Origin: Bacteroidales bacterium
GTDB taxonomy: Bacteria; Bacteroidota; Bacteroidia; Bacteroidales; UBA1402
Direction of reading: 5' to 3'
Length of the DNA: 64,000 nucleotides
Assembly: GCA_012718945.1 (NCBI GenBank)
Contig: JAAYBL010000144.1
Location: forward strand, 8,945-72,944
This document shows positions 1 to 64,000 of the stretch, one piece after another. How positions within the stretch are numbered: the first letter of the stretch is position 1; each line of letters opens with the position of its first letter. Made by a program: the position numbers and the translations under genes. The notes beneath the pieces are model-generated. The model saw only the letters and a list, made by a program, of their open reading frames with translations, ran no database searches and was not told where the DNA came from.

Positions 1-2
1 CC

Positions 3-227
3 GTCGTACACTTGCGTAATGGCAACTATGGCCTTATTGAAATAAAACTGGGAGGTGATCACCTGATAGAAAATGGGGCCTCAACCCTACTTGCCCTTGC
101 ATCAAAAATTGACACCACAAGAATGAAAAGTCCCTCATTCCTCATGGTATTGACAGCATCAAGCAGTTTCGCCTACAGACGAAAGGACGGCATTTATGTT
201 GTTCCGATTTCATGCTTGAAAGACTGA
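3..227 (+). CDS. C-terminal fragment of an ATPase (DUF4143-type AAA ATPase tail); 5' end lies outside the window
   Basis: The reading frame is open from the window edge. The tail ...GLIEIKLGG...GIYVVPISCL resembles the C-terminus of DUF4143 ATPases. This is recognition by eye only. Confidence 0.4.
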   Translation, partial: VVHLRNGNYGLIEIKLGGDHLIENGASTLLALASKIDTTRMKSPSFLMVLTASSSFAYRRKDGIYVVPISCLKD

Positions 228-274
228 TTAGTAAACCGTTGAACCTTATTCCTTCTGTCCCACGAATTCTCGTC

Positions 275-988
275 TCACCGAAAGAACCGCTTCAGCACCA
301 TCAACCCCTTATCTCCGGTCATATCGGCCCGCCATTCCAAGGCCATGAGGACTTCTTCCTTGAGTTCGGGGTAGGCTTTTACAAAATCGGCCAGTTTTCT
401 GGCAGTATAGGAAATCAGACCAGGCTGGGAGGCCGGATCCTGAAACACCTTGAAAAGCCAATCGAGCAAATCACCTTCGCGGTACGGTTGGATGGGCAGG
501 CAAAGCAGAGCACCCAGGCCGTTGCGTTTGACGGACGTATTGTCGGTAGCCAGGACACCATCCAGCAATTGATCATGATGAATCGCCACACCTTCGGGAT
601 TTTTCCTGGCCACGTGCAGCAACAGGTGGGAGGCGTACTGGGGGAAGGGATGCACATCACCGGAAACAGCCAAGTCCACCAGACCCTTGACCCGCTCCGG
701 CAAGACCGCCCATTCGTCAACCACCGACAAAAAGTCAGTCGAACGGCCGTATTCACTCAAGGTTTCCCTGACCCACCGTGCTTCCACGGAGAGGTTGACA
801 GGTTCCGGTATTTTTCTGGTTTTTCTTGCCATAGTCTCGGCCCAAAAGTACATAAAATCGCGCATTGTTGCGTATTCTGGAAACAGTCCTGCCAAGCTAC
901 CACTTTTTTTCTCACCTTTGTCGGTGTGTTTGACACAAAGGCCCGAAGGGGCTTTTATCATAGGTAATAATCTGAAATCTACGACCAA
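275..988 (-). CDS. Hypothetical alpha-helical protein, function not recognised (possibly a HEAT-like repeat protein); the true start is probably internal
   Basis: The maximal ORF is 237 aa. Candidate ATG starts lie at 865, 853 and 832, and a TACTTTTG box at 843-850 favours ATG 832. The 251-aa ORF on the opposite strand is compositionally implausible and looks like a shadow ORF. Confidence 0.5.
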   Translation of the reverse strand: MVVDFRLLPMIKAPSGLCVKHTDKGEKKSGSLAGLFPEYATMRDFMYFWAETMARKTRKIPEPVNLSVEARWVRETLSEYGRSTDFLSVVDEWAVLPERVKGLVDLAVSGDVHPFPQYASHLLLHVARKNPEGVAIHHDQLLDGVLATDNTSVKRNGLGALLCLPIQPYREGDLLDWLFKVFQDPASQPGLISYTARKLADFVKAYPELKEEVLMALEWRADMTGDKGLMVLKRFFR

Positions 989-3711
989 TGAAACACCTAA
1001 CCTTATTAATTTTCACGATAATGAGCATATCCCTGTTGGCTCAGCCCTCCAGTGGCAACCTGCCCCAGATTGACATTCCCTGTACGAAATACGTGTTGGA
1101 CAACGGTCTGACCCTACTTGTCCACGAAGATAGCCGAACCCCGTTGATCTCTCTCTGCCTGTATTATCACGTAGGGAGTAAAGATGAGAAACAGGGCAAG
1201 ACCGGCTTCGCACACCTATTTGAGCACATCATGTTCACCAGTACGGAGCATTGGGACAACTTCGACGCCATACTTCAATCCGTGGGCGGAGGAAACAACA
1301 ATGCCAGCACGTACTACGACAGGACCAACTTCTATGAAACATTCACCAAAGCCGGCCTTGAGCGGGTACTTTGGCTGGAAGCCGACCGCATGGGCTTTTT
1401 GGCCAAGGGCTTGGACAGCGTCAAGGTCGACGTCCAACGGGGTGTGGTCATGAACGAGAAACGTCAGTATGACAACCAACCATACAACATCGCCGAGGAA
1501 ATCCTGGCCAAAGGCACTTACCCACAGGGACATCCCTACTCCTGGACAGTCATTGGCAGCATGGAAGACCTGGCAGCAGCCACGATCGATGACGTCAAAG
1601 AGTGGTTCAACAACTATTACGGCCCCAACAACGCCGTACTCAGCCTGGCCGGCGACATCAAACCGGAAGAGGCCTTGACACTGGTTAAAAAATACTTCGA
1701 CGCCATACCGGCCTGCCCGCCCATCACCAGACCAAAAAGTTGGGTAGCCAAGATGACAGGCACGCAACACCAGGTCGCCCTCGACAGGGTGCCGCAAGCC
1801 AGGTTGTATAAAGTATGGAACGTACCCGGCTGGGGCTCTGAAGCTCAGGCCCACCTTAACCTGTTGGGTATGATTATGGCTTCTGACAAATCATCCAGGC
1901 TGTACAAGCGACTCGTCTCAGACGAAGGCCTGGCCAGCGAGGTGTTCGCTTTTGTGGATGATAAGGAAATCAGTGGCCAGTTCTACCTCATCGCCAACGC
2001 CAGAGAAGGCGTGGAACTATCGGCCATCGACGCTGTGATTGAAGAAGAATTACGACGCCTGCTTAAGGAAGGCCCCACTCAGGCGGAAGTCGAGCGGGTG
2101 AGGACGGCCTATTACGCCGGCTTTGTACGCGGTTTGGAACGATTGAGCAACAAAAGCGACCTGTTGGCCGCCTGCGAAACATACATGGGACGTCCCGACC
2201 ACTACAAACAGGATCTGGCCTGGATGGTAAACGCCACACCAGCCCAACTCAAACAAACGGCCAACGAATGGCTGGAAGATGGTAGTTTCAGGCTGGACAT
2301 CCTGCCCTACCCAGAGCATAGCAACGCCGAAGACAACCTGGACAGGACTCAAATGCCTGCCGTAGATAAAACACCAAACACCGCCTTTCCGACGACGAGA
2401 ACCTTTACCCTGAGTAACGGACTGCCTGTCTACCTGATCGAACAGCACAACCTGCCCCTCATTCGGATGCACGCCTGCTTCGACGCCGGTTATGCGGCTG
2501 ACCACACCACACAGAGTCCGGGTCTGGCTTACCTGACAGGCACCATGATGATGGAAGGCACCGAAAACCGTTCGGGAGAAGAGCTGAGCGAAGCCCTCAA
2601 CAACCTGGGCAGCACCTTGCAGGTATACTCCAGGCTGGACAAAACATACATGTCCCTCAATAGCCTCAGCCAACGTTTCGATGCCTCCCTCAACCTCTTC
2701 GCCGAAGTTCTACTCAAACCGACCTATCCTGAAGAAAGTGTGGAGCGCGAGAAAGCCCGCCAGCTCCTGGGTATTCAGCAAGAGCTGTCAAATCCCTCTC
2801 AACTAGCCTCACGGGTATTAAACGGCCTGCTGTACGGTGCCGAACACCCCTATGGACAGCCCAACTCAGGTCTGGGTACGGAAAAGAGTGTGCAAGCCAT
2901 CAAGCGTTCCGACATACAGGCTTTTCACCAATCCTGGTTCAGACCCAACAACGGCTTTTTGGTGGTAGCCGGCGACATCAGTGAAGCCGACTTGAAAACC
3001 AAATTGGAAAAGGCGTTTGCCGACTGGAAAAAGGGCCGGATGCCGGTGAAATCGACCTCGACCATCACCGCGTCAAACAAATCCAAGCTATACCTAATTG
3101 ACAAACCGGGGGCTGCTCAATCCGTCGTGTTGGCCGCCAACCTCGCCCCCACCGGCTTTGATAAAGACTGGGAGGCCTACCAACTGATGAACACCCTGTT
3201 GGGAGGATCGTTCTTGTCACGCTTAAACGCAAACCTGAGGGAGGAAAAACACTGGACCTACGGCGCCCGATCAATCATTCGCCAATACACAGGGCAAGGC
3301 GCTTTTGTGGCGGTAACCTCTGTCCAAAGCGATAAAACGGCGGAAACCGTGCAGGAGATGCTCAAGGAATTCAAGGGCATCCTGTCATCGAAGCCCATTA
3401 CCGAAGCAGAATTTCGGGCTGAGCAGACCAACACGGTATTGTCCATCCCCAACGACTGGGAAACGCTGTCAGGCTTGACGGGCTCGTTGGTTAACGCCCT
3501 CGAATTCGGGAAAACACCAGCTTGGCTGCAAACGTACACAACCAGCCTTCAAGCGCTGACCACCAAGGAAGTCAACCAAGCGGCCAAAACCATTGTCAAA
3601 CCCGACCAGATGGTGTGGGTTATTGTAGGCGATAAATCACAAATTGAGGAAAGCCTGAAAAAGTTGCCCATGGGTGAATACACCCTCATGGATCCACTCA
3701 GTATACCCTGA
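988..3711 (+). CDS. Secreted M16 (pitrilysin/insulinase) family zinc peptidase, double-length form
   Basis: HxxEH zinc motif in FAHLFEHIMF. Signal peptide MKHLTLLIFTIMSISLLAQ. The 907-aa length equals two tandem M16 units. Confidence 0.9.
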   Translation: MKHLTLLIFTIMSISLLAQPSSGNLPQIDIPCTKYVLDNGLTLLVHEDSRTPLISLCLYYHVGSKDEKQGKTGFAHLFEHIMFTSTEHWDNFDAILQSVGGGNNNASTYYDRTNFYETFTKAGLERVLWLEADRMGFLAKGLDSVKVDVQRGVVMNEKRQYDNQPYNIAEEILAKGTYPQGHPYSWTVIGSMEDLAAATIDDVKEWFNNYYGPNNAVLSLAGDIKPEEALTLVKKYFDAIPACPPITRPKSWVAKMTGTQHQVALDRVPQARLYKVWNVPGWGSEAQAHLNLLGMIMASDKSSRLYKRLVSDEGLASEVFAFVDDKEISGQFYLIANAREGVELSAIDAVIEEELRRLLKEGPTQAEVERVRTAYYAGFVRGLERLSNKSDLLAACETYMGRPDHYKQDLAWMVNATPAQLKQTANEWLEDGSFRLDILPYPEHSNAEDNLDRTQMPAVDKTPNTAFPTTRTFTLSNGLPVYLIEQHNLPLIRMHACFDAGYAADHTTQSPGLAYLTGTMMMEGTENRSGEELSEALNNLGSTLQVYSRLDKTYMSLNSLSQRFDASLNLFAEVLLKPTYPEESVEREKARQLLGIQQELSNPSQLASRVLNGLLYGAEHPYGQPNSGLGTEKSVQAIKRSDIQAFHQSWFRPNNGFLVVAGDISEADLKTKLEKAFADWKKGRMPVKSTSTITASNKSKLYLIDKPGAAQSVVLAANLAPTGFDKDWEAYQLMNTLLGGSFLSRLNANLREEKHWTYGARSIIRQYTGQGAFVAVTSVQSDKTAETVQEMLKEFKGILSSKPITEAEFRAEQTNTVLSIPNDWETLSGLTGSLVNALEFGKTPAWLQTYTTSLQALTTKEVNQAAKTIVKPDQMVWVIVGDKSQIEESLKKLPMGEYTLMDPLSIP

Positions 3712-4546
3712 GTTGTTGGCCAATTTTTAGCAAGAAACCTTTCAGGTTATTGAGCGATTGAAGCTCTTTTACCGTTTTGCCGTGGCGTTTGCCCAGAGAG
3801 TACAAGGTGTCCCCTTTTTGCACCCGCACGTACTGTGGGTCATTACACGAAACATCAACCGTTGTGAGTGTACTGTCAGAGGTCTGACTACCTTGGGCAG
3901 CCATCGCACCAGCCGTGTGCTTCTTGTCGTGAAAACCAAAAACCAGCTCCCTGGCGCCTACAACGATGTTTTTTTTCAGCGTACCCGATGCAAAGTCGAA
4001 GTAGCGCTCCGGGTTCTGGGGAGCCCCATGCCGCCTGACCTCAAAATGCAGGTGGTTGGTGGTAGCCCTACCCGTTCTTCCGCCCAATCCTATCGGTTGA
4101 GCGGCCAAGACGGATTCACCCTCCTTGACCAACATTTTACTCAGGTGGGAATAGTAGGTCTCGTAGCCATCGGCATGTGTGATGATGACCAGTTTTCCGT
4201 AGCCAGAATAATTTTTAGCCATCTTGACCACGCCTTTCAAAGCCGCTTTGACCGTGTCGCCCTGTTGAAGCTTGATGTCCGATCCGGTGTGTCTACGACC
4301 ACCCCTGGAGCCAAAAGGGCTGATGACCTTACCCACATAGGGACAGCAATGATGAATAGCGGATGAATCAACCACCAACGAGAGGTGCGATTCAAACGGG
4401 GTTGCTTCGGCTGCCAAGTCTTCCAGGTTTACCGAGGCAGACTCTGATGTAGGATTGGTAGCCAGACCCATGGTGCCGGCCAAAAACAGACAAACGAACG
4501 TAAGGTGACGAGGGCGATTATTGATAGGTTGTTTCTTCGTTGACAT
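3698..4546 (-). CDS. M23 family metallopeptidase with a C-terminal LysM domain
   Basis: M23 core motifs HTGSDI...GYGKLVIITHADGYETYYSHL...NHLHFEV. The LysM-like tail is YVRVQKGDTLYSLGKRHGKTVKELQSLNNL. An N-terminal signal sequence is present. Confidence 0.85.
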   Translation of the reverse strand: MSTKKQPINNRPRHLTFVCLFLAGTMGLATNPTSESASVNLEDLAAEATPFESHLSLVVDSSAIHHCCPYVGKVISPFGSRGGRRHTGSDIKLQQGDTVKAALKGVVKMAKNYSGYGKLVIITHADGYETYYSHLSKMLVKEGESVLAAQPIGLGGRTGRATTNHLHFEVRRHGAPQNPERYFDFASGTLKKNIVVGARELVFGFHDKKHTAGAMAAQGSQTSDSTLTTVDVSCNDPQYVRVQKGDTLYSLGKRHGKTVKELQSLNNLKGFLLKIGQQLRVY

Positions 4547-7500
4547 CGGTAGATTGTTTCAAATAAACGGAAGGCCTCATCCCATAGTATTTCTTAAAAC
4601 AAAGACTAAAGTATTTGGGATCGTTAAACCCTGTTTGAAAGGCGACTTCCATGATGGTAAAATTGTGTGTATCCAACAACTGCCGCGCCCTTTTCAAGCG
4701 CATTTCCTGAACAAATTCAACAGGGGTCAAGCCCAGAATGGCTTTCAGTTTGTTGGTGAAAACAGAACGCCCCAGGTTAAGGGCTTCCGCAAATTCCGAG
4801 ATGGTTAATTGGGCGTTGTCCATGTTGGTTTCCATAAAGTTCATCACTTTCTCGACAAACACTTCATCGGCCGGTGTGATGTGTGGCAGGCTAGGCTCAA
4901 GGGTTAATGTCGCCCTACCTTCTACCTTATCAGACAAGGATTCCAACAAGCGCAACCGTAAATGACGGCGTTGCTCAATCATAGCGTTCACCCTAGCCCT
5001 TAAGTAATTTGCGCTGAATGGTTTCATCACATAGTCGTCGGCACCCAACTCGACCCCTTTAATACGGCTCTCCACCCCAGTCTTGGCTGTCAATAAAATA
5101 ACAGGGATGTGGTAAATATCAGGATCACCCTTGATGTGGCTTACCAATTCAAAACCATCCATGGTAGGCATCACCACATCACTAATAATCAGATCAGGCC
5201 ATACCATTTTTGCAGCTTGTAAACCTTCAGCCCCGTCGGAAGCTTCTACAACATTGAATTGGTCATTCAACAGGTTGTGAATAAAACTCCTCAAATCTGG
5301 ATTGTCTTCTACAACCAGCACTGTGGCTTTCTCTACCTCCTGAACAGTCTCGGAAATAAGGGGTTCTACCGGCTGTTGGTTACCCTGATCGGTTCCATCG
5401 TCCACCAGGTAGTCCACCTTGTCGCCTTCGAAGTGAGCCTTGCCAAGTTGAAAGCAAACGGTAAATCGACTCCCTTTTTGTTCTTCGCTTTCAGCAATCA
5501 CCGTAGCGTGGTGCAAATCAGCAAATCGTTTCACAAGAGACAAGCCCAATCCAGAAGATGTTTTAAACAAGTTGCTGGTGGCCACGGTCTCGAAGCGTTG
5601 AAAAATGTCTCCCAACCGATCCTTGGGTATGCCTTGACCTTCGTCTTCGACGCTCACCACCAGTTTGTCCGCTAGTTGTTCCATCGTTACGGTAATGGAC
5701 TTCCCATCAGGTGTATACTTGATGGCATTGGCCAACAAATTGAAGAAGAGCTTTTCAATTTTATCCCTGTCCAGCCAAAGCGGTTCAAGGGTCGCTGTGC
5801 CTTGCATTAATCGGAGGGTAAGACGATGCTGGTGAGCTAATTCCTCAAATTGTTCCAACACCTGCTCCAACAAGTTCTTGATATCAAGCTGTTCGAGCAA
5901 GAGACTCATCTTGTTGTGTTGCAATTTGCGGAAATCCAGGATTTGATTGACCATGGTCAACATACGACTAGCGTTGCTTTGCACCAATTCAAGGTAATGC
6001 CTTGAACGCGGTGTGAGCGAAGTATCCTGAAGGACTTCACTGACTGGCCCGTCGATGAGGGTCAAAGGCGTCCTTAATTCGTGGGAAATATCAGTGAAGA
6101 AATTCAGTTTGATGTCCGTCATCTGCTGTTCCAGTGTCAACCGATGTCTTAAATTATAGAAGCGTTGGTAGAATTCAAACACCAGCCACAACAATAACAA
6201 TACAATGATACCAATGACCAAGTGTCCCCAGAATTGTTCAAAGAATCGAGGTTTCACATACAACGTCACCAGGGTTTCATTGTCCACCCAAACGCCGTCC
6301 CCATTGGTCGACTTCAGGTGCAGCACGTGCTTTCCCTTAGGCAGGTTGAGGTAGGTGATACGGTTTTCATCGGTCTCTGTCCAATGTTCGTCTACCTCCT
6401 CCAGGTAATAGGCATACCGGATGGGAGCAGTGCGTTGGTAATCCAGGGCTGCAAAGTGCAAGGTCAGATTACGTTCGTTCGATTTAAGAATCAGCGTATT
6501 GTCATCCCCAAGGCGATTATAAACCGGTTGGTTTTGCACAAGCAAGTCGGTCATCACAAGGGGCGGTTGGTAACGCCGCTTCGTCAAAGCCAAAGGATCA
6601 AGGGTTAGCAGGCCGTTCAACGTGCCCACATGAAAAAGGCCATTACGGTACAAAGGCTTAGCCTCAGACAGTAGCACGTGATAACCGAGTTGAGATGTTC
6701 TGAACACATCAATACTACCCGAGTCCGGATCCAGGCGTGTAAAAGCATCGCTACTGATGATCCACAGCCTACCCCTGGCATCTTCAATCAACGAGAAAGC
6801 GATATCCGATGCCAACCCTTGTTTTTTTGTCAAGGTTTCAAAACGCAGGTTGTCGGATAATAAATTGTCAGAAAGAATGCGGTCTACCCCTCCACTGTTG
6901 GTTGCCACATACAAAGCACCGCTTCTGGATGGGTAAACATACATGACATCGTTGTCGCTGAGAGAGCCAGCATCGCTTCCTTTAATGTTTCGGTGCAAAG
7001 TGAGTGCTTCAGGGCTGTCAAAACGAGCGTCAAACACAAACAGGCCTTCTTTTGAACCCACCATGACCACACCGGGAGCGACTTCCCCCACAAAACGCAC
7101 AGCCTGTGGCATCACTTTTGAGCCTTGGCGTCCCAATCCATTGTCAATATGGCGGAAACGGCCATCCTGCCATAGGTTGAGCCCACCGTCATACGTACCC
7201 ACCCAAATCTGCCCGTAACTATCTTCAGTAATGGAATAAACAGATTCACCACGCAAGCCACCATTATCAGAAGCAGCACCGTTGTAATGGGTCACAGTGT
7301 ACTGTTCGCCCTCACGTTTCGGTTCGAGCAAGTACAGTCCCTGGCTTTTGGAACCTATCCAAATACGGCCTTTGCTGTCATTGAAAAGGGAATAGGCTGA
7401 AGCACCAAAAGGTGTTGGAGCCTTACTGATCTGACCATTGGGATGCAAACGTCCCAAAAATTGATTTTGTGTATCGTACAAGCGGATGTCACCGTCTTTA

Positions 7501-8792
7501 TACCCCAGCCACAATCGGTTATTGTCGTCAGTCATCAAACTGCGAAGCTCGGATTGTCCCAGTTTATAATCCAAACGAACGGGCACGTTGTGACAAGTAA
7601 CTTTGTGTAGAGTGTACGGTTGACGATACCACAGCGACCCCTGCCTGTCTTCAAAATAGCCGTGGTATTCACCCTGACCCTTGTGAGCATTTAAGGGGTA
7701 CTTGAACGTTTGCGTGGCCTCATCAAAATAAAGGATAACGCCCGTCTCGAAAAAAAACAGCCACATCAGGCCCTTATCATCCAGACGAAAGGTAACTCTG
7801 CTGTCAGCAAAACGGCAATCGAGAGGAAGAGGCAACACCTTGTCGACACCCTCCTTGGAGAGACGGTGAATGCGTCGATCCGAAGCTACCCCCCACACTT
7901 GTCCGTTGGAATCGCGGTAAACCCTTTCCAGAACCAAAGAGTTCAACAGCCAGGTCAAACGTGTCGATGTATTGGTAAGATACACGCCTTTATCAGTGGC
8001 CGTCACCAACAAGCCATCGTGTGACGAGACTTGATGATGGATGGCTTTCACCGGCTGGGGAAAGGGTAACGCTGTGAGTCGTTTAGATGAACCGGCAAAC
8101 ACAGCCATCACACCGGTGGAAGCGGTCAACCAAACTTGAGATCCGTTTTCATACAGAAAACGAAAGGGTATGGTGCTGACAGGCTCCTTTTTTCCATATA
8201 AAAAGGCACCGTTCCTGGTCAGAATCCATTCACGACCCCATTTGTCCAACTGTATCGTGAATACATCGTGATTGTGAGCCAATCCAACATCCATTAGGAA
8301 GCAACTGTCCAAAGGCGCAGCATCAGACACACGCAGGCAAAGCCCATTGTTGGCTATCATCCAGGTTACCCCGTTGGAAAGAGCAAAAAAATCGGCGATG
8401 GTCAAAGCCTGCCCTGCCACCTTTTCGAAAGCTGTCTGAACATCGACAAACTGCTCATCATGCTGTCTGAAAAGGTAGATGCGACTTGATGATTGGCACC
8501 ACAGGTCATTCTCACTGTTGACGACGATCTCATCGATGCGATTGCTAAGCAACAGGCTGTTGCTGCCCGGTTCTGATTTGTACTTTCTGATGGTGTACCC
8601 ATCGTACTTGTGAAGGCCGTTGAACGAACTAAACCAGATAAAGCCCAATTTATCCTGCACCACGAAAGATATGCGGCCTTGAATAGCCTCGTGCTCGCTG
8701 GTGAGCGAGTCGATGGTAAGAAAGGGAGTGGCCGACAAGACCACGCTGCTCAACCAGCAACAAAATAGTAACAAGAGACGTGTTGGATTCAT
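4518..8792 (-). CDS. Hybrid two-component system protein (HTCS): periplasmic beta-propeller/Y_Y_Y sensor, HisKA-HATPase, receiver and AraC-type HTH
   Basis: H-box SHELRTPLTLI. Receiver segment VLVVEDNPDLRSF...IISDVVMPTMDG. The C-terminal AraC HTH is ...FNDPKYFSLCFKKYYGMRPS. One TM helix follows about 750 aa of repeats. I start the gene at ATG 8792 (MNPTRLLLLF...), because the track start at 8813 is a TTG inside the -7 box. Confidence 0.9.
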   Translation of the reverse strand: MNPTRLLLLFCCWLSSVVLSATPFLTIDSLTSEHEAIQGRISFVVQDKLGFIWFSSFNGLHKYDGYTIRKYKSEPGSNSLLLSNRIDEIVVNSENDLWCQSSSRIYLFRQHDEQFVDVQTAFEKVAGQALTIADFFALSNGVTWMIANNGLCLRVSDAAPLDSCFLMDVGLAHNHDVFTIQLDKWGREWILTRNGAFLYGKKEPVSTIPFRFLYENGSQVWLTASTGVMAVFAGSSKRLTALPFPQPVKAIHHQVSSHDGLLVTATDKGVYLTNTSTRLTWLLNSLVLERVYRDSNGQVWGVASDRRIHRLSKEGVDKVLPLPLDCRFADSRVTFRLDDKGLMWLFFFETGVILYFDEATQTFKYPLNAHKGQGEYHGYFEDRQGSLWYRQPYTLHKVTCHNVPVRLDYKLGQSELRSLMTDDNNRLWLGYKDGDIRLYDTQNQFLGRLHPNGQISKAPTPFGASAYSLFNDSKGRIWIGSKSQGLYLLEPKREGEQYTVTHYNGAASDNGGLRGESVYSITEDSYGQIWVGTYDGGLNLWQDGRFRHIDNGLGRQGSKVMPQAVRFVGEVAPGVVMVGSKEGLFVFDARFDSPEALTLHRNIKGSDAGSLSDNDVMYVYPSRSGALYVATNSGGVDRILSDNLLSDNLRFETLTKKQGLASDIAFSLIEDARGRLWIISSDAFTRLDPDSGSIDVFRTSQLGYHVLLSEAKPLYRNGLFHVGTLNGLLTLDPLALTKRRYQPPLVMTDLLVQNQPVYNRLGDDNTLILKSNERNLTLHFAALDYQRTAPIRYAYYLEEVDEHWTETDENRITYLNLPKGKHVLHLKSTNGDGVWVDNETLVTLYVKPRFFEQFWGHLVIGIIVLLLLWLVFEFYQRFYNLRHRLTLEQQMTDIKLNFFTDISHELRTPLTLIDGPVSEVLQDTSLTPRSRHYLELVQSNASRMLTMVNQILDFRKLQHNKMSLLLEQLDIKNLLEQVLEQFEELAHQHRLTLRLMQGTATLEPLWLDRDKIEKLFFNLLANAIKYTPDGKSITVTMEQLADKLVVSVEDEGQGIPKDRLGDIFQRFETVATSNLFKTSSGLGLSLVKRFADLHHATVIAESEEQKGSRFTVCFQLGKAHFEGDKVDYLVDDGTDQGNQQPVEPLISETVQEVEKATVLVVEDNPDLRSFIHNLLNDQFNVVEASDGAEGLQAAKMVWPDLIISDVVMPTMDGFELVSHIKGDPDIYHIPVILLTAKTGVESRIKGVELGADDYVMKPFSANYLRARVNAMIEQRRHLRLRLLESLSDKVEGRATLTLEPSLPHITPADEVFVEKVMNFMETNMDNAQLTISEFAEALNLGRSVFTNKLKAILGLTPVEFVQEMRLKRARQLLDTHNFTIMEVAFQTGFNDPKYFSLCFKKYYGMRPSVYLKQSTDVNEETTYQ

Positions 8793-8810
8793 GGTTTGTA
8801 GGTCACCCTG

Positions 8811-8818
8811 CAAAAATA
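8811..8818 (-). promoter_or_regulatory. Putative -7 promoter box TATTTTTG for the HTCS gene
   Basis: The reverse complement of caaaaata matches the Bacteroidota sigma-A -7 consensus TAnnTTTG. It lies about 19 nt upstream of ATG 8792. Confidence 0.45.
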
Positions 8819-8874
8819 GGGAAAAAATACACCTTTTGCACGCAGTCCTCCCCTCTTACCTCGTTTTAAACCCC

Positions 8875-8882
8875 TATTTTTG
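8875..8882 (+). promoter_or_regulatory. Putative -7 promoter box TATTTTTG for the GH3 gene
   Basis: tatttttg matches TAnnTTTG and lies 25 nt upstream of ATG 8907. Confidence 0.45.
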
Positions 8883-8906
8883 CCCATGTTTAACGTTATT
8901 ACCTTC

Positions 8907-11057
8907 ATGAAAACACCAAGATTGCTACTTTGTCTGCTTGCAACAAGCCTGGCCTCAACGTTATTGGCCCAACCATCCTATACCGACCCTGGTCTTTCAC
9001 ACGAGGTTCGTGCTCAGGACCTTTTGAATCGTCTCAGCCTGGAAGAAAAAGTTGCCCTCATGCAGGATAATTCGAAACCAATCCCCAGATTGGGCGTACC
9101 CGCGTTTGGTTGGTGGAACGAAGCCCTGCACGGTGTTGCACGCAGCGGTTACGCCACTGTTTTTCCGCAAGCCATCGGTATGGCCGCCACGTTTGATGAA
9201 GACGCCGTTTTCAGAACTTTCACGGCCGTCAGCGACGAGGCCAGAGCGAAAACCACCCACAACAAACAGGTGGAAAACAAACGGGGCAAGTACAAGAACC
9301 TGACTTTCTGGACGCCCAACATCAATATTTTCAGGGATCCGCGTTGGGGACGTGGCCAGGAAACCTACGGCGAAGATCCTTACCTGACCACACGCCTTGG
9401 GATTGCTGTCGTAAAAGGTATTCAAGGGCCTGATGACAGCCACTATGCCAAAGCCATGGCCTGCGCCAAACATTACGCCGTGCACAGCGGACCTGAATGG
9501 AACCGACACAGCTTCAACGCCGAAGCCATCAACCCCGAAGATTTGTGGGAAACCTACCTGCCTGCTTTCAAAGCCCTGGTAAAGGATGCCAATGTCAAAC
9601 AAGTGATGTGCGCCTACAACCGTTATGAAGGAAATCCTTGCTGCGGGAGCGACAAACTGTTGATCAACATCCTACGCGAAGGATGGAATTACCAACATGT
9701 GGTCGTGAGTGATTGTGGTGCCATTGATGATTTTTATGAAAAGGGCAAACACGAGACGCACGCTGATTCGGCGACCGCTTCCAGTGCTGCCGTACGGGCT
9801 GGCACCGACCTGGAATGCGGCAACAGCTACAGATCGCTGGTTAACGCCGTTCAGAAAGGGCTGATTGCTGAATCAGAACTGGATGTCAGCCTCAAGCGGT
9901 TGCTCAAGACACGCTTTGAGCTGGGCGATTTCGATGCCGACAGTCTGGTGCCCTGGACGCGCATTCCCATGAGCGTCGTCAACTGCGAAGCCCACCAACA
10001 ATTGGCCCTCGAGATGGCCAGGAAATCACTGGTGTTGCTTAAAAACGATAAAAGCGTGCTCCCATTGCCCTCTACAGCAGAAGGCTTGTTGGTGATGGGA
10101 CCCAACGCCGACAACGAAACCATGCAATGGGGTAACTACAACGGCACACCATACAAAACCATCACCATACTTCAAGGCCTGGAAGCAGCCCTAAACACAT
10201 CCTTGCCCCATATCAAGACTCCTCATGTGGTGGCTGAGGACAAGGTGCAGTCTACCGTCGATTCCTTGATGGCCCTTTTGCCGGCCTGTGAAAAGGTCAT
10301 CTTTGTGGGAGGCATCTCTCCCCGCCTGGAAGGTGAGCAGATGCGGGTCAACTTACCAGGTTTCAAGGGGGGCGACCGCACGACCATCGAACTACCTTCC
10401 GTCCAGCGCGCATTGGTCAAAGCCCTCGCAAAAGCCGGTAAACAAATCGTCTTTGTCAATTGCTCTGGGTCAGCCATGGGGCTGTCAGAGGAAGACAAGG
10501 TGTGCAGAGCCATCCTGCAAGCTTGGTACCCCGGGGAAAAAGGGGGACAAGCCGTTGCCGATGTCCTGTTTGGAAAGTACAACCCATCCGGTCGATTGCC
10601 CATCACCTTTTACACGGGCGACAACCAACTGCCCGACTTCGAGGATTACAGCATGAAGGGCAGGACTTATCGTTTTCTGGAAACCAAACCCCTCTACCCC
10701 TTCGGGTACGGTCTGAGCTATACCAATTTCACGTATAGCAACCCCAGTATCGACAAAAGTGCTAAAACGGTTTCCGTTACAGTGACCAACACGGGTAAAC
10801 GAAGCGGTGAAGAAGTGGTGCAACTCTACGTACAACGAACCGCCCCGCAAGCCAGAGCCAAAGCCCTCAGAGGCTTCAAACGCATCTCACTTCAACCAGG
10901 AGCTTCCATGGTGGTGACCTTCGAACTGGACGAAGCGACCCTAGCGTTCTACGACGCCAAATCGGGCGATGTAGCAGCTTTACCAGGCACTTACCAGTTG
11001 GAAGTAGGTAGCAGTTCGGCATCAGAAACCTGCAAACGAGTCGTATTCCATTTGTAA
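8907..11057 (+). CDS. Glycoside hydrolase family 3 (beta-glucosidase/beta-xylosidase type), secreted
   Basis: The GH3 N-terminal, C-terminal and Fn3-like organisation is recognisable (WNEALHG, KHYAVHSGPE, VVSDCGAIDD, GYGLSYT). Signal peptide MKTPRLLLCLLATSLASTLLAQ. The track start at 8880 is a TTG inside the -7 box. Confidence 0.9.
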   Translation: MKTPRLLLCLLATSLASTLLAQPSYTDPGLSHEVRAQDLLNRLSLEEKVALMQDNSKPIPRLGVPAFGWWNEALHGVARSGYATVFPQAIGMAATFDEDAVFRTFTAVSDEARAKTTHNKQVENKRGKYKNLTFWTPNINIFRDPRWGRGQETYGEDPYLTTRLGIAVVKGIQGPDDSHYAKAMACAKHYAVHSGPEWNRHSFNAEAINPEDLWETYLPAFKALVKDANVKQVMCAYNRYEGNPCCGSDKLLINILREGWNYQHVVVSDCGAIDDFYEKGKHETHADSATASSAAVRAGTDLECGNSYRSLVNAVQKGLIAESELDVSLKRLLKTRFELGDFDADSLVPWTRIPMSVVNCEAHQQLALEMARKSLVLLKNDKSVLPLPSTAEGLLVMGPNADNETMQWGNYNGTPYKTITILQGLEAALNTSLPHIKTPHVVAEDKVQSTVDSLMALLPACEKVIFVGGISPRLEGEQMRVNLPGFKGGDRTTIELPSVQRALVKALAKAGKQIVFVNCSGSAMGLSEEDKVCRAILQAWYPGEKGGQAVADVLFGKYNPSGRLPITFYTGDNQLPDFEDYSMKGRTYRFLETKPLYPFGYGLSYTNFTYSNPSIDKSAKTVSVTVTNTGKRSGEEVVQLYVQRTAPQARAKALRGFKRISLQPGASMVVTFELDEATLAFYDAKSGDVAALPGTYQLEVGSSSASETCKRVVFHL

Positions 11058-11084
11058 AGTACAAAGGAACTTAACGAACAATCG

Positions 11085-11873
11085 TTAGTCCTCATCCTGG
11101 AGACCGGCTGCGGCAGCCTCATCCAGCAGCCAACACAAACGGCCATCAATCGGAGCCACCAAGGTAGCCGGCAACGTGGCAGTTTCGTTTGAACCACCAG
11201 TTTCGCAGGAAGCAACCTGGCGCCTGATCGTTGCTATGATGGACGCTTTACTGGCCCCCGTCACTAAAAAGGCGACAGCAGAAGCCCTATTGATGAGAGA
11301 ACCAGTCAAGGTCACCCTAGCCTGGCCTGTCACAGGATGCACCACAGCCTCACACCACTGATTAGTATTGAACAACGCTTCATTGCCAGGGAAAATGGAG
11401 GCCGTATGCCCGTCGTCACCCAGGCCCAACACCACTAAATCGAAACAAGGGAAACCACCTGTAAGGGGCAGCATCGTTTGAAGCAAGTCGCGGTACCGCT
11501 TAACCTCACAAAGAGGATCGTTTTCCCCCCTGATGCGGTGAACTTGATCATTGGGAATCTCCAATGGATCCAACAAGTGCACTTTGGTCATCCTGTAATT
11601 ACTGTCCAGGTCTTCGGGCGACACACAGCGCTCATCGCCCCAAAAAAAACGTATGGTCTGCCATGGTAGGCCTGGCTGTCCTGCGGACACAGCGTCTTTC
11701 TCCAGGGCCACCAAGGCATCAAACAACGCAGCCGGGGTAGAACCACCTGAAAGGGCTATGTTGAAAAACCGACCTGCAGGCAATGACGACAACGCATCGT
11801 TTAGCCATTGACGGCAGAATCTAGCCATCGCTTGAATAGATGCAAAAGTCTCCATGGATTTCATAAAGCACAA
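11085..11873 (-). CDS. pgl: 6-phosphogluconolactonase
   Basis: Motifs LSGGSTP and LGLGDDGHTASIFPG. It overlaps the 3' end of zwf by 13 nt. Confidence 0.85.
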   Translation of the reverse strand: MCFMKSMETFASIQAMARFCRQWLNDALSSLPAGRFFNIALSGGSTPAALFDALVALEKDAVSAGQPGLPWQTIRFFWGDERCVSPEDLDSNYRMTKVHLLDPLEIPNDQVHRIRGENDPLCEVKRYRDLLQTMLPLTGGFPCFDLVVLGLGDDGHTASIFPGNEALFNTNQWCEAVVHPVTGQARVTLTGSLINRASAVAFLVTGASKASIIATIRRQVASCETGGSNETATLPATLVAPIDGRLCWLLDEAAAAGLQDED

Positions 11874-13378
11874 TATTGACCGTCTTCACCCAGATTCTTA
11901 CAGGGGTAGTGCCAGCCTTCGGGGTAATCGTCTATCAGACCATTGGCCAACACCGGCCCAAAGGTGCCGGCAGGGTAAAATTCCAGAGAAGCCTTTTCTT
12001 CCGCCCACACCCGCTGTATGGGGGCCACAAAACGCCAGGCAGCTTCGACAGCATCGGCTCTGGCGTAAAGGGTGGAATCGCCCAGCATGGCATCATACAG
12101 AAGACGTTCATAGGCTGATGGCAGATGTTTGTCTGACAGTTCGTCGTAGTGAAAATCCAGGTTGACAGGTTTCACAATAAATCCGGCACCCGGTTGTTTC
12201 ATCCCCACCTTGAGCAAGATGCCTTCGTCGGGTTGAATGCGGATGATGAGTTTATTGCAACAAGTCTGTTCCTGATGCCCCTTGAAAAGCATCAACGGAG
12301 TCGGTTTAAAATGAACCACAATCTCAGTTACGGAGATGGGCATACGCTTGCCGGTCCGGACATAGAAAGGCACGCCGCCCCAACGCCAATTGTCAATGAA
12401 AAATTTGACAGCCACGTAGGTTTCTGTCATGGAGTGAGGCTCCACTCCAGGTTCTTCCCTGTAACCAACCACATCTTTCCCTTGTACCTGAGCGGCTCTG
12501 TACTGCCCTCTTACTACTTGCAAGGGCACATCCTCCTCCCGTATTGGTTTGAGCGCTTGCAGCACCTTGAATGTTTCGTTGCGTATAGCATCGGGGGCCA
12601 TGGAAGAGGGTGGCTCCATGGCTGTGAAACCGACCACCTGCAGCAAGTGGTTCTGTAGCATATCCCTCAATGCTCCTGCCCCTTCATAATACCCTCCCCG
12701 GCTACCGACGCCCAGGCTTTCAGCTGCGGTGATTTCCACATGATGAACGAAATTACGGTTCCACAGAGGTTCAAAAATGCCGTTGGAGAAACGTAAAACC
12801 AACAGATTCTGTACCGTTTCCTTGCCCAAGTAATGGTCAATGCGGTAGATTTGATCTTCCTTAAACGTGGCGTGCAAATCGTCGTTCAAGCGGTGACTAC
12901 TGGCCAGGTCATAGCCAAAGGGTTTTTCCACAATGAGGCGTCTGAATCCCCCCACCTCCTGGTTGAGTCCCACCGATGCCAGGTTGGTGGCAACGGTGCC
13001 AAAGAGACTCGGCACTAACGAAAGGTAAAACACGATGTTGGTGGCTCCGCGATCCAGTTTGGTTTCCAGCAGCGCCTTCAAACCTTGGTAGCTCGTTGCA
13101 TCGGCCGGATCCATGGCATGATACGTCAATCGACCACAAAATTCCTGCACCTTGGCTTCATTCAAATGGTAGGGCTCTGAAAAGGCTCTTATGCCTTCCG
13201 TCATTTTACCCCTGAAGGTTTCATCACTCAGCGTTGTACGGCTGACACCGATAACCTCAAAATGCGTAGGCAATAGCTTCTGGTGGTGCAAAGCATACAA
13301 GGCTGGCATAAGCTTGCGGTATGTCAAATCGCCTGAGGCCCCGAAAATAACGAGTATTTGATCATTGGGTATCTGCAT
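11861..13378 (-). CDS. zwf: Glucose-6-phosphate dehydrogenase
   Basis: NADP site IFGASGDLTYRKLMPALY, active-site peptide RIDHYLGKE, 505 aa. Confidence 0.95.
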   Translation of the reverse strand: MQIPNDQILVIFGASGDLTYRKLMPALYALHHQKLLPTHFEVIGVSRTTLSDETFRGKMTEGIRAFSEPYHLNEAKVQEFCGRLTYHAMDPADATSYQGLKALLETKLDRGATNIVFYLSLVPSLFGTVATNLASVGLNQEVGGFRRLIVEKPFGYDLASSHRLNDDLHATFKEDQIYRIDHYLGKETVQNLLVLRFSNGIFEPLWNRNFVHHVEITAAESLGVGSRGGYYEGAGALRDMLQNHLLQVVGFTAMEPPSSMAPDAIRNETFKVLQALKPIREEDVPLQVVRGQYRAAQVQGKDVVGYREEPGVEPHSMTETYVAVKFFIDNWRWGGVPFYVRTGKRMPISVTEIVVHFKPTPLMLFKGHQEQTCCNKLIIRIQPDEGILLKVGMKQPGAGFIVKPVNLDFHYDELSDKHLPSAYERLLYDAMLGDSTLYARADAVEAAWRFVAPIQRVWAEEKASLEFYPAGTFGPVLANGLIDDYPEGWHYPCKNLGEDGQYCAL

Positions 13379-13407
13379 GCTTTTTTAGATAGTTGGTTAT
13401 ATAATTA

Positions 13408-13415
13408 CAAATATA
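13408..13415 (-). promoter_or_regulatory. Putative -7 box TATATTTG for zwf-pgl
   Basis: The reverse complement of caaatata matches TAnnTTTG. It lies about 30 nt upstream of ATG 13378. Confidence 0.4.
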
Positions 13416-13604
13416 CAACTTAGATGGTCGGTTGGTATCTATCCCCTCAGATCTTCACTGCAAGACGGCTGTTTCGCATTATTTACCCCTCCTGTTTGAC
13501 GGTTTTTTAGACCTCTTTCTTCTGAAAAAGTTGTTTCTTTGTGACATTCGTTGGAGACCAGAACCTTGATCTTTTCCGACTTTAACTGTAACACAAACAC
13601 TCCC

Positions 13605-15521
13605 ATGAAACGCAGCTTTTTCTCAACCAACAATAACCGTCTGTGGCTTGGCAGCCTTCTGTTGGGCAGCCTGGCTTTACTCAACCTTACAGCCTGTGAC
13701 TCGGACGATATTGATGGCAACCTCTATACCAAGATTGTTCCCAACGTCGGGGAATACTTAAACGACTACCCGGCCGCATACTCTGAATTCACGGCCATTC
13801 TTGACACGACTGGCGTAATGGGATTGCTGAGTACATATGGTTCATATACCTGCTTTGTTCCCGACAACGATGCCATGGCACTCTACTACCAAAGCAAGGG
13901 CAAACAAGGTTGGAGAGATTTTGAAACGGACAGCCTCAAACAGTTCGCTTATGACCACATCATCATGGGTTGGACTATCCATGCCAATGAATTCCCGAAA
14001 GCCGGACGTATTCCCTACATTTCCATGAGCGATCGTTACATTTCCATCAATCTGCAGGAAAACGGCGATTTATTGGTCAATGGCAATGCACGGGTTAAGG
14101 AAAGGGATATTGAGGTGCACAATGGCATCATCCACCGGATAGAAATGGCGTTGAATCCTGTCAGGGATGGCATCCTTGAAGTTGTTGCCAAAGACTCCAT
14201 GTTCGGCCTGTTTTACCAAGCCCTGGAAGCAACAGGGCTAGCCGACTCCTTGTTGGATGAAGAAGACAAAACATACGATCCCGAATTGTATGAGGACTTG
14301 ATCAACACCCGTCTTGAAGACAAAAACTGGTTTTACGAAACCCTCCCACAGCGCCGTTTGTTTGGCTATACCCTGTTGATGGAAAGCGATGCAACCTTTG
14401 CAGCCAATGGCGTCACCGACCTTCCCAGCTTAATCGCCAAGGCCGCCAGCATATACGACGAGGTTTACCCTGAAGATGCCGGCATCAAAGCCCTTACGGA
14501 CAGACGCAACAGCCTGAACCGCTTCATCGCGTATCACCTCATCACCAAGGAGCTGGGCTACACCCGTTTCATCGACGACTACGATACCGATCAGATGATC
14601 AAGACCAGAGACATGTATGAGTACATTGAAACCATGTGTCCCAATACACTGATTGAGGTACGCAAACGTCGCAGCGCCAATGGCGTCAACGTGATAAACT
14701 GGGATCCCACCACAAACACATCGGTCAAGATTGTACGATCCAACTCTGATAAGGAAGCCGGAAACGGTGTGTATCATGAAATTGACAACCTGCTGGTATA
14801 CAGCAAGGAGGTACACACCATGCTGAGCACCAAGCGACTTCGTTTCGACTCCTCCAGTTTGTTTGACGAATTGGCCAACAACAACATGAGGGGGCGCGGC
14901 GTTACCGATCCCAACCTGCGATTCCTTCTACCCAGGGGTTACCTGAAAAGGGTCACCAGCTCTGAACAAACCACGCTGGGTTATTTGACAGGGTATCCAA
15001 AATACCAGAACTACGAAGGAGATGAAATCTTCCTGAGGGCCAAGAAGGGCAGTCTGTACGATTTCACCATCGAATCGTTACCCATACCAGAAGGCACCTA
15101 TGAGGTGCGGTTTGGCTACGGTGCCAACAGTAATCGTGGTGTTGCTCAGCTCTACTTTGATGGAGAGCCCTGTGGTGTACCCTTGAACTTAGCCAACCTC
15201 GGCTCAGATGCAGCCATCGGTTTCGAAGCCCCTGGCACCAAAGATGATGACGTCGATGGTTTCCAGAACGACAAGATGATGCGCAACCGCGGTTACATGA
15301 AGGCGCCCGCTGTTTTCCGCGCTCCCAATGATGAATGGTTCAAAGGCCAGGAGGATTCAAGGCACAGCCCCAACCTGCTAAGACGTATTCTGGGTATATT
15401 CAGGTTTACCGAAGCCGGCACCCACACCCTTGGCGTAAAAGGCCTCAGTGGTGGTGAATTCATGTTTGACTACCTTGAATTCGTGCCCACCAGCATCCTT
15501 GAAACAGAAGACATCTATTAA
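13605..15521 (+). CDS. Fasciclin (FAS1) domain lipoprotein with an uncharacterised C-terminal beta-rich domain
   Basis: Lipobox LLNLTAC. FAS1-like segments include TCFVPDNDAM and NGIIHRIEMAL. I prefer ATG 13605 (MKRSFF...) over the longer ORF that begins at 13551. Confidence 0.7.
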   Translation: MKRSFFSTNNNRLWLGSLLLGSLALLNLTACDSDDIDGNLYTKIVPNVGEYLNDYPAAYSEFTAILDTTGVMGLLSTYGSYTCFVPDNDAMALYYQSKGKQGWRDFETDSLKQFAYDHIIMGWTIHANEFPKAGRIPYISMSDRYISINLQENGDLLVNGNARVKERDIEVHNGIIHRIEMALNPVRDGILEVVAKDSMFGLFYQALEATGLADSLLDEEDKTYDPELYEDLINTRLEDKNWFYETLPQRRLFGYTLLMESDATFAANGVTDLPSLIAKAASIYDEVYPEDAGIKALTDRRNSLNRFIAYHLITKELGYTRFIDDYDTDQMIKTRDMYEYIETMCPNTLIEVRKRRSANGVNVINWDPTTNTSVKIVRSNSDKEAGNGVYHEIDNLLVYSKEVHTMLSTKRLRFDSSSLFDELANNNMRGRGVTDPNLRFLLPRGYLKRVTSSEQTTLGYLTGYPKYQNYEGDEIFLRAKKGSLYDFTIESLPIPEGTYEVRFGYGANSNRGVAQLYFDGEPCGVPLNLANLGSDAAIGFEAPGTKDDDVDGFQNDKMMRNRGYMKAPAVFRAPNDEWFKGQEDSRHSPNLLRRILGIFRFTEAGTHTLGVKGLSGGEFMFDYLEFVPTSILETEDIY

Positions 15522-15528
15522 ATCTTTC

Positions 15529-16266
15529 TTAGAAAAGATACCCCAACGAAACCATCAGACGTTGTTGGTTCATGTTGTAAAAGGGGTTGTAATTGATATT
15601 GGTGAGGGGGTAAGGTGTTTCTTTACCCATCCGGGTTGTCGTCAAACGATGGTTGACCTCCAATTGCCAGTTGTTACGTTGAATTCCAATGCCATAACCG
15701 TACCCACCCAGCAAAGTATTGAACGCAAATTTATCGTTCAGGGTCGTGTAGTCTTCCGGCTTATCATTCATGGATCCAGCCAGTCGCACACTCAAGAAAG
15801 GAGCGAACTGGGCAAAGAAAAGGGTCTGTTTATAACGGATACCGGCCTGGATGTTCAGGGGTAATTCCAAATCATAGGTTCTCAGCACGTAGCTACTCTC
15901 TGTTAACCCCATGCTGGTAAAATGGCTGTTTGCAGCAATGTTCAAAAGCCCCCCCCCCGTTGTGAACAAGCATTCAGGCTGGACGGCCAGTCCCCAGGCA
16001 AAATCACTCCAGAACGTCTTCTTTCTCGCAACCGGCTTCGTTGCGTCAATCTTCTTGAAGGCCTGACCAAGGGGACTGTATTGGATAAAAATCCCAACAT
16101 GGCCATTGACTATCGGGTCCACATCGCTCAATAGCAAAGAGGTGGTTTTAAGGTCTGTCATACTGGCTCCACCTTTTAGACCAGTTCTCAGTTGAGCTTG
16201 AGTAAGGTTGGGCATTAAAAGGGCAAAAAAACCAATCAGCAGGCAGGCATGAAGCTTTCGTTTCAT
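15529..16266 (-). CDS. Outer-membrane beta-barrel protein (small porin/PorT-like family)
   Basis: Signal peptide ending in LTQAQ. The sequence shows alternating beta-strand character with an aromatic C-terminus ...MVSLGYLF. Confidence 0.6.
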   Translation of the reverse strand: MKRKLHACLLIGFFALLMPNLTQAQLRTGLKGGASMTDLKTTSLLLSDVDPIVNGHVGIFIQYSPLGQAFKKIDATKPVARKKTFWSDFAWGLAVQPECLFTTGGGLLNIAANSHFTSMGLTESSYVLRTYDLELPLNIQAGIRYKQTLFFAQFAPFLSVRLAGSMNDKPEDYTTLNDKFAFNTLLGGYGYGIGIQRNNWQLEVNHRLTTTRMGKETPYPLTNINYNPFYNMNQQRLMVSLGYLF

Positions 16267-16352
16267 AGTGATTTTATAGAGGGTTAGTACGTTCTGAGTC
16301 GGTAAAAGTAACCATATTCACTCTCCTGGCAAAAATCCGGCCAGGAATAACT

Positions 16353-16405
16353 AAAAAACCGTCTTCAACTGCGAAACCAACAGGGGTTTTCCAGTGAAGA
16401 CGGTT
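16353..16405 (-). terminator. Rho-independent terminator downstream of the lysine-rich gene
   Basis: AACCGTCTTCAACTG pairs with CAGTGAAGACGGTT (14 bp with one bulge, 20-nt loop). A TTTTTT run follows on the minus strand. Confidence 0.55.
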
Positions 16406-16445
16406 GATGGGGTTATAATCCTACATAAGTAGGTTTATTCAATAT

Positions 16446-16904
16446 TTATTCAAGCTCCAACCGACTAATTTCTTTTTTTAGCGCCTCTAGAGCGGCTTTT
16501 TTTTTAGCCAAATCCTTTGCTTTGCGGTTTTGCTTTTCTTCTGATTCTTTTTGCTTGGCAACAACCTTGGCTTCTTCAATTTTTACTTTGACATCTTCCA
16601 CTTTGCTGAACAACTTCAACAATTGTTTTTCTGTCATTTTTGCTCCCTCTTTTTTTATTGCTTTAAAGAGCGCATCTACAGCCTCAATAACACCTTCAGC
16701 CTTGTTTACAATAGGTTGATCAGCGCCGGCTTGTTTTTTCATCCGACTTTTTACTTGAGCTAATGTCTTTTTCTTTTCCGTCTCGGAGAGGGCTTTGAAT
16801 GCTGCAATCTTTTCTGCAGACTTGCCCGTCAAATAAACTTTCTCAGCTTCCAAATAGGCAGAATAAGGCAGTGGCTTTTTTCCTCTTTTGCTTTTCGTTT
16901 CCAT
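16446..16904 (-). CDS. Lysine/glutamate/alanine-rich coiled-coil protein, function unknown
   Basis: The ORF is 152 aa from ATG 16904 (METKSKRGKK...). I count 35 Lys. No signal peptide is visible. The gene has its own -7 box and terminator and sits in an AT-rich islet. Confidence 0.6.
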   Translation of the reverse strand: METKSKRGKKPLPYSAYLEAEKVYLTGKSAEKIAAFKALSETEKKKTLAQVKSRMKKQAGADQPIVNKAEGVIEAVDALFKAIKKEGAKMTEKQLLKLFSKVEDVKVKIEEAKVVAKQKESEEKQNRKAKDLAKKKAALEALKKEISRLELE

Positions 16905-16935
16905 GTTCTTAAAATGAATATGTTTAACAACCGCA

Positions 16936-16943
16936 CAAATATA
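16936..16943 (-). promoter_or_regulatory. Putative -7 box TATATTTG for the lysine-rich gene
   Basis: The reverse complement of caaatata matches TAnnTTTG. It lies about 32 nt upstream of ATG 16904. Confidence 0.4.
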
Positions 16944-17064
16944 CACATTTGTGAAAATAAACAAAAGATTTTACGTGTTATTATCAATTTTTTTCAATTT
17001 AATGCCAAATACCTAACCTCAACCCCATAAAATGGTTCCTTATAAGGGCTCACATTTTGTCGCC

Positions 17065-17994
17065 TTACTCGCGGAAAGCCAGAATGGTACGATAGACCCG
17101 TTGTTTAATTTCTTCGGCTGTCGGATTGAGTTCTTCTTTGCTGAATGTGCCATTTTCGGGATCAATCCGGTCATACACCATATTATACAGCTCAAAAATA
17201 ATGGACAAACTGAGGCGGTATCGGGGTTCCAGCAGGGGAGTCACTGTCTTGATCATCTCGCTGGTCTGCTCTTTGTACAAGGTAGCCTGCTGATAGTAGG
17301 CACGTACGACACGCCTGAACGCATCGGGGACAACATCGGCTTTGGCAATCAAGGGTAAGTCGGCCCTGGTTAGCCCCTCTTTCGCCAGCATATCATCGGC
17401 AAAATAGGTCAGGTTGTTGTCGGTGTCTTTGCGAAAATCCCTTATAATGTGTACGAAGTAGCTGAACATGGCACAGGGAGTGGCTGCGGCTCGAACATCA
17501 AAACTCGGTTTGAGGTACGCACCGTTTTTTGCCCTTAGCCCGCACAAGTGTACGAAAATGGAAGCGGGAGCTACCGAAGCGCCTTTACTATAATCCACAA
17601 ACGCCTTGAGTGTTGGGAAGCCATCGTGCATGATGTCGTACACCATCGACCGGGCAAAGGAGCGCATGGGCCAGAGTGGGATTCTAAAGCGTTCAAACGT
17701 TTCCACAACGGCCTGATGTTCGGCGCCTTTTCTGGCACCTTCCAGCAGACTACTTGTCCAGGCATTGACACCATTCATCAATTCTTCCCGATCGGCATCG
17801 GTTAAAACCGGGTGCTCCGTTTTAAAATTATCCACCAAATCGTCAACGGCACGCATAAGGGTATAACAGGTCCTGGCAGCCTGGTAACGGTCTTCATCCC
17901 AGAAATTGGCGGCAATTAAAATGTTGGGATGATCTTTAATGGCGTTGAAATCGATGGATTCAAACTGAGCCAGGGCGGTTTCTTGCGTTGTCAT
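17065..17994 (-). CDS. crtB: Phytoene/squalene synthase family protein (phytoene or dehydrosqualene synthase)
   Basis: Asp-rich motifs AVDDLVDN and YFADDML. It lies immediately downstream of crtI with a 19-nt gap. Confidence 0.75.
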   Translation of the reverse strand: MTTQETALAQFESIDFNAIKDHPNILIAANFWDEDRYQAARTCYTLMRAVDDLVDNFKTEHPVLTDADREELMNGVNAWTSSLLEGARKGAEHQAVVETFERFRIPLWPMRSFARSMVYDIMHDGFPTLKAFVDYSKGASVAPASIFVHLCGLRAKNGAYLKPSFDVRAAATPCAMFSYFVHIIRDFRKDTDNNLTYFADDMLAKEGLTRADLPLIAKADVVPDAFRRVVRAYYQQATLYKEQTSEMIKTVTPLLEPRYRLSLSIIFELYNMVYDRIDPENGTFSKEELNPTAEEIKQRVYRTILAFRE

Positions 17995-18013
17995 GGCGAG
18001 ATTGGTTACGAGG

Positions 18014-19531
18014 TTACAGATTTGAGGGCACGGTCTGGCTACGTGCTAAGTCTGCGGCAATGCGTTCGCTGGTCAATTGAGCGGAGAGCAAAACCAGAGG
18101 TACCCCATTGCCAGGATGAGTGCTACCTCCTGCAAAATAGAGATTCTTATAGCGGTTGTGCCGGTTGTGGGGTCTGAAATAGCCCATTTGCAACAGGCTA
18201 TGGCTGAGACTACCAAATACAGCCCCTTTGGTCACATTGAAATGGGAATTCCAATCACCGGGATGAGCCGTCAATTCAAATTTGATGTGTGCCTCCAGAT
18301 CTTCCATTCCCTCCTGGCTGAGCCGCTTGAGCACAAATCGCCTGGCGGTATCCATCAAGGCTTGCCAGTCCTGCTGTTTAGTAGGATCAACATGACCAAC
18401 CGGCACTAAAATGGAGAGTGTATCCTGACCTTCGGGTGCGGCAGAGGGGTCTGAGGTAACAGGTGCATGGACATAGAAACTGGGCGTTTCCGACAATGCC
18501 TTATCGATGAATATCTTATCAAAACCCTCCTTGTAAGGCTCAGCTAAAAAGACGTTGTGGTGGTACAGTTGTGGGTAGCGTTTGTCAAGCCCCCAGTGAA
18601 AAACCAACGCCGAACAAGAATAGGAACAGCGTTTGAGTCTGGCTGTTTTTCGCTTATCATCCAAAAGGTGTTCGTACACATAGGGGAGGTCAGCGTTGGC
18701 TACCACCAGGTCGGCGCGGTGTTCATGGCCATCTTCAAGTACGACACCATCTACCCGATGGTGACGGACGAGTATTTGTTTGACAGGCGAGGCACAGTGT
18801 ACCTTCACCCCCAATCGGATGGCCTCCTGCAATAAAACGTCAACGATCTGATACATACCTCCTACCGGAAAAAGGGATCCTTCCGTTAACTCAGCCGCCG
18901 GCAACATGGAAAAAAGGGCGGGCGCAGTATAAGGATTCTGTCCGACGTAGATATTCTGAAAGGTAAGTATCTTCTGAAGGTGGGGTTCCTTAACCCATTG
19001 CTTGATGTAAGGCATGTGCCGCAAATGGGCCTTGATGGTGAATAAGAGGCCGATGTTGCGAAAGTTTATGAACTGAAACAGGTGCGTGAAATTTCGCCCC
19101 AACAAACGGTTCAGGGAAACCTGAAACATGGTATACCCCTTCGTTACATAGGTTTTGATCCTATCGGTACTACCGGGCTCCAGCTTTTCCACCTGGGTGT
19201 TGAAGGCAGCCTGGTCGGTGGTAAAGTCAAAGGTGACGCCATCGTCAAAAAACAACCGGTATATATTAGTCAAAGGCTTGGTTTCCAGATTCTTATCGAC
19301 CGATAATCCTAATTTTTCAAACGCATCCCTGTAGATAGAGGGCATGAGGTAGATGGTTGCCCCCAGATCGAAACGATGGCCGTCTTTGCATATTCTGCCG
19401 CAACGCCCACCGGGTTGACCGTTTTTTTCAAATATTGTAACGTCCAAGCCCAATTTGGCGAGGTGTATAGCTGTAGCCAGCCCTCCTACTCCGGCACCAA
19501 TGATGATGGCTTTATTGGCAGTACTGCTCAT
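18014..19531 (-). CDS. crtI: Phytoene desaturase family FAD oxidoreductase
   Basis: N-terminal dinucleotide fold IIIGAGVGGLATAIHLAKLG. C-terminal motif LYFAGGSTHPGNGVP. 505 aa. Confidence 0.85.
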   Translation of the reverse strand: MSSTANKAIIIGAGVGGLATAIHLAKLGLDVTIFEKNGQPGGRCGRICKDGHRFDLGATIYLMPSIYRDAFEKLGLSVDKNLETKPLTNIYRLFFDDGVTFDFTTDQAAFNTQVEKLEPGSTDRIKTYVTKGYTMFQVSLNRLLGRNFTHLFQFINFRNIGLLFTIKAHLRHMPYIKQWVKEPHLQKILTFQNIYVGQNPYTAPALFSMLPAAELTEGSLFPVGGMYQIVDVLLQEAIRLGVKVHCASPVKQILVRHHRVDGVVLEDGHEHRADLVVANADLPYVYEHLLDDKRKTARLKRCSYSCSALVFHWGLDKRYPQLYHHNVFLAEPYKEGFDKIFIDKALSETPSFYVHAPVTSDPSAAPEGQDTLSILVPVGHVDPTKQQDWQALMDTARRFVLKRLSQEGMEDLEAHIKFELTAHPGDWNSHFNVTKGAVFGSLSHSLLQMGYFRPHNRHNRYKNLYFAGGSTHPGNGVPLVLLSAQLTSERIAADLARSQTVPSNL

Positions 19532-19683
19532 GGCATAAAATTTCTGACATAAAAGTAATGTATTTTCTGATTGAGACGACGTTACATTGACGTTCTTTAG
19601 CTGATTTTATAACATCTGTCCATCGTTTTCCTTTTTTTTTTCGAAAAGCCGTGGATTTCAACGCCCATATCGTGTCCTTTTGG

Positions 19684-19691
19684 TATTTTTG
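19684..19691 (+). promoter_or_regulatory. Putative -7 box TATTTTTG for lgt
   Basis: tatttttg matches TAnnTTTG and lies 41 nt upstream of ATG 19732. Confidence 0.4.
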
Positions 19692-19731
19692 CCCTTAACA
19701 CGCGCCATTGGCGCCCAAAACGTTATTCGCC

Positions 19732-20640
19732 ATGTTGAACTATATCACCTGGACCTTCAGACCCGACATCTTCTTTCTTGGCAATTGGGAGGTTCGTTGG
19801 TACGGGCTTTTTTTCGCCATCGCTTTTTATGTGGGCCTGGTCATGATGACAAAAATGTTCGCCCATGAGAAAGTCAAACCCAACTGGGTGGATAGCCTTT
19901 TCGTTTACGTCATCGTGGCTACTGTTATTGGGGCCAGATTAGGACACGTGTTTTTCTATGCCTGGGACATGTACAAGGAAAATCCCTGGGATATCCTGAA
20001 AGTGTGGGAAGGGGGTTTGGCCAGCCACGGTGGTGCCATCGGTATCGTTCTGGCCGTAGCCCTGTATTCCCGCTATGTTACACACCGCAATATGTTATGG
20101 ACCTTGGACAGGCTGGTCGTTCCCGTCGCCTTCGCAGCCATCCTCATCCGAACCGGCAACCTGACCAACCACGAGATTTACGGCCACACCACTGACCTGC
20201 CCTGGGGCTTCCGCTTCATTGAAAACATCAGGGCCTGGCAACACGGAGCCGATCCCATTTTCACCGAACCCTCCCATCCCACCCAGATTTACGAAGCGCT
20301 CAGCTACCTGGCCACCTTCCTGGTTCTGTCATTCCTCTATTGGAAGCACGCCACAGCCAAACACAGAGAAGGGCTTATGTTGGGGGTCTTTTTGATCGGC
20401 ACGTTCCTAAGCCGCTTCCTCATCGAATTCATCAAGGAAGACCAGGAAGCGTTCGAAGCCACCATGACCCTGAACATGGGCCAATGGCTGAGTGTACCCT
20501 TCGTTCTGGCTGGTATCATCCTATGCTGGTGGGGGTTGAAGCGCCCTCCCCGCTACTACGACGAACCTGTCACCAACACCACTCCTCCCAAGAAGGCTCC
20601 AGCCTTTGAGTCGAATGTGAAAGGAAAAAAACGTTCGTAA
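19732..20640 (+). CDS. lgt: Prolipoprotein diacylglyceryl transferase
   Basis: Motifs IRWYGLFF-like (VRWYGLFFAIAF), GARLGHVF and GGLASHGGAIG. It is a multi-pass membrane protein. The track start at 19708 is a TTG. Confidence 0.9.
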   Translation: MLNYITWTFRPDIFFLGNWEVRWYGLFFAIAFYVGLVMMTKMFAHEKVKPNWVDSLFVYVIVATVIGARLGHVFFYAWDMYKENPWDILKVWEGGLASHGGAIGIVLAVALYSRYVTHRNMLWTLDRLVVPVAFAAILIRTGNLTNHEIYGHTTDLPWGFRFIENIRAWQHGADPIFTEPSHPTQIYEALSYLATFLVLSFLYWKHATAKHREGLMLGVFLIGTFLSRFLIEFIKEDQEAFEATMTLNMGQWLSVPFVLAGIILCWWGLKRPPRYYDEPVTNTTPPKKAPAFESNVKGKKRS

Positions 20641-20692
20641 GGTTTCTAAAAGCAGGGCCAAGACGATCGTTTGGCCTTCGCGGAGAGAGTCA

Positions 20693-21301
20693 TTACCACT
20701 GTATTTCCCCCTTGCCCTGACGCAAGATAAGGGGCTCTTCAGCGGTGCAGTCCACAATGGTAGAGTGGACGGTGCCGCCGATGCCACCGTCAATAACCAG
20801 GTCAACACAGTTACCGTAACGTTCGTCAATGAGTTCGGGATCGGTGGAGTATTCGTCCAGGTTGTCCTGATCGTGTAATGACATGCTCATCAGAGGATTG
20901 CCTAACTCGGCAACGATAGCAGCCGCTATGCCGTTGTCCGGGATGCGGATACCCACCGTATTCTTCTGTTTAAACAGACGGGGTAATTTGGTACTGCCGT
21001 TAAGGATAAAGGTAAAGGGACCGGGAAGATTCCTTTTCAACAACTTATAAGTAGGCGTCTCAACCTTGGCGAATTCGCTGACTTGGCTCAAATCCTGGCA
21101 AATAAACGAGAGGTTGGCTTTGCGGGGATCCTCCTGTTTTAGTTTGCATATTTTCTCTACGGCCCTGGCGTGAAAAATATCACAACCAATGGCATACACC
21201 GTGTCTGTGGGGTAGATGATGAGTCCCCCCTCCCTCAAGGCATTGGCAATTTTCTGAATGACCTTGACGTTTGGATTGTCTTCGTACAGTTTGATCAGCA
21301 T
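20693..21301 (-). CDS. tsaC: L-threonylcarbamoyladenylate synthase (YrdC/TsaC type)
   Basis: YrdC-fold motifs IIYPTDTVYAIGCD and PGPFTFIL. About 202 aa from ATG 21301; the track start at 21304 is a GTG. Confidence 0.85.
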   Translation of the reverse strand: MLIKLYEDNPNVKVIQKIANALREGGLIIYPTDTVYAIGCDIFHARAVEKICKLKQEDPRKANLSFICQDLSQVSEFAKVETPTYKLLKRNLPGPFTFILNGSTKLPRLFKQKNTVGIRIPDNGIAAAIVAELGNPLMSMSLHDQDNLDEYSTDPELIDERYGNCVDLVIDGGIGGTVHSTIVDCTAEEPLILRQGKGEIQW

Positions 21302-21323
21302 CACTAACGTGAAAAACAGACCG

Positions 21324-21331
21324 CAAAGTTA
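21324..21331 (-). promoter_or_regulatory. Putative -7 box TAACTTTG for tsaC
   Basis: The reverse complement of caaagtta matches TAnnTTTG. It lies 23 nt upstream of ATG 21301. Confidence 0.4.
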
Positions 21332-21412
21332 GGGTTTTTTTTAATATGCGATGGCAGCCCTGCAAAAAGATGCGGACTGCCATGCTGTAAGGTCAGAAGG
21401 GGAAACGATCGT

Positions 21413-22270
21413 TTATCCGTAAATGATGTTGCCGTTTTCGTCTTTGAATTCGTCAAAACTCTTGTTATACTGATTCATAGCCCTGAGGCTCATACCCATA
21501 CTGGAGAAACCACCATCGTGGTATAGATTTTGCATGGTCACCTTACGGGTAAGGTCGGAGAATAGCACCATGCAGTAATCGGCACATTCGGCAGCCGAAG
21601 CATTGCCCAGCGGAGACATTTTATCGGCAAAGTCTAGGAGTCCGTCAAAACCCTTGACGCCGCTCCCAGCCGTGGTCATCGTGGGTGATTGCGAGATGGT
21701 GTTGATGCGCACCCCTTTTTCCCGACCATATATGTACCCAAAACTCCTGGCGATGGATTCCAGCAGCGATTTTGCATCGGCCATATCGTTGTATCCATAG
21801 AATGTGCGTTGAGCAGCCACGTAGCTGAGTGCCACAATGGAAGCCCCTTCAGCCATGGCGTCCTGCTTCTTGGCCACTTGTATCATCTTGTGGAAAGAAA
21901 TAGCTGACACATCAAGTGTTGAGGACAACAGATTGTAATCCAGATCATCGTAGGTACGACGCTTGCGAACATTGGGAGACATACCGATGGAATGAAGCAC
22001 AAAGTCAATCTTTCCGCCCAGCACTTCCTGAGAACGAACAAAAACTTGTTGCAAGTCCTCGACACTGGTGGCATCGGCCGGTATCAATTCGGCGTTCAGG
22101 CGTTCAGCCAACTCGGTGACAGTACCCATGCGGCAAGCCACAGGGGTGTTGGTCAAGGTGATGATGGCGCCTTCTTCTACGGCTCTTTCCGCCACCTTCC
22201 AGGCGATGGACATGTCGTTGAGGGCTCCGAAAACAATACCGCGTTTTCCTTTCAATAAATTATTTGACAT
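21413..22270 (-). CDS. fabI: Enoyl-[acyl-carrier-protein] reductase (NADH)
   Basis: SDR fold with the FabI-type N-terminus KGKRGIVFGALNDMSIAW. Y/K catalytic region SYVAAQRTFYGYNDMADAK. 285 aa. Confidence 0.9.
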   Translation of the reverse strand: MSNNLLKGKRGIVFGALNDMSIAWKVAERAVEEGAIITLTNTPVACRMGTVTELAERLNAELIPADATSVEDLQQVFVRSQEVLGGKIDFVLHSIGMSPNVRKRRTYDDLDYNLLSSTLDVSAISFHKMIQVAKKQDAMAEGASIVALSYVAAQRTFYGYNDMADAKSLLESIARSFGYIYGREKGVRINTISQSPTMTTAGSGVKGFDGLLDFADKMSPLGNASAAECADYCMVLFSDLTRKVTMQNLYHDGGFSSMGMSLRAMNQYNKSFDEFKDENGNIIYG

Positions 22271-22293
22271 ACAAATGGGTTAAGAATTCGCTA

Positions 22294-22301
22294 CAAAATT
22301 A
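22294..22301 (-). promoter_or_regulatory. Putative -7 box TAATTTTG for fabI
   Basis: The reverse complement of caaaatta matches TAnnTTTG. It lies 24 nt upstream of ATG 22270. Confidence 0.4.
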
Positions 22302-22308
22302 CACAATT

Positions 22309-23805
22309 CTATCGAATGTGTGCAATTTTTGAGGGAATTTCGGGGCCATTGTCAATAATCAAACCGCGATGCCATGCGCCAGGGGCGGGTATCTGTTTGG
22401 CCTGCAGCTTAGTGCTTCGCAAAGTTGGTGCAGCTGGAACCCGACCCTGAATCAAGGCCAAGGCTGTACCGAGCAAGCTCTCTTCCGTGTCTCCGAGTTC
22501 CAGAACACCAGGTGCTCCCGTGTCTTCTATCTGATAATTGGGGGTAAACCCTGCTGTAAAGTCAGATTGACCCCTTTTGTTGAAAAATTTAGCCACAATG
22601 GGCTGCATTCCCCAGGTATTCTTCGGATCGTTCTCCTCGTAAATGGAGATGGACGCGACGTTTTTACCATAAGTTTGATCGCCAATTAAAACCACGTTTC
22701 GATAGGCTTTAAGCCCGTTGATCAACTGCTCACTGGCTGAGGCCGTATATTCACCTGTCAACACATAAAAGCCATCCAAATCGCTACCGACAGGGTTTAG
22801 CGCTTCAATTACCCGACCATCCGACTTGATGGATGTGGCGAAATAGGTATTCAACGATTTCGTGCCGTACTGATTCAGGTAATAGGAGGTCAACGCCGTA
22901 TTGTATCGGTAGTAGGTAAACACATTGTTTTCATCCAAAGTGGGCACAATCATGCTGGCCAGGTACGTGCCTGATGAGGAGTAACCACCGCTATTGTACC
23001 GTAAGTCTAGTACTAGGTGATTGATGCCTGCGGCTTTAAATCGGGCAAAAGCGCTGTTGACAGCCCTGTCATAGGCCAGGCTTTCATCCCCGTTGTCTGG
23101 TGCGAAAAAATGATAAACCAGGTAACCCACTTTATTTTGTTCATCAAGCGTGTACACGGTATCCAGGTACAGTGGGTGCTCAGCGTAGTCGGATTGCGTG
23201 GTCAGTGTTAAGGTTTTGCCTGCTGTCAACCCTGCAAATTGACCCAAATCGTTGTAGCGTTCATCCAACAAGGTGATGGTATAACTTGATGCCGCGATGG
23301 TCAACGCTGAACGATAATTGGTCGTGGTCAAGGTCACACCATTGATTTTGTCAAACCACATACCACGCTTGAGACCGGCTTGTTCAGCTGATGTACCCTT
23401 TTTCACGTAAGTGATTTGACCAACCACGGCATCGCTGGCCTCCTGAAACAAGTATATGCGGTAATCAAAGCCGATTTCTTGTGCCACCACGCCACTCAGC
23501 CCATCCACCAAGCTATGATAATCATCCTGAATCCATGAGAAACGATCACCATCGGGTGCAGTCTGTGAATTGAACGTGTACAGCAAGGATTCAAAATATC
23601 GATCAGGGCTCAATGTCTTATCCGACGAAGCGGGTAGCTTATCTGTCCAATAGTAGTAAACATCCATGTTGTCCTTAATCCAATCATTGATGTATTGGTG
23701 CTCGTTTTCTTCTTCTGTAACCGTTTCTTTACACGAAAAGGCTAAAATGGCTGTCAGAATAAACATTACTGAACGGAGAAGGGGTAAACTGATTGATGGC
23801 TTCAT
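22309..23805 (-). CDS. S41 family (C-terminal processing type) peptidase lipoprotein with a PDZ-like insert
   Basis: Lipobox ILAFSC. S41 motifs LVLDLRYNSGGY and TASASEQLINGLK...GDQTYGK. PDZ-like segment GLKRGMWFDKINGV. Confidence 0.75.
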   Translation of the reverse strand: MKPSISLPLLRSVMFILTAILAFSCKETVTEEENEHQYINDWIKDNMDVYYYWTDKLPASSDKTLSPDRYFESLLYTFNSQTAPDGDRFSWIQDDYHSLVDGLSGVVAQEIGFDYRIYLFQEASDAVVGQITYVKKGTSAEQAGLKRGMWFDKINGVTLTTTNYRSALTIAASSYTITLLDERYNDLGQFAGLTAGKTLTLTTQSDYAEHPLYLDTVYTLDEQNKVGYLVYHFFAPDNGDESLAYDRAVNSAFARFKAAGINHLVLDLRYNSGGYSSSGTYLASMIVPTLDENNVFTYYRYNTALTSYYLNQYGTKSLNTYFATSIKSDGRVIEALNPVGSDLDGFYVLTGEYTASASEQLINGLKAYRNVVLIGDQTYGKNVASISIYEENDPKNTWGMQPIVAKFFNKRGQSDFTAGFTPNYQIEDTGAPGVLELGDTEESLLGTALALIQGRVPAAPTLRSTKLQAKQIPAPGAWHRGLIIDNGPEIPSKIAHIR

Positions 23806-23833
23806 GTTTCGTGGTTTTGTGGGTATTGTTAGA

Positions 23834-26314
23834 TTACTCCTGATAATAAATGCGTTTGACGCGGTTAGAGACGGAAGTCAGTATTTCATACGGGATGGTA
23901 CCCAGTTTGGCAGCCACTTCGGCCAAAGGTAATGCTTCACCGAACACGAGCACATCATCGCCCTCTTCGGCTTCAATATCGGTCACATCGACCATACAGG
24001 CATCCATGCAGACATTGCCGATAATGGGAGCTCTGCGACCATTGATGACGACCTCGCCCAGCCCATTGCCCAAATGGCGATCCAACCCATCTGCATAACC
24101 AATGGGCAGGGTGGCGATGCGTGAGGGCCTGCTCAACAGCGCTTTGCGGCTGTATCCCACACTTTGTCCGGCTTCAAGGTGCCGTATCTGGAGAATAGTG
24201 GTCTTTAACGAACTGACGCTCCTGACAGGTGAGCCCTTGACAGCCGAAATACCGTACAGACCAATGCCCAAGCGAACCATGTCGTATTGATGATCGGAGT
24301 AACGCTCTATGCCCGCCGAGTTTAGGATGTGCCGTAAGATGCGGTGCTGGAAGGCGGCTGATAGCTGGTTGGCCATGCGTTCAAACAAGGCCAGCTGGGT
24401 CTCAGTATAGTCATCAAAACGATCCTCATCGCTACCGGCCAGGTGTGAAAAGACGGAACGTACCCGCAACGATTCCTGCCCCTTAAGGCGTTCAATAAGC
24501 AGGGGCAAGTCGTGCTCCTCAAAACCGAGACGGTGCATACCGGTATCAAACTTGATATGAATGGGGTAATTGTCTACCCCCTCACGTTCGGCTTCCCGGA
24601 TAAAGGCATCCAGCAATTTGAAACTATAGATTTCTGGTTCCAGTTTGTGTTCGAAAATAGTCGCGAAGCTACCGAATTCGGGATTCATGACCAGGATGGG
24701 CAGGGTGATCCCTCCATGTCTGAGTTCAACACCCTCGTCGGCCACAGCGACAGCGACGGCATCACAGGCGTGTGTCTGCAGGGTTTTGGCTACTTCAAGG
24801 GCACCACTGCCGTAACCAGCAGCTTTGACCATGGCAATCACCTGCGTGGTTGGCTTCAGATAGGTTCTGAAGTAATTCAAGTTGTGCACCAAGGCATCCA
24901 GGTTGACTTCCAGCACCGTTTCGTGCACTTTCAAGGAGAGGCGTTCACTGACCTCCTCAAACCCATAGGCACGAGAACCCTTGATCAGAACGGAGGTGTT
25001 TTTCAATTGTTCCAGGAGGCCTGATTGCAACAACCGTTCCGTTTTCAGAAAGAAATGAGCAGGCAGGGTGAACAAGTCGGCTTGAGCAGAAAGTTCCTTG
25101 CCAACGCCAATCAACCGGTCTACCTGCTTGCGCTGTAGCATTGCGGCGACCGTTTTATACAATTCGGCTGGTGATTGACCGCTTTGAAGAATGTCAGAAA
25201 GAATGAGGGTTCGGTTCAGATGGCCACCAGCAGCACGTCTGGCCTGAAAATCGAGTGCCAGTTCCAACGCATTGACGTCGGCGTTGTAACTATCATTGAT
25301 AATCACACAGCCCCGCTTACCTTCTTTGACCTCAAGGCGCATGGCCACGGGTTCCAACTTAAGCAAACGTTCAGTAATGATGGCTTCCGGCAACTCCCTG
25401 AGCAGTAAAACAGTCAAGCAATGCAAGGCATTTTCCACAGAAGGATCATCGGCAAAAGGCAAGACAAGCCTGCCTTTCTGTCCTTTCCAGGTATAGGTGA
25501 TGGCGGTACGCAAACCATCCAATTCTTCTCTTTGTACATATAGGGCGGCGTGGCTATCATGAAGCGACCATCCCACCAGCCTTTGGGCTGGATAAGCCTC
25601 TGTCAGGGCCTGATGGGCTTCCACATGGTCCAGGCAATAGACAATGGTGGCGCAGGATTTGAACAGCTTGACCTTTTCAGCCGCCTTTTCAGCCAGGGAG
25701 GTAAAGTTTTCCTGGTGGGCGGCACCGATATTGGTCAACAAACCCAGGGTGGGTTGAATCACGGCTTGCAGCGCTTCCATCTCACCGGGTTGAGAAATAC
25801 CAGCCTCAAACAGCCCCAGTTCGGTTCCAGGATCCAATTGCCAAACCGACAATGGTACACCTATCTGTGAATTGTAACTGCGTGGCGAGCGTTCCACATT
25901 GACATCGGTGCGTAGCAATTGCCACAACCATTCTTTGACAATGGTCTTTCCATTACTCCCGGTGATGGCCCAGACGGGGCAATCAAAGCGGCGGCGGTGA
26001 GCAGCGGCCAACTGTTGGAGGGCCAGCAACGTGTCAGGCACCAATAAAAGCGAGGCCCCTGGCAAATCAGCGGGTTTGATGGCAGGATCGGATACGACAA
26101 AATGTCGGATACCCCGTTTGTAAAGGTCTCCAATGTAGCGATGGCCATCGTTTCGACTGGTCTTCAACGCAAAAAAGAGGCTCTCTTCCGGAAAAAAGGA
26201 GGAACGACTGTCGGTTAGCAACCAACTGATGCGCTGGTTCTCCACCACGTTGGCTTTAGCCTTCAGCAGTGCGGCAATCTCTTGAATGGTATAGGTGAGT
26301 GGTGTCATATCCAT
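23834..26314 (-). CDS. murF/alr: Bifunctional UDP-MurNAc-tripeptide--D-Ala-D-Ala ligase (MurF) / alanine racemase (Alr) fusion
   Basis: The N-terminal half has the Mur ligase P-loop (ITGSNGKT). The C-terminal half is a PLP racemase (AMVKAAGYGSG, ...GYADG...VCMD). 826 aa. Confidence 0.9.
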   Translation of the reverse strand: MDMTPLTYTIQEIAALLKAKANVVENQRISWLLTDSRSSFFPEESLFFALKTSRNDGHRYIGDLYKRGIRHFVVSDPAIKPADLPGASLLLVPDTLLALQQLAAAHRRRFDCPVWAITGSNGKTIVKEWLWQLLRTDVNVERSPRSYNSQIGVPLSVWQLDPGTELGLFEAGISQPGEMEALQAVIQPTLGLLTNIGAAHQENFTSLAEKAAEKVKLFKSCATIVYCLDHVEAHQALTEAYPAQRLVGWSLHDSHAALYVQREELDGLRTAITYTWKGQKGRLVLPFADDPSVENALHCLTVLLLRELPEAIITERLLKLEPVAMRLEVKEGKRGCVIINDSYNADVNALELALDFQARRAAGGHLNRTLILSDILQSGQSPAELYKTVAAMLQRKQVDRLIGVGKELSAQADLFTLPAHFFLKTERLLQSGLLEQLKNTSVLIKGSRAYGFEEVSERLSLKVHETVLEVNLDALVHNLNYFRTYLKPTTQVIAMVKAAGYGSGALEVAKTLQTHACDAVAVAVADEGVELRHGGITLPILVMNPEFGSFATIFEHKLEPEIYSFKLLDAFIREAEREGVDNYPIHIKFDTGMHRLGFEEHDLPLLIERLKGQESLRVRSVFSHLAGSDEDRFDDYTETQLALFERMANQLSAAFQHRILRHILNSAGIERYSDHQYDMVRLGIGLYGISAVKGSPVRSVSSLKTTILQIRHLEAGQSVGYSRKALLSRPSRIATLPIGYADGLDRHLGNGLGEVVINGRRAPIIGNVCMDACMVDVTDIEAEEGDDVLVFGEALPLAEVAAKLGTIPYEILTSVSNRVKRIYYQE

Positions 26315-26329
26315 GTGGTTTCCGTGCTC

Positions 26330-27319
26330 TCAATGCTCACGGATAATGCGTTCAAAGAAGGCCCTCTCATCCTGTAACGTCAATGAGGGTTCACTGAGTG
26401 TCAACCCTTCAATGGCCGCCAGGTTTTTTTGAGCAAAGCGCTTGTAGGCCTCATCGTTGGGATGAAACGGTTTGTGCTCCATCGCTTTGTGAATAGCCTG
26501 TACTTGCCTGGCCATTTCGCGGGTGCCTTTATTGAAGAATGTTTCGGAAAAATGTTCCCAGATATAGGTCTGCGCCAAGAGAGAAGGGTGCAGCATGTCG
26601 TCGGCGAAAAAGCGGTAATCCCTCAAATCGTCGAGTAAAAGTTCGTAGGCGGGGTAATAGGTCACCGACTCAAAACGCTGACAGAGCGCTTCAATGCCCA
26701 GTAAAAGAACTGCTTTGCTCAGGTTGTTGGCATGCAGGCCATCTTTGAGGTGACGTATGGGACTGACGGTCAAGACTATCTTCAGGTTGGGCCGCCGTTC
26801 CAGCAGTTCATTGAAGAGTCGGGTAAACCGCTCCACCAGACTTTCCACGTCGAGACGCTCCCGTGTAAACTGGCTGGCCGGCCACTTATGGCAGTTAGCC
26901 ACCACCTCGCCCGTATCCACACGTTTGTATAGCCATGCCGTTCCCACTGTCAGGATCAGGCAATCCGTGTTGCTGAGACCTTCCACCGCTTTGTCAAAAG
27001 CGGTGTTGATGTGGAGCATGGCCTGATCAGGGTCAGCATTTGAAAACGATCCGTGGTGATTGAAACTGTGGTATAGACCTTCGTGACAAACCAATTGATC
27101 GGCGTTGAAGGCCTCATTGGCCATCAGACGGGTCAGAGACTGCTCAATCGAGACTGGGTTGTATAAGACACCAAAGGGATTGACTATGGCACGGAAACCG
27201 CTCTCACGTAATCTTACTCCTGTCTGTTCGGCGAAACAGGATCCCATGACAAAAAACCGATTGGCATGCGTCAGGGTAAAGGGAGCCTGGGATACAGGCA
27301 ATTTGGTTCTGAAATCCAT
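26330..27319 (-). CDS. GSCFA domain protein (SGNH-like, function unknown)
   Basis: The eponymous motif occurs in FFVMGSCFAEQ. I start the gene at ATG 27319 (MDFRTKLP...). The upstream 60 codons of the long ORF overlap the dxs promoter region. Confidence 0.8.
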   Translation of the reverse strand: MDFRTKLPVSQAPFTLTHANRFFVMGSCFAEQTGVRLRESGFRAIVNPFGVLYNPVSIEQSLTRLMANEAFNADQLVCHEGLYHSFNHHGSFSNADPDQAMLHINTAFDKAVEGLSNTDCLILTVGTAWLYKRVDTGEVVANCHKWPASQFTRERLDVESLVERFTRLFNELLERRPNLKIVLTVSPIRHLKDGLHANNLSKAVLLLGIEALCQRFESVTYYPAYELLLDDLRDYRFFADDMLHPSLLAQTYIWEHFSETFFNKGTREMARQVQAIHKAMEHKPFHPNDEAYKRFAQKNLAAIEGLTLSEPSLTLQDERAFFERIIREH

Positions 27320-27325
27320 GAGGGA

Positions 27326-27333
27326 CAAAATTA
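27326..27333 (-). promoter_or_regulatory. Putative -7 box TAATTTTG for the GSCFA/murF-alr/S41 transcription unit
   Basis: The reverse complement of caaaatta matches TAnnTTTG. It lies only 7 nt upstream of ATG 27319, which implies a near-leaderless mRNA. Confidence 0.35.
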
Positions 27334-27366
27334 TAAAATAATATGGATGGGTACGTGAAAAAAGCG

Positions 27367-27374
27367 TACTTTTG
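27367..27374 (+). promoter_or_regulatory. Putative -7 box TACTTTTG for dxs-trkA-trkH
   Basis: tacttttg matches TAnnTTTG and lies 13 nt upstream of ATG 27387. The track start at 27372 is the TTG of this box. Confidence 0.45.
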
Positions 27375-27386
27375 CAAGCCAGATTC

Positions 27387-29288
27387 ATGGATATGACGAA
27401 GACCCCCCTTCTTGACCGGATCCAGTACCCGAGCGATCTCAGGAAGCTGGAAATCAATGAGCTGAAGCAAGTTTGCGATGAATTACGACAACTAATCATT
27501 GATGAACTGGCTGACCACCCCGGTCACCTGGGTGCCAACCTGGGCACTATCGAACTCACTGTTGCTTTGCATTATACCATGCAAACACCGGAAGACCTGC
27601 TGGTGTGGGACGTGGGGCATCAGGCATACGCTCATAAAATACTGACGGGCCGCAAAGCCAGTTTTTCCACCAATCGCCAGTTCAAGGGCATCAGCGGATT
27701 TCCCCATCCTGCGGAAAGTTCCTATGACACCTTCGTCTCCGGGCATGCATCCAATTCCATCTCTGCCTCTCTAGGTATGTCGATTGCCACCAGGCTTGAG
27801 AAAAAAAACCGCTTGGTTGCCGCTATCATCGGCGATGGGTCCATGTCGGGTGGCCTGGCATTTGAAGGTTTGAACAACACCTCTGTACATCCAAACGACC
27901 TGCTGATCATCCTTAACGACAACCACATGTCCATCGACAGGAATGTGGGAGGGCTGAGTGAGTACCTGGTCAAAATGACCACATCCAAGCATTACAACAG
28001 CTTTCGCTGGAAAACATACCTGATGCTCAAGCGGTTAGGCATCATAGATGAAAACCGAAAAACCAGGCTGCTTCGTTTCGGCAACAGCCTCAAAGCCTTG
28101 CTCACCAACCAACACAACTTGTTTGAAGGGCTGAACATCCGTTACCTGGGTCCTGTGGACGGACACGATGTGGAAGGCCTGGTCAAGGTGCTCAAGGATA
28201 TCAAAGACATGAAAGGGCCTAAGTTGCTGCATGTCTGTACCGTCAAAGGCAAAGGCTTCGCTCCGGCCGAACAGGATGCCACCCAATGGCACGCTCCCGG
28301 CCGTTTTGACAAGAACACGGGAAAAATTCTTACCAAAGCCAAAGGCAAGGACGAGCCCCTCAAGTTTCAGGACGTCTTTGGTCACACGCTGGTGGAACTC
28401 GCCGAGCGTAATCCGTCCATTGTGGGCATCACACCGGCTATGCCCACCGGTTGCTGCATGAACCTGATGATGGAACGCTTTCCAGAACGTGCCTTCGACG
28501 TGGGTATAGCTGAGGGCCATGCGGTGACTTTCTCCGGAGGGCTGGCCAGCCAAGGACTCATTCCCTACTGCAACATCTACTCATCGTTTGCCCAGCGGGC
28601 ATACGATAACGTCATACACGACCTGGCCATCCAGAAACTACCGGTTGTGCTCTGCCTGGACAGGGCTGGCCTGGTAGGTGAAGACGGCCCTACTCACCAC
28701 GGTGTTTTCGACATCCCCAGCCTCCGCTGCGTGCCCAACCTCATCTTAAGCTCCCCCATCGACGAGCATGAGTTGCGCAACCTGATGTTCACCGCCCAAT
28801 TGAAACCTCAAGGCCCATTTGTCATCCGTTACCCCAGAGGCAACGGTTTCCTGACCGACTGGCGCAATCCCATGGAAGAAATACCCATCGGGAAGGGGGT
28901 ATGCCTGCGGGAAGGAAAGGATATTGCCCTGCTTTGCATTGGACCTGTTGGTAAAACAGCTGAACAAGTGGCCGAAGACCTTCACAATGAAGGTGTATCT
29001 GTTGCCCTTTATAACATGCGTTTCGTCAAACCCCTTGATACCGAACTGCTGCACACAATCGGACAGCGTTTCAACAAGGTGGTGACCATCGAAAACGGCG
29101 CTCTGATGGGCGGTTTTGGTTCCGCCATCCTCGAATTTTTCTGTGAACAGGGTTACATGAGCACCATCAAGCGCTTAGGTATCCCCGATCACTTTATTGA
29201 ACATGGTTCCCTGGCTGATTTACACGCCCTGTGCGGTATTGACGCCAACGGCATCAAACAGACTGTACTCGACCTTCTGAAGCGTTGA
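27387..29288 (+). CDS. dxs: 1-deoxy-D-xylulose-5-phosphate synthase
   Basis: N-terminus [14 protein letters not shown]. Motifs GHLGANLG and [17 protein letters not shown], with TPP motif [17 protein letters not shown]. About 633 aa. Confidence 0.95.
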
Positions 29289-29306
29289 GTGTAATCCCTT
29301 TTAAGT

Positions 29307-30644
29307 ATGAAGATTATCGTTGACGGCGCCGGAGAGGTGGGTACCCACCTGGCCAAAATGTTATCCAGGGAAAACCACCACATCATTGTGTTGGACACCA
29401 ACGAGGCGCATCTGTCCTACCTGGATGCCAACTACGACCTACAAACCTTGGTAGGCGGTCCAACGTCCATCGAAAAACTCAAAGAAGCCGGCGCCTCTTC
29501 GTGCGATTTGTTCATTGCCGTCACGCCAGATGAAAGCCGCAACCTCACTGCTTGTATCCTGGCTGCCAAACTGGGCGCAAAAAAAACGGTCGCTCGCATC
29601 GACAACCCGGAATACATGCACGATGAGTATAAAGCCTTTTTCGACCAATTGGGCATCCACTCGTTGATTTATCCTGAACAATTGGCTGCCAAGGAAATTG
29701 TCAACAGCCTCAAACGGCCCTGGGCCAGGCAATGGCACGAGTTCAGCAACGGCAAACTGGTGCTTATCGGTGTTAAGGTACGCGAAGGAGCACCGATTTT
29801 GGGAAAGACCCTGGCTGATGTCTTCAGGGAAGAAAATGATCTGCGCGTGGCCGCCATCAAACGCCACAATGTCACGCTCATCCCCGCTGGTAAAGATATG
29901 GTTCAACACGGCGATTTGGTTTACTACATCGCCAAGCCTTCGGCGGTGGAAACCATCAGAGTCTTGAGCGGTAAGAAAAGCGACGACATCAAAAATGTCA
30001 TGTTCATGGGGGGCAGCCGCATCGCCATCAAAACCACCCAATTACTGGGCAATGAATTCACACTCAAGATGATCGAACAAAACAGGACAAGGATAGACTG
30101 GCTCACCACCTGTGTCAATCCTGACACGATGATCATCCATGGAGACGGTAGGGATGTGGAACTGTTGGAAGCGGAAGGCATCAAAGAAATGGACGCCTTC
30201 ATCTCCCTGACTGGCAGTGCCGAAACCAACATCCTTTCTTGCCTGGAAGCCAAACGGTATAAAGTGAGACGAACCATCGCCGAGGTGGAAAACATCGACT
30301 ACATTCCATTGGCTGACGGTTTAGACATCGGCATGATCATCAACAAGAAATTACTGGCCGCCAGTCATATCTACCAAATGATGTTGGCTGCCGATGTTTC
30401 CAGTGTCAAAAGCTTGACTTTTGCCGACGCTGAGGTGGCCGAATTTGTGGTCGGCAATAAGGCGCGCATCACCAAGAGTCCCGTCAAAGACCTCAAGTTG
30501 CCTGATAACGTCAGTCTGGGTGGTTTGGTTCGCAAAGGCAAGGCTGTGCTGATTTACGGTGATACCCGATTGGAAGAAGGAGACCACGTTGTGGTCTTTT
30601 GCCCTGACTCCACCATCAATCGCATCGAAAAGTATTTCAAATAA
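29307..30644 (+). CDS. trkA: Trk system potassium uptake protein TrkA (two RCK/NAD-binding units)
   Basis: The sequence opens MKIIVDGAGEVGTHLAKML and has a second Rossmann unit (VMFMGGSRIA). 445 aa. Confidence 0.9.
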   Translation: MKIIVDGAGEVGTHLAKMLSRENHHIIVLDTNEAHLSYLDANYDLQTLVGGPTSIEKLKEAGASSCDLFIAVTPDESRNLTACILAAKLGAKKTVARIDNPEYMHDEYKAFFDQLGIHSLIYPEQLAAKEIVNSLKRPWARQWHEFSNGKLVLIGVKVREGAPILGKTLADVFREENDLRVAAIKRHNVTLIPAGKDMVQHGDLVYYIAKPSAVETIRVLSGKKSDDIKNVMFMGGSRIAIKTTQLLGNEFTLKMIEQNRTRIDWLTTCVNPDTMIIHGDGRDVELLEAEGIKEMDAFISLTGSAETNILSCLEAKRYKVRRTIAEVENIDYIPLADGLDIGMIINKKLLAASHIYQMMLAADVSSVKSLTFADAEVAEFVVGNKARITKSPVKDLKLPDNVSLGGLVRKGKAVLIYGDTRLEEGDHVVVFCPDSTINRIEKYFK

Positions 30645-30645
30645 C

Positions 30646-32106
30646 ATGAGCCGGGCATCGTTCAACATCAAACTGGTCATCAAGCTCCTGGGCTTCATGC
30701 TCTTCCTGGAAAGCGGCGCGCTGCTGTTGTCCGGGCTGGTTGCCTGGTGGTACAAAGGCGACGATACGCTTTGGTTCATGATTTCAGCAGGCATCACTGC
30801 GGCCTCCGGACTGATTTTCTATTTTATCGGACGTCAGGCCAAGCGGACCAATATCGGCAAACAAGAAGCTTACGCGTTTGTCACCCTTGTCTGGCTCTTG
30901 TTTTCTTTTTTCGGACTGCTGCCATATTACCTCGGAGGATACATCAACACCATCACCAACGCCTTTTTTGAAACCATGTCGGGTTTCACCACCACAGGTT
31001 CGAGCGTCATGTTGAATGTGGAAATCATGCCCCACGGTATCCTCTTCTGGCGCAGCCTCACCCAATGGATGGGTGGTATGGGTATCATCCTGCTCTCTCT
31101 GGCCGTCATGCCTTTGCTGAATATGGGCAATGTTGGCCTCTTCGCCGCCGAAGTACCCGGACCTAAAGTCGACAAACTTCAACCGCGCATCAGTGGAACG
31201 GCTAGGATACTATGGGCTATTTACCTGATTTTGACAGCAGCCGAGATTGTCCTGCTCAAGGTTGCCGGCATGGGCTTCTTCGATGCCATCTGCCACGCTC
31301 TGACCAGCATGGCTACCGGTGGTTTCTCAACCAAGAACAACAGTGTAGCCGCCTTCGATTCACCAGCCATCGAATACATCATCATCGCTTTCATGTTTAT
31401 GGCAGGCACCAGTTTCTCCTTGATATACTGGGCTTTCACTTTAAACTTTAAAAAGCTGAAACACAACGATGAATTCTCGTGGTACGTGTACGTCGTGGTT
31501 ATTGTGACAGTATTCCTGGCGTTCGGTTTGTGGCACGTAGAAAGCCTGCCCATCAACGATGCCTTCCGCACCGCTTTATTCCAGACTGTGTCCTTCCTGA
31601 CCACAACAGGATTCACCACCACCACGGGCTACATGCATTGGGAGCCCTTGTTGTGGAGTGTGTTCTTAGTAATCATGTTACTTGGAGGCATGTCGGGTTC
31701 AACAGCCGGCGGGATAAAGATTTCCAGAATCATCATCCTGGTCAGGCAAAGCAAGTGTGAGCTCAAACGTCAGGTTCACCCCAACGCCGTGATTCCTGTT
31801 CGCTACAATGGCAAGAACCTACCCGACACGATCGTTGCTTCTGTGTTTGGTTTTCTGGTTCTGTATATCTTGTTGGTCTTCTTAGGCACAGCTATTCTCT
31901 TGTCGGAAGGTCTATACCTGGACGATGCCTTGGGTGCCGTCATTTCCAGCATCAGCAACGTCGGGCCTGGTTTTGGCGCCTTTACGCAAAACTATTTCAT
32001 TATGCCGGATCTGAGTACGTGGACCTTATCCTTCCTGATGTTGGCAGGGCGCCTCGAACTCTTCACCGTCATCCTGCTACTGACACCCTGGTTCTGGAGG
32101 AAATAA
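30646..32106 (+). CDS. trkH: TrkH family potassium transporter
   Basis: Multi-pass membrane protein with TrkH selectivity-like motifs (SGFTTTGSS, TGGFST, TTTGFTT). ATG 30646 comes immediately after the trkA stop codon. Confidence 0.9.
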   Translation: MSRASFNIKLVIKLLGFMLFLESGALLLSGLVAWWYKGDDTLWFMISAGITAASGLIFYFIGRQAKRTNIGKQEAYAFVTLVWLLFSFFGLLPYYLGGYINTITNAFFETMSGFTTTGSSVMLNVEIMPHGILFWRSLTQWMGGMGIILLSLAVMPLLNMGNVGLFAAEVPGPKVDKLQPRISGTARILWAIYLILTAAEIVLLKVAGMGFFDAICHALTSMATGGFSTKNNSVAAFDSPAIEYIIIAFMFMAGTSFSLIYWAFTLNFKKLKHNDEFSWYVYVVVIVTVFLAFGLWHVESLPINDAFRTALFQTVSFLTTTGFTTTTGYMHWEPLLWSVFLVIMLLGGMSGSTAGGIKISRIIILVRQSKCELKRQVHPNAVIPVRYNGKNLPDTIVASVFGFLVLYILLVFLGTAILLSEGLYLDDALGAVISSISNVGPGFGAFTQNYFIMPDLSTWTLSFLMLAGRLELFTVILLLTPWFWRK

Positions 32107-32198
32107 CACCTGTTACTGGTACAAATTACACCCACCAAAAACAATGCCCGACTTCGCTTTCACTGGCGGAACCGGGCATTATAGAGAGTTAGTGTTTG

Positions 32199-33617
32199 TC
32201 ACTTGACGGGTTGACCGTTAATCAAGAGGTTGTCGTACACAACCTCCCTGGCTCCAGACACGCTGTTGCCCCTTTCAACCCCGTTGAACACGCAATTGCT
32301 CACTTTTATATCGTACACATTGTCCGAATCGGGCAATCCAGCAATCAACACACCGTAACGGCTCTTTTCACATTTCACATTGTCAAGAAAAACACGTCTG
32401 ACTGTGGGTGGGAAATCGCGCTGACAGTTTTCTCTGCTCTCATACAACAAATTGATTTTCAACACAGCCTCCCGACATTGTCCAACCTTGATGTTACGCA
32501 CGTAAATATCTTCAATCAAACCACCCCTGCAGGTGTTGGTCTTGATACGGATTACGCGATCCAGATTGGGACTGTCCATGGTGCAATCTTCCACAAAAAG
32601 GTTTTTATACCCCCCGGATATTTCACTACCAATCACCACACCGCCATGGCCATTTTTCATATGGCACCGACGCACAATGATGTTTTCACTGGGCACCTTC
32701 CATTTGCGGCCATCGTTGTTGCGTCCTGACTTGATGGCAATGCAATCATCACCCGTATCAAAAAAGCAGTCTTCAATCAACACATTTCGGCATGATTCCG
32801 GATCACAGCCATCTCCATTGGGACCGTCGTTGATAATGGTCACCCCTTTGACAACGATATTCTCGCTCAATAAGGGATGGATAACCCAGAACGCCGAGTT
32901 CAACAGGGTCACCCCTTCAATAAGGATGCGGTTGGACCGAACGATGTTCACAAGCTGCGGTCTCAAGGCATCTTCGTGCCCCATGATGCGCTTGTCAATG
33001 GACAGACCTTCCTCTGCCGACCGGAGCAGACGATTTCGTCCGCTCACATTCTGGCCAGGCATACCTGGTTTCCAACCATAACGGGGTGATCCACACATAC
33101 TCCACCACGTATCGTTGCTTCCTTGTCCGTCGATAATACCTTTTCCCGTAATGGCGATATTGGTTTCCCCATAGGCATAAATCATGGGGTGGTAGTTGTA
33201 ACAATCCACACCCTCCCAACGCGTCAATACCTGAGGAAGATAGAGGTTCTTATCGGGCGAGAACAACAATACGGCGCCAGCTTCCAGGTGTAGGTTGACG
33301 TTGCTCCTCAACCTGATGGGACCGGTTACATAACGACCGGCCGGTACAAGCACACGACCGCCTCCGTTGAGGCTGCATTCCAGAATGGCATTATTGATGC
33401 TCTCGTGGTTAAGGACGTTGGTATCATTGGGCACAGCACCGTAATGACGTACGTTGTAGTCACGCTTGGGGAAACGGGTACGCTCAATGTTTTTTTCAAT
33501 GTCGGCAGCCTCTTTCCAGGCTGCAGCCTGTGTCTTGAGCTCAGATGCCTGAAGGGTCTTGGGGGCTACATTTGCCATCAGCAATGTGGCCAGAAAGATC
33601 GTTTGGAATAGTCGCAT
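32199..33617 (-). CDS. Glycoside hydrolase family 28 (polygalacturonase-type), secreted
   Basis: GH28 signature residues NGDGCD, GDDCIAIKSG, GHGGVVIGSE and RIK. A signal peptide is present. Confidence 0.85.
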   Translation of the reverse strand: MRLFQTIFLATLLMANVAPKTLQASELKTQAAAWKEAADIEKNIERTRFPKRDYNVRHYGAVPNDTNVLNHESINNAILECSLNGGGRVLVPAGRYVTGPIRLRSNVNLHLEAGAVLLFSPDKNLYLPQVLTRWEGVDCYNYHPMIYAYGETNIAITGKGIIDGQGSNDTWWSMCGSPRYGWKPGMPGQNVSGRNRLLRSAEEGLSIDKRIMGHEDALRPQLVNIVRSNRILIEGVTLLNSAFWVIHPLLSENIVVKGVTIINDGPNGDGCDPESCRNVLIEDCFFDTGDDCIAIKSGRNNDGRKWKVPSENIIVRRCHMKNGHGGVVIGSEISGGYKNLFVEDCTMDSPNLDRVIRIKTNTCRGGLIEDIYVRNIKVGQCREAVLKINLLYESRENCQRDFPPTVRRVFLDNVKCEKSRYGVLIAGLPDSDNVYDIKVSNCVFNGVERGNSVSGAREVVYDNLLINGQPVK

Positions 33618-33634
33618 GAGTAATATGTTTTGAA

Positions 33635-33642
33635 CAAAAATA
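33635..33642 (-). promoter_or_regulatory. Putative -7 box TATTTTTG for the GH28 gene
   Basis: The reverse complement of caaaaata matches TAnnTTTG. It lies 18 nt upstream of ATG 33617. Confidence 0.45.
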
Positions 33643-33763
33643 AAGAAAAGCTCCTATTTACCTACTCTGTTACGGCATTTACGGCAATTTAGCCACAAGG
33701 TCCTACCTCTTTTAATGGGCACCTATGAAAATCACTTGCCTGTAAGGAGGCTGCCAGAAGCAA

Positions 33764-33796
33764 AAAGCCCCGAGGGAGCAAGTCCTTCGGGGCTTT
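33764..33796 (-). terminator. Rho-independent terminator of groES-groEL
   Basis: AAAGCCCCGAGGG pairs with CCTTCGGGGCTTT (13-bp stem with one wobble, 7-nt loop). It starts 21 nt after the groEL stop and is followed by TTTTT on the minus strand. Confidence 0.7.
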
Positions 33797-33816
33797 AAAA
33801 GGTAAGAATAGCAGGA

Positions 33817-35466
<1,650 letters not shown>

Positions 35467-35736
35467 TTAAAATTTTGCAAGAATGTCTGACTGACGCATG
35501 ATCAGCAACTTTTCACCATTTACTTCGATTTCGGTGCCGGCGTATTTGCCATACAAAACAACATCACCAACGGCAACCTGCATCGTTTCATCCTTGGTGC
35601 CAGGGCCTACGGCCACAACTTCGCCTTTCAAGGGCTTTTCCTTGGCAGAATCAGGGATAATGATGCCGCTCGCTGTTTTTTGTTCTGCGGCGGCCGGTTT
35701 GACCAGCACGCGGTCAGAAAGAGGTTTTAATGACAT
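35467..35736 (-). CDS. groS: Co-chaperonin GroES
   Basis: 89 aa, [12 protein letters not shown]...GEVVAVGPG. It lies 15 nt upstream of groEL. Confidence 0.97.
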
Positions 35737-35941
35737 AACGATAAACTTTTTGGGTTAATGATTGTGATACTATCGTTTCCGGGTTGCCCCGAGATTGCTT
35801 GATTGACGGTCAGCGTGGACCGACATTAACCTCCGAGCGAAATTCGTGCCAAACGCAGTCAGACAGTATTAATAAAGGAAATACTGACAAAACGACTCAG
35901 ATATGTCTAGGTCAGACTGACAAAACTGACAACTTGACCGC

Positions 35942-38131
35942 TTACCTAACCACGGCCTTGAGACGCGTAACAGGGAACGCTTTGCGCATGATGGTCACCA
36001 CATATATGCCAGACCGAAGCGACAACCGTTGGAACGACAGACCAAAGCCATTTACCTCATCCACCAGCCGACCATCCGGCGTGAACACCTGAATGCTTTC
36101 CACATCATTGGCGCTTACCCATAGTTGACCAGGTACATCAGAACCGACTTTTGGTGCGTTATCTTCGAACGTCTGTGGAAAGGAAAGCAATGTTTCATAC
36201 GTCAAACTGGACAATGTATTCAAGTTTCCCCCGGTCAAAACTGCCTCCTCCACATACACAGCAAGACTGTCTTCGGCTGGAGGAACCCCATTGCTCACCG
36301 CTGTCGAAGCCTGTATGCTGAATGTCAAAAGCGCTCCTTCAGAGCCCTCAAACAGTTGATTGTTGCTCATGGACCACAGCACCAAACGGTAACGTCCCGA
36401 GGCCCCTTGAACGGGCATGCACGAAACAGCGTGTCTTTTCACTCTTTCGGTCATCAACATGAACGAAGAGGGAGTCAGGGCATAACCAGCTGGCAAGACA
36501 ATATCAGCCTGCAAAGCCTGAACGGCCTCCGTATTATCCAGACAGAACTGCATAAGATAGGGGTCGCTGTCAGACTGCCTCACATAGACATGGTTGCCTG
36601 TCAACGAAGAGGCTCTTTCATAAACACGATTGAGCCTGACACTGCTGGCTACCCGATTTGCCGCTGCACTGGCAGTCGAACGTTCTTCAGGTGCGGCTGA
36701 GGGTGTCAAATAGCCGGCTGGCATGGAAGGAGAATAAACAGCTGCATGAATTACATCAACAATGCGAACAATGTCGGCCACGTTCAATTGACCGTTGTCA
36801 TCCATATCTGCCGCCGCCGACTGGAAACCGATGGGTGCACGGCCATTGATGGCTGCCACCAACCAGACAATATCGGTCACATTGACCAGGTTGTCACCAT
36901 CGGTGTCACCAAGGGTGTAACGGGGTAGAACCGTCAGTTTTCCATCGCTTAAACTCACATCAAGCACGCTGGCTGCCGTATCAACCAGCACTGCTTTTTT
37001 CAAGTCGAGTGTATACGTACGCAAGGTGTCTGCGGCTGATACATAAAGGTTGACAATGGCTCCCTCATTGCCTTTCAGGGTGTCCTTGCTGGTCATGGAA
37101 TAGGCCATAACCTTGTACTGTCCCGTCGTAGCCGAGGTTTTGGCAACCGACAAAAGGTGTTGCCCCTTGCGGGCAGCTGCCAAACATGTTTTCAGGGTAT
37201 CAAGCACCAGCCCATCGGGCAACAGTATGTCTACCTCAAAAGCAACGACAGGTCGTACATTCGACAAGGTTAACGCCACCATGGCCGTATCGGCTGTCTT
37301 GACACTGGTCGTTGTCAACGCCACCACACTCTTGGTGACCACCTTTTCCAGCGTCCATCCCTTGGATACTGCCAACGAAGGATCACAAGTTTCGCTTCCT
37401 GGGTTGTTGGCAAACAACAGGTTTTGGCTGGTTGAGGGTGTGGTCAAGGTGGGCAATGACTCAAATAATGTATCCAGGGTGGTCGTGTTTAAACTACAGG
37501 TGCCACATGAAAGATAGGAAAGGGCACCCGTCGGATGAATGGCTAAGGAGGTGAGCGGGTTAGTATGACACGTTAGTTTTTTCAAAGAGGGCAATCCGGA
37601 CACATCCAGGCTTTGCAATTGATTTTCTGAACACGTCAAGGTTTCCAAACACGTGTTGGCCGAGACGTCGAGTAGTTTCAGGTCATTCTTCCCAACATAA
37701 AGCGTTGTCAACAAGGTATTGGCCGACACATCCAGACTGGTCAACTGGCTGCTGGTACAACTAAGGTAGAGCAACCTGGGCGCTTTTGTGGGGTCCAACG
37801 CCAATAAGCGACGCGAATCAGCCTTGAAATAAGACAAGTTGTTGGTAGCAGCCACACAGACGTAATTACCTGGTTGTGCGTATACGTGACTGATCACTTT
37901 GTGGCTCATGGTATCAGGGATCATTTCGGTGTTTCCGTCACCCCAATCCACCCAGAGGCTGTCCTGAAAATCCAGCGTACAGCTCTTGGTTTGTGTACTC
38001 ACGGTGGACGAGACCTCCCAGGTCCAACGCAGGCTGTCGACAGCCGATGATTGGGCGGCCACCTCCTGGGAGACCAACCCTGACACCTGCAAGAGCAGGT
38101 ATAAAAAGATCAAAGAAACAGTGTTTTTCAT
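35942..38131 (-). CDS. T9SS-sorted surface protein: PKD-like segment, leucine-rich repeats, two cohesin-like modules flanking a dockerin, and a T9SS C-terminal domain
   Basis: Signal peptide present. PKD-like segment VDWGDGN...HVYAQPGNY. LRR register SLDVSANTLLTTLYVGKNDLKLLDVSANTCLETLTCSENQLQSLDVSGLPSLKKLTCHTNPLTSL. Two paralogous modules start at AFEVDILLPDGLVL and ALQADIVLPAGYAL. A dockerin pair lies between them. The C-terminus IQVFTPDGRLV...GIYVVTIM...KAVVR resembles a T9SS type A sorting domain. Confidence 0.7.
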   Translation of the reverse strand: MKNTVSLIFLYLLLQVSGLVSQEVAAQSSAVDSLRWTWEVSSTVSTQTKSCTLDFQDSLWVDWGDGNTEMIPDTMSHKVISHVYAQPGNYVCVAATNNLSYFKADSRRLLALDPTKAPRLLYLSCTSSQLTSLDVSANTLLTTLYVGKNDLKLLDVSANTCLETLTCSENQLQSLDVSGLPSLKKLTCHTNPLTSLAIHPTGALSYLSCGTCSLNTTTLDTLFESLPTLTTPSTSQNLLFANNPGSETCDPSLAVSKGWTLEKVVTKSVVALTTTSVKTADTAMVALTLSNVRPVVAFEVDILLPDGLVLDTLKTCLAAARKGQHLLSVAKTSATTGQYKVMAYSMTSKDTLKGNEGAIVNLYVSAADTLRTYTLDLKKAVLVDTAASVLDVSLSDGKLTVLPRYTLGDTDGDNLVNVTDIVWLVAAINGRAPIGFQSAAADMDDNGQLNVADIVRIVDVIHAAVYSPSMPAGYLTPSAAPEERSTASAAANRVASSVRLNRVYERASSLTGNHVYVRQSDSDPYLMQFCLDNTEAVQALQADIVLPAGYALTPSSFMLMTERVKRHAVSCMPVQGASGRYRLVLWSMSNNQLFEGSEGALLTFSIQASTAVSNGVPPAEDSLAVYVEEAVLTGGNLNTLSSLTYETLLSFPQTFEDNAPKVGSDVPGQLWVSANDVESIQVFTPDGRLVDEVNGFGLSFQRLSLRSGIYVVTIMRKAFPVTRLKAVVR
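36740..36910 (-). other. Dockerin type I-like duplicated calcium-binding module within the 35942-38131 CDS
   Basis: GDTDGDNLVNVTDIVWLVAAING and ADMDDNGQLNVADIVRIVDVIHA both fit the dockerin EF-hand-like pattern D-x-D/N-x-D/N-G-x-V-N-x-x-D followed by a helix. Confidence 0.6.
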
Positions 38132-38329
38132 GGCATTAATGGTTTTTCGTTTGGTTGAGCCCTTGGCTATCCCCCTCCTTTCGCGGATAGGCGGTACTGT
38201 TTCCTATTGGATCAAGCAGTCAACAATGTATGGGAATTGTCACCGTAAGCTCACCGCAAAGTTAACCTTTTATTTGCACTTGCAACACTTTGGCTATTTT
38301 TTTCTTTACCCCATTTTAATATTGGAAGC

Positions 38330-38365
38330 AAAAAAAATACCACCGATACAAAGCGAGGTGGTATT
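38330..38365 (-). terminator. Rho-independent terminator after the TonB-receptor/lipoprotein operon
   Basis: AATACCACC pairs with GGTGGTATT (9-bp perfect stem, 12-nt loop). A run of at least 6 T follows on the minus strand. It starts about 30 nt after the stop at 38396. Confidence 0.7.
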
Positions 38366-38395
38366 CAAAGCCCTAGCAATCAGTATGGAGAAACA

Positions 38396-38890
38396 TCAAG
38401 GCTCTGCCACAAGGCTCCCCGTATAAGTAAGGGGGTACATGCCACATTTCATTGACATGGTCAATTCACCATCCGTCATAACACCCTGAAGGTTTGTAAT
38501 AATAAAGCTCGGGAACGGACCGCCCATGGCATAGGGCATAAGGCTGTCACCACTCAAGGCAAAACCATCACTATTGGCCACGTATGACACATTATTGACA
38601 GTCATATCCAGAGAAAGGGGCATTTTGGGTGAAAAACGCACCTGATGCATCACCATGCGCAACCGTGTGTAAGCACCAGTCTTAGTTGAGTCAACAAGCG
38701 GTTCGATGGACACCACGACATTTTCGGTCGTGTAAAACGTGGAATCCAATTGATCGACCGACAAGGTACCTGAAAAGGAGGCAACAGCCACCTCTTTCTT
38801 TTCATCGAGGTTATCATCAGATTCATTACAAGCCAGGAAGCCAAAGCCAAAGACCATCAAGGAGGCAAAGAGGGTAATTTTCTTAAACAT
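38396..38890 (-). CDS. Small lipoprotein, possibly a lipocalin/calycin-like beta-barrel; function unknown
   Basis: Lipobox GFGFLAC. The 164-aa sequence is beta-rich. It lies 33 nt downstream of the TonB-dependent receptor, so it is likely co-transcribed. Confidence 0.55.
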   Translation of the reverse strand: MFKKITLFASLMVFGFGFLACNESDDNLDEKKEVAVASFSGTLSVDQLDSTFYTTENVVVSIEPLVDSTKTGAYTRLRMVMHQVRFSPKMPLSLDMTVNNVSYVANSDGFALSGDSLMPYAMGGPFPSFIITNLQGVMTDGELTMSMKCGMYPLTYTGSLVAEP

Positions 38891-38923
38891 GAATATAGTG
38901 TATTAAAGTAAATGAATGGGCGT

Positions 38924-41167
38924 TCAGGGCTGGGCGTCAAACCGCCATTTCAGGGTGAGGCCAGCTTGCAGAGGTTTGCCTTTTTGCAGGAAGGCGTGCC
39001 CCATGGAGACAAAGTAAAACGTATTGTAATCGGCATTTGTCAAGTTTTTACCCCAAAGCTGAAGGGTGAGGCGTTGGCGGGTCATTGAGACAGAAGCGTC
39101 CAGCAATCCGTAAAAATCTTGTTTCACGTCGTTTTCTTCCGTCCACCAAATAGGACCACAGCCTCCATAGCCCAGGTGAAGGTTCACTCCATCGAGCCAG
39201 CCGGTCATCACAGGGAGGGATTGATCGACAGCGAGATGCAGGGTATTCTGGGGTGCGAACGGAATGCGTTGACCAGCGTAATCGGTGAGACCATTGTTGT
39301 AGCGTACAAAACGCGCGTCGGTATGTCCATACGAAAGGCGCCAGGTACGCAGATCGTGGGTATAGGCTGTTTCCAGTTCTGCGCCCAGGCTACGTGTACG
39401 ACCGGCATTTGTCATCATGCGTCCCGTGTTCTGACCGTCAGGAAACACCGTCAACTGCTGGTCAGTGCAATCAATGTAAAAAGTGGTGGCTGTCAGGCTC
39501 CATCCCTTGAGGGGCTTAGCCTCAACCTTCAGTTCATAGTTCCAGCTGTGTTCAGGCTTGTAGGTCACGACATCAGCCACGTCATACGAAGCCCCCACCC
39601 CATCAACATACACGCCCAAATCGCTCATCAGGTCGCCGGTCAATTCATTTTTCAGAATATCTGAAAACAGTTGGGTATTAAAACCTCCGGCCTTGAAACC
39701 CTTGGATATCGATGCTGACACATGCAGACTGGGAGAAGGAAACCAGGTGGCCGCCAAACTGGGCAACCATTCCAAAAACGCCAGCGTTTCGTTACCATCC
39801 ATCGCTGTTTCCAAACGCTTATAGTTGGGCATGGTCATGGTAAACCGGTAATGCAAGGCCGAGGCATTGGCATACTGCAAGTGAGCCAACTCCATATCCA
39901 GCCTCATCCCAGCCGTAAAAACCCAATCACCTCGCTTGAAGGTGCTTTGATGATACAATGCGGCACCAAGAGAGGGTTGGATAAAATCACTGGCCAAAAC
40001 AAACGAGGAATCACTGATCTGAATTTCGGCCCCAGGCATCGATTGCTGAAGTCCTCTGTTGGCATTGGCGAGTATCAATTGCTCTATGCCATAGCGCTTG
40101 AATGTAACAGGTGCCGTGGTGGTCAGGTGTCGTAGAAACAAGTTAAGCCCGGTCAATTTTTCCCACTGACTGCGTCGACCAGACACCAGCGTGATATCTT
40201 CGTTCAGCAGGTGGTCTTGCTGTCCCTGCAGGATAGTGAAATAATCAAACGCGGTGAAATCCTGATCAAGGCGCATCCGGTCTGACGTAAATTGATACGT
40301 CGTGGCACTGGTCAAACGGTGATCATCCAGTTGCCAGGCCGCCGTAAAACCCTCGTTGAGGGCCAGACGTCGGTAATTGGCCACCTCATTGTAGCGGATG
40401 GGGGCCAATTGACTGTTGTCCCATTGACGATAGGGGTAGCCTGTCTGATCCAACCAACTGAAGGAGAAATTGTTGACCCATTCCTTTTTTGCCTCAACCC
40501 GCTCCAGTCTGAAGCGCCCCCCTCCTTCTACGTAAGCATCGCACGAACGGTTATCATAGGTGTTGGTAAACAGTCCATCAGAACGACCGCCGTAACCGGA
40601 GACCGACAAATAATGCAATGCGTCAAGTTGACTATAATGAGATACCTGCGCATCGAGGGTCTGCGCGTTGGCATAGCCCAACCTCACTCTGGTGCCCTGG
40701 TAATTTCTGGGAGACAGGGTTTGCAGGCTGATGACCCCACCCATGGTGTTGCGCCCGAACAAGGTACTTTGAGGTCCTCTTAGCACAGTGATACCCACCA
40801 GGTCGCCCACCCTGCCATCAAATACGTTCTTGTTGAACACCGGTAATCCATCGACCAACAGACCCAATACCGGCTGGTCCATCCGCGCGCCCAAGCCTCT
40901 GACATACGTGGCGGACGTCATTCTTGATCCATAATCAGGCAGGTAAAGATTGGGAACCATCACACTCACATCTTTAAGCACGTTGAGTTGTTCATTAAAC
41001 AACCGGGTAGCCTGAAACGTTGTTTTTGCCACTTGCGAGGGGCCTGATGATAGTTTGCCCGATACCTCCACGGCATCCAATAGCACGGTGGTGTCGGCCA
41101 TCGCCGCTTTAACACTGGTGAAGGCCGTGCACGCTAATGCCACAAAAAAAACTATCGTCCTTTTCAT
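38924..41167 (-). CDS. TonB-dependent receptor (non-SusC type)
   Basis: Signal peptide present. TonB-box-like segment DTTVLLDAVEVSG. Plug motifs (IRGLG-like VRGLGARM, LVDGLPV, GGVISL). Long beta-barrel. I start the gene at ATG 41167, because the track start at 41179 is a TTG inside the -7 box. Confidence 0.9.
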   Translation of the reverse strand: MKRTIVFFVALACTAFTSVKAAMADTTVLLDAVEVSGKLSSGPSQVAKTTFQATRLFNEQLNVLKDVSVMVPNLYLPDYGSRMTSATYVRGLGARMDQPVLGLLVDGLPVFNKNVFDGRVGDLVGITVLRGPQSTLFGRNTMGGVISLQTLSPRNYQGTRVRLGYANAQTLDAQVSHYSQLDALHYLSVSGYGGRSDGLFTNTYDNRSCDAYVEGGGRFRLERVEAKKEWVNNFSFSWLDQTGYPYRQWDNSQLAPIRYNEVANYRRLALNEGFTAAWQLDDHRLTSATTYQFTSDRMRLDQDFTAFDYFTILQGQQDHLLNEDITLVSGRRSQWEKLTGLNLFLRHLTTTAPVTFKRYGIEQLILANANRGLQQSMPGAEIQISDSSFVLASDFIQPSLGAALYHQSTFKRGDWVFTAGMRLDMELAHLQYANASALHYRFTMTMPNYKRLETAMDGNETLAFLEWLPSLAATWFPSPSLHVSASISKGFKAGGFNTQLFSDILKNELTGDLMSDLGVYVDGVGASYDVADVVTYKPEHSWNYELKVEAKPLKGWSLTATTFYIDCTDQQLTVFPDGQNTGRMMTNAGRTRSLGAELETAYTHDLRTWRLSYGHTDARFVRYNNGLTDYAGQRIPFAPQNTLHLAVDQSLPVMTGWLDGVNLHLGYGGCGPIWWTEENDVKQDFYGLLDASVSMTRQRLTLQLWGKNLTNADYNTFYFVSMGHAFLQKGKPLQAGLTLKWRFDAQP

Positions 41168-41176
41168 AATCGGGTG

Positions 41177-41184
41177 CAAAGGTA
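41177..41184 (-). promoter_or_regulatory. Putative -7 box TACCTTTG for the TonB-dependent receptor operon
   Basis: The reverse complement of caaaggta matches TAnnTTTG. It lies 10 nt upstream of ATG 41167. Confidence 0.4.
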
Positions 41185-41248
41185 ACTAGCTGTCATTAGG
41201 GTATCAACTACCATTTGTGAGGGTTTTTTCGGACCCGATTATTTAACG

Positions 41249-41256
41249 TATCTTTG
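41249..41256 (+). promoter_or_regulatory. Putative -7 box TATCTTTG for the LuxR-type regulator
   Basis: tatctttg matches TAnnTTTG and lies 7 nt upstream of ATG 41263. The track start at 41254 is the TTG of this box. Confidence 0.4.
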
Positions 41257-41262
41257 CCAATC

Positions 41263-41859
41263 ATGGTAGCCCAACCCTCCAAGCCCCGAATCATCATCGT
41301 CGATGGCAACATTCTGTCCGCCATCGGATTAAAAGGCATGTTGGAAACTGTTGCTCCCGGAATATCTGTTGTAATCTGCCAAAACCTGGAAGTGCTGCAG
41401 GTCTTGCCCCCAGGACATACCGTCCACTATTTCGTGGCTAGCAGCCAACTATTTGCCTGTTATGAATACTTTCTGCCATTGGCAGACAAGGTCATCGCTT
41501 TGATTCAAGGAAACGCCGTCAGCCTTCATGGGTTCAGAACCCTGGATGTCACATCGACCGAATCCTCCTTTCTCAAACACCTCCTGGCCGTCCACAATCA
41601 GGGCCATGGCGAACAAGGTCACCGCCACCCGGACCGCGTCTGCCCGGATACCGAGCTCACGCGACGGGAAAAGGACGTGTTGCGAAAAGCCGTACTGGGA
41701 TTTCAAAACAAGGAAATGGCCGATCAATTTCATGTAGAGGTGACCACCATCGTCTTTCACCGTAAGAACATAGCCAAGAAGCTAGGCTCCAAGTCTTTGT
41801 CGAGTTGGACCATCCATGCTGTGGTCAACGGACTGGTGCAGATAGAAGAAATAGCCTGA
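41263..41859 (+). CDS. LuxR/FixJ-type HTH regulator with a degenerate (pseudo-)receiver domain
   Basis: C-terminal LuxR HTH LTRREKDVLRKAVLGFQNKEMADQFHVEVTTIVFHRKNIAKKLG. The N-terminal receiver-like fold starts RIIIVDGN (not DD). I see no Asp at the expected phospho-acceptor position (HTVHYFVASSQ). Confidence 0.75.
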   Translation: MVAQPSKPRIIIVDGNILSAIGLKGMLETVAPGISVVICQNLEVLQVLPPGHTVHYFVASSQLFACYEYFLPLADKVIALIQGNAVSLHGFRTLDVTSTESSFLKHLLAVHNQGHGEQGHRHPDRVCPDTELTRREKDVLRKAVLGFQNKEMADQFHVEVTTIVFHRKNIAKKLGSKSLSSWTIHAVVNGLVQIEEIA

Positions 41860-41860
41860 T

Positions 41861-42862
41861 TTATTTACGGCTGCTGTACTTGTCAAGTACCACGGCACCT
41901 ATGATAACGAAGCCCTTGATGACCTGTTGCCAAAAGGGTGATACATCCAGGAGCACCAGGCCATTGTTGAGCACGCCGATAATCAAGGCCCCCACCACCG
42001 TACCGGCAATTGAGCCCTTACCCCCACTCATGGAAGTACCCCCGATGACGACAGCGGCAATGGCATCCAATTCATACCCACTTCCGGCGTTGGGCTGAGC
42101 CGAATCAAGGCGGGCTGTCACCAGCAAACCAGCCACAGCTGCCAACACCCCAGCCAACGTATAGACCAGCAAGAGCACTTTATTGACATTGATACCCGAC
42201 AAGAGGCTGGCTTTTTCGTTGCCCCCAATGGCATACATGTAACGCCCTGTCCTGGTCTTCTTCATGTAAAAAGCAAAGAATACCACCACCAGACCGGCCA
42301 CCCACACCGGCATTGGCACGCCCAGCAACCAACCCGTACCCAGATAAGCGAAGCCTTTACCCAAACCGGTCAAAGGAAATCCATTGGTGTACAGCATGGT
42401 CAAACCTCTGGCTATGGTCAACATACCCAAGGTGGCCACAAACGGCGGCAACTTGAAACGGGTAATCATCCAGCCATTGAACGCGCCCAACAATCCACCG
42501 ACCAGTAGGGCTGCCAGGATAGCTCCCCAAAACGTGAAACCGACGTATACGCCCATTCCTTCCAGCACCAGACCGTCTTTCATCAACCCAGCCGCCACAG
42601 CTCCACTCAATGCCAGCACAGAGCCAACAGAGAGGTCAATACCGCCTGTGAGGATAACCAGGGTCATCCCTACTGAGATGCAGAGATTGACGGATACCTG
42701 GCGCATGACATTAAAGAAATTGTCGGTTGTGGCAAAGTTGTCCGACAGAAACGTCATGGCCACCATCATGATCAACAACGCCAACAGGGGTTTGATGATG
42801 GGTTGTCCAACGGTTTTTTTCAGGATAAGTGTATTCATGGTTAGTTGATTATCGTGGGACAT
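41861..42862 (-). CDS. Sugar ABC transporter permease (CUT2/RbsC-like)
   Basis: 333-aa multi-pass membrane protein with typical RbsC-family segments (GGIDLSVGS, TLGMLTIARG, IGGTSMSGGKGS). Confidence 0.9.
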   Translation of the reverse strand: MSHDNQLTMNTLILKKTVGQPIIKPLLALLIMMVAMTFLSDNFATTDNFFNVMRQVSVNLCISVGMTLVILTGGIDLSVGSVLALSGAVAAGLMKDGLVLEGMGVYVGFTFWGAILAALLVGGLLGAFNGWMITRFKLPPFVATLGMLTIARGLTMLYTNGFPLTGLGKGFAYLGTGWLLGVPMPVWVAGLVVVFFAFYMKKTRTGRYMYAIGGNEKASLLSGINVNKVLLLVYTLAGVLAAVAGLLVTARLDSAQPNAGSGYELDAIAAVVIGGTSMSGGKGSIAGTVVGALIIGVLNNGLVLLDVSPFWQQVIKGFVIIGAVVLDKYSSRK

Positions 42863-44387
42863 CTCCCTCCTTGCAACCCGGCAAAGCGGCTTTCAGGATG
42901 GCTTCTTCTGAAAAAGCGTCTTTATCGAACGTGGCTGTCAGTCGACCTTCGCAAAGGGTCAGGATACGGTCGGAAATGGCCATGATCTCGGGCAGTTCGC
43001 TGGATACCACAATGATGGCCATCCCTTCACCGGCCAGTTTATCCATCAATGCATAAATGTCGTTTTTGGCACTGATGTCGATGCCCCGGGTGGGCTCATC
43101 CAGCAATAATATACGGGGATGGGTAAGCAACCACTTGGAAAGCACCACTTTCTGCTGGTTACCCCCACTAAGCTGGCCAGCCTGCTGACAGCAAGAATGC
43201 GATTTGATGTGAAGGCTATTCCTGTACGACTCGGCTTCTTTATGTTCCTTGCGTTGGCTCAACAGTCCATAGGTGAGAAATTGCCACAGGGAAGCCAGAC
43301 TGGTGTTTTGTTCCAACGTCATGCCTAGCACCAGGCCGTCCCGCTTCCTATCTTCAGGGATCAATGCCAACCCGTGATGGATGGCTTCTTTTGGCGTCCT
43401 GATGGCAACAGGCTGTCCATCAATACTAATCGCACCCTTCACTCGTTTTCCGTGAACGCCGAAAAGCGCTTCCAACAATTCTGTCCGTCCAGCCCCCATG
43501 AGACCATAGATACCCAACACCTCCGATGAAGAAACGGAAAATGATATATCCTGCAGGATAAACTGTCCGGGATGAGCCGCATCTTCCAGGCTAAGTCCCT
43601 CTACCGACAATCGTTCGGGTCCTATGGCGTGTTGGGTCTTGACAAAAAAATCCTTGGTGTCCCTACCTACCATGTACCTGACCAGGTCGGCCAGACAGAG
43701 GCTGTCGGCTGTGCCTTCATGCACAAAACGACCGTCCCTGAATACAGTGACATAATCGGCCAACAAACGGATTTCATCCATCTTGTGGGTGATATAGACA
43801 ATTCCTCTACCCTCTGCTTTAAGGCTGCATATCAGGTCGAACAACAACTCTACTTCCTTTTCAGATAGCGAGGAGGTAGGTTCGTCCATAATGAGGACCT
43901 GAGCGTTTTTGGATAAAGCCTTGGCTATCTCCACGAGCTGCTGCTGCCCCACCCTAAGGTCGGCCACCAGTGAATCGGGGCTGGCATCAAACTGTAAGCG
44001 GTCAAGCAGTCCCTTGGCGTTGGCCTTCATCGTCGGGTAATCGATCAAACCAGTCGCATTGAGAGGTTCCCTGCCCAGGAAAATATTTTCGGCGACTGTC
44101 ATGTGTGGAACCAGATTGAGCTCCTGGTGTATCATGGCAATACCTGCCTGTTGAGCCTCGGCCACCTGAGCGAATCGCACCGGTTGGCCCTGTCTTTTCA
44201 ACGTGCCCTCATAATCGGCATACACCCCGGAAAGGATGTTCATCAAGGTAGACTTGCCGGCACCATTCTCTCCCACCAAGGCGTTGACAGCCCCGGCTCT
44301 AACCTTGAAATCGACCCCGTCGAGGGCCAACACGCCGGGAAAGCGTTTGGTCACGGCAACGGCTTCAAGCAACAGGGTTTCTGACAT
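42849..44387 (-). CDS. Sugar ABC transporter ATP-binding protein (CUT2/RbsA-like, duplicated ABC domains)
   Basis: Walker A GENGAGKST, signature-like LRVGQQQLVEIA, second signature LSGGNQQKV, Walker B LLLDEPTRGID. I start the gene at ATG 44387 (MSETLLLEAV...). It overlaps the permease gene by 14 nt. Confidence 0.9.
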   Translation of the reverse strand: MSETLLLEAVAVTKRFPGVLALDGVDFKVRAGAVNALVGENGAGKSTLMNILSGVYADYEGTLKRQGQPVRFAQVAEAQQAGIAMIHQELNLVPHMTVAENIFLGREPLNATGLIDYPTMKANAKGLLDRLQFDASPDSLVADLRVGQQQLVEIAKALSKNAQVLIMDEPTSSLSEKEVELLFDLICSLKAEGRGIVYITHKMDEIRLLADYVTVFRDGRFVHEGTADSLCLADLVRYMVGRDTKDFFVKTQHAIGPERLSVEGLSLEDAAHPGQFILQDISFSVSSSEVLGIYGLMGAGRTELLEALFGVHGKRVKGAISIDGQPVAIRTPKEAIHHGLALIPEDRKRDGLVLGMTLEQNTSLASLWQFLTYGLLSQRKEHKEAESYRNSLHIKSHSCCQQAGQLSGGNQQKVVLSKWLLTHPRILLLDEPTRGIDISAKNDIYALMDKLAGEGMAIIVVSSELPEIMAISDRILTLCEGRLTATFDKDAFSEEAILKAALPGCKEGDVPR

Positions 44388-44406
44388 GAGCAAGGGGGCT
44401 AATGAG

Positions 44407-45057
44407 TTACTGGGGGGACGTGGAGTCGGCTGTTTTGACCAGACTGAAGGGGACAATATCGAGTGTTGCGGACAGGGATTGACCTGGATCAAGCGCCACA
44501 GCGCCCACCCAAACCAGGCGATCGCCCACGCAAAGGCAGTCCAGCAATGGTTGTACCACCTTTTCTAGCAGTCGCTTGTTTAAACTGGCTGAAGCAGCGT
44601 TGTAATCCATGGTGTTGGCAAAATCGTTGGCTTGAAACCAACCCGTTGAAGCGACTGCCGTGTTGCCGAAAAGATGCTTCACAGGCAATCGACCTTGTCG
44701 GTTATCGGGTAAGGCCAGCACGATGAATTGGTCGGTCAATCCTGTAATCGTGGATGTTCCCTTGAGCAGATAGTGTACCTTACCCCCAATGTCGGTCACA
44801 AGGCCATCTTCTGGTGTCAAGGCGGCTATCTGTTCGATGGGCAAGGCTTTATCGAGCGTCTGGTTCAGGTCTTTGTCCCAATGGTATGTCACCAGCTGTT
44901 CAGGGCTAAAGGTTTCCAACAAAAGGGCTTCCCTGTGTTTATCCAAGGGTTCGATATAGAAGGCCAACCGCAGCGCAATCAAGCCTACGATAACCAATAG
45001 GAGGATTTTCAGGGGGCGTTTCCAGGCCATACGAATAAGGTGTTGATACGCAATCAT
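44407..45057 (-). CDS. Membrane-anchored accessory protein, DUF2291-like (assignment from gene context and size, not verified)
   Basis: About 207-216 aa with a single N-terminal TM helix (ILLLVIVGLIALRLAF). It sits between the binding-protein gene and the ATPase gene, which is where DUF2291 genes occur in CUT2 loci. Confidence 0.45.
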   Translation of the reverse strand: MIAYQHLIRMAWKRPLKILLLVIVGLIALRLAFYIEPLDKHREALLLETFSPEQLVTYHWDKDLNQTLDKALPIEQIAALTPEDGLVTDIGGKVHYLLKGTSTITGLTDQFIVLALPDNRQGRLPVKHLFGNTAVASTGWFQANDFANTMDYNAASASLNKRLLEKVVQPLLDCLCVGDRLVWVGAVALDPGQSLSATLDIVPFSLVKTADSTSPQ

Positions 45058-45070
45058 GCGCAGGGGTTAC

Positions 45071-46024
45071 TCAGTGAGTTTCCTTTTTTCCGTACGATCC
45101 GTAAGCATCCACGTTTTCGGCAGTCACCAGGTCGACAGCCACCGGCATTTTCTGCTGAAAATCACGTTGACCTTTCAGGTACTTATCAGCCAGCATGGCG
45201 GCGGTGTTGGCCATGGTTTTGGGAAATTGCATACCGGTAGCCTTGATCTTGCCTTCCTTGATGGCCTGAATCACATCGTCAGCACCGTCAAATCCATAAA
45301 TCTGTACATCGGCAGCTTTACCGGCAGCCAATACAGCCTGGTAAGCGCCCATGGCCATGGCGTCGTTGCCACAGAAGATGGCATTGACTGTTGGATGAGC
45401 CTGCAACATGGATTCGGTCACTTCCATAGCCTTGTTCCGGTCGAAATCGGCGCTTTGCTGAGCCAGCATCGTAATGTCAGGGTATTGATCAACCACACTG
45501 TGAAAGCCCTTGGACCGGTTCCAGGTGTTGTTGTCACCCACCAGGCCCAACAATTCGACGTACGTACCCTTCCCATTTAAATTGGCCACAAACGCTTGCC
45601 CGAGGGCTACGCAACCCGAATAATTATCGGAAAGAATCTGGACTGTGGCACATTCTGTGTCGTTTATTTCCCTGTCCATACAGAAAACCGGGACACCGGC
45701 AGCCTTGGCCGCCCGCACATTGACGATGGAGCCATTGGCATCGGTGGGATTAAACAAAATGGCTTTGTAGTCGGAAGCCAGGATGTTATCAAAATGCTCC
45801 GTCTCTTTGGAGGGATTGTTCTGTGAATCAAAAAGCACGGCCTCATAGCCCAATTCCCTGGCTTTTTCAATGGCTGTCTCGCCCAACACGACAAACCAGG
45901 GATTGTTGAGGGTGGATATTACCACAGCGACCTTGTCTTTCGCTTGTTTTTTACTCGTGGTACAGCCAACAAGGACTAACAAACCAAAAGCCAACAGCAG
46001 GCTGTCTCTCAAAAAATGTTGCAT
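45071..46024 (-). CDS. Sugar ABC transporter substrate-binding lipoprotein (RbsB-like, periplasmic-binding-protein type I)
   Basis: Lipobox LVLVGC. The PBP-I fold is recognisable ([35 protein letters not shown]). Confidence 0.85.
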
Positions 46025-46036
46025 GGTCGTCGGTAT

Positions 46037-47455
46037 TTAATGGTGAACGTACATTTCCCATCCCAGATAACTGCTCACTGCCTCTTCAATAATGGCGGAA
46101 ACACTGCCTCTCGTCATGGCGACATGGTGCTCGAAGCCGTTCTTGCACATGTATTTGAGGAGCTTTTGCAGGTTGTCAACCTCCGTAACGGCGATGCAAC
46201 CATCCATACCGTAAGGATCGTTGGTGAAACGACCTTCACCCAAATAAGACTTGATCAGGCCAAAGTTGTCGTCGGTGGAGATGCGGAAGAAGGTGAAAGG
46301 CCCTTGGGTGACTTTCCCTTTCACGGCGCCAAAGGTGTTGGTACTGCCAAGCACGCTACCCAATACGCCCAAGGTACCGAGTTCCAATTCATTTTGCACA
46401 AAACTTTTCGGGAAATTGCCACAATGGGTGCACACACATTTGTTCCTATCTTCGGCAAAGTTGTTGTTCCAGTCCAGCAAGGCAGGAGGCGTGCCTGATG
46501 CCAGCATGAGGGTGTACATGGAAACGGCACCGGCAATGTCCACTTCACAGGCACTGGGTTTAAGCTGTTCGCCCATCATGCTCATGCTCACGCAAGCAGC
46601 GCAACCATAATTTTTTTCCAGGGAATCCCAACATTGGACGGCTGTAGCATCGATCTCGTTTTCGGCCACCCAATCATCAACGGCAAGACCGAAAGCGGCT
46701 TGCAGGGCCAACTTGTCTGCATAGGCTGCAGGCACTTTTGCGTAGGCTCTGATGGCATCAAGGCGTTCCTTAAGCCTTGGCGAAGTTTTATCCAATTTAC
46801 CAGCGGCGCCCAGGATTTCAGACAGGTCGACAGGAACCACCGTAATACCGGTGGCTTGCAGGATTTTCTCACTGGCCCTGCAGGTCTGGAAACCGGCCGG
46901 CCTGGCACCGATGGCACCAATGCGAGCCTTGCGCAATCCATTCACCACCCTACATACGGCGGCAAAATAATCCAAATCCTGCTTGAGCGTATCACTGTGG
47001 ATGGAATAGGTGTGAAACGTCGTGTCCGTGAACGGAATGTTGTACTGATACAGGTTGTTGCAGACAGACAGTTTGCCGCAGAAGGCGTCTCTGCGTTTAT
47101 CCAGGGTCACTTTGTCGTTTTCATCGTCACAGGCTTGTACCAGCACCGGCACGTTCAACTCAGACAGGCTGATGGCGTTGATGATACCAATCTCGAATCC
47201 GAAATTGGGTAAAGAGACGATGATGCCGTCTATCTGGTCTTTGTGAGCCCTGAACAAGGCGGCGCATTTTTTTGCATCCTCCCTGGTTTCGATGGAACCG
47301 GTGGGTGTTTCTGCCGGATCAAGGACAACATACTGGTAACCTTTGTCTGTCAAGGTCTTCAGTAAAGTAGCCCTGACATCCTCAGCTAAGGCAGAGTTGA
47401 AGTAATTGCGGGTACCAATGATGATACCGAAGGTCAAGGTGTGTTTGTAAGGCAT
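46037..47455 (-). CDS. L-fucose/L-arabinose isomerase family protein (substrate unknown)
   Basis: 472 aa. The N-terminal Rossmann-like FucI-type domain (FGIIIGTRNYF...IIVSLPNFG) and the C-terminal domain resemble the short FucI-like family. Recognition by eye only. Confidence 0.7.
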   Translation of the reverse strand: MPYKHTLTFGIIIGTRNYFNSALAEDVRATLLKTLTDKGYQYVVLDPAETPTGSIETREDAKKCAALFRAHKDQIDGIIVSLPNFGFEIGIINAISLSELNVPVLVQACDDENDKVTLDKRRDAFCGKLSVCNNLYQYNIPFTDTTFHTYSIHSDTLKQDLDYFAAVCRVVNGLRKARIGAIGARPAGFQTCRASEKILQATGITVVPVDLSEILGAAGKLDKTSPRLKERLDAIRAYAKVPAAYADKLALQAAFGLAVDDWVAENEIDATAVQCWDSLEKNYGCAACVSMSMMGEQLKPSACEVDIAGAVSMYTLMLASGTPPALLDWNNNFAEDRNKCVCTHCGNFPKSFVQNELELGTLGVLGSVLGSTNTFGAVKGKVTQGPFTFFRISTDDNFGLIKSYLGEGRFTNDPYGMDGCIAVTEVDNLQKLLKYMCKNGFEHHVAMTRGSVSAIIEEAVSSYLGWEMYVHH

Positions 47456-47491
47456 GGTATTAGATGTTAATGTGTGTTCTTCCGTGGGTGG

Positions 47492-48973
47492 CTAGGGGTT
47501 GATCAGCGATACCGCCTTGCGCCAACCGGCATAATTTCGTTCTCGGTCCTGCGCTTTCATTGTGGGTCTCACCAGTTGACGGTTTGAAGTCATCGTGAGT
47601 AGCGGTTGCAAACTTTGCCGTCGCCCCAACGCCAGGGCATTCATCAGAACAGCGCCATAGGCCGACGCCTCTTTGATGGCACTACGTCTGACAGGTACGT
47701 TGAGCATATCGGCCTGGAACTGTAGCAGAAAGGCATTGCACACGGCTCCCCCATCTACCCTCAATTCTTTAAGGGACAATCCGGCGTTGGCCACCATCAC
47801 ATCTACCAGGTCCTTGATCTGATAGGCGATGGCCTCCAGGGCTGCCCTGGCAATGTGGCGTTTATTGGTCCCCCTATCCATGCCACACAAGATGGCCCTG
47901 GCTTCGTTGTTCCACCAGGGGGCACCCAGGCCTGTAAAAGCTGGCACCAGGTAAACACCCTTATTATCAGAAATGGCAGTAGCCAGCACCTCACTTTCAG
48001 AAGGATCGGAGAGCATGCCCATGTCGTGGGTAAGCCATTGCAAGGTGTCGCCCGTGCAGTGGATATTGCCCTCATAGGCATAGTAAACCTCACCCAAGGC
48101 TGCGAAACCCACGGAGGTCACCAGTCCATCGGAAGGTGCCAGGGGTTCCGGACCAATGTTGACCATTACGGACGACCCTGTACCTACTGTCGCTTTACCC
48201 ATACCGGCTTCCACACAAAGCTGGCCAACCAAGGCTCCGTGAGAATCGCCCATCACCCCGGCTATGGGGATGAAATGATCCAACAACCCGTTAAGGTTGG
48301 TTTCTCCATAGACGACATCACAAGGCCTGACTTCTGGCAACATGTTGAGAGGAATATTGAACAGATTCAACAGTTCGCTGTCCCAATCGAGGGTGTGAAT
48401 GTTGAACAACAGCGTACGCGAGGCATTGGTGACATCGGTGGCATGTACCCGACGGTCGGTCAGGTTCCACATCAGCCAGGTATCCATGGTTCCCATCAAC
48501 AAGAGCCCTTCATTGGCTTGCTCCCTGACTCCTGGCACCTGATTGAGGAGCCAGCTCACCCCACTTGCCGAAAAATAGGGATCCAACATAAGACCAGTCT
48601 TGGCCCTGACCATGTCGTTGTGACCAGCTTGTCTAAGGTTGTTGCAAAGTGCAGATCCTCGTTGGCATTGCCAAACCACGGCGTTGTACACAGGCAATCC
48701 GGTTTCCTTGTTCCAAACCACCACGGTTTCCCGCTGGTTGGTTATGGCAACGGAGGTAATTTCGTTTGCCAGTACATTGGTCGAAAAAAGTAGTTCTCTT
48801 ATGGCGGCGTCCAGATTGCGCAGGATTTCCACAGGGTCGTGTTCCACCCATCCAGGTTCGGGGTAATACTGTTCATGCTCAACAGCAGATTGTGCGGTGA
48901 GCGTTTCTTTGTCATCAAAAAGTAGGACCTTGGTGGCCGATGTGCTCTGATCTATGGCTAGTGTATAGGACAT
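47492..48973 (-). CDS. FGGY-family carbohydrate kinase, glycerol-kinase-like subfamily
   Basis: Segments AIDQSTSATKVLLFD and YPEPGWVEHDPVEI (GlpK-like), plus C-terminal FGGY motifs (VDGGAVCNAFLLQFQADM). 493 aa. Confidence 0.9.
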   Translation of the reverse strand: MSYTLAIDQSTSATKVLLFDDKETLTAQSAVEHEQYYPEPGWVEHDPVEILRNLDAAIRELLFSTNVLANEITSVAITNQRETVVVWNKETGLPVYNAVVWQCQRGSALCNNLRQAGHNDMVRAKTGLMLDPYFSASGVSWLLNQVPGVREQANEGLLLMGTMDTWLMWNLTDRRVHATDVTNASRTLLFNIHTLDWDSELLNLFNIPLNMLPEVRPCDVVYGETNLNGLLDHFIPIAGVMGDSHGALVGQLCVEAGMGKATVGTGSSVMVNIGPEPLAPSDGLVTSVGFAALGEVYYAYEGNIHCTGDTLQWLTHDMGMLSDPSESEVLATAISDNKGVYLVPAFTGLGAPWWNNEARAILCGMDRGTNKRHIARAALEAIAYQIKDLVDVMVANAGLSLKELRVDGGAVCNAFLLQFQADMLNVPVRRSAIKEASAYGAVLMNALALGRRQSLQPLLTMTSNRQLVRPTMKAQDRERNYAGWRKAVSLINP

Positions 48974-48985
48974 GTTTGATTTGTT

Positions 48986-49924
48986 TCAAAGGTTTATCCA
49001 ATCGACAACGGTCTTGACAAGACTTTCTGCATCAAGCCCGTAATGACGAAAGAGTTGGGTGGAACTACCCGTCGCCGCGTTTTCATCCGGAATGCCAACC
49101 AGCTTCATAGGCACCGGTGCCTGCTGGACAACAACCTCGGCTACGGCAGCTCCCAAGCCGCCAAAGATACTATGTTCTTCCACGGTCAGCAAGCGCCCGG
49201 TTTCCCTGGCAGCATTGACGATGGCTTCCACATCCAATGGTTTAATGGTGTGCATATCGAGCACCCTGGCCTTTATACCCATGGCTGCCAATTGCTTACC
49301 GGCTTCCAGACAATGCCAGACGGTCTCTCCGGTCCCGATCAGCGTCAAGGCATCGCCATCCAGAAGACGGTTAGCTTTTCCGAACTCATAAGGTGCATTG
49401 GTTGAATTGTACACATCGGGCACAGGATTACGCCCCACCCTGATGTATACAGGTCTTGGGTGCTTCAACAGGTCATCGACGAGCTGTCTGGTCTGGTATA
49501 TATCGCAGGGCAACTCCACGCTTAGACCAGGGAACGTCCGCAAAACGGCCAGGTCGTGGAGGCTGTGGTGGGTGGCTCCCAAGGCGCCGTAGCTGACACC
49601 TCCGCTGACACCAAGAATGGCTACATTGAATCCTGAATACGCCACATCGACCTTAACTTGTTCCAGGGATCTGGCCACGTAAAAACAGGCTGGTCCACAG
49701 ACAAAGACCTTCTTTCCCGCCGAAGCCAAACCGGCGGACACACCAACGGCGTTTTGCTCGGCAATGCCGATTTCGACAAACTGTTGAGGCAATTCCTTGG
49801 CAAAGTCGGTCAGGGTAACCGAACCTCTGGCATCGGTGGAAACAGCGATGATATCCCTGTCAAGCCTGGCATTGGCCAGCAATGCATCGGTAAAGGCCTT
49901 GCGGCATGGTATGGTCTGGGTCAT
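48986..49924 (-). CDS. Transketolase family protein, C-terminal (pyrimidine-binding) subunit
   Basis: Segments FVEIGIAEQNAVGVSAGLA and GATHHSLHDLA. 312 aa. Its start overlaps the stop of the N-terminal subunit gene by 4 nt (ATGA). Confidence 0.9.
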   Translation of the reverse strand: MTQTIPCRKAFTDALLANARLDRDIIAVSTDARGSVTLTDFAKELPQQFVEIGIAEQNAVGVSAGLASAGKKVFVCGPACFYVARSLEQVKVDVAYSGFNVAILGVSGGVSYGALGATHHSLHDLAVLRTFPGLSVELPCDIYQTRQLVDDLLKHPRPVYIRVGRNPVPDVYNSTNAPYEFGKANRLLDGDALTLIGTGETVWHCLEAGKQLAAMGIKARVLDMHTIKPLDVEAIVNAARETGRLLTVEEHSIFGGLGAAVAEVVVQQAPVPMKLVGIPDENAATGSSTQLFRHYGLDAESLVKTVVDWINL

Positions 49925-50772
49925 GGTTTCTCCGTTAAGGTTTGTATCCTGGCGTCTATCTCAGAGAGTGCCAAGGCCAATTGTTCGTTGGTCGGTACGC
50001 CGTGATGCCAGCTGGCAACATTTTCCATGTAGGAAACGCCCTTACCCTTGGTCGTATGGGCAATGATCATGGTGGGCTTACCAACCGGCTGCCAATTGTC
50101 CAGGCAATCAACCAGGGCGGCCATGTCATTGCCATCCACTTCTTTCACATCCCATCCCAGGCTTTCCCAACGCTGGCGCATGGGTTCCAGGGTCATAACC
50201 GATTCGGTGGGACCGCTGATTTGCAAACCGTTTCTGTCGATGAAGGCAATCAGGTTGTCCAAGTGGTAGTGTGAGGCTGTCATGGCGGCTTCGTACACAG
50301 AGCCTTCACCCTGCTCGCCATCGCCCATCAGGACAAAGGTCCGGTAGGATTTGGCATCCATTTTTGCTGCCAACGCCATGCCCACACCCACCGATAAGCC
50401 ATGGCCGAGAGCGCCACTGTTCAACTCAATGCCAGGTACTTTTCGGGTGGGATGGCCTGCCAATATGGATTGGAAAGTTCCATACGTATCCAACCAACTA
50501 TCCGGAAAGAAGTTGGCCTTCGCCAATGTGCAATAAAAGCTTTCTACGCTATGTCCTTTGCTGAGGATGAAACGATCTCTATCCGGCCAATCGGGTTGGT
50601 CGCTGCGGTAGCGCATGGCATGGAAGTACAGGACGGTCAGGATGTCGGTGGCTGAAAGGGAGCCTCCTGTGTGACCGGCTTTGGCGTTAAAAATCACTTG
50701 CAGGCATCGCCTGCGAATTTCTTCTGCCTTCAGCCTTAGTCGCCGAATAGAGTCCGGCTGCTGGTGGTTCAT
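49921..50772 (-). CDS. Transketolase, N-terminal (thiamine-diphosphate-binding) subunit
   Basis: Segments GHTGGSLS and SKGH, with TPP motif VLMGDGEQGEGSVYEA. 283 aa. Confidence 0.9.
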   Translation of the reverse strand: MNHQQPDSIRRLRLKAEEIRRRCLQVIFNAKAGHTGGSLSATDILTVLYFHAMRYRSDQPDWPDRDRFILSKGHSVESFYCTLAKANFFPDSWLDTYGTFQSILAGHPTRKVPGIELNSGALGHGLSVGVGMALAAKMDAKSYRTFVLMGDGEQGEGSVYEAAMTASHYHLDNLIAFIDRNGLQISGPTESVMTLEPMRQRWESLGWDVKEVDGNDMAALVDCLDNWQPVGKPTMIIAHTTKGKGVSYMENVASWHHGVPTNEQLALALSEIDARIQTLTEKP

Positions 50773-50809
50773 GGTTAAGGTCGGTTATGCTTGACGTACA
50801 ATGCTTAGC

Positions 50810-50817
50810 CAAAAATA
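50810..50817 (-). promoter_or_regulatory. Putative -7 box TATTTTTG for the eight-gene transketolase/ABC operon
   Basis: The reverse complement of caaaaata matches TAnnTTTG. It lies 38 nt upstream of ATG 50772. Confidence 0.4.
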
Positions 50818-50865
50818 GAATTATAAACCAACACTTACAAACAGGTTTCCGGTCCATTAAAAGAA

Positions 50866-50891
50866 ACACCGACCTTCATCAAGGCCGGTGT
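50866..50891 (-). terminator. Terminator hairpin downstream of the padR-pspC unit
   Basis: ACACCGACCTT pairs with AAGGCCGGTGT (11 bp with one mismatch, 4-nt loop). A T-rich TTCTTTT follows on the minus strand. Confidence 0.55.
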
Positions 50892-51012
50892 ATTCGTCAA
50901 TCGGTGGCAGTTAGTGACATTTTAAAGCCTGTAGGAGCCATTATCTTGTCCTGCAACTCATAACAGGACAGCACAGTTCAGCCAACTATTTGATGTAAAT
51001 TTAATCCAACAA

Positions 51013-52098
51013 CTACATGCACCAAGCGCCATAGTGGGAAAAAAAGCCCAAACCGGCAAAGATGATAAATGCAATACCGGCCAACCATAGGATGAGCGCT
51101 GTCCATGAAAGCCATTTAGGTGTCGGTTTCAAGTTAAGTGACCGACCGAATAGCAAGACAAACAAGCTGATGAAGGGAATGGCTATCACAAGGATCAAAC
51201 CCAGGGTAACCCAAACGGCGATGGACGGTTGAGCCATGAGTTGCTCCATGGGATAGAACCCGACAAACCAATCGCTCATAAATGTCACGCTGCCGGTGGC
51301 CATGGTAATGAGGACGAACAGTAGAACCATCAGCAGAATGAAACCAACCAGCCCGATAATGCCACTGATAAGGCCAACAATACCCTTGGCCAGGATGACA
51401 AAAAAGCGACCCAAACCGTGGCCGATGCTTCTGGCATTTTGTTCGATGTGAGAGTTGTCCACCAGGTTGCTAACCCTGCCTCTGGCTTTATCAAACTCTT
51501 CCTTGACCTTCTTTTCGATGTTGTCGATGGTCACGTCTTCGCCTTCCATTTCCAGGCGTTGCGAGGCTGTAATAGCCTCAGGAATCACAATCCAGCAGAT
51601 GATATACATCCATACACCTGTCAAACCAAAGAAGGACAGCAAAATAAATCCCAACCGGAAGAAGACCTCACTGACGCCAAAGAACTTGGACAAACCGGTG
51701 GTCACACCACCCAGGACAGCACCTTCTGGATCCCTGTACAACTTACGTCGACGCTGTTCAAAACGGGTAGAGCCATGCTCATCGTTCCTTGGCGAACCGG
51801 TGCTACCGGACATATTGTCCGAGGCATTGTCGGACGTGTTGTCGTATTGCTCGGGGCGTCCGAGGATATCAATCACCTTCTTGACGTCGGTCAATGTCAC
51901 CACTTCCCGGCGGCCTTGCATCCATTCGTTGAACAATTCGCTCATGCGGTGTTCGATATCGTTGAGCACTTCTTCGGCCGATGCTTCATCGCCCAGGTGG
52001 TGCTTTACCTCGTTAAGATACGACGTCAATGAAGCATAAGCGTCCTCGTCTATATGAAAGACCGTTCCGCCTAAATTGACACTCAAGGTTTTTTTCAT
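51013..52098 (-). CDS. PspC domain-containing membrane protein
   Basis: PspC motif KLYRDPEGAVLGGVTTGLSKFFGVSEVFFRLGFILL. Several further TM helices follow. 361 aa. Confidence 0.8.
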   Translation of the reverse strand: MKKTLSVNLGGTVFHIDEDAYASLTSYLNEVKHHLGDEASAEEVLNDIEHRMSELFNEWMQGRREVVTLTDVKKVIDILGRPEQYDNTSDNASDNMSGSTGSPRNDEHGSTRFEQRRRKLYRDPEGAVLGGVTTGLSKFFGVSEVFFRLGFILLSFFGLTGVWMYIICWIVIPEAITASQRLEMEGEDVTIDNIEKKVKEEFDKARGRVSNLVDNSHIEQNARSIGHGLGRFFVILAKGIVGLISGIIGLVGFILLMVLLFVLITMATGSVTFMSDWFVGFYPMEQLMAQPSIAVWVTLGLILVIAIPFISLFVLLFGRSLNLKPTPKWLSWTALILWLAGIAFIIFAGLGFFSHYGAWCM

Positions 52099-52131
52099 CT
52101 TATGTTGGTTTAATCGTTTTCTTGCTGTGTA

Positions 52132-52455
52132 TCAGTCGTTCAGGTGATTGATGGCGCCTGACAATTCTTTCCAGGCGGCTTCCAATTCCTGCAGATTGGC
52201 AGCACCTTCTTCAGTGAGGGAAAAATATTTGCGGGGAGGGCCCTGGGTTGATTCAACCCATTCGTAGGACAACAACCCGTCGTTTTTCAAACGGGTCAAC
52301 AAGGGATACAAGGTCCCTTCCACCACGATGAGGTGGGCGCTTTTCAGGCCTTCAATGATGTCGGAGGTGTACGAGGGTCGTTTACGGACAATCAGCAACG
52401 TACAATACTCCAAAAAGCCTTTGCGCATCTGCGATTTGATGTTTTCGATATCCAT
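52132..52455 (-). CDS. PadR family transcriptional regulator
   Basis: Winged-helix PadR pattern GFLEYCTLLIV...SYTSDIIEGL...EGTLYPLLTRLKNDGLLSYEW. About 107 aa from ATG 52455. Confidence 0.85.
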   Translation of the reverse strand: MDIENIKSQMRKGFLEYCTLLIVRKRPSYTSDIIEGLKSAHLIVVEGTLYPLLTRLKNDGLLSYEWVESTQGPPRKYFSLTEEGAANLQELEAAWKELSGAINHLND

Positions 52456-52472
52456 GCCTTTTGAATTTGCGA

Positions 52473-52480
52473 CAAAGATA
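52473..52480 (-). promoter_or_regulatory. Putative -7 box TATCTTTG for padR-pspC
   Basis: The reverse complement of caaagata matches TAnnTTTG. It lies 18 nt upstream of ATG 52455. Confidence 0.4.
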
Positions 52481-52571
52481 TGCAAAATATAGTTCCTTGC
52501 AATACATAGTAGTAATTTTTTACAAGGTACTAGGCATTTTTTTATCCGACGTGTATTATTTCAAGGTTTTC

Positions 52572-54206
52572 TTAGTCTGTTATCCTGAATTTTTGGCTCA
52601 TTCCGTTGTATTGCAGCAGATAAAGACCAGGAGACAGACCGGGCAACACCTGCAAATGAGCGGTTGACAGACAGCGGGTCACACGTTGACCGGTTAAGGA
52701 GTAAACGGTAATGACCTCACCACTGACAGGTGCCTGGAAATACAGCGTATTGGGAGCCGTATAAAGGCTGACATGGGCAGCACTTACAGGACGCTGTACG
52801 CTTGAGAGTAAGGTGACCGGCATTTCAGCCGAGGGTGCACTCAGGTAGCCATCGTTACGGGACTGAAGAGTATAGACATATGTTTGTCCAGGGGTCAAGC
52901 CATCCACCTCACCTTCGGTTTCAGGTAGGGAGTCCAGCACGTTGACCAGGTTCAGGGTAGCGCCCTCTAGGGAATAAACATTCAGTCGGTAATGTTCGGC
53001 ATAGGACGATGGCTGCCAATGGGCTGTAAAACCAGTAGCACTCAAGTTGGTAGCCGGCATGACCTGAGGTGGAAGCAGGCTGTCAACGGGAATGCCTTTG
53101 GCGTTTATGTTCACCTTTACGCTGCCTTGAATACCGCCGTCGTAAATAATCAGCGAAGCTGTGTGATCACCGGCTTGGCTCGGTTGGTAAGTCAGGCTTA
53201 GTTGATACCCACTGTTGCCCTGTGCGGCCGAAATCTCCTTGACGGCTGACTGGAATTGGGCATAATCGTCCACTTGTTCAATTAAAACAGAGAGGGGCGC
53301 ATTCAGGGAAACGCCTTTCACATAAAGCGTGCGTTGACGGACATTTCCTACAATGGTGGGACCGAAAACCAGCTCCGTCTCGTTGGTTGGCGTAGACAGG
53401 ACAGGTTTACTGGCCACATCGAGTGTGAAGGTTTGACCGGCGGATGCCCCCCACAAGTACTCAGCCAACTCGGGGTAATCAATGAAGGGGTTGCGGTTGT
53501 TTTGAATTTTGAACACCGCTTCGTTGCGGTTGGTCTCTTTGGTGCTGACAGGATCCTGTCGGTGCCAACCCATCAACAACTGGATGGCCCAGGGTTTGAG
53601 CGTGGGATACGTGTTTTGATCGACCATATAGGTGTACCGCCAGTTCAAGTTTTGGTAGCAGGTCACCATGTAAAAGTAGGTACGGGCAAAGTCGCCTTTG
53701 TAGGCATCGTCCGGTTCAAAGACCATGGCATCGGTACCATAGCCAGGAAAGATGTTTCGCCCAACGCGGGTAACACCATTGTCGAAGGTTGTGTTTCCAA
53801 CCATACCCAGGGGGTAGTTGCTTTTGGCCATGTTGGCATCGCCATCCGATGGATACAGGTGATTGATGTCAGTATAGGCGGCATTCACATCCCCACCCCA
53901 CCAGCTTTTGGGAAAGGCGTGTTCGCGGTTCATGCCCCAACTACTGGTACGTACCACGTTTGAATACATGTCCCAGATACTGCCGTCGTCCCTCACATCG
54001 GTGGTTTTGAAGAACGTCCACAAGCTGGCGTAATCGTGAACGGTATGGTTGAGCAGCAGGTTGGAGAGAGTTGTCTTGAGGGCTTCGCTCTTTTTGCCGT
54101 TGAGGACGTCGTAATAGCCGTTGGGGTTGGCCGCTTGTAAAGTAACGGACAACCAAACAACACACACCAGGAGGCAAAAGGAGCGATAATGGAACATAGT
54201 GAGCAT
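52572..54206 (-). CDS. Secreted endonuclease I family nuclease with Ig/FN3-like extension and T9SS C-terminal sorting domain
   Basis: Endonuclease I motifs NREHAFPKSWWGG and NNRNPFIDYPELAEYLWG. An FN3-like segment follows (ATGFTAHWQPSSYAEHYRLNVY...GLTPGQTYVYTLQ). C-terminal tail ITVYSLTGQRV...GLYLLQYNG...FRITD. Confidence 0.8.
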   Translation of the reverse strand: MLTMFHYRSFCLLVCVVWLSVTLQAANPNGYYDVLNGKKSEALKTTLSNLLLNHTVHDYASLWTFFKTTDVRDDGSIWDMYSNVVRTSSWGMNREHAFPKSWWGGDVNAAYTDINHLYPSDGDANMAKSNYPLGMVGNTTFDNGVTRVGRNIFPGYGTDAMVFEPDDAYKGDFARTYFYMVTCYQNLNWRYTYMVDQNTYPTLKPWAIQLLMGWHRQDPVSTKETNRNEAVFKIQNNRNPFIDYPELAEYLWGASAGQTFTLDVASKPVLSTPTNETELVFGPTIVGNVRQRTLYVKGVSLNAPLSVLIEQVDDYAQFQSAVKEISAAQGNSGYQLSLTYQPSQAGDHTASLIIYDGGIQGSVKVNINAKGIPVDSLLPPQVMPATNLSATGFTAHWQPSSYAEHYRLNVYSLEGATLNLVNVLDSLPETEGEVDGLTPGQTYVYTLQSRNDGYLSAPSAEMPVTLLSSVQRPVSAAHVSLYTAPNTLYFQAPVSGEVITVYSLTGQRVTRCLSTAHLQVLPGLSPGLYLLQYNGMSQKFRITD

Positions 54207-54242
54207 AAAAAAGCCATCCGTTTAGCGAACTAAACGGATGGC
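54207..54242 (-). terminator. Strong hairpin plus T-run between the choice-of-anchor-J-like gene and the 544-aa endonuclease gene
   Basis: GCCATCCGTTTAG and CTAAACGGATGGC form a perfect 13-bp stem with loop CGAA (54213-54242). On the minus strand TTTTTT follows and runs directly into ATG 54206. Confidence 0.7.
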
Positions 54243-54255
54243 CGTGAATGAGTGG

Positions 54256-56472
54256 TTAAAGAACGATCTTAGTCGTTGTTTTGCCAACGCGTACCAGGTA
54301 CAACTGGCTTGGTGTCAGCGATAGGTTGTTGTTGCCTTCGTGTGCGACAACGGTGGTCACCTTGCGACCGAGCACGTTGTACACCTCGATGACCTGGCCT
54401 TGTTTGGCTACTACCGTCAATTGACCGTTGCTACCAAAGACGTTCAGCGAAGCTTGAGCAGCTGGACGTTTGGGCAGTGCCGTGGTGACATTGATGTCAG
54501 TCAGGCTGCGCGGGAAGAATTGAACAGTACCGTTATATTCAAGGGCCAGGGCGACATAATTAACGGCACCAACGGGGATGTTGGTCTCGGCTGTCATGTA
54601 ATCCAAGCCTGTATAGTTCGTACGCAACACAAGGGTGTCCTTGCCATCGGTGAAGTTGAAATTGGTTTTGGCTGTACCCCAGGTTGTTTTTCCACTGACG
54701 TTGGTCAATTGGTTGAGACGGATCAGCATGGATTCGTACTTATCCTTATTAGCCTTGTACTCAGCTATGGTCAATTCGACAGGAGTCAGGGTATTGTTTG
54801 AGCTGTTGACAGTGGCATTCTTCACAGGAATGAGTTCCATCACACCGCCGTAGGTATCAAAGGTTCCCGTCAGGTTCTTAACGCCATCGCCTACGTTTAG
54901 GTCAGTTGTAATCAAACCCTTGGTGTCGTAAATCAACACACCACCCTTGCTATCCTGGAAGTACTTGGAGTTTCCTGAACTGTGTTTGAAGCTCATGATT
55001 GCTTCGCCGGTAACGCGGTAGATCGTGGTTTCATCGGTGGGGGCAGCATCATAAGCAGCACGCAAAGCACCCAGGTCGGCTACTTCAACGGCTTGCCAGG
55101 CTTTACCCGTCACTGTAGCGGTGATGGCTTCGGCCAATCCGCCACCAGAAATGGTGATAACAGCGGTATCATTACCGACAGCGGTAGGCACATAATTGAC
55201 CTGGAGTTCATAACCGGCTGAGTCGATGACATCTGCGGCGGGTACGGAGGTAATCTTGGTATTGAAGGCTGTACCGACGGTATTGACCAGTGCAACGGTC
55301 AGATTACCGGTCAGATTGGTACCGGTAAGGGTCAGTTGCTTGGAAACCGTAGCACCGACTTCGGCATCAAAAGCAGCACCGGTCAGTGCGGCAACGGGAG
55401 TGTTGCTGGCAATCTGACGTTGTGAGATCACTAAACTATCAAGGAAGAAACGTCCTTTGGAAGCTTGGTTACCAGCAATGGTAAGAACCGTTTGGGATGT
55501 CCCACCAGTCACCTCAACGGGGCCATATGATACCAATACATAGGGTGTATCAATAGGCAAGCCAGATACGGTGGTGGCTTCCACTCCGTTGACTAACAGT
55601 TTTATTGTGGGACTGTCGTTCCTCCAGGCTGCAGCCTTGAAGGATACATAGAACTTACCACCGTCTTTTGACAAATCCATGGACGGCGTAACAATCGTCC
55701 CCAACCCCGAAGAAGAACCCAATTTGACGACACCTCCGGCTTGATTGACTTTGGTTCCACTCCATCCTGTTGTCTGGGTGTACGTATCCATCGTAGTGCC
55801 CACGTCTGTACCATCGGGAGAATTCAAGGTTCCTTTAGTGAATTTGTCAAAGTTTTCGCTCAAAACTATGGTGGGTTGAACAACGGGTTCATCAACCACT
55901 GATTCGACCAGCACATCCTTGATTTCCCAAGTGGCAGCATCGTTAATGGCTGCAGAGTCGGATTTGTAACGGAAAGCAAAGCGTACATTTTCCTTACCAG
56001 CATAGGCATCAAGGGCTATCAAACCCGAGCTGACAAAATTGTAATCATTGCCAGTACCATAGGTGAAATCAAACTTCGTCCACTTGGAGGAGTCAATGTC
56101 ACCACCTGTGTAACTATCGGTGACCCACAGTGTCAAGTTCCAGGTGGGATACAAGCCGTATTTATGGCAATTCTGAAAACTCAGGTTGGCTTTCTGGACA
56201 TCGGAGAAGTCCATAGAAGGAGACACCAACCAGTCTTCGTTCAACTTAGGAGCACTGGCATAGCCCGATATCTTGGCAAAGCCGGTGCCACTGAAAGATG
56301 ACCAGGCCCAAACTTGGTCACCCTTTACTGAAACAGGGGTGAAACTTCCTAATGAAGTGGCAAAAGTTTCCGAAAGTAAGGTGGCAGCCGAAGCGCCGGA
56401 AGCCATAAAAAGCAGGCCGGCTGTGACGACCAGCCATTTTTTAAAACGTAGAGTAGCATTTTTCATAGACAC
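54256..56472 (-). CDS. T9SS-sorted surface protein: N-terminal choice-of-anchor-J-like module, central beta-rich region, OB-like (DUF5689-like) module, T9SS C-terminal domain
   Basis: Signal peptide present. The ETFATSLGSF...NEDWLVSP...RFAFRYK...ATWEIKDVLVE module is paralogous to the C-terminus of the 57740-59905 lipoprotein. The segment IYRVTGEAIM...GGVLIYD...VGDGVKNLTGTFDTYGGVMEL resembles the OB-like modules of extracellular nucleases. C-terminal tail IEVYNVLGRKV...LYLVRVGKTTTKIVL. Confidence 0.6.
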   Translation of the reverse strand: MSMKNATLRFKKWLVVTAGLLFMASGASAATLLSETFATSLGSFTPVSVKGDQVWAWSSFSGTGFAKISGYASAPKLNEDWLVSPSMDFSDVQKANLSFQNCHKYGLYPTWNLTLWVTDSYTGGDIDSSKWTKFDFTYGTGNDYNFVSSGLIALDAYAGKENVRFAFRYKSDSAAINDAATWEIKDVLVESVVDEPVVQPTIVLSENFDKFTKGTLNSPDGTDVGTTMDTYTQTTGWSGTKVNQAGGVVKLGSSSGLGTIVTPSMDLSKDGGKFYVSFKAAAWRNDSPTIKLLVNGVEATTVSGLPIDTPYVLVSYGPVEVTGGTSQTVLTIAGNQASKGRFFLDSLVISQRQIASNTPVAALTGAAFDAEVGATVSKQLTLTGTNLTGNLTVALVNTVGTAFNTKITSVPAADVIDSAGYELQVNYVPTAVGNDTAVITISGGGLAEAITATVTGKAWQAVEVADLGALRAAYDAAPTDETTIYRVTGEAIMSFKHSSGNSKYFQDSKGGVLIYDTKGLITTDLNVGDGVKNLTGTFDTYGGVMELIPVKNATVNSSNNTLTPVELTIAEYKANKDKYESMLIRLNQLTNVSGKTTWGTAKTNFNFTDGKDTLVLRTNYTGLDYMTAETNIPVGAVNYVALALEYNGTVQFFPRSLTDINVTTALPKRPAAQASLNVFGSNGQLTVVAKQGQVIEVYNVLGRKVTTVVAHEGNNNLSLTPSQLYLVRVGKTTTKIVL

Positions 56473-56507
56473 TTGTTTTTAGATGAGACACCCAGTAAAT
56501 CCAAATC

Positions 56508-56515
56508 CAAAAGTA
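56508..56515 (-). promoter_or_regulatory. Putative -7 box TACTTTTG for the choice-of-anchor-J-like gene
   Basis: The reverse complement of caaaagta matches TAnnTTTG. It lies 36 nt upstream of ATG 56472, in a 140-nt AT-rich spacer. Confidence 0.4.
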
Positions 56516-56612
56516 CACAATAATAAATAAATATACAGTGATGTGTTGTGACAAAATTCCTAAAAAACAGTTACATCCATCCAATTAACACAAAAGAGCC
56601 GTCAAGGCACAT

Positions 56613-57692
56613 TTAATTGTCTTTCACGATATAAAGGGGCGTTGTACCGATCATCAGAAGAAGGTATCCGGTTTGAGGAATATCCAATCTGTAAGGATTG
56701 TTCATCAGTGTAGTCGCAAGCAATCGGCGTCCGAGAAGGTCAAATACCTGCAAACGTTGACCTGCTTTAGCGGTTACCCACCAGCAACAATCGCTGCAAT
56801 AGGCCTTTGGACGATTGTCATCCATCGGTCGCTCCAAGCCCACCGAGCCGGTCGGCAAAAAGGCGTAACCAATGGAGTCACCCCAAATGTATTCCACCAG
56901 ACGGGGTTCATCTATGTAAGGGTTGCGGTTGTGTTGATATTGGCTGTATATGACCTCGTTGCGGTTGATCTCCTTGGGACTGACCGGATCGTTGCGGTGC
57001 CAGGCCAGCAGCAGCTTCACACCCCAGTTGCTCAAGGCCGGATAGCTGTTTCCGGCCAACATCTCGGTATTGGCATTGCTCTTCCAGGATGCCACCACAT
57101 TCTCGTAGCGGGTCACCATGTAGAAGTACGTTCTGGCCATATCGCCCTTCAACTCATCGGCCGGTTCAAAGACGGTCAGGGTTGCCCCGCTTTCGGTGGA
57201 GGTGCCCCATTTGGAATAGTTGTTGGCAGAGGTGCCCGTAACTGTTTGCACGGTCCCGAAGGGAGTGTTGCCACGTTTGCCATTGACCCATTTGTCGGAG
57301 GGGTACAGGTGAAACAAATCCGTGTACATGGGGTATCCGTCATCAAACCAGCTTTTGGGAAACGAATGCTCCCTGTTGTAAAACTGGTTTTCACTAGTGC
57401 CACCACTGCCCCTGTCCTGATCATCCCCAAACACATAGTTGGTGATATTGGAATAGATGTCCCAAACCTTGCCGTCAGGTCGTTTGTCCGTTTTTTGAAA
57501 GGCTGTCCACAGGTCACTGTATGACAATTCCGTATGTCCTTTGATGGTATTGTACAATGCCGTCTTCAGCGCTTGACCGCTCAATCCCTGCGTAGCATCG
57601 TAATACCCTTGAGGTGGGCTGGCCGTTGCAACGCTGACTGCGATCAACAACCAACCCAACACGAGTATGCGGTTTTTCATATGCTGGATCAT
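56613..57692 (-). CDS. Secreted endonuclease I family nuclease (short form) with T9SS-like C-terminal domain
   Basis: Motifs NREHSFPKSWF and HNRNPYIDEPRLVEYIWG. Signal peptide present (the ATG at 57680 is an alternative start). C-terminal tail LQVFDLLGRRL...GYLLLMIG...YIVKDN. Confidence 0.8.
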   Translation of the reverse strand: MIQHMKNRILVLGWLLIAVSVATASPPQGYYDATQGLSGQALKTALYNTIKGHTELSYSDLWTAFQKTDKRPDGKVWDIYSNITNYVFGDDQDRGSGGTSENQFYNREHSFPKSWFDDGYPMYTDLFHLYPSDKWVNGKRGNTPFGTVQTVTGTSANNYSKWGTSTESGATLTVFEPADELKGDMARTYFYMVTRYENVVASWKSNANTEMLAGNSYPALSNWGVKLLLAWHRNDPVSPKEINRNEVIYSQYQHNRNPYIDEPRLVEYIWGDSIGYAFLPTGSVGLERPMDDNRPKAYCSDCCWWVTAKAGQRLQVFDLLGRRLLATTLMNNPYRLDIPQTGYLLLMIGTTPLYIVKDN

Positions 57693-57739
57693 TCAAGAAC
57701 AGGCGAACAAAATGGCGACGTTTTTACCACTGGCTCACA

Positions 57740-59905
57740 TTACTTAACGACCAACTCCTTGATTTCCCAGGTTGCCGACTCGGTATCCGAGCAGAGGTAC
57801 TTGAACGCCAACCGAACGTTGGATTGTCCCATAACGGCCGTGGGCAAACTGATGTTGCCGCTGTTGACAAACGTCCAATTGGTACCGGCAGGATACGTTG
57901 TGATCGCCACTTGAGTCCAGGTGGCTGAAGAGGGGGCTCCGCTGGTGTAGTTGGTACTCACCCACAAGGTGTGATTGGTGGTCATATTGGCCACCTCACC
58001 TTTGTTGATGGCATGGCTGAACGATACCGTGGCAGCACTGACAGCACTCAAATTGATGGCTGGTGAAATAAGCCAGTCTTCGTTGGCGTTACTGCGACTG
58101 TTAGCGTAACCCGACATATTGGCATAGCCCGAACTTTGGTAGGTTTTATGTTCCCAAGCCTGATCTCCCGCGACAGTAACACCCGTGAACCCACCCAAAC
58201 TGGTGGCAAAGGTTTCCGAATAAATGGTGGTGCCGGGATCAGGCGTAGGACCGGGATCAGAGCCACCGGTACCGGTGCTACCCAACGCGTAGGCGGTCAA
58301 CGTCTTGATGCCGGGCACACTGAAATAGGCTTCCAAACTGCCCTGGACACTCACCTGAGTGCCAAGTTTGGCAGGATTGTCCAACAAGTTCAAAGCGGTG
58401 CGGGGATCCGTACCGTAGGACAATTGAACAGGTACACAATTGCCGTCAGCGGTTTCCGTTGGGCTGTCGGCCAGCAATAGGTTGCTGGCGATGGCTCCCG
58501 TGGCCGAGTAGGTATAGGTGTAAGGTGACGTAGCGGTATTGATAAAACCAACAATGTAGCCGGTGACCCACTTGCCCGTCTCGCCTTGCTTGAGCTTGGC
58601 TTGGGCTACGGAATAGGGTTTGGAGGCCGTTCCGTCGCCAAGATCACCTGTACCCGGGTCGGTACCCGAATTAGAGGGTTCATCCAACCAGAACTCGGCA
58701 ACGTCTCCTGCATACAGAAGTACGCCGGGGGCACCGGAATAGGTTTCAAAAGAACCAACTACGGCAATAAGACGACCAAGATTATCGGGATGGGTATTCA
58801 GGTTTACGGAGTCGCGCAAGGCTGAACCGGCAGGCAGATTAACCACCATGCATTTGGACCAATCGGTTTCCATAGAGTCAGCGGCAATCACCAGCGTGTT
58901 TTCCATGAAGGGGGCTGTCCATTTGATACCATCATTTCCCGTCAATGGGTTGTCATTGTTGACGCCCGAATTAAGGGCACCTACGATGTATCCCTTCACC
59001 CAGGCCATTTTACCAACGTTTTGGTGTGAGAGCACATAACCTACCAGGTAAGGATCGGCTTTCGTTCCCGAGCCCTGACTGACAAAACCAGCTCCGAAAC
59101 CAACAAAGGCAAAGTCCATGGAATCACGTGGTGTAAACTGGTACGTGTTGTTGTATACCGACAGAATACCCGTCAGGTTACCATTTCCGGCAGGGAGTGT
59201 TTTGTTGGCGAAGTCGGAGGCACTGCTCAGGCGGACCACCAACGTCTTGCCGGGGAAATCAGTCGACGACAAGGTTTTGCTAACAGTTTGCGTGGAACCG
59301 TCGTTTGCAACAGGCGCACAGACCTCGGTACCACCTGTGGCGAAAAAGACATTCTCCAGCGTAATTAACTTGCCCAGGTTAGCCTCGGCAGCCACCGTAT
59401 TCATGGAGAATACCTCAGGGGTGAGCAGGTCATTGTCTGGTTCTGGCCAACCATCCTTGAAAACGTGGGCTTGAGCCACTTCCCAGGTCATCTGACCGAT
59501 GCCCGTGTTGTAAGGACCACCCAACTGCATATAGCCGCCGTATTTGCCTACGTACAAATCCTTGCACTCAATGTAAACCCGTTGGCCTAGCCTGAACTGG
59601 GTGTAAAGGTCGCCTTGGTTGATGGCCACCTTCAACCCACCGGTGCTGTCCATAATGGTCAACTCTTTGTAAAAGTTGCCGGAAATATCGTTGGCCACAA
59701 TAATACCGGAGATGACATCGTCGTCGGTAATCTGAGTGACGGCGACACCGGCATACTTGGCTTTGAAGGCCGCTATGGTCAACGTGGCTGTGTCTGAATA
59801 GACGGGTTCATTGAGGGGCGGCATGTCGAATTCACGCTGGTCGCAGGCGGTAAGAACAACGCCAAGACCCATCAGGGCTACGATAAAACGGGAAACTGTC
59901 TTCAT
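57740..59905 (-). CDS. Surface lipoprotein in the SusD position, built from an OB-like (DUF5689-like) region, two tandem repeat modules (DUF6359-like) and a C-terminal choice-of-anchor-J-like module
   Basis: Lipobox VVLTAC (Cys21). The internal duplication is clear: WVKGYIVGALN...NLGRLIAVVGSFETYSGAPGV aligns with WVTGYIVGFIN...KLGTQVSVQGSLEAYFSVPGI. The C-terminus runs ETFATSLGGF...NEDWLISP...RLAFKY...ATWEIKELVVK. It lies 30 nt downstream of the TonB-dependent receptor gene. The DUF names are from memory and need an HMM check. Confidence 0.65.
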   Translation of the reverse strand: MKTVSRFIVALMGLGVVLTACDQREFDMPPLNEPVYSDTATLTIAAFKAKYAGVAVTQITDDDVISGIIVANDISGNFYKELTIMDSTGGLKVAINQGDLYTQFRLGQRVYIECKDLYVGKYGGYMQLGGPYNTGIGQMTWEVAQAHVFKDGWPEPDNDLLTPEVFSMNTVAAEANLGKLITLENVFFATGGTEVCAPVANDGSTQTVSKTLSSTDFPGKTLVVRLSSASDFANKTLPAGNGNLTGILSVYNNTYQFTPRDSMDFAFVGFGAGFVSQGSGTKADPYLVGYVLSHQNVGKMAWVKGYIVGALNSGVNNDNPLTGNDGIKWTAPFMENTLVIAADSMETDWSKCMVVNLPAGSALRDSVNLNTHPDNLGRLIAVVGSFETYSGAPGVLLYAGDVAEFWLDEPSNSGTDPGTGDLGDGTASKPYSVAQAKLKQGETGKWVTGYIVGFINTATSPYTYTYSATGAIASNLLLADSPTETADGNCVPVQLSYGTDPRTALNLLDNPAKLGTQVSVQGSLEAYFSVPGIKTLTAYALGSTGTGGSDPGPTPDPGTTIYSETFATSLGGFTGVTVAGDQAWEHKTYQSSGYANMSGYANSRSNANEDWLISPAINLSAVSAATVSFSHAINKGEVANMTTNHTLWVSTNYTSGAPSSATWTQVAITTYPAGTNWTFVNSGNISLPTAVMGQSNVRLAFKYLCSDTESATWEIKELVVK

Positions 59906-59935
59906 ATGGAGGATTGTTTAGTTGTCTGAAGTTGG

Positions 59936-62434
59936 TTAGAAACGGTAAGCTACCATCAGGAAAGCGTTCAGCCCCTGAGCATAGTAATAATAGGGAGGAT
60001 ACTTGTCTACGTTGTAATTGACGTAGTCGAAGCGGCCCTGTTCGTAGCCACCTGTCTTCATTTTCAGGTTATTGAGCAGGTTGTTGACCTGCAGGTTGAT
60101 GTTAATCAGGTTACCATTGTCCAGGCGGATGGATTTTCCGATGGATGCATCCACCATGATGCCTCCCTGGTATTTTTCCTGGTCGGTGATTTTGTGAGCC
60201 ATGGCCATGTAATCGGCGTAGCTGTTGGCATTGAATTGCAGGATTTCAGCCGTGCGACGGATGGGGGTCATATCAATGTAGTTGTTGCCGTAGTAGCTGG
60301 CTCCCAGATCGAAAAACCAGTAGGCCGGATGAGCGTAACTCAATTCTACGTTGAAGGCTGTTTGAGGGGTTCCGCTTACCTTGTAGTTCTTCAGGTAAAT
60401 GGTACGGGAAACATCGGCTTGCATACCATTTTCCACACTGATGGTGGCTGTGGGGCGGCTGTCGTAGTAGAAATCGCCCACAGAGCCAAGTACAGTGGCG
60501 GTGAGCTCAGAAGTCAGTTTGGCTGACAGACCGAGTTCCAGGCCTTTGTGCACCTTGTCTACACCAGTCAGGACGGAATTCACAAACGTGCGCATCTCAT
60601 CGTTGTAGAAGTTGTCGATTTCCACCTGGTCGGCGAAGCGCGTATAATACACGCTTACCCTACCTCTGATAATGCGGCTATTGTAGGTGTAATTGAGGTC
60701 GGTGTGCGTCACAGCTTCAGTGCCCAATCCCTTGACGGCATCATCCTTGATACGGGGCGAAATGTAAGCGTTGTTGGGCAGTGGCGGATTGGTGGCAGCC
60801 AGCAGGTTGGCGGAAACCAGGTGATTGCCGCTGGGCTTCCAGGTAGCTCCGGCTTTGACCGTATGGGTGAGGAAGCTATGCACCTGACCTCTGCCGTAGG
60901 AGTTGTTGGGTGAACGACCGTTACGCATCATGCCCTCGCGTTGGAAGCGGGTGTAGTCAACTTTAGCTGCGTAGTAGTAATCCCAGTTGTTGTATGAATA
61001 GTTGTTTTGGAACCAGGCGTTGCTGTTGAGCACGTCGATGGTGTAATTGTACCCAAACACATCGTCCTTTTTCTTGATGGTGGACGCACTGTTCAAGTCG
61101 TTGTACTGGATGTTAGGGTTGATGGGGGAATAATTCTCCGTGTACTGATCAATGTCAGAAAAGCGATCGGCACCCAACAGATCGGCCACCGTTTTGTAGT
61201 GCAAGCCCTTGGTGTAGCGGGCTTCTATGCCACCGGCGGTTTTCAGATGTTCGCTTTGACGACGGTTGAGCACAGAACTGAGTACCACCTGTTTCTGGTC
61301 GTTGTGCCGTTCTTCCAGGATGTAACGGGCACTTTGACCGTCATCTTTGGCCAATTTGTTAGCCATATAAAGATCGTTCCAATTGATTTGGGTATCGTCT
61401 GGATTGCCTGCTTGCCAGATTGACGTGTACAACGACTTCATGGCATCCGTCGATTGATAGCTGGGCAGGTTGCGGTAATAGGTGGGGCTGGGATTGGGCG
61501 CGTTGTTGTACGCCAGCGCCGTCGAGCCGTAGCCGCTGGCTCTCAGGGCCAGGCCAGTGTTCAACTTGGTATCCTTGTCTGGTGTGAAAAGGTGGTTGAA
61601 CAACACAACCGGCTCATAGGTTGTCACGATACGGGAGTTTCGCTTCTTGCCATCCTGATAACCCCAATAGGCATTGTAGTAATTGGTACCCCGCAGATTG
61701 TACACTTCCTGCGTATTGGCACTTTGGCCGCCACGCTGGGTGGGTGCACCAAAAGAGGTAATGGATAGACTGTGGCGGTTGTTGAACACTTTTTCCAGTG
61801 CGGCCAGGTAACCAAGGCTGTTGTAGAATGTCCCTTCGATGTAACCCTCATCGGCCCAACGATACCCAAGGGCGGCGGTAAAAGCCCAACCAGAGGGCAG
61901 CAAGCCTGTGGAATAGGTATAGGTGGCCCTAGTTTTGTAATTGCGGTTGGTGTAGGCCAGAGAGACCCTGCTTCCCGGCGTGTATTGGCTGGCCCTCATG
62001 ATGATGTTGGAGGCACCCCCAACGTTGCCAAATCCGTAGTCGATGGCTGATATCCCGGAAATGTCTTCGCTGTTGCGAACGACATCGTTAAGACCACCCA
62101 ACATGGAGTAGGAGAATACCCCTCTTTCCAGGTCGTTGAGCGTGACCCCGTTGAGCGACATTTGCGTGTAATTATTCTGATACCCCCTGATGCGGAAGCG
62201 CATGGCGCTGAAGGCATATCCGGCGTTGGCGGTAAACACATCGTTGGCCGAAGCCAATGCGGCCGAAACGTACTGGGCATCATCATGCTCGTCATCGAGC
62301 ATGGACTCGTTGAAGAGGAAGACAGGCGCTCCCGTAACGGCGGGTATGGCTGCGGTATCTTCCTGGGCATGAGCGCCTACTGTGGCCATCAGGCCTGCAA
62401 GGACACATAGACAACCTCGTTTGATGGGATTCAT
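59936..62434 (-). CDS. TonB-dependent receptor-like outer-membrane beta-barrel
   Basis: Signal peptide ending in GAHAQ. Plug-like segment ARFRIRGY...MSLNGVTLND. The protein is about 830 aa and beta-rich, with a terminal aromatic residue (...LMVAYRF). I see no SusC-style carboxypeptidase-regulatory-like N-terminal domain. Confidence 0.8.
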   Translation of the reverse strand: MNPIKRGCLCVLAGLMATVGAHAQEDTAAIPAVTGAPVFLFNESMLDDEHDDAQYVSAALASANDVFTANAGYAFSAMRFRIRGYQNNYTQMSLNGVTLNDLERGVFSYSMLGGLNDVVRNSEDISGISAIDYGFGNVGGASNIIMRASQYTPGSRVSLAYTNRNYKTRATYTYSTGLLPSGWAFTAALGYRWADEGYIEGTFYNSLGYLAALEKVFNNRHSLSITSFGAPTQRGGQSANTQEVYNLRGTNYYNAYWGYQDGKKRNSRIVTTYEPVVLFNHLFTPDKDTKLNTGLALRASGYGSTALAYNNAPNPSPTYYRNLPSYQSTDAMKSLYTSIWQAGNPDDTQINWNDLYMANKLAKDDGQSARYILEERHNDQKQVVLSSVLNRRQSEHLKTAGGIEARYTKGLHYKTVADLLGADRFSDIDQYTENYSPINPNIQYNDLNSASTIKKKDDVFGYNYTIDVLNSNAWFQNNYSYNNWDYYYAAKVDYTRFQREGMMRNGRSPNNSYGRGQVHSFLTHTVKAGATWKPSGNHLVSANLLAATNPPLPNNAYISPRIKDDAVKGLGTEAVTHTDLNYTYNSRIIRGRVSVYYTRFADQVEIDNFYNDEMRTFVNSVLTGVDKVHKGLELGLSAKLTSELTATVLGSVGDFYYDSRPTATISVENGMQADVSRTIYLKNYKVSGTPQTAFNVELSYAHPAYWFFDLGASYYGNNYIDMTPIRRTAEILQFNANSYADYMAMAHKITDQEKYQGGIMVDASIGKSIRLDNGNLININLQVNNLLNNLKMKTGGYEQGRFDYVNYNVDKYPPYYYYAQGLNAFLMVAYRF

Positions 62435-62527
62435 CGGCGTTGTGCGTATTGGTTAAATGGGGCGTAAAAGTACAAAGATTTCGAATAAAAATACGACCTT
62501 TACATCGTAAATAAAAACGCTCCCGGC

Positions 62528-63580
62528 ATGAAAGTTAAAGCATTTTTCATTATAGTGTGTTTATCGCTGTTAACCAACGGGTTGGTTGTGGCCCAGACAC
62601 AAACAGATAAACAGGTGGCGGTCTACAGCCTCGGGTTTTACAACCTGGAGAATTTGTTTGACACCATTCCTTCGCCAGGCGTCAACGACGTCGAGTTCAC
62701 CCCCGACGGCGTCAAAGCCTGGAACGGACAGAAATACTGGAAAAAAATCGGGAACATGAGTTACGCGATCAGCAAGTTGGCCAGGGAATTCTGTCCGGAG
62801 GGGCCAGCCATCCTCGGCGTTTGCGAAATTGAAAACCGTACTGTCCTGGAAGATTTGGCTAAAGCACCACTGTTGCGCCAAGCCAACTATCAGATTGTCC
62901 ATTATGATTCACCTGAGCTTAGGGGGGTGGATGTTGCCTTGTTGTATAATCCGAAACTGTTCACGCTGACATCCAGCCGTCCTTACCGGTTTACCTTACC
63001 CAACCGTCCCGATTGGAAAAGCAGGGACCAGTTGCTGGTTAGTGGTCTGTTGGCCGGTGAACCCATCCATGTGATTGTCTGCCATTGGCCATCCCGTCGA
63101 AACGGGGAGAAACAATCCCGTCCGCTGCGGGTGGAAGCGGCCAAATTATCCAAGCACATCATCGACTCCCTTCACAAGGCCGACCCCTACGCCAAAATTG
63201 TCCTCATGGGCGATCTGAATGATGATCCCGACAACATTCCCCTCAAGAAAACCCTCAACGCCAAGATGAAACCAGAAGAAGTCAAACCACAAGGGTTGTT
63301 CAACCCCATGTGGCGACTTCTCGATAAGGGTATCGGCTCATTGGGTTACCGGGGAGAATGGAACCTCTTCGACCAGATCATCCTCTCCTACGCCTGGCTG
63401 GGCAACGACCGGTCAACCTTGAAATACTGGAAACCGGAAGTGTTCAACAAGGACTTCCTGATTCAACAGGAAGGCACCTATAAAGGGTATCCCTGGCGGA
63501 CGTTCAGTGGCAACCTCTTCATCGAAGGGTACAGTGACCACTTCCCCACCCTGGTCTACGTCGTCAAAGAAGTCCGCTGA
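62528..63580 (+). CDS. Secreted endonuclease/exonuclease/phosphatase (EEP) family protein, probable extracellular nuclease
   Basis: Signal peptide MKVKAFFIIVCLSLLTNGLVVAQ. EEP landmarks are N-terminal FYNLENLFD, ILGVCEIEN, VIVCHWPSR, LMGDLND and C-terminal SDHFP. Confidence 0.8.
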   Translation: MKVKAFFIIVCLSLLTNGLVVAQTQTDKQVAVYSLGFYNLENLFDTIPSPGVNDVEFTPDGVKAWNGQKYWKKIGNMSYAISKLAREFCPEGPAILGVCEIENRTVLEDLAKAPLLRQANYQIVHYDSPELRGVDVALLYNPKLFTLTSSRPYRFTLPNRPDWKSRDQLLVSGLLAGEPIHVIVCHWPSRRNGEKQSRPLRVEAAKLSKHIIDSLHKADPYAKIVLMGDLNDDPDNIPLKKTLNAKMKPEEVKPQGLFNPMWRLLDKGIGSLGYRGEWNLFDQIILSYAWLGNDRSTLKYWKPEVFNKDFLIQQEGTYKGYPWRTFSGNLFIEGYSDHFPTLVYVVKEVR

Positions 63581-63581
63581 C

Positions 63582-64000
63582 TTATTTCAACAACGCAACC
63601 ACCGGTTCATAGGCTGGTTCCTGAGCAATCTCAGGTACCTGTTCGGTGTACACAACGGTGCCGGATTCGTCCAGTACGACCACGGCTCTGGACAGTAGCC
63701 CGGCCAGGGGTCCATCGACCATACGCACACCATAGGCCTCTCCAAAGGTACGGGGTTGCCGCATTTCACTCAACGTAACGACATGAGTCAAACCCTCGGC
63801 ACCGCAAAAACGGCTGGAGGCAAAGGGGAGGTCGGCGGAAATGCAGAGTACCACCGTATTCTTCAGTTGTTCTACTTCCTTGTTGAAACGGCGAACAGAG
63901 GTCGCACAGACTCCAGTGTCAATACTGGGAAAAATGTTGAGAACAACGCGCTTGCCGGCATAATCAGCCAGACTCACGTCGGACAGACCGGCCGTTGTCA
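63582..64000 (-). CDS. tpx: Thiol peroxidase (Tpx), N-terminus outside the window
   Basis: Segment [28 protein letters not shown] with the peroxidatic Cys context, and a resolving Cys in FCGAEG. The frame is open to the window edge. Confidence 0.85.

Follow-up and report, generated by a model that had tools for sequence, protein, structure and literature searches.

A Bacteroidales operon with a FucI-like isomerase, a split transketolase and an ABC importer as a probable D-apiose utilisation module

The analysed window is a 64,000-nucleotide stretch of DNA from an uncultured Bacteroidales bacterium. At positions 41861-50772 it carries, on the minus strand, the eight co-directional ORFs that the initial annotation had described, and the Pfam and NCBIfam families of these ORFs correspond to a transketolase in two halves, an FGGY kinase resembling GlpK, an isomerase of the AraA/FucI fold, and a CUT2 ABC importer accompanied by a DUF2291 protein. 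The genes and the upstream features, in the order of transcription, are as follows.

50866-50891, minus strand: terminator-like hairpin (stem of 11 pairs, then a T run) closing the upstream pspC gene
50810-50841, minus strand: candidate Bacteroidota-type promoter, -33 TTTG (50838-50841), 20-nt spacer, -7 TATTTTTG (50810-50817)
49921-50772, minus strand: N-terminal half of transketolase, AptA-like, 283 aa (Transketolase_N)
48986-49924, minus strand: C-terminal half of transketolase, AptB-like, 312 aa (Transket_pyr and Transketolase_C)
47492-48973, minus strand: GlpK-like FGGY kinase, 493 aa (FGGY_N and FGGY_C), presumed apulose kinase
46037-47455, minus strand: AraA/FucI-fold isomerase, 472 aa (Fucose_iso_C), presumed D-apiose isomerase
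45071-46024, minus strand: CUT2-family substrate-binding lipoprotein, 317 aa (Peripla_BP_4; lipobox LVGC)
44407-45057, minus strand: DUF2291 protein, 207-216 aa (start at 45057 or 45030), N-terminally membrane-anchored and with an OB fold
42849-44387, minus strand: ABC ATPase with two nucleotide-binding domains (two ABC_tran), 512 aa from ATG 44387 (ORF open to 44492)
41861-42862, minus strand: ABC permease, 333 aa (BPD_transp_2)

The two transketolase halves overlap by four nucleotides (ATGA, 49921-49924) and the ATPase and permease genes by 14 (42849-42862), both as initially reported. The ATPase most likely starts at ATG 44387 rather than at TTG 44492, which leaves a gap of 19 nt after the DUF2291 gene; the latter may start at 45030, judging from a comparison with locus L004. 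No LacI, DeoR or ROK regulator is encoded within 41861-50772, in agreement with the initial annotation. The stop codon of the permease gene lies 1 nt from that of a convergent LuxR-type gene.

The -7 element precedes the first ATG of the operon by 37 nt, and it is this position that argues for the promoter candidate, not the motif match alone. The full promoter pattern occurred only twice in the window with 1.16 matches expected, so that the case for it is positional only, and TAnnTTTG was found 32 times against an expectation of 34.5, i.e., without enrichment. The box at 50810-50817 had been regarded as the sole one in the block; it is indeed present, but a second TAnnTTTG lies inside the transketolase C gene (49162-49169). 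The hairpin upstream of the promoter candidate would separate the operon from pspC. RNA-library contigs from two studies bridged four of the seven gene junctions, which is a hint of expression, given that such contigs can contain DNA and leave a single transcript unproven.

The D-apiose pathway of Pectobacterium reportedly consists of ApsI, AplK and AptA/AptB and is served by a CUT2 importer. The operon and the Pectobacterium cluster have in common the split transketolase beside a GlpK-like FGGY kinase, the importer made up of binding protein, DUF2291 protein, tandem ATPase and permease, and the isomerase, kinase, transketolase logic. The identities of the window proteins to the Pectobacterium-type ones were 52% for AptA, 37% for AptB, 39% for the kinase, 38% for the binding protein, 44% for the ATPase and 41% for the permease. 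However, the gene order differs, the operon has no adjacent SorC regulator, and the first enzyme in Pectobacterium is a 332-aa TIM barrel of PF01261, whereas in the operon it is the 472-aa AraA/FucI-fold protein. The second validated cluster, ECSF_RS02670-02715 of E. coli SE15, is the reference for ST131/STc14 and E. fergusonii and comprises two SDR genes, permease, ATPase, DUF2291, binding protein, the FGGY kinase aplK, a regulator, aptA and aptB (PMC13001218). Strains of E. coli, E. fergusonii and P. carotovorum that carry the cluster are reported to grow on D-apiose (PMC13001218). Six window proteins matched the SE15 cluster at 32-48% identity (48% for AptA and 38% for AptB), and the transporter layout including DUF2291, the FGGY kinase and aptA/aptB are the same; unlike the operon, the E. 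coli cluster lacks an isomerase and carries two SDR oxidoreductases, which its authors proposed as ApsI substitutes (PMC13001218).

The locus sets used to assess the conservation of the neighbourhood were seeded with the genes themselves and their counts are therefore not unbiased samples. Both transketolase halves were present in 71 of the 80 isomerase-seeded loci, most of them in the order tktN-tktC-kinase-isomerase, and within 10 kb of the 80 closest relatives of the binding protein we found the split transketolase in 60, the isomerase in 56 and DUF2291 in 69 cases. Gut members of the Bacteroidaceae, Prevotellaceae and Rikenellaceae, for instance Phocaeicola sartorii DSM 21941 (locus L022), keep the four-gene block in the same order, with isomerases 70-81% and kinases 53-65% identical to those of the operon. 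Limibacterium fermenti me31 and Flaviramulus basaltis DSM 18180 are further cultured bacteria with this block. Most of the gut copies carry a GRP/RbsU-type permease (33/80) instead of the ABC importer (4/80), and often an extra DeoR regulator (29/80) and a DHBP-synthase-like gene (25/80). Relatives of the operon adjoin GH140-type apiosidases and pectinases: an apiosidase-like gene of PF13204 lay within 10 kb in 6/80 isomerase-, 9/79 binding-protein- and 4/80 AplK-seeded loci, which is a minority of loci, and GH28 and GH88 genes adjoin the Prevotella copies. On another contig of the same genome (C171), GH78, GH140-type apiosidase, GH95 and GH28 genes adjoin one another and form a glycosidase cluster of the rhamnogalacturonan-II type.

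The predicted fold of the operon isomerase resembled AraA (TM-score 0.81-0.83) and, to a lesser degree, FucI and D-arabinose isomerase (0.71-0.78), and it shares the Fucose_iso_C domain with this family. The structural alignments showed only 10-15% identity, a sequence search of the PDB gave no match at E 0.001, and the genomic context is unlike that of AraA/FucI. In the isomerase tree the true FucI of this genome (590 aa) was a far outgroup, and the window clade was sister (SH-aLRT 99) to a FucI-like clade of Enterobacterales and Vibrio. The enzyme is non-homologous to the TIM-barrel ApsI of the Pectobacterium-type clusters. Nine named Pectobacterium records, P. carotovorum DSM 30168 among them, had the PF01261 TIM barrel at the isomerase position together with binding protein, DUF2291, ATPase, permease, aptA, aptB and kinase, and none of the nine had a FucI-like gene. 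In contrast, in one Enterobacterales locus (L305), whose binding protein, ATPase, permease, AptA, AptB and regulator are 76-82% identical to those of the Pectobacterium cluster, the place of the TIM barrel is taken by a FucI-like gene 48% identical to the window isomerase. Among the 265 retrieved loci in which both halves of the transketolase were present, the isomerase types were mutually exclusive: 163 had only the FucI-like gene, 54 only the TIM barrel and 31 only the SDR pair, one combined a FucI-like gene with an SDR, none was detected in 16, and the FucI-like gene and the TIM barrel never occurred together. The FucI-like isomerase is thus most likely a different first-step enzyme, presumed to replace the TIM barrel.

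The initial annotation had left the sugar unassigned while naming the transketolase branch of D-apiose catabolism as an example; the matches to validated clusters and locus L305 make this very example the best assignment, and we consider it quite probable that the operon is a module for D-apiose uptake and breakdown. The self-contained character of the module and its order of isomerase, kinase and dedicated split transketolase, both suggested earlier, were upheld. By analogy with the published apiose pathway, free D-apiose, which apiosidases encoded at other loci of the genome would release from rhamnogalacturonan-II and similar pectins, would be imported by the binding lipoprotein, the membrane-anchored DUF2291 protein, the tandem ATPase and the permease. 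In the cytoplasm the AraA/FucI-fold isomerase would turn it into the ketose apulose, and the GlpK-like kinase would phosphorylate a hydroxymethyl arm of the glycerol-like branch of apulose to give apulose 4-phosphate. The split transketolase would then transfer a two-carbon ketol unit to glyceraldehyde 3-phosphate, yielding xylulose 5-phosphate and dihydroxyacetone phosphate, and a plant cell-wall sugar would in this way enter the central metabolism of an uncultured Bacteroidales bacterium. The route is most likely the known non-oxidative (transketolase) one, MetaCyc PWY-8089, described from Pectobacterium and E. coli ST131 (PMC13001218), and what differs would be the enzyme of the first step.

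Because the linkage is conserved, it is very unlikely that the kinase is an ordinary glycerol kinase, the transketolase a spare housekeeping enzyme and the gene order fortuitous. The kinase barely exceeded the cut-off of the GlpK equivalog model TIGR01311 (593.1 bits vs 590.35) and is more similar to E. coli GlpK (46.9% identity) than to either AplK type (37-39%); in the kinase tree, whose deep nodes are not resolved, it grouped in a separate GlpK-like clade and not with the AplK proteins of Proteobacteria and Actinobacteria. However, canonical GlpK proteins scored 748-767 bits against 486-604 for the cluster kinases, and one genome keeps a canonical GlpK (750 bits) separate from its cluster kinase (586 bits). 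The operon gene is the only GlpK-like one found in this genome, and for this reason glycerol use may still be among its roles. The operon transketolase is distinct from the housekeeping enzyme; a separate full-length tkt was found on contig C5. A further alternative, which we regard as unlikely, is that clusters of the FucI-like form act on a sugar other than apiose (a tetrose or tetrulose, a rare pentose, or a branched sugar of a different kind) and share just the transketolase logic. The unrelated isomerase, the position of the kinase outside the AplK clade, identities to validated AptA/AptB of only 37-52% and the DHBP-synthase-like gene of the gut copies would fit this reading. They are opposed by locus L305, by the absence of loci combining both isomerase types, by the apiosidase-like and pectinase neighbours recurring in three independently seeded sets, and by the apiosidase within the glycosidase cluster of this genome.

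The importer bears on the remaining alternative, a ribose or broad-pentose system of the RbsABC type with enzymes acting on ribose or another rare sugar. The closest solved structures for the binding protein and the DUF2291 protein come from Thermotoga maritima, which partly bears out the parallel drawn in the initial annotation: TM0958 (2FN8 and 2FN9, 369 and 349 bits, compared with 198 bits for 5IBQ) and TM0957 (PDB 2F4I, E 3e-32; TM-score 0.66/0.77). The same T. maritima neighbourhood probably also contains transketolase, kinase and isomerase genes. TM0958 adjoins TM0957 and is therefore of the same transporter type as the operon importer. TM0958 was crystallised with ribose and assigned as a ribose-binding protein, a name given by similarity (PMC2630998). 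The best NCBIfam names, RbsB, RbsC and XylG/RbsA, point the same way, but all scores were under the equivalog cut-offs (RbsB 236/337, permease 338/398, RbsA 543/745). Moreover, no ribokinase exceeded its cut-off in the 89.8%-complete genome (best 60 bits vs 299.65), an isomerase and a dedicated transketolase are unnecessary for ribose, and loci of the binding-protein group show tight linkage with both. A ribose-type system thus appears distinctly unlikely, and D-apiose remains the most likely substrate.

The transporter had also been considered unusual for the phylum and the operon possibly acquired horizontally, with a GC3 comparison proposed as a check. The GC3 of the operon genes (0.585-0.635) matches that of the 29 other ORFs of the window (0.591 ± 0.043), and Bacteroidota account for 43 of the 80 binding proteins closest to that of the operon; a recent transfer is therefore not supported by the sequence data. 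Nor is the view of an unusual transporter supported: although the genome yielded no other Peripla_BP_4 system, across phyla the ABC/DUF2291 type is the usual transporter tied to the apiose pathway.

An ORF scan placed eight open reading frames on the minus strand at 41861-50772, with short gaps or overlaps between neighbours, and their Pfam and NCBIfam families bore out the eight co-directional genes proposed in the initial annotation. Both overlaps claimed there, the ATGA shared by the transketolase halves and the 14 nt shared by the ATPase and permease genes, were recovered in the sequence. For the ATPase, the ATG at 44387 is a more likely start codon than the TTG at 44492. The genes and the elements preceding them are as follows.

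Minus strand: transketolase N half, 283 aa (Pfam/NCBIfam)
Minus strand: transketolase pyrimidine-binding and C half, 312 aa (Pfam/NCBIfam)
47492-48973, minus strand: FGGY kinase (Pfam/NCBIfam), 593.1 bits on the GlpK equivalog (cut-off 590.35)
Minus strand: AraA/FucI-fold isomerase, 472 aa, with Fucose_iso_C as the sole Pfam match
Minus strand: binding protein, Peripla_BP_4 (Pfam), with the lipobox LVGC
Minus strand: DUF2291 protein (Pfam), membrane-anchored and lacking a lipobox cysteine
Minus strand: tandem ABC ATPase (Pfam/NCBIfam)
Minus strand: permease, BPD_transp_2 (Pfam)
50866-50891: terminator-like hairpin that ends the upstream pspC gene
50810-50841: promoter candidate TTTG-N20-TATTTTTG, downstream of the hairpin and 37 nt before the first ATG

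The -7 box upstream of the operon had been described as the only one in this block; the upstream box was confirmed, but another TAnnTTTG occurs at 49162-49169, within the operon. This motif was not enriched in the window, and scans for sigma-70 promoters and terminators inside the operon yielded sites no more numerous than in shuffled sequence. Neither GC nor GC3 of the operon (GC3 0.585-0.635) deviated from the flanks (0.591 ± 0.043), which argues against the horizontal acquisition suggested earlier. The pair of genes directly upstream (51013-52485, minus strand) encodes a regulator of the PadR family and a membrane protein of 361 aa with a PspC domain, and the pair adjoins the cluster at locus L007 too. 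At the other end, a plus-strand gene (41254-41859) converges on the operon, the two stop codons being 1 nt apart; its 201-aa product bears a LuxR/GerE helix-turn-helix at the C-terminus, its N-terminal part matching no recognised domain, and the gene is retained beside the operon in the closest relative (81% identity). The locus at 52572-63580 starts with a T9SS-tailed endonuclease I protein, whose sorting-domain match is weak.

The sugar pathway, previously regarded as unassigned, corresponds to a known one, and we conclude with fair confidence that the operon encodes both the transketolase route for D-apiose and the importer that serves it. In MetaCyc this non-oxidative route (PWY-8089) comprises the isomerase ApsI, the kinase AplK and the split transketolase AptA/AptB. 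The D-apiose cluster of E. coli SE15 is named in PMC13001218, where cluster carriers of E. coli, E. fergusonii and P. carotovorum are shown to grow on D-apiose and the Pectobacterium cluster is described as also encoding an isomerase, apsI, that is absent from E. coli. The order of the SE15 cluster is SDR, SDR, permease, ATPase, DUF2291, binding protein, FGGY kinase (aplK), regulator, aptA and aptB, and the identities of the window proteins to those of SE15 were 48% (AptA), 38% (AptB), 38% (AplK), 32% (binding protein), 41% (ATPase) and 42% (permease). When the E. coli and Pectobacterium types were considered together, the transketolase halves of the window were 48-52% (AptA) and 37-38% (AptB) identical to them, the split transketolase genes lay beside the kinase gene, and a CUT2 ABC importer with DUF2291 was linked to them as expected for PWY-8089. 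Pectobacterium has a PF01261 TIM-barrel isomerase, whereas the window operon carries an AraA/FucI-fold enzyme and a kinase of an apparently separate GlpK-like clade. The best genome-wide match to the Pectobacterium-type TIM protein (29% identity, 41 bits) was found beside another FGGY kinase on contig C314.

The gene corresponding to ApsI was sought among named organisms and in an Enterobacterales-order survey of 301 genomes. One locus of this sample (L307) encodes, after the kinase, a 332-aa PF01261 TIM-barrel protein; nine named Pectobacterium records, P. carotovorum DSM 30168 among them, have proteins 97-100% identical to it. The full cluster was present in all nine records, and the FucI-like gene in none of them. 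Since the TIM-barrel gene is the sole isomerase-like gene in these nine clusters, and since PMC13001218, as far as its text was available, places apsI in P. carotovorum, we infer from the sequences that ApsI is the product of the TIM-barrel gene; the window isomerase would thus be a non-homologous substitute for it. The FucI-like gene had at first been taken for ApsI itself, because the Enterobacterales clusters carrying it lack the pair of SDR genes, and this candidate was rejected when the named Pectobacterium clusters were seen to carry the TIM barrel instead.

The membership of the operon isomerase in the AraA/FucI superfamily is clear from its Fucose_iso_C score (113.4 bits against a Pfam cut-off of 29.3). 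The predicted structure (pLDDT 89.2, pTM 0.91) gave TM-scores of 0.81-0.83 to L-arabinose isomerases and 0.71-0.78 to fucose isomerases at 10-15% identity, and a sequence search returned no solved relative. Residues E304, D306, D328, H344, E442, H443 and H444 were invariant across 22 isomerase sequences. Homology searches yielded no functional name for the protein, and its public annotation reads only 'L-fucose isomerase-like'. A literature search whose reach ended short of Carter et al. 2018 found nothing tying a fucose-isomerase-like protein to apiose, and its only find on apiose isomerase was the E. coli paper PMC13001218; for DUF2291, for TM0951-TM0954 and for apulose with transketolase it gave no useful results.

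The Enterobacterales locus L305 is closely similar to the Pectobacterium-type cluster in its binding protein, ATPase, permease, AptA, AptB and regulator (76-82% identity; kinase 59%), and a FucI-like gene, 48% identical to that of the window, stands in the position of the TIM barrel. The fetched loci that contain both halves of the transketolase numbered 265 and were drawn from sets seeded with the cluster genes themselves; of these, 163 had only the FucI-like gene, 54 only the TIM barrel and 31 only the SDR pair; FucI-like and SDR genes occurred together once, FucI-like and TIM genes never, and none of the types was detected in 16. In sets not seeded with the isomerase, the AplK-seeded loci comprised 35 with the FucI-like gene, 31 with SDR genes, 1 with both and 6 with none, the binding-protein-seeded loci 52 with the FucI-like gene and 6 with none, and the order-sample loci 5 with the FucI-like gene, 1 with the TIM barrel and 4 with none. 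With a TIM barrel, a protein of the AraA/FucI fold or a pair of SDRs as options, the first step of the apiose route would be a clean case of non-orthologous displacement. One fetched locus alone, L150 of Vibrio salinus, combines a FucI-like isomerase with the SDR pair next to aptA, aptB and aplK.

In a tree of 40 isomerase representatives, the window clade consisted of Bacteroidales, Ignavibacteriota and KSB1 and was sister (SH-aLRT 99) to a FucI-like clade of Enterobacterales and Vibrio; the true FucI of the window's genome formed a very long outgroup. We give an even chance to the reading that the 472-aa AraA/FucI-fold protein represents a second, biochemically uncharacterised family of D-apiose isomerases, which, outside Pectobacterium and Actinomycetota, has taken the place of the TIM-barrel ApsI in most apiose clusters and is paired in Bacteroidota with a kinase lineage distinct from the characterised AplK clade. 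The apiose pathway itself is already published.

At the family level the window kinase is a GlpK-like FGGY kinase (Pfam/NCBIfam), 46.9% identical to E. coli GlpK as against 37-39% to either AplK type. Canonical GlpK proteins (E. coli, Citrobacter, Dyadobacter and a Parabacteroides) scored 748-767 bits on TIGR01311, the cluster kinases 486-604 and the relatives of the window kinase 586-604. Because the cluster kinases straddle the GlpK cut-off (590.35), automatic annotation will give the name glycerol kinase to only part of them. Genomes with one canonical GlpK and one cluster kinase each exist, and in four of the five Bacteroidales genomes checked the cluster kinase was the only GlpK-like gene. 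A quick mixture-model tree placed the window clade (SH-aLRT 98) outside the proteobacterial and actinobacterial AplK clade (100), the deep nodes being without resolution. Five Enterobacterales-order loci (L305, L306, L308, L309 and L312) combine a FucI-like isomerase with kinases 41-47% identical to Citrobacter AplK. The L305 kinase, the one of the five placed on the tree, grouped with the Pectobacterium-type kinase, and the combination found at this locus implies that isomerase and kinase types assort independently. The UniProt entry Q6D5T8 is presumably a Pectobacterium accession. In a preprint this protein is named apulose kinase.

D-apiose is a signature sugar of rhamnogalacturonan-II (RG-II) and apiogalacturonan. 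The 80 nearest isomerase loci were mostly from Bacteroidota (78; Bacteroidaceae 25, Prevotellaceae 22, Rikenellaceae 9 and others), and 71 of them contained both transketolase halves, mostly in the order tktN-tktC-kinase-isomerase. Carriers of the FucI-like family include human-gut Bacteroides, Phocaeicola, Prevotella and Alistipes. PF13204 apiosidase-like genes were present within 10 kb at 6/80, 9/79 and 4/80 loci of three sets, and GH28 and GH88 genes flank the Prevotella copies. The four catabolic genes are widespread in gut and rumen Bacteroidales, and the apiose reading supplies a function where databases give none; if the reading of a second isomerase family is true, the main gut-Bacteroidales route for pectin-derived apiose would begin with an enzyme of an uncharacterised family. 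In 25 of the 80 clusters the regulator gene and the transketolase genes are separated by a DHBP-synthase-like gene, as in Phocaeicola sartorii (L022:4954-5568; a RibB paralogue with 256 bits on PF00926), and this gene is absent from the window.

The source genome is a metagenome-assembled genome of an uncultured organism (2.96 Mb, 316 contigs, 89.8% complete). The initial annotation had allowed for the operon transketolase being the housekeeping enzyme if the genome held no other; however, a full-length transketolase is encoded on contig C5, and the operon pair was the only split transketolase found. The operon kinase was likewise the only GlpK-like gene, and the binding protein the only Peripla_BP_4 protein, found in this 89.8%-complete genome, in which no ribokinase scored above its cut-off and the DeoR regulator of the P. 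sartorii cluster, used as a query, had no match. Contig C171 (1-14000) carries GH78, GH140-type apiosidase (379 bits), GH95 and GH28 genes side by side, a set that we take to resemble the RG-II loci of Bacteroides. Three genes follow, which code for an acid-sugar kinase of the DUF1537 type, a PdxA-like dehydrogenase and an iron alcohol dehydrogenase and may act in the use of a different sugar of RG-II.

The importer proteins did not reach the NCBIfam cut-offs of the Rbs equivalogs (RbsB 236.3 vs 337, RbsC 338.5 vs 398, RbsA 542.8 vs 745). The structures 5IBQ and 4RY0, which we take to be of an apiose-binding protein, matched the binding protein with 198 bits under the database title 'probable ribose ABC transporter'. 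The nearest solved relative of the binding protein, with 369 bits, was TM0958 of T. maritima, a 'ribose-binding protein' whose name, according to PMC2630998, derives from similarity and operon context and which was crystallised with ribose. In T. maritima, TM0958 adjoins TM0957, the DUF2291 protein whose solved structure is an OB fold. The binding protein's 80 nearest relatives, at 65-93% identity, came from Bacteroidota (43), Verrucomicrobiota (13), Planctomycetota (8), Ignavibacteriota (4) and others, and within 10 kb of them we observed the split transketolase in 60, the isomerase in 56 and DUF2291 in 69 cases, which makes the ABC/DUF2291 importer the usual partner of the apiose transketolase pathway. 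However, among the 80 isomerase-seeded loci only 4 had the ABC importer, whereas 33 had a GRP/RbsU-type permease instead and 29 a DeoR regulator; the gut families seem to have swapped out the ABC/DUF2291 importer. The replacing permease is exemplified by L022:11438-13311 of a gut member of Bacteroidaceae, and the gene after it often codes for a Peripla_BP_4 protein of 282 aa (19/80 loci) without an ABC transporter.

Contigs from the metatranscriptome libraries of two studies mapped on the operon. Those from an anaerobic digester were about 95-96% identical to it, one of them spanning 3607 nt (43711-47317), and those from a soil run showed 0-1 differences. Taken together, the contigs of both studies bridge the ATPase/DUF2291, DUF2291/binding-protein, binding-protein/isomerase and isomerase/kinase junctions; among the matches listed, no contig bridged the permease/ATPase, kinase/transketolase-C and transketolase-C/N junctions. 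Since contigs of RNA libraries may hold DNA, they do not prove a single transcript and give a weak hint of expression. In the spacer between the DUF2291 and ATPase genes (44402-44406), the contigs of the approximately 95%-identical strain carried a 1-nt insertion and a 1-nt deletion.

What the first reader, a model, noticed from the sequence alone, without database searches (positions are those of the whole stretch)
52572..63580. PUL-like locus with nucleases in place of glycosidases: candidate extracellular-DNA capture, degradation and import system
Seen in the sequence: six consecutive genes carry export signals and fit one theme.
- A TonB-dependent receptor (59936-62434) is followed 30 nt later by a large lipoprotein (57740-59905). 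That is the position where a SusD-like gene would sit, but the lipoprotein is built from OB-like and repeat modules rather than TPR helices.
- Next come a short endonuclease I (56613-57692), a T9SS-tagged protein that shares two module types with the lipoprotein (54256-56472), and a long endonuclease I with FN3/Ig extensions (52572-54206).
- A secreted EEP-family nuclease (62528-63580) is transcribed divergently from the receptor.

Established knowledge: endonuclease I (the EndA/Vvn/Dns family) comprises sugar-non-specific secreted DNases. EEP domains fused to OB/LTD-like modules make up ExeM/NucH-type extracellular nucleases. Bacteroidota organise polymer foraging as an outer-membrane TonB transporter plus a surface binding lipoprotein plus surface enzymes.

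Inference: this locus applies that design to nucleic acid. Its role could be DNA as a phosphorus, nitrogen or carbon source, or remodelling of biofilm eDNA. To my knowledge no such receptor-lipoprotein-nuclease unit has been functionally characterised, but I cannot check the literature here.
Basis: partly seen in the sequence, partly recalled or inferred. Interest (0 to 1): 0.78.

Follow-up and report, generated by a model that had tools for sequence, protein, structure and literature searches.

The report
DNA-scavenging locus with T9SS-exported nucleases
This is a real gene cluster for catching, cutting and importing extracellular DNA in an uncultured Bacteroidales bacterium, but the same kind of system (ddbABCDEF / BT3560-3563) was already described experimentally in 2021-2025, so it is a new variant rather than a new discovery.

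Summary
They are an Exo_endo_phos_3 nuclease, a plug-bearing outer-membrane receptor, a DUF5689-DUF6359x2-choice-of-anchor-J lipoprotein 30 nt downstream, two Endonuclease I enzymes, and a modular DUF5689 protein with a T9SS tail.

The core is strongly syntenic. A DUF5689 gene directly follows the receptor in 79 of 80 related loci, and the EEP nuclease is within 10 kb in 55 of 80. Endonuclease I is nearby in only 6 of 80. The full six-gene order is kept in three of four distinct genomes of the window's own clade.

The lipoprotein model's best solved-structure match is the p204 HIN-dsDNA complex. Catalytic residues of all three nucleases are conserved.

The functional reading is supported, but the novelty claim is out of date. 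Homologous receptor + DUF5689 + nuclease loci were characterised as ddbABCDEF (Sharan 2025), BT3560-3563 (Bechon 2022) and Riemerella natural-transformation genes (2021).

Three things differ here. The surface nucleases are Endonuclease I with T9SS sorting domains, not EEP lipoproteins. There is an extra T9SS-tagged DUF5689 protein. The lipoprotein is a fusion of modules that 25 of 80 loci encode as two genes.

Verdict: new variant of a known kind, moderate interest.

The parts
62528..63580 (+). EEP-superfamily nuclease (Exo_endo_phos_3, 350 aa). It has a type I signal peptide and no sorting domain, so it is probably periplasmic. It is the proposed DdbB-like enzyme that trims imported fragments.
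   Evidence: Pfam PF19580 at E 1.2e-120, full length. N39, E41, E100, E102, H186, D229, N231, D282, D337 and H338 are at least 98% conserved in 56 syntenic homologs. A homolog lies within 10 kb of the receptor in 55 of 80 loci, divergently upstream in 39.
62435..62527 (.). Divergent 93-nt intergenic region between the EEP gene and the receptor gene. It holds a Bacteroidota-type -7 box candidate (TACTTTTA at 62465-62472 on the - strand).
   Evidence: Sequence read directly. The alignment with four relatives shows a conserved block, and L084 and L086 carry the exact TAnnTTTG consensus there. Promoter function is inferred, not tested.
59936..62434 (-). Outer-membrane receptor (832 aa) of the DdbC / RA0C_RS04915-type family. 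It has a signal peptide, a plug and a divergent barrel, and lacks the N-terminal CarboxypepD_reg domain that 10 of the 16 aligned family members carry.
   Evidence: Plug at 21.1 bits, below the cutoff. Plug is detected in 8 of 16 family members and CarbopepD_reg in 10 of 16. 2332 homologs at E<=1e-5, several named 'TonB-dependent receptor' by NCBI. At least 598 relatives in species-representative genomes. The barrel is not detected by profile searches.
57740..59905 (-). Lipoprotein (721 aa). Layout: lipobox Cys21; DUF5689 (aa 40-264, tandem OB/HIN-like); two DUF6359 (aa ~280-541); choice-of-anchor J jelly-roll (aa 562-720). Proposed DNA-binding lid or partner of the receptor, DdbD-like with extra modules.
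   Evidence: Pfam and NCBIfam hits. AlphaFold2 model with mean pLDDT 84.6. Top Foldseek PDB match is 5z7d, the p204 HINab-dsDNA complex (E 2.6e-8); IFI16 HIN (2oq0) also matches. A DUF5689 ORF follows the receptor in 79 of 80 loci. It is fused with DUF6359 in 16 loci and split into two genes in 25.
56613..57692 (-). Short Endonuclease I (359 aa): signal peptide, catalytic domain aa 39-263, and a divergent T9SS-like C-terminal domain.
   Evidence: PF04231 at E 5.4e-70. H109 (NREH motif) and N137 are invariant and E108 nearly invariant in 15 homologs. N137 aligns with the Asn of the Vvn 'EVNGDRSN' segment, SEQRES index 109, in PDB 1OUO/1OUP. The T9mod-CTD profile hits the ortholog C-termini at E ~1e-13 to 1e-14 and the window copy at E 7e-6.
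54256..56472 (-). T9SS-tagged modular surface protein (738 aa). Layout: choice-of-anchor-J-like jelly-roll (29-193); second jelly-roll related to the Riemerella AS87_RS02955 family (198-355); Ig-like domain (358-460); DUF5689 (462-665); type A sorting domain (676-738). Proposed accessory surface DNA binder.
   Evidence: Pfam and NCBIfam hits. The tail alone passes TIGR04183 (23.9 against a cutoff of 23). Model with mean pLDDT 84.8. Foldseek returns only generic beta-sandwich matches and no nuclease fold. About 40 full-length homologs, all in the window's clade. The gene is absent from L084/L085.
54212..54243 (-). Intrinsic-terminator-like hairpin (14-bp perfect stem, UUCG loop, U6). It lies directly after the modular gene and abuts the ATG of the long endonuclease.
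   Evidence: Found in the scan and read in sequence. dG -23.1 kcal/mol, z = -6.7, 0 of 200 shuffles fold as well. Relatives L082 and L086 have equally strong hairpins of different sequence at the same junction, and L084 has one after the short endonuclease.
52572..54206 (-). Long Endonuclease I (544 aa): signal peptide, catalytic domain aa 41-246, Ig-like domain (274-367), fn3 (379-463) and a T9SS type A sorting domain.
   Evidence: PF04231 at E 4.7e-52, fn3 at E 1.5e-8, ASH/Cep192_D4 and choice_anch_D. The tail alone scores 23.2 bits against the TIGR04183 cutoff of 23. The catalytic His and Asn columns are invariant. Orthologs are present in all four distinct clade genomes examined.

Best explanation
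This is a ddb-type DNA (nucleic-acid) utilization locus in an uncultured Bacteroidales bacterium.

Proposed mechanism:
1. Two sugar-non-specific Endonuclease I enzymes and a modular DUF5689 protein are exported by the type IX secretion system. They are displayed on the cell surface or released, and they bind and cut extracellular DNA, and possibly RNA.
2. The lipoprotein binds the fragments through its HIN/OB-like DUF5689 and DUF6359 modules. It is acylated at Cys21 and paired with the receptor encoded 30 nt upstream.
3. The receptor, a divergent plug-and-barrel protein of the DdbC family, moves the fragments into the periplasm, presumably using TonB energy.
4. The periplasmic EEP nuclease, encoded divergently, degrades them further. 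Uptake and salvage are done by genes outside the locus.

The likely benefit is nucleotide, nucleobase or phosphorus/nitrogen scavenging.

Shown here: gene content, domain families, conserved catalytic residues, conserved synteny, and the fold similarity to a dsDNA-binding HIN domain.

Inferred from homologous systems: DNA binding, transport, T9SS dependence, cellular locations and physiological role.
For: - Domain families of all six proteins.
- Receptor + DUF5689 adjacency in 79 of 80 loci from species-representative genomes, and the EEP nuclease within 10 kb in 55 of 80.
- Six-gene order conserved in three of four distinct genomes of the window's clade (L081, L082/L083 and L086). Proteins that are present are 48-99% identical, and L084/L085 lacks the modular gene.
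- The lipoprotein model's top PDB match is the p204 HINab-dsDNA complex. This parallels the published DdbD-p202 HIN similarity (PMC12478041).
- Endonuclease I His and Asn are invariant and the Glu of the NREH motif nearly so, and the domain aligns to Vvn.
- EEP catalytic residues are invariant.
- T9SS type A tails pass the cutoff on two proteins and are profile-detectable on the third.
- Published genetics: deleting ddbABCDEF abolishes DNA depletion; DdbA, DdbB and DdbF are DNases in vitro; and the locus is described there as PUL-like. BT3563 is an extracellular DNase in the BT3560-3563 operon.
Against: - No direct alignment to DdbC, DdbD or the Riemerella proteins could be made, so the link rests on shared Pfam families, synteny and fold.
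- The receptor reaches only a sub-threshold Plug score, and its barrel is invisible to profile searches. No structure model of it was made.
- The choice-of-anchor-J and second jelly-roll modules resemble carbohydrate-binding and adhesin domains by fold. They also occur fused to fimbrillins and peptidases, so they are not evidence for DNA binding.
- In B. thetaiotaomicron, DNA was a poor sole C, N or P source, so a nutritional role is not established even for the model system.
- The strict lipoprotein surface-export motif used by Sharan et al. is not met in the window's clade, which has CDQREFD.
- The organism is uncultured, so nothing here is tested.
Confidence: 0.72

Rival explanations
1. The locus is the outer-membrane entry stage of a natural-transformation (competence) system, as in Riemerella anatipestifer. 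The receptor and DUF5689 protein would take up long DNA for recombination rather than for food.
For: The homologous pair RA0C_RS04915/RA0C_RS04920 (a CarboxypepD_reg outer-membrane protein plus a DUF5689/choice-of-anchor-J protein) is essential for transformation in Riemerella (PMC8459023). Sharan et al. regard ddb as evolutionarily related to it. The NCBIfam Riemerella lipoprotein model lipo_M949_1556 matches the window lipoprotein at E 3e-46.
Against: - Three non-specific nucleases, two of them T9SS-tagged for export, would shred incoming DNA. From general knowledge, secreted Endonuclease I (Dns) antagonises transformation in Vibrio.
- No comEC, dprA or comF genes are in the 64-kb window.
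- Gut Bacteroidales carrying ddb loci gave inconsistent DNA-uptake results.
- The lipo_M949_1556 score (158 bits) is far below that family's cutoff of 475.
Confidence: 0.12
2. The main role is remodelling extracellular DNA in biofilms or escaping DNA traps, that is surface DNase activity, with the receptor and lipoprotein secondary.
For: BT3563 in the homologous B. thetaiotaomicron operon is needed for bile-dependent biofilm formation through eDNA degradation. The Riemerella T9SS-secreted EndoI and AS87_RS02955 are virulence-associated nucleases.
Against: This does not explain why the nucleases are tied to a receptor + DUF5689 pair in 79 of 80 loci, nor the periplasmic EEP enzyme. It is compatible with, rather than exclusive of, the import model.
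Confidence: 0.1
3. It is an ordinary adhesin or glycan-binding surface locus that happens to sit next to nucleases. The beta-sandwich modules would bind carbohydrate or host ligands.
For: The choice-of-anchor-J domain and the second jelly-roll match gingipain adhesin domains, CBMs and Eph ligand-binding domains by fold. The same module occurs in fimbrillins and peptidases.
Against: The DUF5689 part matches a dsDNA-bound HIN domain best. Nuclease co-occurrence is systematic (55 of 80 loci for EEP) and no glycoside hydrolase is a regular member. The single GH31 in L082 is an insertion. There are no SusC or SusD signatures.
Confidence: 0.04

Closest known systems
ddbABCDEF DNA-utilization locus of Bacteroides thetaiotaomicron and its Bt1/Bt2/Pv1/Pv2 subtypes (Sharan et al., PNAS 2025, PMC12478041). 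It is equivalent to the BT3560-3563 operon (Bechon et al., PNAS 2022, PMC8851478).
   Same: Both have an outer-membrane transporter followed directly by a DUF5689 protein with a HIN-like fold. Both have several nucleases carrying export signals, including one with only a type I signal peptide. Both have an additional surface protein of unknown function and a PUL-like logic.
   Different: - The surface nucleases here are Endonuclease I (PF04231) with T9SS type A sorting domains. In B. thetaiotaomicron, BT3562 and BT3563 are lipoproteins, and the figure legends label genes of the locus as EEP. The ddb paper never mentions T9SS.
- There is an extra T9SS-anchored DUF5689 protein.
- The lipoprotein is a DUF5689-DUF6359x2-CAJ fusion.
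- The receptor lacks the CarboxypepD_reg N-terminal domain.
- The receptor is at most 46% identical to any of the 80 best matches in species-representative genomes. It therefore probably falls outside the four published subtypes, whose criterion is >50% identity. This was not tested directly.
Riemerella anatipestifer natural-transformation genes RA0C_RS04915/RA0C_RS04920 (PMC8459023)
   Same: An adjacent outer-membrane beta-barrel protein and a DUF5689 + choice-of-anchor-J protein. According to Sharan et al., a ddbB-like nuclease gene lies next to them.
   Different: The Riemerella pair serves transformation. No Endonuclease I or T9SS modular protein is reported in that locus. The Riemerella receptor carries the CarboxypepD_reg domain.
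Polysaccharide utilization loci (SusC/SusD paradigm)
   Same: An outer-membrane transporter gene followed by a surface lipoprotein gene, with surface enzymes and a periplasmic enzyme.
   Different: There is no SusC (TIGR04056-type) or SusD/RagB signature. The partner is all-beta OB/jelly-roll rather than TPR. The enzymes are nucleases. No linked HTCS or ECF-sigma regulator is present.
Riemerella T9SS-secreted nucleases EndoI (AS87_RS02625) and AS87_RS02955
   Same: An Endonuclease I with a T9SS sorting domain. The second domain of the modular protein (aa 199-357) matches the AS87_RS02955 family model at E 2.8e-18.
   Different: The score of 66 bits is far below the family cutoff of 260. The modelled domain is a generic jelly-roll with no recognisable nuclease site. 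The Riemerella genes are not reported as linked to a receptor.

Membership tests
ddb-type DNA-utilization locus (Sharan et al. 2025) | Anchored by a DdbC-family outer-membrane transporter, with BLASTP >50% identity and >75% coverage to a Bt1, Bt2, Pv1 or Pv2 DdbC for subtype assignment | not testable with these tools
   The DdbC sequences (WP_008762511.1, WP_055220680.1, WP_005843284.1, WP_117829583.1) could not be retrieved, and no supplements are held. Indirect evidence: the window receptor is at most 46% identical to the best 80 of at least 598 matches in species-representative genomes.
ddb-type DNA-utilization locus (Sharan et al. 2025) | A DUF5689 protein (DdbD) encoded directly next to the transporter | tested here: met
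   DUF5689 at E 9e-63 in the gene 30 nt downstream. The same adjacency occurs in 79 of 80 related loci.
ddb-type DNA-utilization locus (Sharan et al. 2025) | The DdbD-like protein has a fold similar to HIN-200 dsDNA-binding domains | tested here: met
ddb-type DNA-utilization locus (Sharan et al. 2025) | Locus encodes secreted and/or periplasmic nucleases | tested here: met
   Two Endonuclease_1 proteins and one Exo_endo_phos_3 protein, all with signal peptides and conserved catalytic residues. Enzyme activity was not tested.
ddb-type DNA-utilization locus (Sharan et al. 2025) | Locus required for depletion of exogenous DNA | not testable with these tools
   This needs genetics, and the organism is uncultured.
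TonB-dependent transporter | Plug domain plus a 22-strand barrel recognisable by family models, and a TonB box | tested here: inconclusive
   Plug at 21.1 bits against a cutoff of 23.9 in the window protein. Plug is detected in 8 of 16 family members. The barrel is not detected against PDB chains or against the window's own classical TBDT (hhalign E 0.21).
SusC/SusD polysaccharide utilization locus | SusC-type TBDT and a SusD/RagB TPR lipoprotein pair | tested here: not met
   No SusC, SusD or RagB family hit in Pfam or NCBIfam. The lipoprotein model is almost entirely beta.
T9SS type A cargo | C-terminal Por_Secre_tail (TIGR04183) domain at or above the cutoff | tested here: met
   Tails scanned alone: long endonuclease 23.2 bits and modular protein 23.9 bits, against a cutoff of 23. 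The short endonuclease tail has no direct hit but matches a profile of the modular protein's CTD (E 7e-6; orthologs at ~1e-13 to 1e-14). No T9SS machinery genes lie in the window.
Endonuclease I (EndA/Vvn/Dns, PF04231) | beta-beta-alpha-metal site: catalytic His, preceding Glu, and a Mg-ligand Asn | tested here: met
   H109 and N137 (short enzyme numbering) are invariant and E108 nearly invariant in 15 homologs. N137 aligns to the Asn of 'EVNGDRSN' at SEQRES index 109 in the Vvn chains 1OUO/1OUP. Equating it with Vvn Asn127, and the His with His80, rests on my memory of Vvn numbering.
ExeM/NucH extracellular nuclease | NF033681 model at or above its cutoff of 300 bits | tested here: not met
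   16.5 bits. The EEP enzyme is a single-domain Exo_endo_phos_3 protein.
AS87_RS02955-family T9SS surface endonuclease (NF052644) | Equivalog model at or above its cutoff of 260 bits | tested here: not met
   66.2 bits over model positions 20-175 of 251. This is domain-level homology only, and there is no nuclease-like fold match.

The most novel reading that the evidence does not exclude
The locus represents a fifth, T9SS-coupled subtype of ddb systems. In it the type IX secretion system, rather than lipoprotein or OMV export, delivers the DNA-cutting and DNA-binding parts. The modular protein's second jelly-roll (aa 198-355, related to the Riemerella AS87_RS02955 'endonuclease') would be a previously unrecognised nuclease or nucleic-acid-binding fold. 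That would make the locus a four-nuclease machine and link T9SS to DNA foraging in environmental Bacteroidales.
Probability: 0.15. Interest if true: 0.6.

Novelty: new variant of a known kind. Interest (0 to 1): 0.38.

Why it matters
Extracellular DNA is a large pool of phosphorus, nitrogen and carbon in soils, sediments and guts. The ddb system is the first described Bacteroidota route for using it, but so far only in gut Bacteroides, which lack T9SS.

This window shows the same core (EEP nuclease, receptor, DUF5689 binder) in an uncultured lineage. One relative comes from a JGI environmental metagenome (L083). Here the core is combined with Endonuclease I enzymes and an extra DUF5689 protein that carry T9SS sorting signals.

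The survey made here shows which parts are core and which are interchangeable accessories. The receptor-DUF5689 pair occurs in 79 of 80 loci and EEP in 55 of 80, across Bacteroidales, Sphingobacterium and a Phnomibacter MAG. Endonuclease I occurs in 6 of 80.

That is useful for annotating such loci. Their proteins are currently often labelled 'hypothetical' or 'DUF5689 domain-containing protein'. It is also useful for choosing tractable T9SS-bearing relatives, for example Paraprevotella clara, to test how DNA crosses the outer membrane.

It does not open a new question.

Tried and rejected


Full report
OBSERVATION

- 62528-63580(+) is a full-length Exo_endo_phos_3 protein (E 1e-120).
- 59936-62434(-) is an 832-aa protein with a signal peptide and a sub-threshold Plug hit (21.1 bits against a cutoff of 23.9).
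- 57740-59905(-) starts 30 nt after it. It is a lipoprotein with DUF5689 (E 9e-63), two DUF6359 domains (E 2e-55) and a choice-of-anchor-J domain (E 2e-15).
- 56613-57692(-) carries Endonuclease_1 (E 5e-70), and 52572-54206(-) carries it at E 5e-52. The long one adds an Ig-like domain and fn3.
- 54256-56472(-) has DUF5689 (E 6e-10) and a C-terminal sorting domain.

The 'two shared modules' are real. The lipoprotein's C-terminal domain and the modular protein's N-terminal domain are 46% identical (E 8e-34), and both proteins hit DUF5689.

The C-terminal tails were scanned alone. The long endonuclease scores 23.2 bits and the modular protein 23.9 bits, both above the T9SS type A cutoff of 23. 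A profile of the modular protein's tail also hits the C-termini of the short endonuclease's orthologs (E 1e-13 to 1e-14) and, more weakly, the window copy (E 7e-6). So all three proteins look like T9SS cargo.

The EEP enzyme has only a type I signal peptide and no sorting domain. I read it as periplasmic rather than secreted. It is not ExeM/NucH type (16.5 bits against a cutoff of 300).

CONSERVATION

An alignment of receptor homologs (A1) was used to scan one genome per species. At least 598 relatives were found, and the best 80 loci were fetched with 10-kb flanks. Searching their ORFs with the window's domains gave the following.
- A DUF5689 ORF lies immediately downstream of the receptor in 79 of 80 loci. 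The exception is cut by a contig end.
- The EEP nuclease is within 10 kb in 55 of 80. It is divergent upstream, as in the window, in 39, and directly downstream in 12.
- DUF6359 is present in 42 of 80 and choice-of-anchor J in 51 of 80.
- Endonuclease I is present in only 6 of 80.

The conserved core is therefore EEP + receptor + DUF5689.

The DUF5689 and DUF6359 modules are fused in one gene, as here, in 16 loci, and split into two consecutive genes in 25.

The family spans Bacteroidales (Muribaculaceae, Paludibacter, Paraprevotella, Prevotella and Bacteroides MAGs), Sphingobacterium, and a MAG labelled Phnomibacter.

None of the 80 loci is closer than 46% to the window receptor. The window's own clade appeared only through the metagenome protein searches. 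Contigs from that clade represent four distinct genomes: L081, L082/L083, L084/L085, and L086 from the 4.1-Mb chromosome GCA_942493385.1.
- All four keep the same order and the same flanks: Tpx/AhpC | EEP | receptor | lipoprotein | short Endo I | modular protein | long Endo I | PadR | PspC | transketolase.
- Every protein that is present is intact and 48-99% identical to the window copy.
- The modular gene is missing in L084/L085. A GH31 gene is inserted in L082/L083.
- The modular protein's full architecture has only about 40 homologs, all in this clade.

ACTIVE SITES AND FOLDS
- In a 15-sequence Endonuclease I alignment, the His of the NREH motif (H109) and N137 are invariant, and the preceding Glu (E108) is nearly so. 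A profile of that alignment matches the Vvn/Endonuclease I structures 1OUO, 1OUP and 2PU3 at E 1e-13 to 2e-12. It puts N137 on the Asn of 'EVNGDRSN' at SEQRES index 109. By my recollection of Vvn numbering this is the Mg ligand Asn127.
- The EEP enzyme's canonical residues (N39, E41, E100, E102, H186, D229, N231, D282, D337, H338) are at least 98% conserved in 56 syntenic homologs.
- The lipoprotein gave an AlphaFold2 model with mean pLDDT 84.6. Its best Foldseek match among solved structures is the p204 HINab-dsDNA complex (E 2.6e-8), and IFI16 HIN also matches. Its C-terminal domain matches gingipain adhesin domains and CBMs.
- The modular protein's model has mean pLDDT 84.8 and five beta-rich domains. 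It matched only generic jelly-rolls.
- The modular protein's second domain matches the NCBIfam model for the Riemerella AS87_RS02955 'T9SS surface endonuclease' at 66 bits against a cutoff of 260. I found no nuclease-like fold or conserved His, so I treat this as a lead only.

The receptor is the weakest link.
- Plug is detectable in 8 of 16 family members, and the CarboxypepD_reg N-terminal domain in 10 of 16 but not in the window protein.
- The barrel is invisible to profile searches.

TRANSCRIPTION UNITS (INFERRED)

Gaps of 30, 47 and 140 nt separate the first four genes on the minus strand. Directly after the fourth gene there is a perfect 14-bp hairpin with a U6 tract, at 54212-54243. Its dG is -23.1 kcal/mol, z = -6.7, and none of 200 shuffles folds as well. 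It ends at the ATG of the long endonuclease.

L082 and L086 have equally strong hairpins of different sequence at the same junction. L084, which lacks the modular gene, has one after the short endonuclease.

So the 'six-gene unit' is probably three transcription units: receptor-lipoprotein-EndoI-modular protein, then long EndoI (possibly with PadR and PspC), then the divergent EEP gene.

The 93-nt divergent intergenic region has a conserved block with a TAnnTTTG-type -7 box. The match is exact in L084 and L086; the window has TACTTTTA at 62465-62472 on the minus strand.

WHAT IS KNOWN

A full-text search for DUF5689 led to three papers.
- Sharan et al., PNAS 2025 (PMC12478041). B. thetaiotaomicron ddbABCDEF encodes three DNases (DdbA, DdbB, DdbF), a TonB-dependent transporter (DdbC), a DUF5689 protein (DdbD) whose model resembles the p202 HIN domain, and a further surface protein (DdbE). 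Deleting the locus abolishes DNA depletion and lowers uracil and xanthine in mice. The authors call it PUL-like, relate it to the Riemerella transformation genes, and define four subtypes.
- Bechon et al., 2022. They had shown that BT3560-3563, the same locus, encodes an extracellular DNase needed for bile-dependent biofilm formation. They describe BT3562 and BT3563 as lipoproteins with nuclease activity, and the figure legends label genes of the locus as EEP.
- The 2021 Riemerella study. It showed that RA0C_RS04915 (CarboxypepD_reg outer-membrane protein) and RA0C_RS04920 (DUF5689 + choice-of-anchor J) are essential for natural transformation.

MECHANISM AND RIVALS

My preferred model, at about 0.72 confidence:
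1. T9SS-exported Endonuclease I enzymes and a T9SS-anchored DUF5689 protein bind and fragment extracellular nucleic acid.
2. The HIN/OB-like lipoprotein hands the fragments to the receptor for import.
3. The periplasmic EEP nuclease finishes the degradation.
4. Salvage genes lie elsewhere.

Rival readings:
- Natural transformation (about 0.12). It is disfavoured by the three non-specific nucleases and by the lack of competence genes in the window. It cannot be excluded without the genome.
- Biofilm or eDNA remodelling (about 0.10). This is compatible with the import model rather than exclusive of it.
- A glycan or adhesin locus (about 0.04). This does not fit the systematic nuclease linkage.

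COMPARISON AND NOVELTY

The locus works like a ddb locus and shares its defining, testable features: the DUF5689 neighbour, the HIN-like fold and the exported nucleases. Subtype membership by the authors' own BLAST criterion could not be tested, because the reference sequences were not retrievable.

It differs in five ways.
- Enzyme family: Endonuclease I rather than the EEP-labelled lipoprotein nucleases of B. thetaiotaomicron.
- Export route: T9SS sorting domains. T9SS is not mentioned at all in the ddb paper.
- An extra T9SS DUF5689 protein.
- A fused DUF5689-DUF6359-CAJ lipoprotein.
- A receptor without the CarboxypepD_reg domain.

I rate it a new variant of a known kind, with interest about 0.38.

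Noticed in passing
window 54212-54243 (-): A perfect 14-bp hairpin with U6 (dG -23.1 kcal/mol, z -6.7) whose U-tract runs straight into the ATG of the long endonuclease. This leaves no room for a promoter between terminator and start codon. Relatives keep a strong hairpin at the same junction with unrelated sequences.
   Followed up: yes
window 51013-52485 (-): A PadR-family regulator (52132-52485) and a PspC-domain membrane protein (51013-52098) directly follow the long endonuclease. They are conserved there in all clade relatives (PadR 78-99% identical). It is unclear whether they are co-transcribed with or regulate the locus, or are just syntenic neighbours.
   Followed up: partly
L084 13268-14137 (-) / L085 6536-7405 (-): In this relative the T9SS modular gene is replaced by an unrelated 289-aa gene on the opposite strand. 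That gene also ends in a T9SS-CTD-like tail (profile E 9e-5).
   Followed up: partly
L082 15875-17518 (+): A GH31 glycoside hydrolase gene is inserted between the modular gene and the long endonuclease in one relative. This shows the junction after the terminator is a site of gene gain.
   Followed up: no
window 54256-56472 (-), aa 199-357: The second domain matches the NCBIfam model for the Riemerella AS87_RS02955 'T9SS surface endonuclease' (E 2.8e-18, 66 bits against a cutoff of 260). The modelled domain is a plain jelly-roll. According to the review read here, the residues critical in the Riemerella protein are hydrophobic (F39, F92, I134, F145), which makes me doubt a true catalytic role.
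   Followed up: partly
window 57740-59905 (-), aa 9-269: This region matches the NCBIfam 'M949_1556 family lipoprotein' model (E 3e-46, below cutoff). M949_1556 is described in Riemerella only as affecting LPS antigenicity and virulence. Whether it is the same gene as the transformation gene RA0C_RS04920 could not be established.
   Followed up: partly
one search hit list (homologs of window 54256-56472, aa ~30-190): The choice-of-anchor-J-like module recurs fused to Endonuclease_1 (P0312-P0314, P0362) and EEP (P0311, P0348) proteins. It also recurs fused to fimbrillins (PF13149) and to M4 and C10 peptidases. It is therefore a promiscuous surface module, not a nucleic-acid-specific one.
   Followed up: no
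window 23834-26314 (-): An 826-aa ORF combining a Mur ligase middle domain with a complete alanine racemase (N and C domains), apparently a bifunctional cell-wall enzyme fusion.
   Followed up: no
window 4518-11057: A hybrid two-component sensor (1431 aa: Reg_prop/Y_Y_Y, HisKA, HATPase, receiver, AraC HTH) lies next to a divergently transcribed GH3 glycosidase. This is a conventional glycan-sensing unit unrelated to the finding. A classical TonB-dependent receptor (38924-41179) and a GH28 (32199-33617) are also in the window.
   Followed up: no
window 17065-19531 (-): An adjacent squalene/phytoene synthase-family gene and an FAD amine-oxidase/desaturase-family gene, suggestive of a carotenoid or related isoprenoid pathway.
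   Followed up: no
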